From Octopus sinensis (Eukaryota), in NCBI RefSeq assembly GCF_006345805.1, contig NC_042999.1:124868001-124932000 (forward strand): a stretch of DNA of 64,000 bases. The letters run 5' to 3'. The notes under the pieces are model-generated. The model was not told the origin of the DNA, did not search any database, and worked only from the letters and a program-made list of their open reading frames with translations. The translations under genes were made by a program, and so were the position numbers. Shown in pieces: positions 1 through 64,000 of the stretch. Position 1 is the first letter of the stretch, and every line of letters starts with the position of its first letter.

Positions 1-329
1 AAAGCTCTATTGGGTGTTTGCTTCAGTAATTTGATTCATTACAAAATGGTAATTTATATTTATTTTTTTATTAATGAATGTTTGTGGATACGTGAGCATG
101 TTTGCTCACATACCCACAATATTCTAGCAACACCACTTTCGTTACTTAACTAGTTAAAGTGAAACTTACTTGTAGCATAGTTTGATTTTTTTTTATTTGA
201 TATTTTATTTTTCACTGCTGTTATGCTCTCTTGGCTAGTTATGACATACATACACACACACACGCACACATATATACTCTGTCAAGCATGCACACTGACA
301 TTGCACATTGAATGTGCATTTCAAACATG

Positions 330-1291
330 CACAGGGATGTGCAATGTCATTGTGCATGTTGAACAATGTAAGCATCTTGAGAGAAAAGTTAGTGGTGTGC
401 AAGAGAGATAAATGTGTTGGTATGGCCATGTGATGCATATGGAGGAGGACAACTGTGTAAAGAACAGAGCTGTGGAGTCAAAACAAAAAATTTAAACTCC
501 GACTCCTACTATTGGCATCTACAACTCCTCTTTATGTAATTAAGTGATTGTGGTCTACATATCTCATAAAGCATATGCATACGCTTGTACTTTGAGTAAG
601 CATATATAAATGGTTTATACTAAAGAATAAAGATATTGTGAGTTGGAGTTGGTATAGTTTTACCGACTCCTCCTCCTCCTTAAATGTTTCTGACTCCACA
701 ACTCCAACCCCACAGCCCTGGTAAAGAAGTGCCGATCCCTGACTGTAGAGGGAACCTATGGTAGAAGTAGACCCCAGAAGACATAGGATGAGGTGGTGAA
801 GCATGATCTCCGAACTTTGAGCCTCACAGAGGCAATGACTAGTATCCAAGACCTTTGACAATATGCTGTAGTTGAGAAACCCATCAAGCCAAGTGAAATC
901 ACAGTCATGGCTGATGCTGGTGTTATGTAACCAGAAACTGTGTAGGTGGCACATAAAAAGCACCTTTTGAGCATTGAGCCTCGTGGAGGCAAAGTGGTTG
1001 AGCTCCTTTCGAATGTTGGGTCTCACAGAGGCAATGACCAAGACCTTTGGCATTATGTTGTGCTTGAGAAGACCCATCAAGCCAAGTAAAAATGCAGTCA
1101 TGGTAGATATTGGTGGCACATAAAAGCACCCATTACACTCTGAGTAGTTGGCATTAGGAAGGGTATTAAGCAATAGAAACTATGCCCAAGCAGACTGGAG
1201 TCTGGTGCAGCCTTCCAGTTTGCCAGCTCTGGTCAAGTCATCCAACCCAACCCAGCATGGACAACAGACGTTAAATGATGATGTTGATGAT
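330..1291 (+). mobile_element. 3' fragment of an RTE-clade LINE (ORF C-terminus, 3'UTR, (GAT)n tail), interrupted by a hAT MITE
   Basis: After removing 465-728 the frame reads ...WYGHVMHMEEDNCVKKCRSLTVEGTYGRSRPQKT*DEVVKHDLRTLSLTEAM, resembling the RTE RWYGHV...GRGRP..TW C-terminus; ends ACGTTAAATGATGATG. Confidence 0.8.
465..720. mobile_element. Non-autonomous hAT element (MITE)
   Basis: TIRs CAGAGCTGTGG / CCACAGCCCTG, internal GACTCC repeats, perfect 8-bp TSD GTAAAGAA (457-464, 721-728). Confidence 0.9.
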
Positions 1292-1677
1292 ACTGCAGCT
1301 GTGCTGTTTGGCATTTAGATTGTTCTATTACATTTGAAACTAGACAACAATACTTTAAACAATTTATTATTGCTTCTTCCTTCCCTTTTCTATATATGTA
1401 TACATCCTTTGTGTTCTGTTTTTAATTTATATTTGATATATATATAAAATATAAAAGAGAAGGAAGATACATGCATACCTATGTATGTATAATCTGTTTG
1501 TGGACTAATCACAAATGCACCTGTTCCATTTAAATGTTAGTATCTTCAATAATTTCAATAAACTGTCTATTGAGTTATGTCAGTTTCTAGCAGGTGCAAT
1601 ACAAATTTATCTTCATCTCTACCATATCTTCAAAAAACATTTTAAAAATTTCTATACTGGTTTTTTTTTTCATGTTT

Positions 1678-1678
<1 letters not shown>

Positions 1679-1760
<82 letters not shown>
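1679..1760. repeat. (AC)n(AT)n compound microsatellite
   Basis: Direct reading. Confidence 0.97.
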
Positions 1761-1761
<1 letters not shown>

Positions 1762-2109
1762 TAAATATGTTTTCCTAGACATTTTTATTTATTATAGCCT
1801 TTCATATAACCTCTTTATAAATATTCTTGTTGCCTTCATATTTAGTATAAATGAAATAGGTATGTATATTATAGTGTTATAAATGAACATTGGATTATTC
1901 GACTTCTTTATTTGAGTAAATCAAACCAATATAAATACTATTTTATGTGTATTTATTTTTTGGCATGTTTGGTCGAATTGGCTGATTGCCTGAAGGATAT
2001 TTAACATACCTCACACATCATTCCTATCTATTTACCCGCTCTGTCTTCTATAACTAGACATCTTGTATTAGTACATTTATATTTCAATCGATTGAGAGTA
2101 ACTGTTCAT

Positions 2110-2300
2110 GTGTATTATATTTCCCTGTCTCTAGCCTTGCTCACCTCTACTTTTTGGTCATTTCAAGTTAACCTCCATGCTCCTTGCCTACAGACTACTT
2201 TCATTTCATTCTTTCCCTAAGCAGCTCCACCTCTTGGTGAGCACACGTCCTATCCAATTTCCCTCCAGTTGCTTTACTTTGTTCTTCTGTTTTCCCTATT
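2110..2300 (-). mobile_element. Decayed RTE-like LINE ORF C-terminal fragment
   Basis: Minus-strand GNWIGRVL and KARDRE motifs, with stops. Confidence 0.45.
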
Positions 2301-2758
2301 TTTAAAATAAGGCTGTTATTTTTAAATACTATCCTTTGTTTAAATATACATTAACACACTTATTTTCCATTTGTTCTTCCACTTTAAATCGTTGGTTTAT
2401 GTCCAGTATTTCAGATGTCAGGTTTTGTGAATATATTTGAAAGCGACAAGATATTTTATGAAAATGCTCTTAAAAGCAACTTAAAAATGAATAAAATGTT
2501 TCTGTTTGAGTATTTCTAATTTCTAATGTTGTTGACATCATAAGAATTTATAAGTTTCAGGAAAACATTAAATAAAAAAAAAAACCCTTTGAAGGTTACC
2601 TATGAGAAACTTTTTTCTATTCAACATGTTTTTTAACCCAATTTTTACACACTATTTATAGCTCTATGTGCTTTGAGATCTCCTGTTCCAAAAAAAAAAA
2701 AAAGAACATTATGTACTTTTTATTCTGTATATCATTTTATTTTACTTTCAGATGTGCC

Positions 2759-3060
2759 ATGCCAAGTCATGACCCTGTTTCTCCAAAAGAGGAGGGCTCC
2801 AACCATTCTAAATGTGGTGAAAAGCCTCAAGAGGGACAAGTTGGGTTCACCACAAAACATGCTCTGTTAACATTTTATGAGGAACTGCTAAATGAAGTAC
2901 AGTTTGCAGAAAATGCACTTCGATCACGGAAAATCTCAGATCAACTTCACTGTTTCAACCATAAATATGTGAAGTCAGTTTTGCATTGGACAAGTTTTCT
3001 GATCCTATTTAGTCTCGCAATCATCTTACTTTGGGCTTATGAGTACCGATACCAAGAGGA
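2759..3060 (+). CDS. TMEM94: TMEM94 coding exon 1 (exon begins at 2752, after an acceptor)
   Basis: Acceptor TTTCAG ends at 2751; ATG at 2759; MPSHDP...GFTTKHALLTFYEEL...SVLHWTSFLIL...YQE; donor GTAAGT at 3061, phase 2. Confidence 0.85.
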
Positions 3061-6000
3061 GTAAGTAAATGATTTTTGTTTATTTTTGTTTTGTTTTCCC
3101 TTATGATTTCTCTTTTAATTTAAAAAGTATTTATGAAGCTTGTAAAGTAATGTATTTATTTGCAAAAATGCAGGAAACAAATTTAATTTCAATCTATTTA
3201 GTGTTTAAACATACTGATGAATGATATGTTAAAGTACTTTTTTGTCCAAGAATATTACAATATAACAAAAAAGCTGATCTAGTAGTAATAGTCATCAATA
3301 AATAAACAAACTCTGGGATTGAGAACTGAAGATAAATAAGTATTGTGTTTGTATGGGGTTTAATAATTTTGACAGATTACTGTAGTAGGGATTATTTTTC
3401 AAAGGGTAATTGGGTACAGCAGAAATCAGTGTATGTATCAGACAGATAGACAAGTATAACAATGGGATTAACTCAATTAAGTAGATAATCAAGAGGTTTT
3501 ATTTGAACAGTTTCAAGGGTAGTGATAGTTGTTTATAGAGGAGTTATCTTCAATTGAAAAAATGCGGGTATTGTTGAAAATTTCTTTTTCACAAACATCC
3601 CAAGTTAAAATCGGTATCTTTTTGGGATTAGAAGGCTAGAAATGACTATGAACAATGCCTCTCCTCTTCAGATTAACAAATAGAAAAAATAAATCGCTGC
3701 CATTTCTTTAAATTTAGAAAATATATTGTTTTTGCTAAATGCTGTTTTTAATTATCATAAAACTCTTCCTAAAAGTGCAGAATGTCCTCTTTTACACAAG
3801 CTTAGTATGTAGCTGCTATAATGTATTATGTAGGATTCAGTATATTGGTTTCTTTCGTATTCTTCTGATAAACCTGAGGGTCAGAACTATTAGAAGTAAG
3901 ATAAATAGGAATGGCAATGTTCATACTTTTACCAAAGGTATTAATAGCATAAGTTGAACTCGCTTCAACTTGTAAAATTTTAACCAGATTGTAGACTTAG
4001 TTGCTTGGAACTACAGCAGCTACCATTGTATTAACAGTTTGCAAATTTTCATTACTTCCGTTTGTGGATATGTAGAGCACCAGACAAAATGACTTGTGGT
4101 GTTCAGTTATCCTTTGACTTTGTAAAGTTGACTTTACATTTTATTTATCCAAAACCATTAAAATTAATCCCAGTGAAATACTAAGGTTGTTCTAATTAAC
4201 TGTATGCTTACTCAAATTATGGTTTAGTGCTTATGTTGGAAATTATTATTCTTGATAAAAGGATTTATTGGCTTCTTTGTCAATGAAGAATGCTGCTGTT
4301 CACAAGATCTAATGCTTGTTGTATTAGTATATAAAATCACATTTGTAGCTTTGGGACTCTTGCCCAAATTAGTAAAAAGAAGGAAATTGAGTGGACAGAA
4401 ATTGTGAAGTATCAGACTTCATTTCTGGGTTCATATTCCTCTACCATTAATTAAATACCTATTTCTTTATAACCCATAAGGGGCTAAACATAGAAGGGAC
4501 AAAGACAGACATAGGTATTAAGTCGATTACATCGACCCCAGTGCATAACTGGTACTTAACTTATCGACCCCGAAAGGATGAAAGGCAAAGTCGACCTCAG
4601 CGGAATTTGAACTCACAACGTAACGACAGACGAATTACGGCTACGCATTTCACCCGGCCTGCTAACGTTTCTGCCAGCTCGCCGCCTGGCTGTAGAACTA
4701 CCTCAACAAATTCCATCCAATTCATATGAGCATGGAAAAGTGAATGTTAAAACAATGATGATAACACTGTTACTGATTTAATCAGTTATTCCATTGTATA
4801 AAATTGTGTACATATGTAGTAATTATTAGAATGGTGAATTTGGCAGAATTGTTAGAGTATCAAATAAAATATCTTGCAGTATTTGTTCTGGTACTTTACA
4901 TTCAGACTTCAAATCCCATCAAGGCCAACTTAGCCTTTTATCCCACCGGGATTAATAAAATAAATTGACTCAAGTTGTGTACTGGACTTTATTATATCAG
5001 TCAACCCCTCCTGCCAAATTTTAGGCCTTGTGCCTAAGATATTTATCAAGTTATCAAGGACAGTTGGTTCATGTAAGCATCTACATGTTGGACAAAATAC
5101 CTTGCATTTATTCCAACACTTTACATTGAGTTCAAATACCATGAAACTCAGCTTTGCCTTTTCTCCTTCCAGTGTCAATAAAATAAAGTACCAGTCAAGC
5201 ACTAGGGCCAATTTGACTACCCACCACCTTACTCTACAAGAGAATTTCAGTCGTTGTGGTTTTGTTTGAAACATGTTGTTTTAATTCCCTCATATTGGTT
5301 GATTACAATTAATTTTCACTTGAGGATATTTATTAGAACAGTTCTTCTCAACCATCAAAAATGTACTAACTTTGCTTTCATTTGATGTTCTGAAGTTGCC
5401 ACATTCCTTTCTCTTCATCGTAATCATTTAATTTGATATCATTACATTTTTGTACAAAAAAAACAAACCCTGCTTTCTCTGCCCATCAAAAGGGTACTAT
5501 TGCTAGTTCTACTTTACCATTCTTTTTAAGTATTCCTCAGTACGTTTAATCGTATATCAGTAACTTCATTAGGAATATTTCCTCATGATAAACCAGTAGT
5601 TACAGCATTCTAGATAAAGCAATAAATAATATTGAATATTTGATTAACATAGTTACTAATCATGTGCTTTGTTCAGAAAATATATTTATTAGTTTGCCAT
5701 TTTATTTGGTTTGTTTATTTTTGGGGAGGGTATATTTTTTTGTTGTTAAATATTATTTCTATTTGTTTATTTGTTTCTCAATATGATTGATATGAAATTT
5801 GAAAAGCACAATTAAATTTATATTGCTTGTGGTATTACAGTGCTGAAGTTCTGGTTTATGAGTTCAAACTTTGCTACAGCTCTATATAGTTCAATTGCCC
5901 CAATCACTTCTGTTTGTGTAAATCTGTCATGTTGAGAAAACTCATAAAAGAATATTTTGATCATCATCACTTGTATGTTCTGTTGCACTGAAAGTTGAAA

Positions 6001-8807
6001 TTTCAAAAACATATAGTCTCTATTCTAAAAACAGCCAGGAGTTTGAGAAAAAATTCTCTTTCTACATTAACCCTTATACTGTAGAATTCAGAGATATCCA
6101 CTCAAAATTTCATTACACTTAACTGCAGAAAGTGGTTTTATATAACAAATTATCTTTTGTTGAGGAATGTTATATTGGAAACTATTTCTTGTCAAGATAT
6201 GTCAAGTTCACTGAGACAATGTGACTTGCAGAAAATACCAGTTTTATTTTTTAGTAGATATTTAACATTACTAGAATAACCAAGAAATTTAATTTCATTG
6301 TTAGAGGGTTAAGCATTCTATCAGAATTGATAATAAAAAAAAAGAAAAAAAAGAAACAATCCAAAGTGGCTGGTTGGCAGAATTGTAAGAATGTTGGACT
6401 GGATGTTTTGCAGTATCTCTTTTGACTCTTTGCATTCTGAGTTCAAATTTACTTTAGGTGGTACACCGAATCTATCACCTAGCACTGTGTTTCTCAACCA
6501 TTTTTTTACTTATGGACTCTTTTGATTTCTGTCTTACTCAAATGGACCATCTTAGCCATTCGATGTTTAAAAAAATCCTATTATATTTTTATAATTAAAT
6601 ATTATTAGGAATTGTTTAAAAAAATATTTTGTATATAGTGGAAGGATAACCAATTTATTGCAGATAAATTTTAACAAAATCTATAGACAATAGTTGAGAA
6701 CCACTGACTTAGCACCTTGGGTGCATTTAGCAAAGTCCACTCTGTTGCAAACTTTCAGACCAGCTCTCTAATTTGAAGATATCTTCTTCCCCACTTCCCA
6801 CCTTCTGTCCTGACCATAAGATAAAATTAAAAGCCAAGTAAACAATCAGTGTTTGTGTCATGTTCATAAGCAAGCACATGTTTTCCATCTCAGTCTGCTT
6901 AGCTGAATAAGGGTGCAATCTCCACTTCATAGTTGAGCCATGTTAACTGTAGAAAAGGATATCTGTGGAAAACATTTCTCCTTAAAATATACAAAAAGGT
7001 CAGCATTTCCTAGATCATTTTTCACACCCTACTTATATGCTGGAATAGAAAAAACATTATGTAGACAAGAAAAACATTATTATTTCAGTAATGGTCGAGA
7101 TAATGATAGTTTATATCCAATCCATTGATGAAGTAATTTGATATTTCCCTTGAACATTTCAAGTAATCTATTTAATAACAGCACATTAATAACATAACTT
7201 AGAATGTTCTGGAACTAATAGATATAGCATAAACCAATATTAATTGATGCTAAACTATTTATTTTATTCTTTCTCTCTCTCACACACACACTCACTCACT
7301 CACATATACACACAACTTTATACTGCAAAGAAACTTCAGTCTCTAGTTTTCTGGTTTATTGCCATTTTATCCAGCTACAAGCACTAAACTACCAATAGAC
7401 TATTAGGTTTAGTGCTGAGGTAAAATATTTAACTCTATTATGTAGTTTCTGGAATTTCAGCTCTCCTATCCATAGCTATATTTATAAATACCTAATTCCT
7501 ATACTTTTTATCTCTCTCATATTATCTAATGGTTTTGGACCTGTCTCACTTATGCCAGCATATAGAAAGCACATGTAAAATGATGATAATGGTGGTAGTT
7601 GTAATGCATTCTTGATTAGACATATACACCAGATATCAATACCAAAATTTTGGTGATCCACAGCAGGTTTTATATCCTAATATGTTACAGTCCAATTAAA
7701 AATAAATAGGTACTGCCATTGCTAAGAAGCTCATTTTGCAGCACATGGTTTCAGATTCAATTCCAGTGTAGCAACTACTGTTGCACTGGGCCAGTTAATA
7801 CTTAGTGGTTGAATTTGGTAGGGAGAAACTGTGTCGAAGCCCATTGTGAGTGTGTGTATGTGTGTGCGTCCCCTCATTCCACTGCTTGGCAATTGGTGTT
7901 GCTTTGTTGTACATCTCCATAACTTAGCAGTTCAGCAAAAAAGACCAATAGCAAAAGTACCAGGCTTAAAATTTTTAAAAAAGGTAGCATTGGGGTTAAT
8001 TTGTTAATCTGAATCCTTTGAAGTGGTTCCCCAGTATGGCCACAGTTCATTGACCAAAGCAAGTCCATGATGAAAAATAAAATATACATTTGGATGTCCA
8101 TAAAGTTTTCATGAATTTTGCGGATCACTTTCTGAAAAAGTGCCCCTCAGTGTTCTGGATTGTTCAATTTCACATAAAGCATTGGTGTGGGTGCTGGTGC
8201 CATGCAAAAAAAGTACCTTGTACACTCTTTAAAGTGGTTAGCATTAGGCAGGGCATGAAGCTGTAAAAACCAAGCCAAAACAGACTATGGAACCAGTTCC
8301 TGTTAAGCTGTCCAACCCATACCAGCATGGAGAATGGATTTTAAATGTTGATGATAATACTGTTCATTACATGAATGCCTTATCAGAGAAATAGAAACAG
8401 CAACAGAAAATGGAAAATACAGTGTGTATTATGTTTGCTGTATGAACTTTCAGTGCATGGTCAAGTAGTTAAAATAGAAGTTTGGTTTGTAATCACAGTA
8501 TGCTATGTTCAATCCCACTGACTGGTACCTTGGGTGATCCACTGATTAACCCAAACCTTGAATGTGGAGTCCTATCAGATGGACTGGACCAGTGTTTCCA
8601 AGGCCTGTATTTAACACACTCTTCCTCCTTCTCTCTCCCCCCCCTGAAAATCAGGCCACTGTTACATCTATCAATGGAGTATTCATTCACTTTGACTATA
8701 ATTCAATGAATAGATAATTCCATATAATGAAATTGACACTAGTTCAATCATTATAATTGTGTGTGTGTGTGTATAGACTGATGTATGTACATGTATACAT
8801 ATGTATT

Positions 8808-8847
<40 letters not shown>

Positions 8848-11762
8848 AAACCTTCCTCTGCTGAAACACATATGAGATCCATGATCTATGGAATAATATT
8901 ATTTATCAATTCTTGATTTGTACCCACTTGTCAGTTTTCTTACCAGTGTTTACCTCTTTTGCCAATACACATCACTGAAAGATACATTTGCACATGCACA
9001 TACCTACATGCATTCATGTGCATTTGCACACATAGTCTTCCACTCAGTTTCTGTCTGCCACATTCCACTTTGAAAGCCTTTAATCTAAAACTTTTGTAGA
9101 AGATACTTGCCCAAAATGCAATGCTGTGAAATCAAACTAAGAACTACATGGTTGCTAAGCAAGCTTGTCAACTACACTATTGACTTCAGAATTTTGGTTT
9201 CAAATTTTGACACAAGACCAGTAAATTCAGAGCTGGGGGTAAATTGATAAAATAAATCCCGGTGCTCCACTGGTATTTATTTTTTCAACCCCGAAAGGAT
9301 GAAAGGTAAAGTGACCTTGGTGGAATTTGAAATCAGAATGTAAAGACAGATAAAACGTTACTAAGCATTTTTCCTGGCGTGTTAACAATTCTGCCAGCTC
9401 ACCACCTTGATTGACTTCAGTATATTGCTAGTTCTTTCTTACTCTTTAGCATTTAAACCAACCATATACGGCCCAAATATTCTACCTGTTTTATGCTCGA
9501 ACTGGCTTGATTTAGCCTCTCACACCTACTCAACACTGTTATACTAAAAACATACAATCACATAAGTAAAATTTCAATGTATGATTAATTCAAAACATGT
9601 AAGTAACTAAGAATTATATTTGGCAGAATAATCTGAATACTAAAAGGTTAATGACTCCAGATGAATGAAAAAACCAGGTCAACTTTTGTGGGTTTTGAAC
9701 TCAATATTGCAGTATTAGGAAGGGCATCCAGCTGTAGAAACACTGCCAGATAAGACTGGAGCCTGGTGCAGCCTTCTGGCTTCCCAGATCCCCGGTCGAA
9801 CCGTCCAACCCATGCTAGCATGGAGAACGGACGTTAAACGATGATGATGATGATGATGATGAAACATTTAATCTAGTACTACTATTTCTGCCAATTCACT
9901 GCTCTGTTTTTTATTTATTAATGTTTCTTTGTATACTGAGAAAACAGAAAAAGAGTAACAATTCTGTATTTTTGAAGTTGTAACTAGAGTAGCAAAACAT
10001 GTCAAATATTAATCTTTTGACTGTATCTGCATTTCAGTAAGAATAGCTTGGCTAAATGGTGAAGAAGTTTGCTTCATAGCCAGAAAGTTCAGTCCCACTC
10101 TGTGGTTTCTTGGGTAAATGTCATTTTCTTAAAGCCTTGAATGAACTCATACTGTGTGGGTGTAACTAGATAGATGGAAATTATATAGAATCTCATTGAG
10201 TGGATTGCATTTGTAAATCAAATGATGCACCCTTGGCACACATGACACACACACACGTGTTACACTAATTATGCTTGAGCATTCCACATTTCTGTGGAAT
10301 GCTCAGCCACTTATATATTAATTCAGGAGCAGGTGATTTAGTGTTGAATGATGGAGATCCACCACTACATTAATTGTATAATTTCTCTGGATCACCTGCT
10401 TGTGTCTTTCCCCACCACCACCTCTTTTTTCATGTGTAAAAGTTTCTATTTATGAGAAACTCACTGACCAAGAAGATCATCATCACTATTATAATAATAA
10501 TAATTATTATTATTATTTAATATCCATTTTCCATGCTTGCATGTGTCAGATGGTTTTACAGGATCTGACAAGCCACAGAGCTGCATCAAGCTCCAATGTC
10601 AGCTTTGGCATTGTTTCTACAGCTAGATGCCCTTTCTGATACCACCCACTTTGAAGGGTGCTTCTTCCTGGGTGCTTTTTTCATGCCACTGGTATAAGTG
10701 AGATTGCCAAGTAACTTGCAAGATATAAAAATTAAAAACTCCTTTAACCCTTTTGATATCAACCTGCCTGAGACGACCCCTAGTTCTAGGATACAAACTT
10801 CCTGTTTGATGTTAATTTATGTTCCAAATACCAGATTGACAATGATAAAGTTATTTTACAAAATTTTTTATTTTCAAAATTAATTAAAACAAAAGTAGTG
10901 TAGTTCAACAGAAATATGTTAACATAAGGGTTAATAGTAGAACTCAAGGAGTTGAGTCCAAAAATAACACTGCTCTATAAAAAGCTTTGTGCTTGAGAAG
11001 ATTCATCAAGCCAAGTGAAACCATAGTTGTGGCTGTTGCCTGTGTCATGTAAATGGCACCCATGCAGGTGGCCCATAAAAAGCACCCAATGCACTTTTGG
11101 AGTGGTTGGTGTTAGGAAGATCATCCAGCTGTAAAAACCATACCAAATCAGACTGGAATCTGGTGCAGCTCTCTAGCTTACCAGTTCCAGTCAAACTGTC
11201 TAACCCATGCCAGCATGGAAAGCAGATGTTAAATGATGATGATGATTATATCACCCTTGTGTGGTAGACCATCCATCAATGGGTTTAATACCTTTGCCTG
11301 GCTCTTTGGTTCCTTTTACAGAGATTCCTCTCTTGCAAGTATTCCCACTATGTCATGAGTTTCTTCCATCACCAGTTCTTGAGATCTTGCTAAAATATGT
11401 AATGTATGCTGCCTGCCATTCCTCCTCTAATTATTTTGTCAAAGAAATCTCTTTTTTTTCCTTTATAAAATGAAAGCTGAAATCTCAAGAGAGAAAGAGA
11501 GAGAGATAAAAGAAAAATATCACTTTATAATCTTTTGTGCTTTACTGAAAGAACTTATTGGCTTTCCCATTTTGCTCTTATATAAAATACAATCGAAATA
11601 TATTGAAGAGCTTTGATCTCATAATAAACAACTGGGAATAGAATGGTGGCCCATATATAGAGAGAAACTGGAAATGATATGCTGTTTTGGGAAGTGGAAC
11701 TCTTACATGAGCTACATAAACTAATTAAAAGGTTATGTATAAATGTATGTGTTTGTGTATGT

Positions 11763-11798
<36 letters not shown>

Positions 11799-13132
11799 TT
11801 ATGTATTTGCTTTGCAAGATTGCTGATGCTGAAATTGTGTGTTGCAACAGATATCATTGTATTAGGGGTTGGTCATATTTTTGCCGGTTAAACATACACA
11901 CTATATACTTGGTCTTCACTTCAGCTTTATTATTATTATTTTAGTGTCCTTTGTCTAAGTTCTGTCAAAGAGCTTAGACAAAGAACACTTTAATGATAAT
12001 AATGATGCTGAAGTGAAGGCCAAGTATATAGTGTGTGTGCATGTGTGTTTAACAACTACACATGCACACACACACACACACTTATATGTGCAGGCTTGGC
12101 TGGGTAGTTAAGATGTTTACTTCTGAATGTCGTCATTTTGGGTTCAGTATCCCTGGCAACATTTTTGGTCGTGTATACTACTGTAGCTCTGGGTTGACCA
12201 ATTCTTTGTGAGTGAATTTGGAAGATGGAAATTCTACAGAGCCTGTCATCTATAAATATTAAAAGTCAGCTTGAATCTTACTTGCAATGTTACCCAAACT
12301 GAAGTATAATGGGAAAATACTATGAATTAACTTTACCCTGAAATGTGAATACGAACAAAATGAAACAAGTTTCACGTAAATCGGAGCAGTAGTTATTGAG
12401 ATGAATACCCAAAATGGTGCATAGTGGGAAAATGCTCCAAATTTAACTTCGTCCTGAAAGGGAAGAAACTTTAACCTTTCTGTGTCACATTCTTTGAAAG
12501 CATGCAAAATAACCTTGAAAAGAAAAAACCCATGGAACAAAACTCCATTGCTGGGAAACTGTTTCCTGGTGACCCAACGGGTCACAGGTAGTCTATTATA
12601 AATATATCTATATATACCCATTTGTCTATCTATCCATGTGTGTGCAGGCATGGCTGTGTAGTAAGAAGGTTAATTCTCAACCAGAAGATCCCATGTTCAA
12701 TCCCACAGCAGAGCACCTTGTGCAAGTGTATTCTACTATAACTCTGGGATGATCAAAACCTTGTGAGTGAATTTGGTAGACAGAAACTGAAAGAAACCCA
12801 TATGTGTAGGTGTGTGTGTCTCTGTGTGACTGACTGACTGCCTCCATATCTAGACATCACATGATGGTGATAAACAAATGTTACCAACATGTGAGTAGCA
12901 TCCTTCATTTGCAGTATTCTGTGAAAACATGTCTGGAAACAGATAAGGGTTAGCAACAGGAAGGACATCCAGTTATAGAAAATCTGCTTCAATAAAATCC
13001 ATGCTTCAATAAAAGCATGGAAAAGTGAATGTTAAAATGATGGTATGTGTGTGTCTGTATGCATGCGTATTTGTGTGTATGTGTGTGTGCATGCATGTAC
13101 ATGTGTATGTATGTATACATATATGTGTGTAT

Positions 13133-13163
<31 letters not shown>

Positions 13164-16100
13164 GAAAATGTGCATATGTGTGTAAGTGTGAATGTTTATG
13201 TTCTGCACTGAGCAATAGACAATGTTGTCGTTCATTGTCAGCAGATCGTCCACCAGCTATGCACTAAATGAACGCAACTGGAATTTTAAAATCCCTTGAA
13301 AAACAGGTGAGGGCCAGTGACAGGAAGGGCATCCAGCTTTAAAAACAATGCCTGGCTAATAAGTATTCATCCAATGCATGCTGGCATGAAAAATAAACAT
13401 AAATACAATGAAAAGGAGCTATATACCTGTATGGTATCCTGATAAGTAAACTCATGATTTTTAGTTCACTTTGTTTATCTTTATTGAAATAAGTAACAAA
13501 TACCCATTCTACAAATGCCCATAGAACAGAGGTTGACTCTGTGAGTAGCAGTAATCTGCTGTGAGTTCAATCATATCTCCGGGAAATGTTGCTATCATTG
13601 TTTAGCCTCTGGTCAGCTCTGATGAAGCAGACCTTTGATCACCAGCATTCTTGCTGTCCACCCTGTTATAATTTTGGACATAGTTTATCTAGTAACCTGA
13701 GACTACATATCTAGTGCATTTTTTTTTTTTAAAGATGGCAAGATGTTATAGGTGAGATCTGACTACTATTCCTGATTCACTTCAAGGAAATGTATGTATG
13801 GCACTTGAAAATAAGCCAAAACAAAATGTAAATAAAAGCACATACAATAGAGCTTGATAATTTGATTAATCTCTTTATGAAATTGGAAAAGAAAGGTTTC
13901 TTTTTAGGTCTAGGACAAAGCACTTCATTTATTCACGTATAAACAAGTTTTGCTTTCTGTGACTGTTGCAAGAAGATAATACTAGTTGATTAATTCAACA
14001 TAGTGAAAGCAATTTTTGCTTATATTTATTAACACTATTAATGACAAAGCTTGTAATGAAATGAGTTGCTTTTGATTTTTTAACAATGCTTTGTTAATGT
14101 AATTCAGCCTTCCTTAAGATTACAAGAATGGCTTAATAGGATTCTATTCAATTATTAATATGAGATTGTATCAGAAAGTTTCCAAATCTGGCCTAAAGGT
14201 AAATACACCAATACTCCAGTAAATAATGTATTTCATATATTATTTATATTTTGGATGTTGTCTCCTTTGAAATAATCCTCTCGAGAATGTGTACCACAAT
14301 CCCAGCATAGCTTCCACATCTCAAAGCATCACAAAATCCTTTTATTGAAAGCAATCTAATACTGCCTGCAATTCCATTTGAATTTCATCTGCTCCCTCAG
14401 TGTAGCTTCAGTTTCATTCTGGGGAAACATCGTGAAGTAACATGGCAATAGATCAGGCAGGTAGAGGGATAAAACTTTGCATCAGCATGATGCCTGTATC
14501 GGTTTTCTGTGGTTTTCTGTGAGAATTGCATAACAAACATCATAAATGATTCCAATCATGTGAGAGAACTGATAGATTGTTTGACAATGGTTCTTGTAGA
14601 TCATTCGTTTGTTTAATGCCTGTTTTTTCTATGTTAGCATGGGTTTGAAAGGAGTGTAATTTGAGAAAAGGTTTTTATGATCGAATGCTCTTCCTGTTGC
14701 CAACCCCTTAACTATTATTCAAGTAAGGGATTTCATTATTCCTCATGTTTTGATATTTTGCTACAGATTCTTCACTGTGAATTCTTATTGTCTTGAAGTG
14801 ACACTGCTCTTGAAACACAAATTGAACATTAATAGGTAGCATGAAGCCTTTTTGTCGACTGATTCAATAGGCTGATTGCTAATGCTCATCCAGGACAGAC
14901 AGTTAGGAAACTTTCTAGCCTCTCCTATATTAGAAAAATAAGGGTGGTTCAGGGAAGTCTGTAGTGCTGGCTAGATGTCTTGCAATATGTTATTACATAA
15001 TTTTATATTCTGGTTTCAAATCTTGGTTAGCCTTTTTTTTGTTTTTGTCTTTCCTTTAATCTGGAATTAATAAAATAATTACCAGTCAAATGCTGGAGTT
15101 CAATAACTTAATCCCAATCTGTTGTGAGAAATCAATGTACTAGAAAAGTACTTGTTTTTAAAGTTTATCTATTTATCATTTCATTTATTATGCAGTAGAG
15201 AACTACAGCATCAAATATAGCAATAACAAGGAATTAACCTAAATATACTCATTTTTCACATCTCGCATACATATTTCTCTCCAGTCATGCTGCTTTTGCA
15301 GTTTCCCATGCCTCTTTGTTGCCATTCAATTCCATTATTAGGAATTTGAATTGGGAGCTTGAGTTATAGCAAATCTTTCATTAGCTGATTACACAGCTAT
15401 GGACACCACCCCTATGGATGTGTTGCAGTTACTCTCTTAATAGACCTTGGTAATCCTGAATGTTAGATCTTCTAGGATTCCTCCACTCAGCAACAATATA
15501 AGAAGCACCATCGGCTCAGTTGAGCTCTTCCACTACCTCTTCACAATCCTCCATGCTGCAGTCCTATGACTTCACCGCATCCCTGGCAGGGTGGCTGAAT
15601 GGGTACTATACCTTGCCAAAGGGCAATCTATGCTGGGCATGATCATCACTTTGTGAGGTATTTTCAAAATACCTGCATATACTTAATATATTTTGGAAGT
15701 AAACCATTCTCTATATTTATGAAATCTAATTACAACTAAAACAAAGCATAGAACAGATTTGGGACTTGTTCTTATAAGTCAATCAGTGGAGAATAGACAG
15801 AATCCATAGTCTTTACTTTGTCTGGTGAGGCTCATGTAGCAAATACTAAGCTTCACATATTGACTTAGCTCTTCATCCTTTAAGAGAGGCTCAATAAAAC
15901 AAGTACCACCTGGTGCATGGATTATCAGAGTTCACTCTTTTAAAAGCATTTATGAAGAGCTGCTGAAAAGTTCCTGGCTTTGAGTAAAAGAAAATACAGG
16001 TGGATCAGTTATTTTATTCAACATATTCCCCCTCACAGATTCACACACTTATTGCAGTGGTCCTTCAGTTTTGTCTAAGCTCTGTAAAAGAATTCAGAAG

Positions 16101-19100
16101 GTTAGGCCTCTAACCAGGCCTTTCACAACACTCTTAAAGCCAGAAACTTTTCTGCACAACTCTTGCAGATCAGATCCCCAGCCTTCTTCTTACCTGTGGA
16201 CATGGGCCTGCATATTCTTTTACTGGCTTTAGTCATTATAACGTGACTGTGATGCTGGGGATGTAGTCTAATTACTTCCATTAGAGTGAACTCTGGTAAA
16301 AACACCTGTAGACCAGGTAGTGTTATTAAAATAAGCAGTACATTAGGTTTGTGATTGTAACTTGTTTGAAGTATTGCAATGTACATACATTTTATAAATA
16401 TTTGAAAACAAAAAAAAAAATTGAGTAATGCAGGTGAGGAGTTTGGTAAAATATTTAAGATGACGTCAGTGTGTGTGTGTGTGTGTGAATAAAATAAGTA
16501 CCAGTAACTGACTGATGCTTATTTTATTGACTCTCTCTGGAAGGACAAATGGGTAAGTTAGTATGTGAAGCTTGTTTGTTATATCAATCTCACCAGTCAT
16601 GGTGAGTAAAGATTTGTCAACCATTGTGAAACCTGCAAAGCAATTCTAACACAACATCACAAAGCTTTTTAAGATAATTATCACTATTAAGTGCATAATA
16701 ATTATCACTATTAAGTACATAATAGTTGTTACTATTAAGTGACAATTCTTTGATAGTTTAAAAAAAAAAACATAGCCATCATCTATGAAGATGACCTGGT
16801 AGTATGGACCATGATTTCACTGTGTTTTAATTATCTAATTTTAACTTAATTATCTAACAGACATAGACACTCTCTCAGGCCTTTGCCCCACACTTCACTC
16901 TACAGAACATTCCAGTTGCGACAAGTAGGGGGAAAGAGGGCTGCACTAGCACTCAGTCAGTACTCATTTTGGGCTGTGTAGACTGGAGCGATGTACAATG
17001 AAGTGCTTTGCTCAAAGACATACTGTACTGTCTAGTCCAAGAAAGGAACCTATGATCTTATGATTATGAGCCCAACCACTAACCACTATATGCCTTTACA
17101 TAATTTTCCTTAAATCAAGGAAGCTAAAGCAACGTAAATCCTAAGTTAATATTTAGGTGAATAACCTCATTGAAGGTGCATGTGTCAGCAGTTAGAGCAT
17201 CAGGCTCACAATCATGAGGTAATGAGTTCAATTCCTGGACTGGGTTGTATGTTGTGTTCTTGAGCAAGACACTTTATTTCACATTGTTCCAGTTCACTCA
17301 GCTGTAGAAATGAGATCTGATGTCACTGGTGCCAAGCTATATCAACCTTTGCCTTTCCCTTGGATAACATCAGTGGCATGGACAGAGGAGGCTGGTATGC
17401 ATTGGCAGCTGCTGATCTTCCATAAACAACCTTGACCAGACTTGTGCCTCAGAGGGGAACTTTCTAGGTGCAATCTCATGGTCATTCATGACCAAAGGGG
17501 GTTTCTACCCTTTAACCATGTCTCAATACAAGTACTTCTTCCAAACAACTAAGTGCAAAGCACTTTGTTAGGTGTTTGCACAAAATAATTTTTTTAAAAG
17601 TTCCATAGGAAGTATTAAAATCAAGCCAACTGTACTTGTTGCTTAAGAAGATTATGGTCAAAAGGATTCCAACTATGACCAACTTTTTCTCCAAGATATG
17701 CTGCAGCCAAGCAACATTATTTCAAAGAGTCCTTTTTCTAAGATGGTTGTGTAATTTTGAGTGAGAATTTGGTTACTGTATTTAGAATGAGCAATCCTAT
17801 GGAATTGGGATAGTAGTGGTGTTTTCTTTTTCTTTGTTTTTTCCCATAGGTACCAGTACTTTGTGAGTCAACAGTATATGGTTTGGGTAAATAACTTAAA
17901 CTTATTAACATTAACCCTTTAGCATTTAAACCAACCATACCTGGCCAAAATATTCTGCCTGTTTTATCTTCAGATCAACCAGATCTGGCCTCTCTCACCT
18001 ACCCTACAATGCCATTCTAAAAATAAAGTCACATCATCGAAATCTCAAAGCTATGGTCAATTCAAAACAATGTGAATAAATAAGCATTACATTTTATAAA
18101 GCAATTGGAATGCTAAACAGACAATGAATTAATGACTATTCCCATCATGTGTAAAGGTTGAATGCTTAAAACAACTACTACTTTTCACCACATACTGCAG
18201 TCTCATATTGCTGATATTCACTTTGCCAGGCTCCTCCCCATCCAGTTTTTGATGTCATCATTCCATCATCGTCTTTGTCACCTATGAGCCCATTTTTCAT
18301 CTACTCAACTTCTAATCATGTAAACACAGGAATTCTGTACCTTGATTAACAGTCAGAATATGAAACATAGCTAAAAACTATAATTAGAACTTTTTATTTT
18401 AGAATGTCATCTTTTATTCTTTTGTCTTCAACATTATCTGCTATTTTTCTTAAGTGTTTATGTATTTTTATTGTTTTATATCAGCCGAGATAAACCTGTA
18501 TATCAAAGTCGTTGGTGGCTAGTGGAGGCTATCTTGATAATCCTCAGCCTGATCTTCAATGGCTATTTAGTATGCTGGAATCAAACTTTAGTGTTAAGAG
18601 AGCCCATCCGGCTTGCTCAAGAAGCACTGTTCAAGATACGAGGTAAGCAGCTATCCCTATTTATCATTTCTGCAATAATCTTATGCTTTTCATTTCTTTA
18701 GTTGTAAGATTTACTATTTTATTTCTTCTGCAGTAAAACTAGTAAGTAATAATTGTAATAAAAATAATCCTTTCTACTATAGGCACAAGGCCTGAAATTT
18801 TGGGGGAGGGGACTAGTCGATTACTTTGACCCCAGTGTTTCACTGGTACCTATTTCATCGACCTCAATGTTCACTGGTGCTTAATTCATTGCTACTAAAA
18901 AAAAATCTTTTTATTTTTTATCATAAAGCCTAGAAAGTAGCAGACTGGCTGAATTGGTAGAGTGTCAGAAAAATTGCCTTGCAGTATTTGTTCCAACACT
19001 TTACGTTTTCAATTCAAATTCTACCAAGGTCAACTTTACCATTCATCTTTCTGCAAATAAAATACAATTAGTAGGGCTGATTTAATCACCTTCCTTCTCA

Positions 19101-22100
19101 ATTTTCTGGCCTTTCACCTGGTAGAAACAATTCCAAGACCAAAATTGTTTATCCCAGGTGAAATCTATGATCAAAGGCATCCCAGCTATGACCATCATAT
19201 CTTTTCACCAGGTGTGGTTTACCCAGGTCAACACTATCCTATGTGTCCTTTTCTAGAATGATTGTGTGATTTGAGGGAAGTTTGATCCATATTTCAAGCC
19301 TAGATTAGTCCTTTGTTAACATTTTCATAGTGGTAATGATTGGTTCTGTGAAATCAAAATAAAAATCTGTGATAATATAAAAAATAGAAGATAAGAGAGT
19401 ATTGTGTATATTGTTTATATTTGTCAGACTGGTGTCCTCATCTTCATTGTTACTTTCACTACATTTCAGCTGTTGTATATTCTAGCTTTCTTCAAGTGTC
19501 TTGTATTGAACTCAGTTGTCTTATCAGTTTCAAACGTAATGGCGTCTTTTTTTTTTTTATGTTGCTTCAGTTGAATTAAGTGAATTACCTTAGTGTCTTG
19601 CCTGGGATTGAACTCAGACCCTCTAGGCAACTGCACTGCATTTACCAATGTCTTAATCTACTACAAATATAGCTAAGTAGATAACTCACTTAATTCAACT
19701 GAAAAAAAAAAAAAAAATGTCATGAAATGCAGAGAGTGGAATGAGAACAGTGTAACCCGGTGGATCAAAGAAAGGGTTAGATTTGAAATTCTGATACAAC
19801 AACCAATTACAACACAAGACACCTGAAAAAAGCTGGAGAGTACAACAGCCAAAACATAATGAAAATGACAATCAAGATGAGGACACCAACCCAGCTAAAA
19901 TAAGCAGTTTACATAAAATAAATTTTTCATCTCAGAAATATAGACTTGTATGAGAATGTTTTGATGTAAAATTGTGTTATAATTTCTGTTGTGACTTCAA
20001 TTCTCTTTTTTAGAAAATTTAGTGGATGGAATATGGGATTCTCAAGATTATTTACACAAGAACAATCCCCAGTCTCCCTGCATATCCACACAGTGGACAT
20101 ACCGGGATGGTGTATTAGTAGATTTACCCATCATCCTGATGGTCAAAGGTGATGTTATTCTTTTAAGACCTGGTCATACTGTTCCAGTGCAGTGCCAAGA
20201 GCTGAAGGTAAAACAAAGAAATTTTTCTCATTAGCTTCTAATTTATTTATTTTCTGTGTTAGATATATTTTCACTTTTATTGAGTTGTTCTTTTAACACT
20301 TTTAGCATTCAAACTAACCATGTCTGACCTAAATATTCTATCTCCTTTATGTTCAAATGAGTCAGATCCAGCCTCTCTCAACTATCCTACAATATCATTC
20401 CTAAAGAGTCACATGACAGATATCTCACAGCTATGAGATAATGCATGACTAATTCATGACTAATTCAAAACTATGTGAATAAATAAATATTATATTTGAC
20501 AATAATTTGAATACTAGAGGATTTATGTATTTTATATTCTTGTTCTTTATATTGTTGTTGTTAAGCACCAGGTCAGAGCTTGATTGAACAGACTCTTATG
20601 ATCAAAGCCATTCCAGCATTGATCATTCTTTCTTCTAACCCCTCCAGATGTAGTATGTAGGACTGAGGACTACATTATCCAATGTATCTGTCACTTTTCT
20701 TTTTAAAGTTGGGTAGGATTTGAAGTAAGTTTGGCTGCTGTTTCTATAAAGTTGAGCAGCAATGTAACTGTTTCCTTGTTAGTTAGGCTTGATCTTTACT
20801 TGTTATAGAGGTTTTGAATAAATTTCAAAGATTTATCATATTTCACTTTTAAGCCGTACACACACACACACACACATATATATTCATCTAAACAAACTTA
20901 TCAACAAATGTCTAGACAGCGAGATATTTAATTTAGTTTATGAAACAGGATACAAAATGGTACATTAAAAGCAAACAAAATGTCAAGATTATACATTTTC
21001 TCATCAGCAAAGATTTAGTAGCTTTTGTACTGAATATTTAGTAACTAGTAATAAATGTGGCGATGGGGGTAAAAAACAACATATCAGTCAATGACTAATG
21101 ATATTTTTTGTTATTTTAGCAAAGATGGAAGACAACTTTAGACATGTTTCAGTTTTATTAGGCCTTTTCCTTAAAACATGGACTTCGTTGTATTTATTTG
21201 TGATGATATAATTGCAAGTAAATGTATACTTGTTGGTATAGAATTACAGATGACATTTACCTTTTAATTAGATTTTTACCACTGTTAGTTTCATGGGATA
21301 CAAAAGCATGAAATAGATATAACTTTCAAAGTAAGGGATTGTACTATTAAAGTATTTTCCATTTAAATAGTAGGACTAATTGCTGGTATCTTGTTTCAGT
21401 TTTAATGTTGGCAAGATGGAAATAAATTAATAGAAATGAAATGAGACTTGGATATCTCAAAGAAATTTTTTAAATAAATATATATATATAAATTGGATCA
21501 TCCCATAAATAATGCGGTTTTTTTAATACTTCTTTTATTTTTCAAAATTAAGCTAAACAAAAATCTTTTTTACTCTAAAATATACTCTCCTTCATTTTCT
21601 ACAATGCTCTTTCATCTATCTGGTAGACTGGCAAGGTTCCTTTTCCAAAATTCATTTGTCCATGACGAAAGATACTCCTCCAGTACTATTCTGACCTTGT
21701 CTACAGAATTCATATTTTTTCCATCCAAATGATTTTGAAGACTGCAGAATAAATGATAATCAGATGAGGCAATGTCCGCCGAATATGGTGGGAGGGGCAT
21801 CATTTCCCATTCAAACTACTCCAGTATTTAGAATGTCATCCTCGCTGTATGTGGCCAAGCATTATCCTGATGGAAGAACACCTTTCATCTTGAAACCAAA
21901 GGCAGTTGTTTTTCTTCTAGTGTTGACTTAAGCTGCTCACAGTAGATCTCCTTTATCATTTGATTTGGGTTTAAAAGTTCAAAGTGGGCTAAACCTTTCA
22001 TATCCCACCAAACAGATAACTACACCTTACATGGGTGAAGACCTTCTTTAACCTGGTGTGCCAGTGTTTCTTCTTTGCCTACTCAGTCTTTGGTGCTTGT

Positions 22101-25100
22101 CATTTATAGAGAACCCATTTCTCATCACCTGTCACTATTCAGTCTACAAAAGGACTGAATAATGAGACGTGACAACAAAGAAGAGCACACATTCACTCCT
22201 TGTATGCGATTAGATTTGGAAAGTTTGTGAGGAACCCACTGACTGAAGTTGCTGACTTTTCCAATGGCACACAGGTGTCAATGAATAGTTGAATGATTCT
22301 ATGCTGTAGTTTCTGGCTCAAAATTTTTGGAACCGCCATTGACACTGGCTTATGCTTATTGTCTGATCCCCATATCTTGCATTAATATGCCAAATATGCT
22401 CCTTTGTCACTTCTATTATAGCTTTGAAAAAATAACTGTTAAAATCAAACTGCATTCTTCAAAACTTGCACTAATAATAAGGACACGGTAAAATTACCAC
22501 CTGCTTATATAGCAAGTTGATGCAGGTAGTTTTTCATAACTGTATACTTGTATATAACAAAATATGTATGACTGCAATCATAAAGTTAAAAGTAATTTAA
22601 CCTTTTGCCTGTTCAAAGCATTTTTATAAAGTTGTCCTAAATGTCCATGCTTGAATTTAGACTTTTAGTTAAACTTTTGTTTCATATGTTCTTAGAAATA
22701 TAAAGCTAAGTCCAAAAGTTACTCTGATGGTTGAAAAAAAATGGGAAATGTGCATCATATATAATGCATGGATACCAGGGAATTGTATGTTTCACAAGAC
22801 AGGCAAAAGGTTAACTATTAAACCAGTAGATTACATTTTTATGTACCTAGTAACTAATGAAAGAATTTTGTACTTTTTTATTGTTAGATTGATGATAGTG
22901 GTGAAGAAGGCGCAATTCTTTTTGAAGGAGATTGTTATACACCTGATCAAGCAGCTCCTGTGGAGCAGTATGGCTTACCTCAGGGCCGTGTACCACTGGA
23001 ACCCCAAAAATTCACAGTTCTAAAAACACCCTTTGTTGAAAACTTCAGGTAATATTCATCTTCCTTTTTTCGGATTTGTTTTCTATCCATCGTTGTCTTA
23101 ACACCTCATTTTTTAATGTTGGATGGGTTTGCAAAACAACAAATCTCCAGTTGATCTGATCTTGCATCATTTTAGTGTTTTCAGATCTGTCCTCTCCATT
23201 GTCAAATATGGTCCAAAAATATATATTTCTCTCCAGCATATTTGATCTTCTGCGCTCATTTTTGTGTTTCACTACCATAGTATTACACTCCTTACGTATG
23301 CCTCATATTAGCAGAAGTAAGTGCTCCTTGATTACTGCCTGTCCTTAGCTACTATATTTTAACTACATTTGATCTAGAAAGATTTGGTTTTTTGATGTGT
23401 AGCCTCTGGTCAGTCCTGATTGAACTGTCTTATGCTCAAAGTCTGTGATCATCTCATATATGTTTATAACATAATGTATCAGAACTACATTATCTTTGAT
23501 TCACACCTATTATTTCTTTAATATAAATGGGAAAAATAAAGACAATTGATATCCTTTTGTAAATATTTGAGTTAGAAAATTTTAAAATAAAAAATAGCTT
23601 TATTGAAATAATTGAAGTAAATTCTAGGTCTTTAATTTGATTTCTAATGTGAAAATGGAACCAATGTCATTTTGACTCAAAAAGTAAAAATGATTTCATC
23701 TGGGAAGATGAAAATTGAAGTCGGTGCTTGAATAATGGTTGACTTCTTTGTATAATATTTTGTTGGAACCAACCCTGAATGACACAATGTAGTAAAAGTT
23801 AAAGTTAAAATATTTGGACAGCAGAGTATATATTTTAGTCACAATTTACTGGAGTTGATGTTTCAATGAATTATGCTGAATGTATAACATGTAAAAGATT
23901 ACAGATGAATTCAATCTTATTGGTGAAATTGTAATAAGATTACATTTGAAGACTTATTAGTTTTCTGTAATGAAGTTAGCCAAACTTGATTTAATGTTGA
24001 GACTACTAAAAAAAATGAATTTTTTTTTATATTGACTTTTTTCATCATTTATGCTATAACATATATTATATAAAAAAAACAACAACAAAAGGCAAGCTGG
24101 CAGAATCATTAGTGTTCTAGATGAGATACTTTGTTGCATTTCTTCTGGTTCTTTATATTCTGAGTTCAAATACAGTTCTTTTATTCTAATTATTCTGCTG
24201 ACAGAATCTTGTTAGACAAAACAAGAAGACATCCTGCTAGCATCATTGATTCCATGCGGTACCGAATATACAATGTTATCTTGGAAAGGACTGTCCTTCC
24301 TGTGCTTCTGGTAAAGTTTACTTTTTATTGTTTCGCTTGATTTATTGTACTGCAGCATCATTATACAACATTTAAAATTCCTCAAATGCACTAAATATAT
24401 TTTATTTTATTATTTTAACCCTTTAGCATTCAGTTTTTCCATCAAATATAATACTTATTTGCATTGTTTTGAATTGGTCATGCATTATCTTGTAGCAGTG
24501 AGGTTTCAGTGATGTGATTATCTATTTTTAGAGTGACATTGTAGGATAGCTGTGAGAGGACAGATCTGACCAGTTTGAATAAAACATGTAGAATATTTAG
24601 GCTGGATATAGCTAGTGAAGTGCTAAAGGGTTAAAACTTATATTGACAATACTTCATGCTGTTTAAAGAATTGCAGTGTGCATTTTTTATATAGAGATAC
24701 TTTTGGAGAGATTTACAGTACCTCAAAGTATCTCATAGCCATACAATCAGAATTTCTTGACTAAGATACTGGACTTGTTGAAATCATCAAATATTTATTT
24801 ACGTAACTAATAAATAATTTTTATTTTTTAAATGTTCTATCAAAGAGTCCATAATTCTCAACTCTAGTCTCTTCTTTGATAGTTTTCTAAAAGTTTTAAA
24901 AACAAAAATGTGTTCTGCTTGGTTAATGTTTAGCAAAGTTTGGAAGCAAAGGTTAAATTTCAGGAAAACTAAATTTAAATCACTATTTACTGAAGCTGAT
25001 AAGTTTCAGTAAATGATACTGAATATTGATTTCTAAGAGACTACAGGTGGATACAATTTTATAGCTGGAATTCTAATGAAAAGATTTCATTTGATGTTTT

Positions 25101-28100
25101 ATTTGGTATATCATTTCTGACATTCTGAATTTGTTTTACGTTTAGTTTCTATTTCTTTGATAATTCCTACCCACCCAACTATATCTCTCCTCTTTTCTAC
25201 CTTTCCTTATGTGGTAATTTTTTCTGATTTCAGTTTGGAGTTCTCATTGCCAATGTGTTTCGATACATCTACATCAAAGGATTTATGGGACACTGGACAG
25301 AGATGTTCTTAGTTTTGCCTGTAAGTTATATCAAAATACTGTTTTTTTTTTTTTAAAAATAAATGTTGTAACAATGTAGCTCAAAGCAAATACAGATGTA
25401 AATAGTAGCTTGTAATATGTTGGGTTTAAAAGGCTTTGGCTGGGAGAGACCAAAGGTTACTTTGAAGCAGTTGGTTAGTATGTTTGTCATGGTTACAAAC
25501 AATGCATGGTTCAAGTCCTGTGGGTAGCCTTTGGATTTTTTATTCTGTCCAAGAGGTTTTTAGCCTAATGTATTTCAAATTCAAGTTTTAGCACAAGGCT
25601 TGCAATTTCGGGGGAGGGGCTAAGTCGATTACTGTAACTCCAGTACTGAACTGGTACTTATTTTATGAAATCTGAAAAGGTGAAAGGCAAAGTCAGCCTA
25701 AACAGAATTTTAACTTCATGATATTTCATCAATTTTCACATTCTAAGCTTTTCACCAGGTGAGCTAATGATTCTGTCAGCTTGCTGCCATTTTTTTTTAA
25801 CCTAATATATTACAAGCTATTATTCATAGCCACTTAGATTTACACTGTTTACTCTTAACATCTTATACAAGTGCCTACAGTTGTTATCAAATCCTAAATC
25901 ATGTGAAACTGTTATTCAAATAGTATCATTGATTTTTTTTAGTCAACAAGAACTATACACTCTCCTGTACAAGAAACAATGTTTCTTTCTTTGATTTGTG
26001 AACATAGTGATGGTTAACACCTCAAGCAGTGAGTTGGAATTCAATGATATTATTGTAGATAAATTCATGTCAGATAAATTCATTTGTTTTTTGCCCCTCC
26101 CCCATCCAGTTATTTTTATACTCTTATTCTTTTATTTGTTTCAGTCATTTGACTCTGGCCATGCTGGAGCACCACCTTTAGTCGAACAAATTGACCTCAG
26201 AACTTATTCTTTGTAAGCCTAGTACTTATTCTATCGGTCTCTTTTACTGAACCACTAAGTTACGGGGGATGTAAACACACCACCATCAGTTGTCAAGTGA
26301 CTGTGGTGGGGGACAAATACAAGCACACAAATACACACATACAATGGGCTTTTTCAGTTTCCCTCTACCAAATCCACTCACAAGGCTTTGGTCGGCCTGA
26401 AGCTTGCCCACGGTGCCACACAGTGGGACTGAATCCAGAGCCATGTGGCTGGGAAGCAAGCTTCCTAACACACAGCCACTCTTGCACCTATAATCCTTAT
26501 GTTTCATCAATAATTTTAACATATCAGTCAATAATATATTTGTCTCCATTGTTCACTACTTTTACCTACATTCCAGTAACATGTCAATGACTTGACAGCG
26601 GAAATCACACAAAGAATTCATCAAGCCATGTTTTCAGCTTCATATTGTTGAATGAAGCACCTCACAGACTATTGGGGAGCAACCAATAAAGGCGATAATT
26701 GGAAGGCACTATATCAGAATATGTTAGGGGTGACAGGACTTATTCAAGCTTTTAATAACATTTTTGCTCTAATTAGCAATGTGAGAGCAAATGTTGTCAT
26801 TCTGAAGAGACATGCTGTGCCACAGGTTGAGTTGTTTCAGCTGGATAGTTTTAGTGAGCCATGTGGTTGTTTTTCATCCCACCAAACACAGACTTGCATG
26901 GATGCAGCCCTGGCTTGGTTCGAAGTGTTGCTTGCTTAGCAGGACTCAAATATTCTTCTCTTTGCTTCATACTAATGCAAAGACACTTTTTCATTGCTGG
27001 TGACATTGCAGTAAAGAAATTAGTGTCAAGTGAGCAAGCTAGTGTTGATGAGGAGCTCTAGAGTTTGTCTCTTTGTTCAGGGTGTATGGCACCCATGCAC
27101 CAAGTTTTTTGGACCTTACCCACCAAGTGAAGGTGACAGGCAATAGTATTATGAGAGCATCCCATCTGCTGAGCCCTAGTGGATTGGTGCAGATCCTCAT
27201 AGATGAGCTCTTTAAATCAATTCTCATTGAACTGAATAGGTTGGCCAGAACATAGACAGTCTGTAAGATCAAATTTCCCTTCCATTTCTGTGCAGTTCTT
27301 TCAGTAATAATTCTTTCTCTCTACACAGCACAAATGTCTTGTGCAGCTTTGGCAGCCTTGATTAAAAGCAAAGAGTAGCAGGTGTTTAAAATGCTCATTT
27401 TTTTTTTCTACTTGGCACTACATTGTCGTACATCTGAAAAGAGATAGATTTTATTCAAATTTCAAAAATGATAAGCAAAAGTTGTAGAGCAAGAATAGTG
27501 CTACAAACAATCCTTTATACTATGGTGAAAATACTTTTTGTGTTAATTGAAATAAGATTAGAAAGAAACAGATGAGTTTATATAACAACCCAATATTTAT
27601 TACTTATTTATTACTGATTAGAGAAAGAGAGCTTGAACTTGGATGAAATAACTAATGATATTTCAGTGTCATCTATAAACACCTAAGTCATATTAATAAC
27701 ATTTTCATGTTTTCTCATATTTCTTTTCCCAGGTACACACTGTGCTTCCATTAGTTCCCATGGTATTTCCATTATTTTGGAAACTAATTAACTTTTATGG
27801 GCAAGCAAGGTTGTTTGTTGCTTATGAAGTCTCCAAAGAAATTAAGGTGAGTGAAAAGACCTTTTATTTTACATTGCTTCAGTTCACTTAGCTGGCAAAA
27901 ATGAGTTGTACCTGTATTTCAAAGGGCCAGTTTTGTCACGTTCTGTGTGACGCTGAATCTTCCTGAGAACTACTTTAAGGATATGCATGTCTGTGAAGTG
28001 CTCAGCTACCCGCACATAAATTTCATGAGTAGGTTGTTCCATTGATCAAATGAACTGGAACCCTCATTATCATGACCAGTAGAGTCCCAGTCAGTCATTT

Positions 28101-31100
28101 CATAATATAATTACTCTTATGCAATAATAAAAAAAAATTCTTAGATTAATATATATCCACAAAAAGGAGAAGAGTAGAGTTAATAAAATCCACCCAAGTT
28201 TTATTAATTCCCTTCTGCTCTTCTTCCAAGATGACAGGTAAGGTTGATCATGTCCAGATTTGGACACAAAGGATTTTGTCCCTTGCCATTTCTCTTCTGC
28301 CATCCACTACCAGTGTTGCAATCACTATCATCATTATTGCAGCTGCTGCATTTGATCTTATCCCCATATTTTTTTTATATAAATACTTTAATTTATCATC
28401 TATATTAGAATGACTTATGAATTTTTTAGTTACTATTTACAAAACTAAAATTCTGACTGTGGTCAGGACAGTTTGCAGTGTTTATAAATTCTTGGCATCA
28501 CTTTAGTCTTAGCCATCTCATGTTAACTCATGACAATTGAAACATCTCTCAGGCTCTTCTACAATCCTTTTCATAAACTCATTGATTCTTTCCAGCGATA
28601 TCTGCACTTTCAGCCATCATATACATTGTTAGATCAACAAACTTGTTTCTGCATGAAGTTTCTTTCTTGTTGCCATTGTTATCATTAATACCATAAAAAT
28701 AAGTCCTATTATAATGAAAGGCATTTAATCTTGTCAAACTGTAATTTCTGCTTCTCTTAGCAGTAATGTCATTGGAAAACCAACAATACAAGCTGAATTA
28801 AAAGGCAAAATATGCTTCTCATTGAGATTATAATTTTGTACCAATTACCATTAAGATACTCAGTGGAGATTGTGCTCTTGCTAAAAAGCTTCTTTTTTTT
28901 ATCCTTCTGAGAGATGATAAACCACCAGTTGATTTAACAAATTGTTCCTTTAACAAAATAGTGTGGTCTTGTGCCTTTGTTACTATCATCATGATAGTTA
29001 GCAAAAACTGGATTTTACAGACAAAATGACTTATTTAGATTTGATCCTTCATGTTCTCAATTCAAATCCTACTGAAGTCAGCTTTATTATTCATTCTTCT
29101 GGAGTCAATAAAATACATACCTGTCAAGTGCTGAAAGCTTCTGTAATAGACAAATTTGCCTCCCCTAAAATTTTCTGGCCTTATTTCTATGTAAGAATTT
29201 ATTATAATTATTGAGTGAGAGAGCAGCACATACCATCAAAGTGACACTGGGATACAAATATACAAAACTCAATATACTCATCAAGACTACCCATCTGATA
29301 AAGGCATACCAGGCACTTAATCACAAACATATGTGTGTCACAGTGATCTCATATGAACATAAACAGCACATGACCTTGCAGGTGGGGCCCAGTTAGAATT
29401 TTCTTCAGGTCAAGTAGCCCATCCTGCTCAGAAGATCGCTGAATAAAGTTTAAGGATGATGAATGAAACACCCATATTTCCAGAGGTAAATTATTCAAAT
29501 CCTAAAGAATTCCTTTCAACACATAGCTATGATGCTCCCTCACTACTTCTGTTCATGATCAGATACACATATCGTCAGCCACTAAGGGACATGCTCAACT
29601 GGTTAAGGTGAAGCAGCTGACAAGCAAATCTGTGGTATTGAGCAGAATATTTGCTGTAGCCCATCTTTTATAACAAGGTAAAGCATGTACATGATAACAC
29701 TTCCAATCAGTTAAGATCAAAAGTCATGAGAGCCACTGCCTTTATTATTATTTAAGGCAGCGAGTTGACAGAATTGTTAGCATGCCTGGCAAAATGCCTA
29801 GCAGTATTTTTCCTGTTGCTATGTTCTAAGTTCAAATTCTGCCAGGGCTGGCTTTGCCTTTCATCCTTTCAAGGTTGATAAATTAAGTACCAGTTGAATA
29901 TTGTGGTCGATGTAATCGACTAGCCCTCTCCCCACCAAAAAAATTTCAGGCTTTGTGCCTATAGTAGAAAGGTTTATTATTTTATTCAGTCGACTTTGCT
30001 GTAAGTTCCATAAAGACCACACTACTTCTATTGGTTCTTGTTCCAACATGCTAATTTTTTTTTTTTTTTACAGCCTTCTGTTTCTGAGGAGAGTTTTGAT
30101 AGTGACAGTATCATATCAGAGGATGAAGCCCGAGTTAATTTGCCTTTGAAGAGAGTTCTACACTGGTTGAGAGTAATAGCAACTGGTAATTCACCTGTTG
30201 CTACCTATAATATCAACCTCATGCATATATTAGGGAGTGTTACTGTGAGTACTGTATTTTCGCATGTATTATTAGAAAAAAATGTTTATTTTGCTGGTGT
30301 TTCTTTTTCCTCTTTGTAAATCTAGCCACCATTCATATAGAAAATCTGTCAACAGGGAAAGATGACTGATGTCTTTTTTTTTTATACTTGTTTTAGTCAT
30401 TTGACTGTGACCATGCTTGGGCACTATCTTGAGGAATTTTAGTCAAACTAATCTACCCCAGTACTTATTTTTCTTTTTAAGCCTTGTCTCTCAGATTTTT
30501 TGCCGAACTGCTAAGTTACAGTGACGTAAACACACCAACACCAGTTGTCAAGTGGTGGTGGGGTGCAAACAAAGACACACACACTCACACGATGGGCTTC
30601 TTTCATTTAACCAAGGTGCCACATGGTGGGATTAAACTCAGAATCATGTGGCTAAGAAGCAAACTTTTTACCATAGTCATGCCTCATTGAGATACAAAAA
30701 TATTGTATGTTGCTTTGCTGCAAAAGCCCACCAGATTGTTTATAGTTGAATTTGGACTTGTTACTTTGGTCAGTTTTTGCATCTGCTTTCATTGTATTTT
30801 GATGTTCTGTCATAGGTTTTCCTGTTGTAGATGACAGATGAGACCGGCACACAAAGACACACACATATATATATAGTTCAAATGTACAGAAAATGAAAGA
30901 CAGACAGGCAAGGGAACAACAAGCAAATGTATTAGTTTGACACTTGGGAAGAATGGAAAAATATATACAGACACAGAGAGCTTCTTTCAGTTTCCGTCTT
31001 CCAAATTCACTCACACGGCTTTGGTCAGCCCAGAGCTATAGGAGAAAACACTTACCCAAGGTGCCACACAGTGAGCAAGTGTCTTCTACCGTAGCCCAGT

Positions 31101-34100
31101 CTTGTCATATTTATGTAACAAGCTTTATATTGTTTCTCTTTACCAAATTCTCTCACAATGCATTATTCAACCTAGGGCTGCAACAGAATATACTTGCGCA
31201 AGGTACCACACAGTACCACCTGAACCACAACCATGTGTTGTGAAGCAGACAGCTAAACTACACATGTATAAAACAAACTCTGATACCACACACATAGCAT
31301 TAGGACACAAACACTCCTCACATTGTGTCCGCTTACCATACTTACACAGACACATGTATATGCACACATTGCACTCTTATTGCATCCAACTTGCATTTCA
31401 TGCATCACTCATTGTACATGTTGTATATTCTTCATGAGACATTTTGCATTTGGTATATACTTAAAATATCATATACTTCGCATAAGTTAGTATACTCCCA
31501 TTACATATGTACACATCATATCTGTTTGCATATCATTCATTGCATAAGCATGCATTACATGAGAAAAACACTTGAACCATTTACGCTGTTGATAGAAATG
31601 CTCTTTTTAAGAGCAAGCCAGAACATACTTGAATCAACATATTTATCAGTGTTTTGTACAGAATTAACCTGTTAACATACAGATTACTCTGTCAAATGTG
31701 ATGCTTATTGATTAATATTGTTTTGAATTAATCATGAATTATCTTGTAGTTTCAAGATTTTGGTTATGTGATTGTTTATTGATGACTTTGTGTAGGGTAG
31801 GTGTGAGAGACTGAATCTGTTTGGTTTGAATATAAAACAGGTAGAATATTTGGGCCTAATATGGCCAGTTTACATGCTAAAGGGCTAAACCTTATCAAAG
31901 AAAGAAATGGTTCTTTATAACTTCTGTAATATTTATTATTGTAAACAGCTTTAGGTTAGTGCTTGGTGTAGTCGTCAATAAATAAAACGAAAACCAAATT
32001 TTTTCTGTGTGTAAGAAATGGGAACAAAATTGTGGTTACTGTTTATTTAGAAAAAAATAAAATAACTCTTCAGTTATATTTTTATGTATATTGACTGTTT
32101 GTTTGTTTTTTATATGTCTGCTTGTGAAATAGTTACATTTGTTTTCAGCTCTTTTACTTTATTTTCAGACTCTATGTTGTGTGGACAAGAAAGGTATTCT
32201 GTCTTGGCCAAATCCTTCTGCTGAAAAAGTCTTCTTCTTTTCTGATATTCAACAATCAACTGAGAACAACAGCCCCCATGATTCTTTATATTCTTACTCT
32301 GAAGACTTCACAGGATCTCAACACCAACCAGACCCTGGCAGCACAGCTGACTGCACATGTTTTCATAAAGAAAATACCACAGAGCCAATTCATGGTCAGT
32401 GACACTTCCATAATTTTTATTACTCTTGTAGGATTCTTTCAAAGTAATTTTTTTTTATAGCTTAGTGGTTTAAGGTATTGGGCTCACAGTCATAAGGTCA
32501 TAGGTTCAAATCCTTAGACCAGATAGCACATTGTGTCCTTGAGTAAGACAAGACACTTCATTTCATGTTGTTCCATTCTACTCAGGTGAAATGAATGCCA
32601 TCCCAGTGCTGATACAATCCTTTCTCACTCCATCTGTTACATCCTAGATGTTCTGCTGCATCAAGTATGAGATAGTGTCTGTGTTTGGTTGTGACTACAT
32701 GGGCACCTAAAATCAGAGGAAACGTGTTATGTTATCAAATTATACCTCCTTCCATGTGATGGCTATGTTTTCTTATATAGTGGAACAAAAGATAGATCTA
32801 AAGGGAGACTGTGCTAGGTTTTTTACGTTACGTTATAATCCCAGTCCATGCTATAAAATGGTTTCTGTTATACAGAACATGAAAACATGCTAAAAAGCAT
32901 TACTGATGCAACAGCAAAGATTCATGGGTGATGTTGTCATGCATATTTGATGATAAAATAGCACAATAAGTATAAGACACTGCAAAAATAGCCCTATCCT
33001 ACTCATGGCAGTATATCAAAACAGACATAAAACAATGATGACTATGATGCTGTTACTACTGTACAATTTTGTATCCATTATTCTCTGTGAGTATTGAATA
33101 TCCAGATCAAACTGACGGGTCATATCCAACTCCACTGATATTGATTTAAAATTTTTTTTATTTTTGTGCCCATCCAGTGATGAATTTCAAGTTATTAAAC
33201 ATCGCACTTAACACTGTTAAGCTGAAAATATTTATTAGAGTGCCTGAACTCTTTACAAATATGAATTGTACATATTTCTAATTATGTAGATTGAGCAGTT
33301 GAGAATTATTAAGCACAAACTATTAAGTGAGCATCTCTATGCAGGGCATCCACAGGGAAATTAAACACTTTCTTTAACCCTTTGTCTTCACTTGTCTACT
33401 ATGGGTGGCCAAAACAGTATAGTCTTCCTTACCAGTTAACCTCTTTTACATGATTAAATAACTCAGGACACCAAAAGGTCAGCTAACACATACCAACTAT
33501 AACAAAATTGAACATTAGCCCTCTAGCATTTAAACCAGCCATATCCAGTTCAAATATTCTACCTGTTTTATTTTCTAACCAGCCAGATCCAGCCTATCAC
33601 ACCTACCTTTCAGTGCCTTCTAAAAAATATACAATCATGTCATCAAAATTTCAAGGCTATGAGATAATTAAAAGAAAAAAAAAACATTGTGAATGAAAAA
33701 GCATTACATTTGACAGAATAATCTGAATGCTAAAGGGTTAAACTGCTGGTGGTGGTGGTGATGATAATGGTTAATTTCTTTTTCAGTTCCTAAAACCAGC
33801 TGTCATGTTGAAGTTTTGGATTTAACTCATGATTCAAAGGTAAATATAAGTTGAATTTTTTTTATTTTCAGAAATATTTTTATTGCTTAGGTACAATATG
33901 AAGTCAGTTATAAATATGAACTGTACATATTTCTAATTATGTAGATTGAATGATTGAGAATTCATCATCATTTAGCGTTCGCTTTCCATGCTTGCATGGG
34001 TTGGACGGTTCAACTGGGGTCTGGGAAGCCAGAAGGCTGTACCAGACCCAGTCTGATCTGGCAGTGTTTCTACGACTGGATGCCTTTCCTAACACCAACC

Positions 34101-37018
34101 ACTCCGTGAGTGTAGTGGGTGCTTTTTACGTGCCACCGCCACGGAGGCCAGGCGAGGCTGGCAACGGCCACGATCGGATGGTGCTTTTTATGTGCCACTG
34201 GCACGCACAAACAATACAAATTTAAGAATAATGAGCAAATTATCCAGCAACTTCCTCTTTGTTTTACACATGAATTGCAAATACTGCTTACAAGTGCATG
34301 TATGTGTATATATATATATATAACTGCTAATATCCTATATAGCAAGGTCTGTTGGCAGTCTTATGGTGAAGTTGTAATATTTCTTTTCTTCAAAATTTAC
34401 AAAATTCCTTTTATAATTTTGTGGTTGCCTTTTTTAATTCCTTGGTTTAATGTTTTCAGTTATAATTAATTTGATTTATTTCTCATTTCAGAATTCATTT
34501 GGATTACATTTTGACGATCCAACCTGGAAAAATCATATATCATCTTTGAAACCATTAGTAAGCATTTGAACTCTATATATACTTGTGATATTTGAAGTAT
34601 TGGCTTCCCAAAAATCAAGTTTTAATGTTTTTTTTTTTTTTGTTTTTGTTTTTTTTTTTGAGAATCACTCTTCAGTTAAATAGTTGTACAATTACCTATA
34701 TGATCTGGAACTCATATTTTACTCTTAAACAATACACAGTTCTCTACTCATCTGAGTGTAAAAGAAAAACAATAGGATTAAATATTACTGATTTTTAGAT
34801 TGAAAATTGGTGGGGAGGTTAACATCGTTTTTGAAATTGCATTGTTCTCAAGTTAATGTGGTAAATTGTCTACCATTGTTCAAGATTAATTTCTTTTTAA
34901 TTCTAAAAAGAAATTAACATCTTAAATTTATTATTTGTGATGAATGTATAAATTCTTATAAAAAAGATAGCTCTGAATATTTATAAGTATCTTGAAGGAA
35001 ATAGTTCTTAATTTAGAATTTGTTTAAAATTATGTGTAGAACAATCATTTGGGGGGGGGGGGGGTAAACAAACTTTAAATGATGGTGGTATTGAATGATT
35101 ACTGTATCTTCATTTAGACTATGTGTAAGAGAATTTATTGTCATTAGTTTGAAGGGCAAAGCCAGAAAAAGAACAGCCAATGTCATAATGCTATGGACCT
35201 TTGTATAAAAAAAGTGTCTGATCACTTTTTAATAGATGCTTATGTGAGTTAGCAAGACAGATTGGGTTCTCCAACAATGCCCTTGATATATTTACTAAAA
35301 AGCAGATTATTGGTGTCTATAGTTATGTTGATTGAAAAACTGATGAATTTTTGTTGGCTTTTTGTGTCAGTCACAAAAGACAACTAATATTTAGAGTAAT
35401 AACAAAATAAAGGGAAGGTCAAAGTAATGGAATAGTTTGTATGATGTCTTACTGTACCTAGTCAGAAGTCTTATTTAGAGTTCAAATCTTGTCAATGAAG
35501 TTTTTTTTAATTTTTTTTTTTATACATTCCTTTGGTCAGTAATTACCTGAAATCCATTCAGTATACCCTACTCCTGTCTCCTATTAAGAATTGTCCCTGT
35601 ATTATGTGATGAAATTAATACATCCTGAAGTCCTCCAAAACATTTAATTCATATATGAAAGAGGGTTACAAGCAACCCAAGAGCTAAAAAATGCTAGAGG
35701 ACCTTTTGATTTATAGAATTAAATTTCATATTAGTGTTCTGGTTAAGAAATGTAAAATTGTTTTGTCCCGAAAATTATTGTAATTATTTAAAGAAATATT
35801 TATTTTTTTAAATTTTATTTTTTCTTATTTCATATTGATCTCTTATTAGGGATTAAATATCTTAGCTAACACCTGTAATACAAGTATTGCTACTTGGTAT
35901 TCTCAGTTCACTGACCATGTAGCAACTGCTGCTCTGGAAAATGAGGGCACTGTTGCAGTACTAAATAGAAGGTATGTATTCTTTGATCTTCATATTATTA
36001 CAATTTGTTGTTTGTTTTTGAACTTTTCTGAAAAGCAAAACAACTGGTTAACATTCACTACACTCCAAGCCCTTCCTTCCACTGCCCATCGCTTTGACTA
36101 CTTCTCTCTCAGTTCCCTTCTATTACATATATTTCATTTTCCACTTGATAAAACAATTTGTAAGAAAGAGAAGTTGTCTTTGTGTATATGTATGTATGTG
36201 AAAGAGTGGGAGGAAAGTTATCTAAGGGAAGACAAAGTAAAACAGTCAGAGCAAGTGTGTCTTAAGTAGATAAAGAGAATAAGAATGAAGGAATGAAATG
36301 GAAGGTAAGAGTTGTTTTCTGGCAGTATACTGAATTACTTAGTAAAAAAAATCTGTAACAACTACTAACTAAATGTAGTTAATGAAGATTAAGGAATCAT
36401 TCTTACTTCAAAATAGGTGTATGTGTAAAGTATGTGTATATGTGTGTGTGTATATATATATATATATATGTGGCACATAAAAAACACCATCCGAGCGTGG
36501 CCGTTTGCCAGCCTCGTCTGGCAACTGTGTCGGTGGCACATAAAATCACCCACTACACTCTCGGAGTGGTTGGCGTTAGGAAGGGCATCCAGCTGTAGAA
36601 ACACTGCCAGATCTGACTGGACTGGTGCAGCTTTCGGGCTCCCCAGACCGGGCACGTAACAAACACCATCCGATCGTGGCCGTTTGCCAGCCTCATCTGG
36701 CACCTGTGTCGGTGGCACATAAAAACACCATCCGAGCGCGGCCGTCTGCCAGCCTCGTCTGGCACCTGTGTCGGTGGCACATAAAAAACACCATCCGAGC
36801 GTGACCGTTTGCCAGCCTCGTCTGGCACCTGTGTCGGTGGCACATAAAATCACCCACTACACTCTCGGAGTGGTTGGCGTTAGGAAGGGCATCCAGCTGT
36901 AGAAACACTGCCAGATCTGACTGGACTGGTGCAGCTTTCGGGCTCCCCAGACCCCAGTTGAACCGTCCAACCCATGCTAGCATGGAAAGCAGACGTTAAA
37001 TGATGATGATGATGATGA

Positions 37019-37054
<36 letters not shown>

Positions 37055-37168
37055 TCCTTCCTTCCCATGCATCAGGTGTTCCAGTCTGATCTGGCATGGT
37101 TTCTATGGCTCGATGCCCTTCCTAATGCCAACCATTCTAAGAGTGTAATGGGTACTTTTTACATATAT

Positions 37169-37203
<35 letters not shown>

Positions 37204-39410
37204 TGCATACATTTAATTAGTGTATGATGTACACTAGGAAAAACCACCCAGTGGCAGGTCATCATTTGGATGAATAGATTTGAAGTGAAGCTCCTACAAT
37301 ACCCTGCATGTTAGTATGCAAGAAAGCATGCTAGTGTGTGTGTGTGTGTAGTCAGTTTTGATACACTTTCCTTTTATAAATTCCTCTTGTAAGTTATTAG
37401 TGGACTTGAGAATTTAATAGAATTTTGTGAAAAAGTACCATGTTGTGTTATCAAATCTGCAATCTCATTGTGTCTCTGAGAAGTTCTTAACCACACAGTC
37501 ATGCCTGCACCAATATAGCAACCAGAAAGGGGGTTGGGATTGGATGGTATTTACTAATTCCTTCATTGAATGGAATTGTTTTCATATTCAGTATTTTAAA
37601 TATTTCCTCTTTTAATAGATGCTTATGTGAGTTAGCAAGACAGATTGGGTTCTCCAACAATGCCCTTGATATATTTTCTAAAAAGCAGATTATTGGTGTC
37701 TATAGACAGGTGGTGAGTATTCTTTTCTGCCTCTAAACCATTTTAATTACTATTCTCTATTATTTAATTCAAACTTACATTTTTCAGTTTACCATTTTAT
37801 TGATTACATTGACTCCAGAGCTCAACTGGTATTTTATCAACCCCGAAAGGACGAAAGGCAAAGTCAACCTTAGCAAAATATTCAACTTGGAACATAAAAA
37901 TGGACAAAATGCTTAGCAGCATTTTGCCCAGTATGCTAACAATTCTGCCAGCTCACCTTAATTTACCATTTTATCATATTTGATTATGCTCATTAGATGA
38001 GACTAGTAGAAATACATCTGAATAACACAGCAGTCATTGTTTTTAATGGTTTAGTCAAGAAGAAAGGGCTGTGCCCATAGCATTCACAACCCTCTGAGAC
38101 CAACATGGCACTAATTATAAATAACAAGCTAGTTGTTTACCTCTTCCACCCAGGCCCACACAACATCCTTTTTCTCTGTATCAGCTGTTAAACTCCACTT
38201 CAGCTGACCCTTCCTCCTCAGAATTCTCTCCCCACCCACATTTTCCCTGAGGTTTTTAACCTATAGATCTTCAAGCTCAATAAAAAAAAAACTGATTTGA
38301 TCTCACCTGTCTCAAAAACACTCCAAAGATCTTGAATGTTACTAGGCTAAACCTTAAAAAGATCAAAATCTTAACTGTTTTCTTTATCGCATAGTAATTG
38401 TTAATTATCTGAATTAAAAAATTTTGTGCATATTCAATTTTTTTTTAATCCTGTAAATTGATATTTGTATTCACTATAACTATAAAAGCCAGAATGAAGT
38501 TACTCCTATTTTCTTTGGAATTTATTTTCAGCTTGAAGAGAGAGCTGCTAAAGAGAGGCTGCAGAGAGCTCGTTCAAATGTACATCATAAAATTCCAATG
38601 CCAAATATGGTTTCAATTGTTGTGAAAGAAAAAAATTCTGGTAATTTTTTTTTTCCTTGCTCTCCTACAGGTAAAATGTATTCACGAATGTCCATCAAGG
38701 TAATGATGGCAGACGATGAACTTGATTTTGATAAATGAGTGTTCCAGTTTTTCAATCAACATAACTATCATAATTGTGTCATTAATGTTCTTTCTTGGCC
38801 AAACTCAGTGTGAAACTGTGTGTGACAATGTTGGGTCCTCAAACAGTAGATATAGATTATCAGATGAGCTTCTACATACTTTCTATCTACCCCATCTTTC
38901 ACTCACAAGGTTTGGATCAATCTGAGGCACTGGCAGAAGACAGTGTAAGATGCCTCACTGTGGGATTATGAAGCAAACTTCTTAACCACACATCCATTCA
39001 CAAAGTGCAGGTATGGTTGTGTGGTTATGAATCTTGTTTTCCAACCATGTGGTCTTGGGTTCAGTCCCACTGTATGGCATATTGGATAAGTGTTTTCTAT
39101 TATAACCCCTGGTCGATTAAAGCCATGTAAATGGATATGATACCCAGAAACTGAAAGAAACATATCACACATGCACACACATATATACTTGTGTGTGTAC
39201 ACTTGTCTAGATATCACGTGATAATAATTGTAAATGAGCGTCATTTTCATACAATCAAGCTTGTTCATTTCCAGTTTTCCATAGCTGTGGGAAAATGTTA
39301 TCTTGCTCGGAAATAAGCGAGGGCATTCAGCCATAGAAAATTTGCCTCAACAAATTTTGTCTGACACACACAAGCATGGAAAAGGTATCATTAAATGATG
39401 ATGATGATAG

Positions 39411-39449
<39 letters not shown>

Positions 39450-42400
39450 TCTGACTTGTTCTCTTTCTCTCTTCCAATACATTCTCTACTGTAAGTTCCA
39501 ACCTCATATTTAAAAACTCTTTGTTGATATTGTTTAATAAAAACAGTTGGTTACTCCTAAATGTGAGCTGTATTTTCTTTAATAGGTATGTTCCAGCTTT
39601 TATGTCAAGGTACAGCTGATTTGATACTAGACTGCTGCACTGATTTCTGGAATGGAAAAGATTTGTGTACTCTTACTGATTCTGATAGGCAAGTTTCCAT
39701 GTCTCTAATTTTCATGTTTGTTCCATAAAAGCATAAAACACCATAAAATATCAGCTAAACTAACAGCAATTTCATGCCTGTATTTTATTTATTTATTTTT
39801 TAAATTTCACTTTACTTATGTTACCTGTTCTTTTTGCAAAGATTGTAAGCAATAGAACTTGTTTTCAACTCTCTGAAAATATGGTGTCTATCAGACCAAT
39901 GTAGCATCCTCTAAATGGTCTCTTGACCTGTGCTAGAAATAGCAACCAAATCTCAATTTATACCCTAGCACCTCAAAAAAAAAAAAAAGGAAAAGACGCA
40001 TTGGACAATGCAGTTCTAGATGCACAATGCCCTAAAAAGATGGGTGGTCATGACTTGAATGCTTTTAATTATACATTTGCCTAATCAGATCTAGCACAGG
40101 GTTAAAACAAAAGAATATTGTGCCTTTATATATTGTTAAAAGAAACCTTATATCTTATATAAAAATTTATTGAACCCAGCTGAGATTATAAGAATTTTAA
40201 ATTGGAAGGTCCCAGCAGTTGATACATGCTGCAATGATTTCTGAAATGGATTAATCCTTAAATAAAATGAATGGTTTATAGATTTGAAAGCCTCCTACAC
40301 TGAACTACAATGAGTTTTTCTTTGTTTTTAATATTTATATATGAAGGTCTGTGAAGTGGTAGCAATGGTAGTGCTGAACTGAATACCTTGTATTTAGTTA
40401 CATCCTTTTATGTTCCAAGTTCAAATTCTGCCAGGGTCAGCTTTGCTTTTCACTCCCCAGGGGTTGATAAGGTAAGTACCTGTCAAGTATTGGGGTCAAC
40501 TATACCCTCACACAAAGTTTCCAGCCTTGTGCCAATGTTAGAAATCGTTGTTGTTCTGGTTTTTGTAACTAATGTTAAAGCAGATGAGTTACAAGCTGGA
40601 CAAGAGGCTTTACAGCTGTTTTCAGTTAAATTTAGATCCAAGTTTATTTTTACCATTCATCATTAAAGAGTTCGAATCTTGAGCCTCATAGAAGTGAGGG
40701 ATGAGTGGCGTAGAAGCACGACCTTCGAATGTTGGGCCTCACCGAGGTGATGACAAGTGGCTGAGACCTTTGGTGATTTACTGTGCTTGAGAAGATTCAA
40801 GCCAAGAGAAATTGTAGTCATGGCCATTGCCAGTGGCATGCAAAAAGCACCCATTACACTCTTGGAGTGGTTGGCATTAGGAAAGGCATCCAGCCATAGA
40901 AACCAGGCCAAAACAGACTGGAACTTGGTGCAGCTATCCAGCTTACCAGTTCCAGTCAAATGGTCTAATCCATGCCAGCATGGAAAGCAGATGTTAAATG
41001 ATGATGATCATCATCATCATTAAAGAGTTGATAAAAATTTTTTGATACCCTTAGCTCTTTTGTTATTTATTTCTGTTGAGATATATTGCTTTTGTTTCAA
41101 TTAATTTTGAAAATAATGAAGAATTTAAAATAACTTTAACATCATTAAATTGGTTTTTGGAACATGAATTAACAAGAAATTTCGATGGAAAATTTTAGTT
41201 CAGATCACATTAAGGCAGGAAGTTGGTATCATTGAAGTAAGGGTGGTCTTGGGTGGGTGGGTTTTTTGGTATCAAATTAGTTGTACTTGTTTCACAAGTG
41301 CTTTGATCTGAAATCATGTGTTGGATTAAAAGCTAATGCATAATGATAGAATCATAGTGGTCATTAAATCTTTTGCATTTAAACCAGTCATATCCAACCC
41401 AAATATTCTTCTTGCTTTATGTTCAAACTGGCTAGATCTAGCTTCTCACACCAACCCTACAATGTCATTACGTTTGGTGGAGTAATATTAATGTTAAAGG
41501 GTTAAACAAAATAACTGTTAAATAAAGAAATAAAAAATTAAAATGTGTTTTTAATAGCTAACACAATTCTGCCACAATAAAACCATTATAATTATTATGA
41601 GAGATGGAACTGTGGTGCCAATAAGCTCTTATGAACCTGAGTCTGTAACCATTAGCATTATTTCAGTATCTTTTGAGAAACCTTGCAATTTACACAATTT
41701 CTTATTACAATAATTAAAAAAATTGAAATATCTAGTTTCATGCCTTTATGGAAAATCTTTAATCTTGTTTCTATTCAATAAGGTCAATTTTGTTTTTCAT
41801 CTTCACAGAGGTCCATGAAAAAATAATCCTGGAATCAATTAAATGGACTACACCCTTCCACATAGCCTTCTGCTTGTGTTATAAATCATGATTGTTAATT
41901 TCTAAATACCATTTGTGAACTTGGCTTTTTTTTGTTTTTTTCTCTCTCTCCACAGAAAGAAGGTGTTAGATTTTTACCACCGAACTAGCATAGCTTCATA
42001 TTGTACAGCATTTTCTTATCGCCCACTCACTACTCAACTGACATCACCATTAAAAGACCTGTATATTGAACTACCTGCTGATTCTTCTTTTATGTGCCAA
42101 ATACAAAACCCTTCATCCAGGTATGAAAATGTTGGCTTGTATCTTTAACACCCTAGCCAAATTGTTGGTAATGGTTTTTTTTTTTTGGAAGTATTTTTTT
42201 TTACCTAAAATAAATATTGAAATAATAATATAGCCATTTGTATAGCACAGATGAAATGATACACTATGAAATTAACCATTAAACAATTTTAAATCTAGCA
42301 ATGATGATTTTCATCAGTTACATTATTGTCATGATCCTTTGGTGCTACCAACAAAAACAATGTAAAAACCAGCCACTGTCACCAGGTCATTCTGATGATG

Positions 42401-45400
42401 GCGCTGAGAAGGTTGTGAAACATTGATGGACTTGAGAATGTTATTGCTTCCATGCTAACATCACTGATGATTATTTACACCATCATATGATGTTAAGACA
42501 AGAGCGTACACACACACACAATTCAGTCTACCAAATCCGCTCACAAGGCTTTTGTTTGACCAGAGCTATAGTTACACATTTGCTCAATGTACCATGCAGT
42601 GAAACTGAACACAAGACTGCATGGTAGGGAAGCAAGCTTCTTAACTACACAGTCACACCTGCACCTATTCAAAACAAATGCATTTATAATGTGCCTATAG
42701 TAGAAAGGATTATTATTATTTCTATAATCTACGAAAACAAAAATAGACTTGTAAGATAAATTTTTTTATGAAATGGAAAATAATTCTTCATGCTAGCTTG
42801 ATATAAAAATAAATCCCCATTGAAAGTTATTTACTCCTTTCTAGTCATTTGTTTATATTTTATTTACTTCTTTACAGAAGAAATGAGTGTCTGAAACTAG
42901 ACAGTGGTAAGTTAACAAAACAGCATTGGTGCTTTAGTGCAGACTCCCTAGTAACAGATGATGGACCAAGCCCTCAAGATAATGTCCCAGCTTGTTTCCA
43001 GATGCAGTGCAGCCAAATTTTTATGGGTATGGTTGCCATGCAATATCAAGCTAGAATGGTAAGTTTGTATTTTGTAAAGTTTTGGTAATCTTTTTAAGGT
43101 ATGTAGGATAGAGGGGTAATTCTTTGAAAGATCTCTCCATTATATTGATTTAAAAAAAATTTACATGGTTTAGAGAAGTAATGGATAATACATTCGCTAT
43201 ATATCAGCAGTGACAGACTTTATCTATACTGTGACTGCAGAACACAAATCATTGACAAGCCCCAGGAAGGGTGAAACTTGTCTGGTGTTCTTGTGATTCA
43301 CTGCTGGGTCAGTATTTGTCCTCCAATGTATATTGTTTTTAACACATGTCTATGAAAAAATTTTCTCCCAAACAACACCACAGCATCAGATCTGTCTATG
43401 TGTGTGTGTGTTTCCACATCTCCATTTGAAAGCATTTTAGCAGTTGTGATGCTTTGTTCTTATTTTCCATAAATATTACATCCTCTACCTTAGCAATGTT
43501 GATCGTTTTGTTGTGTGACGGCCTGTAGAATAAAACTACCCTAATTAAAAAATAAGTAAAGGTTGATGACAGGAAAGGCATCCAACTATAAAATGCTGTT
43601 TTAGTAATTTTTGTCCAGCCCATGTGAGCATAGAAAAATCAGTCAGATGACAATGATGACTGTAATAGCAGCAGCATATTGTTGCAAATCAATTCAGAAA
43701 AGGTTATGTTTACTTTACTAATTTAATATTTTACTAATTTAGTAAAGTAAAATTTTGGAAAAGTACTAGAATATGGCAGAAACTAACCCTATGTCTGTCC
43801 AAAGCATTTTCATAAGCTTGTCCTAAACATCCATACTTGTTTTCAGACTTTTAGTTATCCCTTGTTTTATATGTCCTGAATAAACCTTTCTTTTTGTAAA
43901 TCCTAAGTTACTCTGGTAGTTGAAAAAAAAGATTGGAAATGTATCTCTTATTATAAAAGGCAGATTTTATCTGCCTCCCTTTGTCAGTTATAGAAATCTA
44001 GAATATAGGATTTCTTCAATTACAATTTACCTAGCATTTTTAAGAGTAGAATGCATCGGGTCATGCCAGGTCCAGTTTTTAAAATTTAAACTCCAATTAA
44101 GCAAAATTTACAGAAAACTCACATTCTGGTGTGTATGTCAAATGCTTTTCTTAGTCTGGTTTACAGCACACGCAAACGCACACACACAGTGTGCAACGAA
44201 TAAAGTGAAACTAATTCACTGTGTGTGTGTTGACAGGTAGACAATAGAATGCGATGGCGATGGCCATGATATATGTGTTTCTGTCTATCACGCTGATAGA
44301 TACATGAGTAAAATGTATGGCGAGATAAGAGTGAGTGAAAATGTTCTTGGAAGAGAGTAAATAGCGACAGTGATTTGAGGAAGACTAAACTGAAAGTATG
44401 AAACAGTGTTTATGTATAAACAGATGACACTTATATATAGTTATTTATAAATGTATGCATCCGTTTAACCCTTTCGTTACCAAACCGCCCGAATTTACCT
44501 ATTCATATTTAAATGAGAATATCAGAGTAAATCCCTTTAGTACATTCGTGAAAACACGTATTATACTTCGTAAACACTTCAAATACAGTTTTGTACAAAA
44601 ATCGAAGTGTAATTTTAATTCCGTGAATTATGGGAGATTTTTTTCCGAAATTTGTTCCTATTGTGTTTTCAAAATTTGTAATTCTGACAAAAAATGGATA
44701 CGAATTTCATTATATCAAGCAGCGAGTCAGAATTCGAAGGATTTTCTACTGAAGACCTTCATAAATCTAACTCTATGACTGAAAAAAAAAAGCATCTTTA
44801 TATAAGAGTGAAGTTGTGTGTCTGTCTCCTACGATTTAGATTCCTAACTACTCCCACATTTTGCGGTGCAGTTTAACCAAAAGCGGGTATCTTATAGTCG
44901 TGATTCATATCGAGCCCTTCTGGGTATTAGTGCGCATCTACGATGAGTCTACGATTTTAAAAAAATTTACCATCATATTTTTCCATTTTAATGCATTTTT
45001 TCGCTTTTATATAAGGGAAGTAACTCTCTAAAAATATCTACGATGTGTCAACGATTTAAAAAAAAAATTTACCTTAATTTTTTTTCAATTTTTAATGCAT
45101 TTTTTTGCTATTTTTTGGCTATAACTCTCTAAAAATGCTTATATAGTTATTTCCCTTACAACCCGAGCAACGCCGGGCGATACTGCTAGTATTATATATA
45201 ATGCATAGATGCGAGGGAAATAAGTCTTGTGTATCACATGTGACATACAGGACAGGTAAAGGGTTAAAGCTATGTTTACAGACTGAAATTGTTCAGGTGC
45301 AAATAATTAACTAATGTTTTGCTAATAATCAGTTTTATTTCTGAAGAACTGTAATACAATGTAAAAATTTACTGGTCTGGCACAAGGCTGAAGATAAACA

Positions 45401-48400
45401 AGTTTAGAATTTATATCTTATAACTGAAAGGCTCCTATTTCTAGTACTCAGAGTTACTTGTTTCCGATCATCAACTGCTAAACCAAGCCTGGTTTTGTAT
45501 TAGGTCTTGTAATTTGTTGCTTCTGGTGAATTAACAGTCTGACGTATATCAATCATCATCATTTAGTGCCTGCTTTCCATGCTGGCATGCATTAGACAGT
45601 TTGACTGGAACTGGTAAGCTGGAGAACTGCACCAAGTTCTAGTCTGATTTGGCATAGTTTCTATGGCTGGATGCCCTTACTAACACCAACCACTCCAAGA
45701 GTATAATGGGTGTTTTTTACATATCACCAGCACAGGTGCCAGTTATGTGACACCAGCATCAGCCACGACTATAATTTCAGTTTCAAATCTAAAACAATTA
45801 GGAAAATAACTTGTGATATAATGATATTGATATATTAATGTTTGATTGTACCTAAATTTTCTCTTTTCCAGGAGTTTGTGCAAATGATTGATAAACTTGA
45901 AACTGCGTTCATAAGATTTGTGCATTTTTCAAATGAAAATGAACTCAGAAGTAGGGTATGTATCCATCAGTAAAAATTTTAATGAAGGTTTCTAACTTAG
46001 GCATGAAGCCAGGAATTTGGGAGGTGGTGATTAAGTCAATTCTATTACTTAACTGGTACTTTACTTTATCATCCCTGAAAAGATGAAAGGTGAAGTTAAC
46101 TTCGGTGGGATTTGAACTCGAAACATAAAGGGCCAAAATAAATACTCTGAGTTTGCAAACCCACCTGCCAAATAAACATTTTAATAATAATCCTTTTTAC
46201 TATAGGCACAAGGCCTGAAATTTTAGGGGATGGGTAAAGTCGATCACATTGACTCCAGTACTTGACTGGTACTTAATTTATCGACCCCAAAAGGATGAAA
46301 AGCAAAGTCAGCCCCAGTGGTATTTGAACTCAGAACATAAAGACAGATGAAATGCCACTAAGCATAATAATACTTTCTACTTTAAGGCACAAGACCTGAA
46401 ATTGAGATGGGGGCTAGTCAATTACATCAACCCCAGTCCTTCACTGGTACTTATTTTATTAACCCTTGAAGGATGAAGTGCAAGTTGACCTTGGTGGTAT
46501 TGGAACTCTGAATGTAAAGGCAGTAGAAATGTCACTAAGCATTTTATCTGGCATGCTAATGATTCTGCTAGTTTACTACCTTTTTTAAAAGAATTTACTT
46601 CAGCAGGATTTGAATTCAGAATGTAGAGTTGCAATCCCATACCATTCCCAAACAACTCTACCAAATAGCTGCTTGTGCATTTAACTACAATAATAATAAT
46701 CCTTTCTACTATAACACAAGGCCTGGAATCTTGCACGAGAGAGTTAGTTGATTATATTGACCTCAGTGTTCAACTGGTACTTATTTCATCAACCATGAAA
46801 GGATAAAAAGCAAAGTCAACCATGGTGAGATTTGAACTCAAGATGTAAAATTGGGCAAAATGCCACTAAGCATTTTATCTGGTGTGCTAATGATTCTGCC
46901 AGCATGTCACTTTATTAATCTCCCCATATAACAGTGCTTTTCAAACTTTTTGCTGGAGCGGAACCCCAAGGAAACATTCCACTGGCTCGAGGAACCCCTG
47001 TGCAATAATTTGTCTTATGCACACATATCTGCACAGGAGAATTAAAAATTACTGCCGATTTTAGCAGTTTTGTAACTTCTTGTGGAACCCCTGGACTGTA
47101 CTGGCGGAACCCTGGTTGAAAACCTCTGCCATATAATAATGAGCACAGTGTTTTTATATATTTGTGTGTGTGTGTGTATTTCCAAAATCACACTGTAGGA
47201 GTGACAGGAGAGGAGAGAAAATAGTAATTCGGTGAAGAAGTAGTAAGAGTAATAGCCACGACTGCGAGGGGGTAAGAGAAAGTAATAGAAATGGGAGAGA
47301 GGAAGTGGCAAAGAGAGCATTGTGTATCTTCTACTATAATAATACTCTTGCATATTTCTCCGTCAAAACATATGAATGAGAAAGGAAGGGGTGATTCACT
47401 GATGGAAGTGGGATAGTGAAAAGTCAACAGTGAAACAAAAATCAAACAGCGCTTCAACTCTATGTGAGTATGAGTGTGTGTGTGTGTAAAAGAGAGGAAT
47501 GTGTTTGTGTAAAATACATTTATATATTAGAGTGAGTGTATATGTGTTTGTGTGTGTTTTAGAAAGATACATAGAAATAGAATTACACACATATACACAT
47601 TTACACATATATTATATATATAAACAGATACACTTAAAAAGGAAGGAAGCAGGCTGTGACAAAGTATAGAAAACCGCGTTCACTACAGACTGTGCTATCA
47701 TACGTATAAATGTATACATATGCACATGCACAGTTGAAACACTGTTTGATTTTTTTTTTTCACTTTCTTGTCCCCTTTTTACCTATAAAATACAATTAGC
47801 TGTGATTTTTGATGGCACATAAGGATCAGCTCATAATATTAATAATAAAGAACTCTTATTTTGCTAAAGGAGTGCCTAAAATTTGCATCTTTCTCTGTTT
47901 TTCAAAATTTCTCTTTGAATTTTTCTTTGGTTTGTCATTTCCTTTTAACTTTTAATTTCAGGTATTTTCAGAGAAAATGGGTTTAGAAGCTGGTTGGAAT
48001 TGTCATATTTCTTTAGCATCACCACTAAAATCTGAGGAAATATTCATGCCAGGGACATCTCAGGGAGAATTATCTCATCGTACATCAAAATATTCCAGTC
48101 GAGTCTCAAATGATACAATAGGGAGGGACTCTCATGGTTTGAATACTAAACTAAAGCATTACCAACAACAGCAGAACTTGCCCTTCAAGCAAAATCTTGG
48201 CAGTGGAATGCACAGTCGAAGTTTCAGTGCACCTAGTGTTATCAACCTCGACATGTATCTCGTCAAATTTGATGATAGTTCTTCTACCATTCAAACCAAC
48301 TGCGATACCACATTTTGTACTAATCCTGAATTCCAAAAAGAAATGGAAAATGTTGAAAAAGATAGTCTCCTCAGGGACCCTTTAAATGACTCAGGTGAAC

Positions 48401-51400
48401 TGTTGACTTCACAGACCAGTGCGTCTTCTGACGAATATAATAGTGAGGATGACCACTGTTCTGAAAGTCATCTAACGTCTAGTTGTGTTACTGATAACAC
48501 AGAATTCAGCTTGCCAGGAGTTCTAGATAATCGGGCAAGTATTTCCTCTCTCTCCTGTTTTACCTTTTTTTTTTTTTTTTTCATGAATTCTAAAATTCTA
48601 AAATAAAATTGGACGGTATTGTATTAATAGGTACAGGCATGACTATGGTAAGAAGTGTGCTTCCCAACCACATAGTTCCAGGTTCAGTCCCACTGTTGGC
48701 ACAGCATCTTAGGCAAGTGTTTTCCACTATAGCCCCAGGCAAACCAAAGTCAAGTGAGTGGATTTAGTAGATGAAAACTGAAAGAAGCCTGTCATGTATG
48801 TGTGTATTTTTTGGTGTTTGTCCCGAACCACTTGACAACCACTGTTGGTTTGTTTATGTCCTCGTAACCTAGCTATCTGAGAAAGAGAGACCACTAGACT
48901 AACTACCAGGTTTTGGAAAAAAGATAAGTACCGGGGTTAATTTGATCAAATAGAAAAAAGAACCATTCAAGGAAGTACCCCAGGATGGCCATAGTCTACA
49001 GGCTGAAATAAATAATAGATAGAAGATATGATATTCCTTTGTGTTCATCTAAATTGAGTTCATTCACATTTAATATTCAGCCATGCATTAATTAAAATGT
49101 TTTGCTACTTATAATTTTGTAACTCCTCTATGTAAACTATATATGTACGCATACTGAATTACAATACAAACTAGATACACATTGCTTAAGTTTATTACTA
49201 TGATAGTACTTTCTTAATGAGTATGACAATTCATTTATTGATAGATTACTACTGTTCTGTTTTCTTGACATCAAAATCAAGGAAAAAAATATATTGAAAA
49301 TCTTTAATTCCTTGCAAACACTTTCTGAAAATGGCACAATCTTGTTATGCGTGCTGTGTAGTGGCTATTTCAAATCTGGTCATTTCATTTTTGCATGATG
49401 CTTGTTAATTAGTAAAAGAACATGTTTGTTATGAAAGAAATGTTTGTAAGCTGTTTTATTTGATGCAGTTGTGTGTTGGTGTTAGGAAGGGCATCCAACT
49501 GTAAAAATCCTGCCAAAACTGAAGTCTGGTGCAGGCTTCTGCCTGGCCAGCTCTTGTGAAACCATCCCATCCATGCTAGCATGGAAGGCAGACATTAAAT
49601 GATGATGATGATTTATGTATTTGAAGCATGAGGAATAATCTATATAAAATATGAGAAACAAAGGAAAAATTTGTTAATATCATCACTTAACATTCACTTT
49701 CCATGTCAACATGGGTTAAAGAATTTGACAGGATCCAGTAAGTTGCAAGGTTACATTGGGATCTAATGTCAGCTTTGGTATGGTTTCTATGGCTAGATGC
49801 CCTTCCTAATGCTAACAACTTTACAGAGTGTACTGAATGCCTTTTTCCATGCCATTGGCATTAGTGATTTTGCCAATCTGTCCCTCATTTGTGAAATATA
49901 TAAAAAATAAAAAAATATTTTAAAATATTCATTTACTGTAATTTGTGGTAAGTTCTCTAAAATTAAGATTGTTCTACAATTTTCCCAAGTAGTGCTGATC
50001 TGATTTTAATTTCATATTTTTATCTAAAGCAAGATAATGGAAAAGAAAATGGAATAGCATTTATTTTGTTGTTTAAATCCTAGATTGACCTTGAACAAGC
50101 TGAAGTGGACACCTATCACTGAAGATGTGCATGAAATCATGTAATCTAGCAGTTCTGGCACCTATACTGGACAATTCTTGTCCGCTAATGATATATGTAT
50201 GTCTATTCTTAGAACTGTGCATCTGTATGAGAGGTTCTCTCAGGGCAAATATGTCAGTATTCTGTGTTCAAAGAATATGTCCCTATCAAATAGGATATAA
50301 AGACTACCATTTGGTGTTAATGCTGCTTCCATCACTAATATTTTATTTTTTTATAATACAAAGTATATCTAGGACAACATTAGCTAATGTATTTCCCTTT
50401 TCTTGAGATTGGAATGAAACTTGGCTGTTATTTCTGACAAGTGACATGACTACATTAGCTTTTGTTATTTACTATTATTTCAAGATTGTATTAAATACTA
50501 AAATAATATCAGAATTGGACAGGCTCTTTAATCTCTAAGGGTAGCCATGATATCCTTAAGTATTGGGAATGTAGCAAATAGTTCTACTTGAAAAAAACAT
50601 AACAAACCTTGTAAGTGAAAACAACTATTAAGTGAAAGACAGGCATGAAATGATGATAACAGTTTTTTGCTTCAAGTTACAGTATTTTTCAAAGGAAAAC
50701 TAAAATATCTTTAGTTGCTGTTTTAGAATAAAATATTGTCATCTAATTATAATATTTTCTTCTATAGGTACAAGGCCTCAAATTTTTGTGGAAGGAGGCT
50801 AGTTGATTACATCAAACTCAGTACTGGACTGGGACTTATTTCATTGATTCTGAAAGGATAAAAGGCAAAATTAACTTTGGCAAAACTTAAACTCAGAACG
50901 TAAAGACTAACAAAATACTGTAAATCATTTTGCCCAATGTGCTAACAATTTTGTCAGCTCTCTTGCTATTCATCTAGTTATAGAAATTAAACCGTTTGAG
51001 CGTTTGGATTTCAGAAATTTTAATACTCCAAGTTTAACTACTTGATAGATTTTGTTTCTTTTTAACATATTAAATTGAATTTCAATGAACAAACTGTTCA
51101 CTAATCCATGCTGATATCTGCCAACCAATAAATTCTCACACACAGTGAACAATATTCAGAACAGTAACTGGCATATTTATTCTTAATGTATTCTGACAGA
51201 TTTGAAAATGAATATGCTAATCATTGTTGTGCTTGCCACTAGAGAACAGCTTCTCTTTCATGACAAATAAGTGTTCATAGCACATTTACTTCATTAGTTC
51301 AAGTGTTTCTGAGATACCAGTGTTTCAACATCTTATATCTCATCAGCCAGAAGCATCCCCAGACCAATATTAAGTTTTTTTTTCATTTATCTCTTTTATT

Positions 51401-54400
51401 TTAATATTTTTTTAATGATGTTTACTTTTATACTGTTTAGTATTATATTGTCTGTTTGTTTTTTTTTTTTAATTTGAGATTTCTTTTTATTCCAGGCCCA
51501 ACTTCCAAGAGGTATTGAAAATATTCGGCCCCATCTTGAAAAAGTGGACAATGTGCCTTTACTTGTAAATCTTTTTACAGATTGTACTCCAGAAAGTTAG
51601 TTATTTTCTTTCACATTCTGCTTTTTCTTCATTACAAACTTTATTTCTTTCAGAATTTTAATTAAAACAAAATATAAAGTTGTTTCAACAGTGAATCTTT
51701 GATTACTGTAAAAACTCATGTAACTTGTGCACCTGTGCAATTTACACAGGTGATTTTCAGGATGAAAATTGTTAAAAAAAGCTTCTATTTGTGTAAAATT
51801 CGCACCAAAAAGTTTTCAGAATTGCTAATATGGCCAGGGAAAAAAGGTTTTCAATTTAGTTGTATTTAGCATAATTTCACTTACTTATGATTAAATTTTA
51901 TTAAATTTTCATTAAATAAAAATAATTTCTGTTTCACAAGTATCCCATTGAAAACTATTAGATTACGAAGTGTTTCTGTTGTTTATAATAAACTTTATTT
52001 TACATTTCTTGCCCACAAGAGATTATGTCCGATCTGTAGCATACTTCTGTATGTCTTCTCAAATCATGATCACAGGAAAATTTGTTGATAATTCTTATCA
52101 AAAAAACAAAGTTGATAAATGTGCACAAGTGTTGCAAAATAAGTTTAATTACCAATAAACATCAGCTTGGATGACACTTTACTCAGCCAACAGAGGAAGG
52201 TGACCGATCAAACTGATTATGAAAACAGAATTCTGATTGGTCAAAATGACTTCTTGTCTCAAGCTCTGATTTTCTGCCTATTCTTGTCAAAACCTTTGAT
52301 ACAGAGTATCGAAATTTTAATCCCTTTCACACTTATAAAATGTTAAGCAAACTTTAAAATTTTATCATCACCGTTTTAGCCAGGAGACCAAACTGATAGT
52401 TTGGTAACCTGCTAAAATAAACATTAAAAATCGTAAGGAGAAAATAAACAGCTTTGGAAGTTTAACTTGGTGTTTATACTGAACAAGAGGTATGAAATTT
52501 AAGAAGCGACTTGTTAGAATATACACGTCTGTGAGGAGACATAAACAAGAATAGCAAAAATCTACTGTACCAAAAGAAATGATAATACATACATTGCAAG
52601 TGTTCTATGAACAGAACATAAGATTGCTGCATAATTCAACATGAATGTGAAACAACATTAAACATTGTATAAGGTAAATGAAGAGAGCTGATAGTGACGA
52701 TATTGGTGGTGAGCAATTTCATTGTATCATAATGTAGAGAAAGTGAGCAAATAGCTTCCTGGTGCAAACACAAACTAGACTCCCTAAGCAGAGAAAAACT
52801 GATCTATTTAAGAAAATTGCTGGGCTCAATTGCGATAGGTAGAAACTCCAAGCAATGTAAAATATGGCCCACACCATTATTACTAGCATGAACATCAAAC
52901 TTTAAAAAGTAGTTAACCATTTAATGGTTTTAGTAAATTTATACAGAAAAAGTAAGCATTATACTGTCCAGCATAAATAAAGGTCAACTTCATTATACTT
53001 TTTCTGTAAAAACCTATTCTGACATTAAATGAGTCAACTTCCCATTTGAAAGTTTACATTTGTATGTCGTTTTTCTACAAAAAAAATTTCTAAAAAAAAC
53101 TCTGGAAACGATCTACTCATGTAATTTACACCCCACCCCCCACCTAAAGTTTTTTTTTTGTTTTCGCAAAAAAATGTGTGTAAATTATATGGGTTTTTTT
53201 ACGGTAGCCAGTTGGCTCCTTCTTTGCATTCATTTGTCCAATGAGGCTGTCATTCATGAATGCTTATCATAAAAAAAAAAATCAACTAAAAATAAAGGTG
53301 TATTTAGTATTAGTGTAAGATATTGTTTAGTTAATACAGATGATATTTTAACTGATGTGGAGTAAGGATTTTCAGTAAGCTTTTTTTTTTTTTTTCATTT
53401 TTAACATGAAAGACATTTCAGCTTGAATAATCTGAAAGGGTTTTTTTTTTTTTTTTTTTTTTCCCCCCACTTATCAGCCACTAAGGAGATGATTAAAATT
53501 ATGCAGGAGTATGGAGAAGTAGTGTTGTGTGTTGGTAGTTCACTGAATGTCAAAAACACAGGAATTTTTTTGCAAGCTGATTGTGGGTAAGTTTTTTTTT
53601 TGCTTTGTTTTTTTTTTGTATTTTTTTTAGTATTCTTTTTGTTTTGTTTTTACTTTTTGCTTAATTCTATAAATGCAATACTTTAAAAAGGGAAAGTTAT
53701 TAAACATTTGACTCTTTAGCAATTAAACTGGCTCTGGCCAAAATGTTGTTTTCTATTCAATCTGGCTGAAGCCAGCTTCTCACACTTACCCTACCATGTT
53801 ATTCTAAAAATAAACAATCACATCATCAAAATCTTGTAGCTACAAGATATTGCACGATAAATTCAAAACAATGTGAAGAAATAAACATATTTGACAGATT
53901 AATCTGAATGCTAAAAGGTTAAACTCTGCAAAAATTGTAATTAGCTGAATGACCATTCATTACACTAACAGTGTTAGTGTGTATTATACATATATGTAGA
54001 GGGGGAGCAAATATAGATGTATTGTTACTCGTTTCAGCTGAGTGAATTCCATCAGCATGAAAAGAAATAGCACCACTCAGTCCCAGAATTGAACCCATGA
54101 CTTCATGATTGTGAGCTCAACACTCCTAACCACCTTCATTGTATTATCTTTTGCTTATTGGACTAGTATCTTCCAAAACTAGATCAGCTCTTGTGAAACT
54201 TGGGTAGTAACTGTGCATAAGCCCGTTTTGTACATGTCGGTGTGTGTGTTTGTGTGTGTATATATATATATCAGCGCCGCCTCGACTGGCTTCTGTGCCG
54301 GTGGCACATAAAAAGCACCATCCGAACGTGGCCGATGCCAGTGCCGGTGGCATGTTAAAAGCACCAACCAATCGTGGCCGATGCCAGACTACCCTGGCAC

Positions 54401-57400
54401 CTGTGCAGGTGGCACGTATAAAGCACCCACTACACTTGCGGAGTGGTTGGTGTTAGGAAGGGCATCCAGCTGTAGAAACACTGCCAGATCAGACTGGAGC
54501 CCTGGCTTCCCAGACCCCGGTCGAACCATCCAACCCGTGCTAGCGCGGAAAACGGACGTTAGGCGATGATGATGATGATGATAAAAACAATGATAATAAG
54601 GGTTATTACAAGGTGGCATAGTATTCAGAATTATCCAACGTAATATGTCTCTAAATTGTTATGAGAATATTACTGGATTTCTATATTAACTGTTGGATAA
54701 CCTATTTTAAATACCTAACTGTGGGCAAACTGGTAAATATTTGGAGTAATCCCTTACTATTTACACACACACACACACACATATATGATGGGCTTCTTTC
54801 AGTCTCTGCCTATCAAATCCATTCACAAATCTTTAGTCATCCTGAGGCTATAGTAGAAGCCACTTGCCCAAGGTGTCACACAGTGGGACTGAACCTGGAG
54901 CCAGCTTTGTTTCTTCATAACTTTCAGAAAATTGGTATTTTTCCATGAAATTTTCTGCAAACACCTATCAAATTGTGTAGATTATGATTACATCAGAATT
55001 TGATATAAAGGAAAAAAATTGGTGGGATAGCACACATACTGATACACACCACATATATCTACAAAATGACACTTAAAATTTCAAAAAATTGTGATCTGTG
55101 TCAGTATGTATGTGTACATGCTTACCATTTTACTTTCCACATCAGATTCCTATATAATCGTACCTCTGAAAAGTATTTGTAGAAGTCTTCATTTAAGAAT
55201 ACCCACTTTTCCAAAAGTTATGAAGAACAAAGCCAACTTGTGTGAATTTTCTGGAACTTCTCTTCCCTGCCTCAAAATTCCAATATAATTGGAATTTACA
55301 ACAATATAATTGCAATCTACACCATTCCAAAGAGTATTTGTAGAAAATTTCATTAAAAAAATATTCATTTTCTGGAAGTTATGGGGAAACAAAGTAGTTG
55401 GACACATTTATGTATGTATGTCCATTGCTTTAACATAACAAATTCTAAGATTACATAGTTGTTATATATTTACATATCAGCTTGCTTTGCTTGGCTTTAA
55501 TTTTGTGTGTAACAATAATTATCTAACTGCATGTTATATATAAACAAAGAATATACTTCTTTCATGTGGTTTGAATCAAAAGGGTGACAACAATGTGAAT
55601 GAGATGGACTCAGTTTTTCACTACACATAGATATTAATTGGGTAGCAGTATTTACGTTCTAGGGAGAGTCATTATGCCAATATCATTAGATACAAACATG
55701 AGGTTTTTACAATGATAGTATGTTTAGTAACATAGACAAACTAAAATGCATCATTGTGAATGTGTGAATTAATATGAAAATTTATTGACCTTGCCTTACA
55801 ACCATTTTGGATTTGATAAAATAAGAACCAGCTGAGCACTGGGGTCAATGTAATTCACTTACACCCTCACTTGAAATTGCTGGCCTTGTATGTAAAGTAG
55901 AAAGGATTAGTATTATTATTTAGGCGGCAAGCTGGCATCTTTACATTCTGAGTTCCACCATGTCAACTTTGCTTTTCATTCTTTCAGGGTTAATAAATAA
56001 GTACTAGTTGAGCCCTGAGTTTGATGTGGTCAACTTACCTGCTCTCTTGAAACTGCTGGCCCTGTGCCATAATATGAAATCATTATTATCACTATTATCA
56101 TCACTATTATTATTATTATTATTATTCCAGATTGGCTATAGAGCCTCTATATCCACAACTCTGCCGTAATGAGCCTCAAAATGTAGAACTGAAACCAGTC
56201 CACACTCATTTAACCCCTTTACATCTTGCTAGTTCGTTGATGTCCAGCCCTTGTCCATTGCTGTTTAGAAATTATGAAAATATCAGTCTCATCCAACTTA
56301 TTGCTGAGGTAGGAGTTTTCACATTATGACTAAATACTTTAGGATTTAAATTTCAATTCACTTTCTACTATTTGAGTAATAATCTGTTAAACCTGATATT
56401 ATTCTCTCTCCTAAAGGCTCGTAATCATGTTTTATCAATGGGAAACTGCTTCCAATTCATGCTGTGCTGCCACCTGTCTTTGAGTCTTGTACAAGTGATG
56501 GCTACATTGTTCCTTCTACCACCACCAATCAGTGGGCATCAAATTTTGTGGCTCATCTTCATCGTTGTACCACTGCTCAGTCTGGGTCTGATGGGCAATC
56601 CTGTTGACCCTCGTAACATGACTTTAGCCACTGCTAAGAACTGTGATCATATCAACAAACAAGTAAGTGTTTCTTCATTTATTATACTTTCTGATCTGTC
56701 TCTCTTTGTTATATAATCTAAGTGCCATGTCTAACAATATCAGTTTCAAATTTTGGCACAAGGCTTGTAGGTTTGAGAGAGAGGATAAATTGATTAAATC
56801 AACCTCAGTGTTCAACTGGTGCTTGTTTTATCAACTCTGAAAGAGTGAAAGGCAAAGTTGATCCTGGCAGAATTTGAGCTCAACATAAAGACATGAAATG
56901 TCACTATGCATTTTGCCTAGCATGCTAATGATTCTGCCAGCTTGCTGCCTTACCTTGTCTAGTAATATTAGTACAACATAAAATGTGTACATTACATTAT
57001 CTCATCCTGTATTATTGTTAGTCATCCTTCAGGAAGCAGAGCTGCAAATGTGAGATTAACTTCTAGGGAATGTGTGAGCCATGAAAGAGTTGTGATCCAT
57101 ATACCATGCATGTGAATCTTAATAAGAGGAAGGAGTGCCAAATGTGTTTGGTTTTACTTCTGTTGATACACAGAGATGAAAGATAACTTATTAATCCTGG
57201 GTTGGGTTGTTTAGTGTCATCTTCAGATGGAGAACTAGAATGCTGAGATAATTCAATGTAATATACTGTGAAAGAATTGGGTGGAGAGTCTGCAAGTGAA
57301 GTAGAGGTTGATTTATCACAAGTTGAAGGATTACTGCAGATCAGATTCATGCTAGTGGAGTGAGTAGTCATGAGTTTGTTGCTTGATCCCTTAGGAAGGC

Positions 57401-60400
57401 TTATGGGAATGAGCAGCAGAAGAGCCTTCAAGAGCAGTGTAGTAGCTGACAAGAAATCTGATTGGCTCTGAGTAAAAAAAAAAAAAGGTAGGGGACAATG
57501 GTGGGGATTGGTAGAATGTCCTTAGAACATAGACTGAGACTTGAACAATTTTGGTCAGGTTACCTGGATGAGAATGTATTTTGCAAGACCCGAAACACCC
57601 AGTCCTCCAGGATATAATAATGATCTGTCTAAGTATTCCATCTGTAAAAGTATAAAGAACTACACTGTCTTCTGTTTTTTTTTTATATATTATTGTTGTT
57701 GTGTAATCTTAGTTCAGCCCTGATCAAGCAGACCTATGATTGAAAACATTCTATTTGTGACCATTATACATTATTTTTAGAGAATGTATTTAAGACTAAA
57801 TTATCCTTTTTTTTTTTTTTCGTTAAATGATAGTGTGATTTGGTTGCTATATCCAACAAAATGAACAACTACATTGGGGTCCCCTTGTAAGCGTGTTTAT
57901 TTCTTTTATTTTCAAAACACAATTTTTCAAACTCTACCATTTATGTCACTTTTTTATTTGTAGATGCTGCTGCACTTCATGCTGTCCTTCATATTTAGAT
58001 TTGTTCCTCCTGTAACAGTGGCACTCATTAGTTTTGCTTTGATCCTCTACTTTATCTGTGATAGAGTAGAAGGGATTTGTTATCCTTTTGATTTAAACCC
58101 TGAAGAGTAAGTTTCAAATTATCATTTATTAACCCTTTAACTGCAAAATTAAATTTCGTAGTTATTCCAGTAATTATGTTAAATATCTACCAAAAAATAG
58201 AATTGATATTTTCTGCAAGTCATGTTGCTTTAATAAACTTGAGTTTCAAATATGACATTCTTCAACAAAAGATAGATTGGTATATATGATTGCTTTCTGC
58301 AGTTAAGAGTAATGAAATTTTGAGTAGATATATTTGGTTTCTGAAGCAAAAGGGTTAAATACTTCAAAATGTGTATCCTCTAAAAATCAGTATTTGTTTC
58401 CATATCTAACTTTCTATACATTACAAATATTTTATAATGTAATTAATCACTGGAACTATATAAGGATGAAAGACTGGAGCACATTCACTTGTATGTCTGC
58501 TTGTTCAAATAGAAGCACAATGGCTTTGAGATCAAAATACTCAGACAGACAGTAATGTAATTTCAAATTTTGCTACAATCATAGTGTTGTATTTTTAGGC
58601 ATTTAACTTCATAGTCTTCTTTTCTCAATCTATTTCTTGTACAGTTAGTAGCAGAAAGGATATCTTGCTGTAAAATTATTTGCTATAACACATTGCAAAT
58701 ATTGAAATCTGGAAATCAGTACCACCCATGTTAAAACAACAGCAGAGATGTAGTCTAAATTTAATTCTTTGCTTTCTTTTTTGTTTCTTGTGTGTGTGTG
58801 TGTATATATATATGGTCAATTCAAATGAACAAACAATAAAATTAACAAAAATAGACAAGAGGATGTACACTAGGAATATATTAGTTTGACATTCAGTGAA
58901 AAGATATTTTGATATTTCAAGCACATAGCTCTTTGTCAGAAAGGAAAAAGGGAAAAGTTCGAAGACGGAAAAGAAATCGGCAACAGCATGTGTGTAGTTA
59001 TATTGCTGAAGTGTGTGCGTATGTATGTGTGTGTGTGTGTGTGTATATATATACACACACACATATGGGGGAATTGAGGATAAACCTGGGTATAAATTAT
59101 TAGTTCCTACATATGTTTCACCATTGCAATTATTTGGAACTTGACAGTGGATATTGCTATTGCATTCTGTTACGGAGATCTAATATCTGAAGTGAGACAC
59201 ATTACCATGTCCTGACTTCATATATTAGACTTCTAACACATTGCAATAAAGTATATCCCTGATAATCAATTAAAGTTATGCGTCCAAATGCACTTGGAAC
59301 ATCCAGTGTTGAATTTCAAATAATCGCAATGGTGAAACATAGGTAGGAACTAATAATTTATATTTATGTTTATCTTAATCACTACTGTACTGGAAGCTGA
59401 CTGGATAATGATAATCTATGTGGAGCTCTAACTCATACAATAGTAGTCATACATCTAATAGTACATGCAAGATGTGTGTATATGTGTATGAATGCATGAG
59501 AAACTACACTTCATAAGAATTATTTTCTTTAAACTATTTCTTGTCTTTTCTTCTCAGTAAGGCAATCTGGAGTACTTGGTATGAAGAAAACTCCGCAGGT
59601 TTTACAGCTGCTCAGAATATTGTTTTAATTCAGCTGGTGCTTTATTTTGGTAAGTTGATAAAACTTCATTCTCAGGTGTGATTTTATAAAAGATTTTTGA
59701 TGTAGCTTAGTAAAAATATAAATTATATTGGTAAATTTTAGTCAGTTTTTTTTTTTTTTTATATTATCATTCTTAATTTTTCCTATTTCAAATTCTTGAC
59801 ATATTAGGTTTGCTCAACCATAATCAGCACTATCCTGTTACACTGGCCCTTGGCAAACCTATATATGGTTACTTGGTAGAAATAGCTGTCAAGTCTCCCT
59901 CAAATCATCATATTGTTGTAGAAAAAGATACATTGTATAATGTGGTTTTAAGTTTTTGACATGTGGAAAAAAGATGAAGTAGTCATGGCTGGAAAACCTT
60001 GATTATATACATGCTTGGTCAGAGCTGATCTGGAATTAAACTAGTCTCTGACAGCCCTGTATTATGTAGATTCATTTCATGGAACATGCAATTAGAGCAT
60101 ATTTGTTAAACTTTAAATATATATGTAAAATATTATCAATAAATATAACAATTAACCTGTAAACTTTCATTAACCAAAACCTAAAACTTTTTATTTTATA
60201 ATAAAATGAATAATTGGTCACTATATATGCTGCACTCGGTACATTGCTAGTCTTATTGAAATTTATTCCTTCCCATCTCAAATCAAAGCTTTTTACTTTT
60301 ACAGTCTAGATATAAATGAGAGGTCAGTTTAATTTCTACTTTAGCTAATGCTAACTTTCCTTTTTCTGGGGGTCAGTAGATTAAGTACCAATTACATCAT

Positions 60401-62348
60401 TAATGACATGTAAATGTTGTTTCACCTCATTAGTGTGGGTTGGATAAGTCTGTTGTATGATATAGGTCCACTTGTCTTAACTTTTAATCACCTTATAATT
60501 AACTCAGTCACCTATGTATTTTGAACCAATGAGGGAGCTCACTGTTTCAGTGTAGTCTGTTAGAAATAGCAGCAAAATATTCCTCAAATACCACTCTATT
60601 GTCTTGAAATTGTAAGAATACAATATGTAGTCCTAGATATAGTGCTGAAAATAAGATAGGATCATCACAGCCAAAATACTTTTCAACAAAGATCTGTATC
60701 GGGTCCAACTAAATATTTCGTTATAAAATTAACTGGCCAAAAATAGATTATTTCAAGAATAAGGTATTAAACCTTTGAATTCTTAGTCTATAAGTTTATT
60801 ACTGCTGTTTTGCATGTCATTTAGCAAAATACTAAATACTATTACACAAACTACAAGTAACTGTGAATAAATAAATAAATAAAGATATATATTAGTAGTA
60901 GTGGTGAAAAACTGCATGAAGTCTTATATCAAAGTAGCTCTATTTCCAAGACCATTTGTAAAATATTCATGTAAAACATTGATTTTATTGCACAATAACA
61001 AGTCAGTTGCTTCTCTTGAAGTGTTCATATCTGGAAGTTTTGTCCATCGGTCAGAACATGTATGGAAGGAGCCACCTTACACCAACAGTCTGTGGGCCAT
61101 TATTGTTATTACAATGTACGTATTTTTTCTAATCTCTTTTAAGTTAATGATTCACTTCATAATCCACTTCATAAAATATTGTCAAAGTTTCATAGTTTTT
61201 TATTTTTGTTTTACATTTTAATAGTTATATTAGAATGAACACTATTACATTTTGTTTGTTAAGCTATTTGTATTTGGATGCCCAATCTATCATCAACCTC
61301 TTTTCTATGAAACACTATAGAACATATTTTGACTGAAGTAAATACTGTCTCTTGCCTAACAATGTGAAAATTATTTTGTACATTTAAGAAAATGTTTAAC
61401 TCTAGCTTTTAAACCGGCTATATCCAGCCCAAATAGTCTACCTGTTTTATGTTAAAACTGGCCAAATCCAGCACTTCACACCTACCTTATAATGTTATTC
61501 TAAAAATAAACAATCACATCTTCAAATTCTCTAAGTTTACAAGATAATACATGACTTATTTTAAAATATGTGAGTAAATAAGCAATGCATGTGACAGAGT
61601 TATCTGAATGCTAATTGAGATTTGACTCGTAAGTTGATTCATCATACATTTTCTTCTATACAGCTTTCAGAAAATGATTTTATATTTGCATTATTTTCAA
61701 ATTTGATTATATTGTAAAATAAGAAATATTAAGAAAAAAAATTACTGCTCAGTTTTGAAAGTTTTATGAAATTTGATCAGTTTACCAAAAAGATGTGAGA
61801 AAAATATTTTTTCTTTTTTCCATCTAAATATATTAACTATTTCATTTCATAAGATTAGAAAACTGATTTATTTATTTCCTCTTGTCTTTTTATGTCCCTG
61901 TGCAAATCTATGCAGGTTTTCAAATTTTACATTTGCAAAAATTTAATAAATTTTTAAAGCTAATGCTAAAATTAGAAACATTATTGAATGGTTGAAATGA
62001 CCTTGCTGTGTGCCGTAAACACCCTTTTATATCCTAGTCTCATCAGACTGGACTTTTATTCATCTAGGGTCAATAAAACAAATACCTGCCATATATTGAG
62101 GTCAGCTCTATTCATTATACTCTTCCTGTTGAAATCTATGACCTTGTTCTAAGATGAGAATTTTATATTTTCTATTTTGTTTTTAGCTTGGCTTTTCAGG
62201 TGACATTCTTTCTTTGTGACATTGCAATATATGAAGGATTCAGTAGAGCGTGGCTGTCCTATGTCCATCCGGCCATCTGGGTGATCTTGCTTATATGGCC
62301 TATTGTCACTCTAGCATTCAGTGAATTGGTAAAGCATTATGAAATAAA
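2759..62348 (+). CDS. TMEM94: Transmembrane protein 94 (KIAA0195/ERMA), P-type ATPase-like; 27 coding exons, 3'-incomplete
   Basis: Hand-spliced exons give an uninterrupted 1397-codon ORF with consistent intron phases. Blocks match recalled human TMEM94: GFTTKHAL, YRDGVLVDLP..GDVILLRPG, LGSVT|TLCCVDKKGILSWPNPS, FDDPTW..SLKPL|GLN, LCELARQIGF, QGTADLILDCCTDFWNG, KKVLDFY, QIFMGMV..QYQAR, EKMGLEAGWNCHISL, LPRGI..RPHLE.VDNVPLLV.LFTDCTPE, MIKIMQEYGEV, ELVKHYEIK. Not a database search. Confidence 0.95.
4456..4687 (-). mobile_element. Young tRNA-derived SINE, family A (GCCTTTCATCC...AGTACCAG central domain)
   Basis: Minus strand has an A-box-like TGGCAGAAACG and a B-box GAGTTCAAATTCC; CpG-rich; more than 20 related copies in the window. 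Confidence 0.85.
4835..5215 (+). mobile_element. Two older family A SINE copies in tandem
   Basis: Each has TTCAAAT...CTT(A/T)GCCTTT and the downstream domain; boundaries approximate. Confidence 0.7.
6071..6308. mobile_element. piggyBac-type MITE, family P3
   Basis: TTAA|CCCTT...GAGGG|TTAA; reverse-orientation relative at 58133-58354. Confidence 0.8.
6485..6706. mobile_element. hAT-Charlie-type MITE
   Basis: TIRs CTGTGTTTCTCAAC / GTTGAGAACCACTG; TSD ACCTAGCA / ACTTAGCA (7/8). Confidence 0.82.
8757..8844. repeat. Interrupted (TG)n microsatellite
   Basis: Direct reading. Confidence 0.95.
9441..9647. mobile_element. piggyBac-type MITE, family P1
   Basis: TTTAGCATTTAAACC...GAATACTAAAAGG|TTAA; same family as 24419-24630. 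Confidence 0.75.
9715..9862 (+). mobile_element. RTE-tail repeat (SINE or LINE 3' end) with (GAT)n tail
   Basis: TTAGGAAGGGCATCCAGCTGTAGAAAC...ACGGACGTTAAACGATGATG. Related copies at about 8170, 11040, 33960(-), 40820, 45555(-), 49475, 54270. Confidence 0.85.
10748..10930. mobile_element. piggyBac-type MITE, family P2
   Basis: TTAA|CCCTT...AAGGG|TTAA; reversed relative near 41045-41230. Confidence 0.78.
11763..11797. repeat. (AC)n microsatellite
   Basis: Direct reading. Confidence 0.95.
12640..13045 (+). mobile_element. tRNA-derived CORE-like SINE with RTE-type tail
   Basis: GTTCAATCCCAC...GCACCTTGTGCAAGTGTATTCTACTATA (MIR-core-like), TG tract, then CAACAGGAAGGACATCCAG...GTTAAAATGATG. Confidence 0.7.
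13043..13165. repeat. Degenerate (TG)n/(TA)n microsatellite
   Basis: Direct reading. Confidence 0.9.
14215..14560 (-). mobile_element. Mariner transposase C-terminal relic
   Basis: Minus-strand LYLPDLLPCYFTMFP (cf. PYSPDLAPCDF.LFP) and DYFKGDN (cf. YFEGD), frameshifted. Confidence 0.65.
15953..16165. mobile_element. Mariner-type MITE
   Basis: Imperfect TIRs of about 28 bp (GAAGAGCTGCTGAAAAGTTCCTGGCTTT / AAAGCCAGAAACTTTTCTGCACAACTCTT); TA at the left end. Confidence 0.75.
17170..17512 (+). mobile_element. tRNA-derived SINE with CTTGAGCAAGACACTTTATTTCAC core
   Basis: B-box GAGTTCAATTCC followed by a CORE/V-like domain; relative at about 32460-32600. Confidence 0.72.
17915..18120. mobile_element. 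piggyBac-type MITE, family P1
   Basis: TTAA|CCCTTTAGCATTTAAACC...GAATGCTAAA. Confidence 0.8.
18190..18320 (-). mobile_element. Decayed RTE (BovB-like) ORF C-terminus
   Basis: Minus-strand RRWNDDIKNWMGRSLAK resembles the RTE GRPRRRW.DDIK.W.G.SL motif. Confidence 0.5.
18485..18642 (+). CDS. TMEM94: TMEM94 coding exon 2
   Basis: ATCAG| acceptor; (D)RDKPVYQSRWWLVEAILIILSLIFNGYLVCWNQ...LFKIR; donor GTAAGC; phase 2 to 1. Confidence 0.88.
19720..19910 (+). mobile_element. Decayed Penelope-like element terminal fragment
   Basis: CCTGAAAAAAGCTG-N10-CAGCCAAAAC...AAGATGAGGACA, a decayed form of the CTGAAGA-stem-GAAAC signature; family assignment from memory. Confidence 0.45.
20014..20207 (+). CDS. 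TMEM94: TMEM94 coding exon 3
   Basis: TTTTTAG| acceptor; (E)NLVDGIWD...QWTYRDGVLVDLPIILMVKGDVILLRPG...ELK; donor GTAAAA; phase 1 to 0. Confidence 0.92.
21493..22530 (-). mobile_element. Degenerate mariner (Tc1/mariner) element
   Basis: Minus-strand motifs QWVPHKLS (about 22225), VTGDEKWVLY (22105-22135), VFFHQDNAWPHTA (21841-21880), PPYSADIASSDYHLFCSLQNHLDG (ORF 21612-21803); one TIR-like end at 21493. Confidence 0.9.
22601..22810. mobile_element. piggyBac-type MITE, family C
   Basis: Perfect 11-bp TIR CCTTTTGCCTG / CAGGCAAAAGG, flanked by TTAA on both sides. Confidence 0.88.
22888..23048 (+). CDS. TMEM94: TMEM94 coding exon 4
   Basis: TTGTTAG|; IDDSGEEGAILFEGDCYTP...FTVLKTPFVENF(R); donor GTAATA; phase 0 to 2. 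Confidence 0.88.
24205..24310 (+). CDS. TMEM94: TMEM94 coding exon 5
   Basis: GACAG|; (R)ILLDKTRRHPASIIDSMRYRIYNVILERTVLPVLL; donor GTAAAG; phase 2 to 0. Confidence 0.88.
24419..24630. mobile_element. piggyBac-type MITE, family P1
   Basis: TTAA|CCCTTTAGCA...TGCTAAAGGG|TTAA, both TSDs intact. Further copies at about 20297, 31675, 33519, 41370, 53710, 61403. Confidence 0.88.
25234..25320 (+). CDS. TMEM94: TMEM94 coding exon 6
   Basis: TTTCAG|; FGVLIANVFRYIYIKGFMGHWTEMFLVLP; donor GTAAGT; phase 0 to 0. Confidence 0.9.
26140..26480 (-). mobile_element. CORE-like SINE (possibly the octopus OR2-like family)
   Basis: Minus strand: GATTCAGTCCCACTGTGTGGCACCGTGGGCAAG...CCAAAGCCTTGTGAGTGGATTTGGTAGAGGGAAACTGAAAAG. 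Relatives at about 7720, 30390, 30940, 42520, 48630, 54780. Confidence 0.78.
26510..27595 (-). mobile_element. Second degenerate mariner element (different family)
   Basis: Minus-strand KKLGAWVPYTL, VTSNEK (TGDEK), TKPGLHP, QNDNICSHIA, KLKTWLDEFF; TIR-like end ...ACAACCCAA|TA at 27593. Confidence 0.8.
27733..27846 (+). CDS. TMEM94: TMEM94 coding exon 7
   Basis: TTCCCAG|; VHTVLPLVPMVFPLFWKLINFYGQARLFVAYEVSKEIK; donor GTGAGT; phase 0 to 0. Confidence 0.92.
29210..29710. repeat. Interspersed repeat of about 500 bp, class not determined
   Basis: Higher-complexity, non-coding block unlike its flanks; recalled as a common octopus repeat; single copy in this window. Confidence 0.4.
30074..30244 (+). 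CDS. TMEM94: TMEM94 coding exon 8
   Basis: poly-T ACAG|; PSVSEESFDSD...NINLMHILGSVT; donor GTGAGT; phase 0 to 0. Confidence 0.92.
32169..32394 (+). CDS. TMEM94: TMEM94 coding exon 9 (contains DKKGILS, the DKTGT-equivalent motif)
   Basis: TTTTCAG|; TLCCVDKKGILSWPNPSAEKVFFFS...EPIH; donor GTCAGT; phase 0 to 1. Confidence 0.93.
33519..33737. mobile_element. piggyBac-type MITE, family P1
   Basis: CCCTCTAGCATT...AATGCTAAAGGG|TTAA; ends about 50 nt upstream of exon 10. Confidence 0.85.
33787..33839 (+). CDS. TMEM94: TMEM94 coding exon 10 (53 nt)
   Basis: TTTTTCAG|; (V)PKTSCHVEVLDLTHDSK; donor GTAAAT. Needed to bridge phase 1 to 0; resembles human CDYHLEMLSLSQD. Confidence 0.88.
34492..34557 (+). 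CDS. TMEM94: TMEM94 coding exon 11
   Basis: TTTCAG|; NSFGLHFDDPTWKNHISSLKPL; donor GTAAGC; phase 0 to 0. Confidence 0.92.
35227..35322 (+). pseudogene. Duplicated pseudo-exon: copy of the exon 13 acceptor plus 87 nt of exon 13
   Basis: 35227-35322 equals 37610-37705 except one substitution (A35294 vs T37677); lacks the exon 13 donor. Confidence 0.9.
35850..35971 (+). CDS. TMEM94: TMEM94 coding exon 12
   Basis: TTATTAG|; GLNILANTCNTSIATWYSQFTDHVA...VAVLNR; donor GTATGT; phase 0 to 2. Confidence 0.92.
36470..37022 (+). mobile_element. Young RTE-tail repeat with internal tandem duplications
   Basis: About 61-bp unit present 4 times; 178-bp block duplicated (36472-36649 vs 36776-36953, 2 mismatches); (GAT)n tail; flanked by (TA)n on both sides. 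Confidence 0.88.
37619..37712 (+). CDS. TMEM94: TMEM94 coding exon 13
   Basis: TTTTAATAG|; (R)CLCELARQIGFSNNALDIFSKKQIIGVYRQV; donor GTGAGT at 37713 (alternative GT at 37710); phase 2 to 0. Confidence 0.92.
38532..38640 (+). CDS. TMEM94: TMEM94 coding exon 14
   Basis: TTTTCAG|; LEERAAKERLQRARSNVHHKIPMPNMVSIVVKEKNS; donor GTAATT; phase 0 to 1. Confidence 0.9.
39412..39445. repeat. (CA)n microsatellite
   Basis: Direct reading. Confidence 0.95.
39586..39688 (+). CDS. TMEM94: TMEM94 coding exon 15 (GC donor)
   Basis: TTTAATAG|; (G)MFQLLCQGTADLILDCCTDFWNGKDLCTLTDSD; donor GCAAGT at 39689; phase 1 to 2. Confidence 0.92.
41956..42120 (+). CDS. TMEM94: TMEM94 coding exon 16
   Basis: CTCCACAG|; (R)KKVLDFYHRTSIASYCTAFSYRPL...NPSS; donor GTATGA; phase 2 to 2. 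Confidence 0.93.
42878..43058 (+). CDS. TMEM94: TMEM94 coding exon 17
   Basis: TTTACAG|; (R)RNECLKLD...CSQIFMGMVAMQYQARM; donor GTAAGT; phase 2 to 0. Confidence 0.93.
43787..45263. mobile_element. piggyBac-type family C MITE split by a 1246-bp Helitron insertion
   Basis: 43787-43943 and 45190-45263 rejoin to a copy colinear with 22601-22810; right end AAAGGG|TTAA. Confidence 0.8.
43944..45189 (+). mobile_element. Composite non-autonomous Helitron
   Basis: Begins TC after A, ends CTAG before T, no TSD; 3' hairpin CCCGAGCAACGCCGGG (45162-45177); a second TC-start (TCTTTATATAAGAG) at 44795. Confidence 0.8.
45872..45955 (+). CDS. TMEM94: TMEM94 coding exon 18
   Basis: TTTTCCAG|; EFVQMIDKLETAFIRFVHFSNENELRSR; donor GTATGT; phase 0 to 0. 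Confidence 0.93.
45985..46910 (-). mobile_element. Cluster of four family A SINE copies plus one head fragment, all on the minus strand
   Basis: Repeated GGTACT(T)A...GATGAA...TTTGAACTC pattern at about 45985, 46190, 46375 and 46690. Confidence 0.8.
46932..47128. mobile_element. hAT-Charlie-type MITE
   Basis: TIRs CAGTGCTTTTCAA / TTGAAAACCTCTG; perfect 8-bp TSD CCATATAA (46924-46931, 47129-47136). Confidence 0.9.
47962..48534 (+). CDS. TMEM94: TMEM94 coding exon 19 (573 nt, GC donor)
   Basis: ATTTCAG|; VFSEKMGLEAGWNCHISL...PGVLDNR; donor GCAAGT at 48535; phase 0 to 0. Confidence 0.92.
51496..51595 (+). CDS. TMEM94: TMEM94 coding exon 20
   Basis: TTCCAG|; AQLPRGIENIRPHLEKVDNVPLLVNLFTDCTPE; donor GTTAGT; phase 0 to 1. 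Confidence 0.95.
51706..53204. mobile_element. Tc2/pogo-like DNA transposon remnant (about 1.5 kb)
   Basis: TA|CTGTAAAAACTCATGTAACTT ... AAATTATATGGGTTTTTTTACGG|TA imperfect TIRs with TA flanks; TGTAATTTACAC-like subterminal repeats; no intact ORF. Confidence 0.6.
53478..53586 (+). CDS. TMEM94: TMEM94 coding exon 21
   Basis: TTATCAG|; (T)TKEMIKIMQEYGEVVLCVGSSLNVKNTGIFLQADC; donor GTAAGT; phase 1 to 2. Confidence 0.95.
54903..55395. repeat. Foldback repeat: one left arm and two inverted right arms
   Basis: CTTTGTTTCTTCATAACTTTCAGAAAAT...ATGAAATTTTCTGCAAA is inverted at about 55150-55232 and about 55300-55395. Confidence 0.72.
56131..56308 (+). CDS. TMEM94: TMEM94 coding exon 22
   Basis: ATTCCAG|; (G)LAIEPLYPQLC...ISLIQLIAE; donor GTAGGA; phase 2 to 0. 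Confidence 0.92.
56417..56662 (+). CDS. TMEM94: TMEM94 coding exon 23
   Basis: CTCCTAAAG|; ARNHVLSMGNCFQFMLCCHL...PLLSLGLMG...ATAKNCDHINKQ; donor GTAAGT; follows a 108-nt intron; phase 0 to 0. Confidence 0.93.
57063..57452 (-). mobile_element. Possible decayed CR1/L2-type LINE 5' ORF fragment
   Basis: 129-aa minus-strand ORF with PPNSFTVYY, weakly like CR1 endonuclease N-termini; no catalytic motifs seen. Confidence 0.3.
57964..58106 (+). CDS. TMEM94: TMEM94 coding exon 24
   Basis: TTTGTAG|; MLLHFMLSFIFRFVPPVTVALISFALILYFICDRVEGICYPFDLNPE; donor GTAAGT; phase 0 to 2. Confidence 0.88.
58133..58354. mobile_element. piggyBac-type MITE, family P3
   Basis: TTAA|CCCTTT...AAAGGG|TTAA; starts 27 nt after exon 24. 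Confidence 0.82.
59091..59362. mobile_element. TA-bounded MITE with 62-bp TIRs
   Basis: 59091-59152 vs reverse complement of 59301-59362: 55/62 identical. Confidence 0.85.
59558..59649 (+). CDS. TMEM94: TMEM94 coding exon 25
   Basis: TTCTCAG|; (D)KAIWSTWYEENSAGFTAAQNIVLIQLVLYF; donor GTAAGT; phase 2 to 1. Confidence 0.9.
61022..61115 (+). CDS. TMEM94: TMEM94 coding exon 26
   Basis: TCTTGAAG|; (V)FISGSFVHRSEHVWKEPPYTNSLWAIIVIT; donor GTACGT; phase 1 to 2. Confidence 0.9.
62187..62348 (+). CDS. TMEM94: TMEM94 coding exon 27 (penultimate; the terminal exon was not found in the window)
   Basis: TTTTTAG|; (I)LAFQVTFFLCD...HPAIWVILLIWPIVTLAFSELVKHYEI; donor GTGAGT; phase 2 to 2. Confidence 0.92.
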
Positions 62349-64000
62349 GTGAGTATATTTCTGATTCTTAACGATTCTAATATCTTCTTGCTTTAATACC
62401 TTATTTTCTGGCATACAAGACGATGTAGCATATTGTGTAAACATGTAGTATAAACATTCAAACATCATCTTTCCAAATCCTGCTGCTTTTCACATAGAAT
62501 TTTTGGTCCTCCAAAGTTGACCAACCACTTTTCTATTTTCTCTTTTGTCTGAAAATTTCGACTTGCATGCCAGAAAATACATTAACATAACTGTCTTAAT
62601 TTGTCATGAAACATTTTTGCAAGTCAAATACTGATCCTTGGTTAGGACTGTGAGTTGTACTTTTTAGATTCTGTATACCCTTACTTGCTGGAGTTGATTT
62701 TATTTTGTTCCTCAGAAGTGATAAAATAAGTACCTGTCATATTTTGAGGTCAATTCAATCACCAAAATATTCCCCCGCAAACTTCTGTGGTCATATTCCA
62801 ACATGTATCTTGAAATCTTTTATTTATTTATTTATTATTTAACACAATTTGTAATCTATATTGCAATATATTACTAATACTTAATATTTTTGACCTTCAC
62901 AGCTTAAAATCAGGAGGCAGTGAATGAGAAGAAACCTGCAAAATTTAGTTCCTCTCTTTCTCTCTTTATAATCATTGTATGATGATAATTGGTACGTGAC
63001 ATCTAGGAGTAGTATAGATAATTGGATTGACACCAGATCTATAATTTTGTGGAAAGGCACAGTTTGATTAAATCAGTCCCAGTATTTGGCTAGCATTGAT
63101 TTTATTGACTCATGCAAAATCAAAACAAAAGCTAGCCATGAAAGTATTTGTTGTTGTTTAGGCCTTGTCAGCCTTTGCCAAGCAGATCTGATACATCAAA
63201 CGTTGATCATCCCATCATTATTTTTTTATCATCAGAAAAAGTGTAACTTGGACTAAATTATCTGATATGCCCTTTTTTTAGGATAGTAAGGTGTGATTTG
63301 AAAGAGATTTGATTCTATTTCTGACACATTGGGTGATTGCATAGAAGCTCCTTTATAAGTTTGTACTGAGAAAGTAAAAGGGACCCAACTAAGTACAAGT
63401 TTTCTCTGACCCTCTACCAATTCTACCAGTTGCCAAATAATTATTTAAAAAGTTTTTTTATTTTTTTGTTCAGATTAACACAGTCCTAATTATAAATATG
63501 ATGGCATAGTTGATTGGATAGATTCCTCTATCACTGATGCTTTGCTTTTCATTCTTCCCATAAATCAGTACCAATGAGGTTTGAACTTAAAACAAAAAGC
63601 TATCACTATTCTACTGATCTACTAATTCTACTGATCTACAATAAACAATAATAGTTTCTAATTTAGACACAAAGCCAACTATTTTGAGGGACAAGAGATA
63701 AATTAAATTAACTCCAGTATAGTAATGGTAAAGTTGATTTTGGCATGATTTGAATTCAAAATGTAAAAAGCACAAGACATTTTGTCTGATAATCTAATAA
63801 TTCTGCCAATACATTGTCCTGGATTCTTATGTAAGAATAATGATACAATTCTCTCTGTTCACCTTAATTTTAGAATATAAAATTTGGTAATAATTATATT
63901 TTTGAATAACATTGAATCTTTTCTGATGTATATAAACTCAAAATATAGCTCTTTGTAAAGTATTTTTTTTTTAAATTCATGTGAATTGTCTTTAACATTT

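What the first reader, a model, noticed from the sequence alone, without database searches (positions are those of the whole stretch)
35227..35322. Out-of-order, near-perfect copy of exon 13 (with its acceptor) placed upstream of exon 12
Seen: 96 bp (9-nt acceptor TTTTAATAG plus 87 nt of exon) match 37610-37705 with one substitution (TCT to ACT, Ser to Thr). Similarity stops abruptly on both sides, the donor is missing, and the copy lies 2383 bp upstream with exon 12 in between. Inference: a recent DNA-level duplication. Splicing exon 11 (phase 0) to it reads ATG CTT ATG TGA, so it would act as a poison/NMD exon. Back-splicing of the exon 12 donor (phase 2) to it would give a circle whose junction mimics the normal e12-e13 junction except for the one SNP.
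Basis: partly seen in the sequence, partly recalled or inferred. Interest (0 to 1): 0.7.

Follow-up and report, generated by a model that had tools for sequence, protein, structure and literature searches.

The report
Exon fragment patched into upstream intron
A 116-base patch in an intron of a TMEM94-like gene is stitched from two nearby pieces of the same gene, one of them flipped, which is the signature of error-prone DNA repair, so it is most likely a harmless scar rather than a working "poison exon".

Summary
Window 35227-35322 copies 37610-37705 (the last 9 nt of intron 12 plus the first 87 nt of exon 13) at 95/96 identity.

35319-35342 is an exact 24-bp inverted copy of 38745-38768 (intron 14). 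The two pieces overlap by 4 bp (ATAG). The feature is therefore one 116-bp composite insert, 35227-35342, built from two templates 2.4 and 3.4 kb downstream, one direct and one inverted, joined at a microhomology.

Beyond the insert the flanks show no residual similarity to the sources, no TE ends and no other copies in the window. This is the signature of template-switching repair or replication (MMBIR/FoSTeS-type templated insertion), a known mutation class.

The copied acceptor is weak: 3.05 bits against 10.8 for the real exon 13 acceptor, and 8th of 70 AGs in intron 11. There is no donor. Any use of it gives a TGA at codon 4.

No reads, RNA-seq or cephalopod sequences were reachable, so expression and assembly correctness are untested. 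The feature is probably inert and of low to moderate interest.

The parts
35227..35322 (+). Piece A of the insert: a direct copy of 37610-37705 (the last 9 nt of intron 12 plus the first 87 nt of exon 13), 95/96 identical
35294..35294 (+). The single difference: A here against T at 37677 (ACT Thr in the copy, TCT Ser in exon 13)
   Evidence: This residue varies among homologues, so the ancestral state cannot be inferred from them.
35319..35322 (+). ATAG, the 4-bp microhomology shared by the end of piece A and the start of piece B (the template-switch junction)
   Evidence: the two maximal matches overlap by these 4 bases
35319..35342 (-). Piece B of the insert: an exact inverted copy of 38745-38768
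   Evidence: (2 matches in the window, 0 expected in 100 shuffles)
35236..35247 (+). ATG CTT ATG TGA, the premature stop met if exon 11 (phase 0) is spliced to the copied acceptor
37610..37705 (+). Template of piece A: the intron 12 / exon 13 boundary. The real exon 13 is 37619-37712, with its donor GTGAGT at 37713.
38745..38768 (+). Template of piece B, in intron 14, 104 nt past the exon 14 donor (38641)
34492..34557 (+). Exon 11 (NSFGLHFDDPTWKNHISSLKPL). Its donor GTAAGC is in phase 0. Intron 11 (34558-35849) hosts the insert.
35850..35971 (+). Exon 12, which lies between the copy and its template. Its donor GTATGT is in phase 2.
38532..38640 (+). Exon 14, which lies between the two templates

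Best explanation
The feature is the scar of one error-prone repair or replication event in intron 11 of a TMEM94 orthologue.

A broken or stalled 3' DNA end in intron 11 was extended on a nearby template and copied 96 nt across the intron 12 / exon 13 boundary. It then dissociated and re-annealed through its last 4 nt (ATAG) to CTAT at 38765-38768 on the opposite strand. There it copied a further 20 nt in the inverted direction and was rejoined to intron 11. The same path can be read in the reverse order from the other strand.

The result is a 116-bp templated insertion, 35227-35342. The templates stay intact.

- **Shown:** the two-piece composition, the orientations, the 4-bp overlap, the sharp borders and the intact sources.
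- **Inferred:** the mechanism (template switching of the MMBIR/FoSTeS or multi-invasion SDSA kind). The event is recent, with 1 difference in 116 nt. It is functionally neutral or nearly so, at most a weak cryptic 3' splice site whose use would end in a premature stop.
For: - Piece A is 95/96 identical to 37610-37705, and piece B is 24/24 identical to the reverse complement of 38745-38768. They abut with a 4-bp overlap. Chance expectation for the 24-mer is 0.
- The pieces are contiguous at 35227-35342, but their templates lie 1040 bp apart. Exon 13 is the homologue-supported, in-frame, collinear exon. Intron 11 is therefore the recipient.
- Local alignment of 300-bp flanks scores no better than shuffles. 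This argues against an older, larger duplication.
- No inverted or direct terminal repeats surround the insert. Self-hit depth there is 1. A mobile element as carrier is therefore unsupported.
[quoted passage not shown] This is a known and common class.
- The splice-site model shows the copied acceptor is unremarkable among decoys.
Against: - No empty site, second individual or raw read could be examined. The outer junctions, and any microhomology there, are undefined, and assembly correctness is unproven.
- The templates are 2.4 and 3.4 kb away. This is far more than the 100 bp or less used to define MMB-TIs in PMC8421209, and a 96-nt tract is long for polymerase-theta fill-ins (own knowledge).
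- Neutrality is inferred, not shown. The piece carries a real exon body, which could hold splicing enhancers, and an AG acceptor about as strong by my crude model as exon 12's own (3.05 against 3.7 bits).
Confidence: 0.75

Rival explanations
1. One reading: the copy works as a poison, NMD-triggering splice acceptor. It would act either as a cassette or as an upstream alternative 3' splice site of exon 12, or as a decoy 3' splice site that slows removal of intron 11. In any of these ways it would tune TMEM94 output.
For: - It has an intact AG acceptor with a branch-point-like CTGAT 15 nt upstream, plus 87 nt of genuine exon body.
- Use from exon 11 gives a TGA at codon 4.
- As an alternative 3' splice site of exon 12 it needs no donor of its own.
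- Exon 12's own acceptor is equally weak by the PWM.
- Decoy exons that promote intron retention are documented (PMC6097662).
Against: - The acceptor scores 3.05 bits against a median of 8.6 for real sites. About 8% of all decoy AGs score as high, and it is 8th of 70 in intron 11.
- The best downstream donors are weak (6.6 bits or less).
- The piece arrived together with an unrelated inverted 24-mer, as an accident would.
- With 1 substitution in 116 nt it is too young for conservation to speak.
- No expression data could be reached.
Confidence: 0.08
2. Assembly, polishing or gap-filling artefact: a chimeric read or a local mis-join placed the 116 bp in intron 11.
For: - Library chimeras often join inverted segments at microhomologies (own knowledge).
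- 116 bp is about one short-read length.
- No reads were available to check.
Against: - The window has no N at all in 64 kb, so no gap was filled here.
- The copy differs from its template by a substitution, as a diverged paralogous sequence does and a chimera of the same haplotype does not.
- Both outer junctions lie in unique sequence.
Confidence: 0.09
3. Two separate events: the 20 nt after the exon copy are native intron 11 sequence, and a later event copied 24 nt spanning the junction, inverted, into intron 14.
For: For piece B alone the direction of copying cannot be read from the sequence, because both ends are intronic.
Against: It needs two rare events at the same spot, and the second would have to start exactly 4 nt inside the first. 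A single composite event explains the adjacency and the overlap.
Confidence: 0.03
4. Capture and transport of gene fragments by a mobile element (Pack-MULE- or Helitron-like), or by reverse transcription of pre-mRNA.
For: The window is rich in SINE-like repeats (about 14% self-similar). Piece A contains the intron-exon boundary, as pre-mRNA does.
Against: - There are no terminal inverted repeats, target-site duplication, poly(A) or repeated flanks around the insert.
- Piece B is antisense to the gene, which a single pre-mRNA template does not give.
Confidence: 0.03
5. A circular-RNA device. Either the exon 12 donor back-splices to the copied acceptor, giving a 736-nt circle (35236-35971). Or the 24-nt complementarity between intron 11 and intron 14 loops out exons 12-14.
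For: - The back-splice junction would equal the linear e12-e13 junction for 58 nt.
- The 24-nt RNA duplex is predicted at -31.6 kcal/mol and brackets exons 12-14.
Against: - 24 nt is below the roughly 30-40 nt shown to suffice for circularisation (PMC4201285).
- A 244-nt, 88% inverted SINE pair (33962-34204 and 36768-37009, -429 kcal/mol) competes in the same pre-mRNA.
- The acceptor is weak.
- There are no RNA data.
Confidence: 0.02

Closest known systems
Microhomology-mediated templated insertions from template switching (FoSTeS/MMBIR; 'MMB-TI', PMC8421209)
   Same: A short insert copied from nearby sequence while the template is kept. More than one template, in forward and inverted orientation. 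A few bases of microhomology at the switch. Found as harmless germline variants.
   Different: The templates here are 2.4 and 3.4 kb away, not within 100 bp. The first tract is long (96 nt). The outer junctions cannot be inspected without an empty allele. The organism is an invertebrate, for which I know of no survey of such events.
Polymerase-theta end joining / synthesis-dependent MMEJ 'filler DNA' (own knowledge)
   Same: Break repair that primes on microhomology, copies a stretch, dissociates and re-primes, leaving a patchwork.
   Different: Typical fill-ins are a few to about 30 nt and are templated within tens of bases of the break. A 96-nt tract from 2.4 kb away is atypical.
Poison (NMD) exons and decoy exons (PMC6097662, PMC7373989)
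   Same: An intronic, exon-like element with a 3' splice site whose use brings in a premature stop or stalls intron removal.
   Different: Known examples have both splice sites, measurable inclusion and usually conservation. Here there is a weak acceptor, no donor, no expression evidence and a very recent accidental origin.
Tandem exon duplication giving mutually exclusive exons (PMC9013439, PMC9741552)
   Same: An exon-derived duplicate inside the same gene.
   Different: The copy is out of order (upstream of exon 12) and truncated by 7 nt. It has no donor and is in the wrong phase relative to exon 11. It cannot substitute for exon 13.
Intronic inverted repeats that promote circular RNAs (PMC4201285)
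   Same: Reverse-complementary sequences in introns on either side of exons 12-14.
   Different: Only 24 nt, and out-competed by much longer SINE pairs in the same transcript. No back-splice evidence.

Membership tests
Templated insertion by template switching (MMBIR/FoSTeS-type) | The inserted sequence is a copy of genomic sequence that is still present at its source | tested here: met
   95/96 match to 37610-37705 and 24/24 match to the reverse complement of 38745-38768. Both sources are intact.
Templated insertion by template switching (MMBIR/FoSTeS-type) | Serial switches: more than one template, and orientation may invert | tested here: met
   Two abutting pieces, one direct and one inverted. 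Their templates lie 1040 bp apart.
Templated insertion by template switching (MMBIR/FoSTeS-type) | Microhomology at the switch junctions | tested here: inconclusive
   The internal junction shares 4 bp, ATAG. The two outer junctions cannot be scored without the empty site. A CTGAT repeat at 35217-35221 and 35339-35343 is not significant on its own.
Templated insertion by template switching (MMBIR/FoSTeS-type) | An empty (pre-insertion) allele exists in relatives or the population | not testable with these tools
   No cephalopod sequence could be reached. The protein search gave 45% identity at best. Exact-protein look-ups found nothing. The metagenome scan found nothing.
Poison / NMD cassette exon | Competent 3' and 5' splice sites | tested here: not met
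   The acceptor scores 3.05 bits against a median of 8.6 and is 8th of 70 AGs in intron 11. The copy ends 7 nt before the exon's donor. Downstream cryptic donors score 6.6 bits or less.
Poison / NMD cassette exon | An in-frame premature stop on inclusion | tested here: met
   Exon 11 ends in phase 0, and inclusion reads ATG CTT ATG TGA at 35236-35247.
Poison / NMD cassette exon | Inclusion seen in transcripts, raised when NMD is blocked | not testable with these tools
   No RNA data are available.
Tandem exon duplicate / mutually exclusive exon | Adjacent to its parent, same length and phase, with both splice sites | tested here: not met
   Exon 12 lies between the copy and its parent. The copy has 87 of 94 nt, no donor, and the wrong phase after exon 11.
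Gene-fragment capture by a mobile element or retrocopy | Terminal repeats, target-site duplication, poly(A), or flanks repeated elsewhere | tested here: not met
   None is present in intron 11. Self-hit depth is 1 at the insert. Only the window could be searched.
circRNA-promoting intronic complement | Inverted repeats of about 30-40 nt or more in the flanking introns, plus back-splice reads | tested here: inconclusive
   A 24-nt perfect complement at -31.6 kcal/mol brackets exons 12-14. It is shorter than the length reported sufficient (PMC4201285). Back-splice reads are not testable.
TMEM94 (ERMA) orthologue, the host gene | Collinear similarity to named TMEM94 proteins along the exons | tested here: met
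   The best hits are TMEM94 of insects, a spider and a bivalve, at 36-45% identity and E down to 1e-75. tblastn places the exons collinearly on the + strand. There was no Pfam hit for the exon 9-15 segment.

The most novel reading that the evidence does not exclude
The accidental insert has been co-opted. Because it carries a genuine exon body behind an AG, it could engage the spliceosome as an upstream alternative or decoy 3' splice site of exon 12. A fraction of TMEM94 pre-mRNA would then go to NMD or intron detention, or to a circle whose junction mimics e12-e13. That would be a poison element caught at birth, created by template-switch repair rather than by a transposon or point mutations.
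Probability: 0.06. Interest if true: 0.5.

Novelty: new member of a known kind. Interest (0 to 1): 0.22.

Why it matters
As it stands this is a clean, fully resolved example of a two-template, microhomology-joined insertion in an invertebrate germline. Such scars are rarely described outside humans, yeast and model organisms.

It also shows a route by which repair accidents place splice-competent exon fragments into introns, which is raw material for new or poison exons.

There is a practical consequence. Reads across the e12-e13 junction, or across an e11-e13 exon-12-skipping junction, cannot be told from copy-derived junctions unless they reach the A/T site 59 nt in or the ATAGTTATG junction. 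Annotators of this gene should know that.

The feature does not open a new question by itself.

Tried and rejected
- **Finding the same locus elsewhere.** A protein search with the spliced exons returned only distant TMEM94s (45% identity at best) and no cephalopod. Exact-product look-ups of three ORFs spanning the insert or exon 13, and of the 209-aa ORF in the large exon, found nothing. A metagenome scan with a 42-mer shared by both copies found nothing. Presence or absence in other genomes, read support and expression therefore stayed untested.
- **An old larger duplication with only the exon part conserved.** Rejected. The flanks align no better than shuffles.
- **A mobile-element carrier.** Rejected within the window.
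- **Further templated pieces in the flanks.** Nothing longer than chance 9-12-mers turned up.
- **Known RNA families in the window.** None.
- **Pfam on the exon 9-15 peptide.** No hit.
- **Polarising the A/T difference with homologues.** The residue varies (S, E, D, T, A, K, Q, G, L), so this is uninformative.
- **A coordinate bug in a decoy-score control.** The bug gave a spurious 0.008. One search corrected it to 0.078.

Full report
**Observation**

Reading the two stretches directly and aligning them confirms the finding. Window 35227-35322 equals 37610-37705 at 95 of 96 positions without gaps (BLAST E = 4e-43). The one difference is A at 35294 against T at 37677. Exact-match extension gives blocks of 67 and 28 nt on either side of that site. 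In register, identity just outside the match is 20-30%. This is the only pair in the 64-kb window at 96% identity or more over 40 bp or more that is not part of a repeat family.

**Host gene and exon model**

A query of spliced candidate exons hits proteins named transmembrane protein 94 in insects, a spider and a bivalve, at 36-45% identity and E down to 1e-75. TMEM94 (also called ERMA) is a P-type-ATPase-like ER membrane protein whose Mg2+-pump role is debated (PMC12134183, PMC13322241).

tblastn of the homologues places collinear exons on the + strand. Two small exons found with short queries complete the series, at about 24203-24304 and at 33787-33839.

| Exon | Coordinates | Notes |
|---|---|---|
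| e10 | 33787-33839 | |
| e11 | 34492-34557 | phase 0 at both ends |
| e12 | 35850-35971 | ends in phase 2 |
| e13 | 37619-37712 | donor GTGAGT at 37713; the final V of YRQV is conserved |
| e14 | 38532-38640 | |

The copy therefore contains the last 9 nt of intron 12 and the first 87 of the 94 nt of exon 13. It lies in intron 11, and exon 12 sits between it and its parent. Joined to exon 11 it reads ATG CTT ATG TGA.

The exact-match scan shows that 35319-35342 is a perfect 24-nt reverse-complement copy of 38745-38768. That site is in intron 14, 104 nt beyond the exon 14 donor. The 24-mer occurs only at these two places, and 100 dinucleotide-preserving shuffles gave no match even with 3 mismatches allowed.

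The 24-mer starts 4 nt before the end of the exon 13 copy. ATAG therefore belongs to both pieces. The feature is one 116-bp composite, 35227-35342:
- 96 nt copied in direct orientation from 2.4 kb downstream;
- then 20 further nt copied in inverted orientation from 3.4 kb downstream;
- the two joined at a 4-bp microhomology.

The pieces are contiguous here, but their templates are 1040 bp apart. Exon 13 is the collinear, homologue-supported exon. Intron 11 is therefore the recipient.

**Tests of alternatives at the DNA level**

- 300-bp flanks of the insert align to the flanks of the templates no better than shuffles do. This is not a decayed larger duplication whose exon part was preserved.
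- Intron 11 has no terminal inverted or direct repeats bracketing the insert. The insert and its flanks are single-copy in the window. A search for further templated pieces found only chance-level 9-12-mers. A transposon or retrocopy carrier has no support.
- A CTGAT pentamer occurs 5 nt before the insert and across its right end. It could mark the original break site, but a 5-mer repeat at this spacing is not significant.
- The window contains no N, and the copy has diverged from its template by one substitution. Both facts argue against a gap-fill or chimeric-read artefact. Only reads can settle this.

**Mechanism**

The anatomy matches template-switching repair or replication. A 3' end primes on a nearby template, copies, dissociates, re-anneals through a few bases (possibly on the other strand), copies again and is rejoined. 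Such microhomology-mediated templated insertions are documented as ordinary germline variants in humans. There are about 100 of 25 bp or more per person, some built from up to five templates in both directions (PMC8421209).

This case differs in the distance to the templates (kilobases, not 100 bp or less) and in the length of the first tract. I cannot distinguish MMBIR/FoSTeS from multi-invasion synthesis-dependent repair or from an unusually long polymerase-theta product.

With 1 difference in 116 nt the event is young. No rate for this lineage was available to date it.

**Possible function**

I built position-weight models from this gene's own 21 acceptors and 22 donors. The main results are these:

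| Site | Score (bits) |
|---|---|
| Copied acceptor (exon 13's own site left out) | 3.05 |
| Real exon 13 acceptor | 10.8 |
| Median of real acceptors | 8.6 |
| Exon 12 acceptor (leave-one-out) | 3.7 |

- About 8% of 3307 decoy AGs score at least as high as the copy. It ranks 8th of 70 AGs in intron 11 (one search corrects a coordinate slip).
- The difference from the real site comes from the upstream context, which is A-rich instead of pyrimidine-rich.
- No donor was copied. Cryptic donors downstream score 6.6 bits or less, against a real-donor median of about 8.
- A donor is not strictly needed. Used as an upstream alternative 3' splice site of exon 12, the copy would give a 736-nt exon with a stop at codon 4. 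Low-level noisy use therefore cannot be excluded.

The inverted 24-mer could pair intron 11 with intron 14 (-31.6 kcal/mol). This is shorter than the roughly 30-40 nt shown to drive circularisation (PMC4201285). It is also dwarfed by a 244-nt inverted SINE pair in introns 10 and 12.

Decoy-exon regulation of intron retention is a known phenomenon (PMC6097662). It is the most interesting reading not excluded, and I give it a few percent.

**Verdict**

The sequence feature is real and the host gene is correctly read. The 'duplication' is a two-template repair scar of a known kind and is most likely inert. The poison-exon and circular-RNA ideas remain untested speculation with weak sequence support.

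Assembly support, presence in other individuals or species, and expression could not be examined with the data reachable here.

Noticed in passing
window 39689 and 48535: Two introns of this gene appear to use GC donors (TAG|GCAAGT and CGG|GCAAGT). Only these joins give the homologue-supported reading (…TDSDRKKVLDFYH…, …VLDNRAQLPRGIEN…), and nearby GT sites break the frame.
   Followed up: partly
window 36470-36649 and 36774-36953 (intron 12): A 180-bp pair at 98.9% identity, 304 bp apart, inside a cluster of SINE-like copies. A 63-bp-period array (36651-36849, 3.2 units, 91%) lies between them. This is a second young local duplication, close to the templates of the insert.
   Followed up: partly
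window 33253-33307 and 33908-33962: A 55-bp direct repeat (89% identity, with a 28-bp exact core) lies on either side of the 53-nt exon 10 (33787-33839). The second copy abuts a SINE-like element. Its origin is unexplained.
   Followed up: partly
window 33962-34204 (-) and 36768-37009 (+): An inverted pair of SINE-like elements (88% over 244 bp) sits in introns 10 and 12 and brackets exons 11-12 and the insert. Its predicted RNA duplex (-429 kcal/mol) is far stronger than the 24-nt pairing created by the insert.
   Followed up: partly
window 37710-37718: Exon 13 ends in tandem donors, CAG|GTG|GTGAGT, 3 nt apart. Homologues support the distal one (…YRQV). The proximal one would drop one valine in frame.
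   Followed up: no
window 38671-38699 (intron 14): An exon-like 29-nt stretch with a good acceptor and donor (cctacag|GTAAAATG…ATCAAG|gtaatg) lies between exon 14 and the template of piece B. Homologues do not need it, and its inclusion would shift the frame of the next exon.
   Followed up: no
window 34663 and 35371 (intron 11): Two decoy AGs with acceptor scores (14.4 and 10.0 bits) as high as real sites. One follows a T32 run. The other is 29 nt past the insert (ttggctttttgtgtcag|TCA).
   Followed up: no
window 37799-37957 and at least six other sites (e.g. 4525-4683, 9243-9403, 29762-29917, 46748-46903, 50803-50960, 56789-56942): A second dispersed repeat family (72-75% identity). One copy starts about 90 nt after the exon 13 donor. 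About 14% of the window is self-similar repeat.
   Followed up: no
window ~24203-24304: A small coding exon (RILLDKTRRHPASIIDSMRYRIYNVILERTVLPV) found only with short homologue queries. Its splice borders were not defined.
   Followed up: partly
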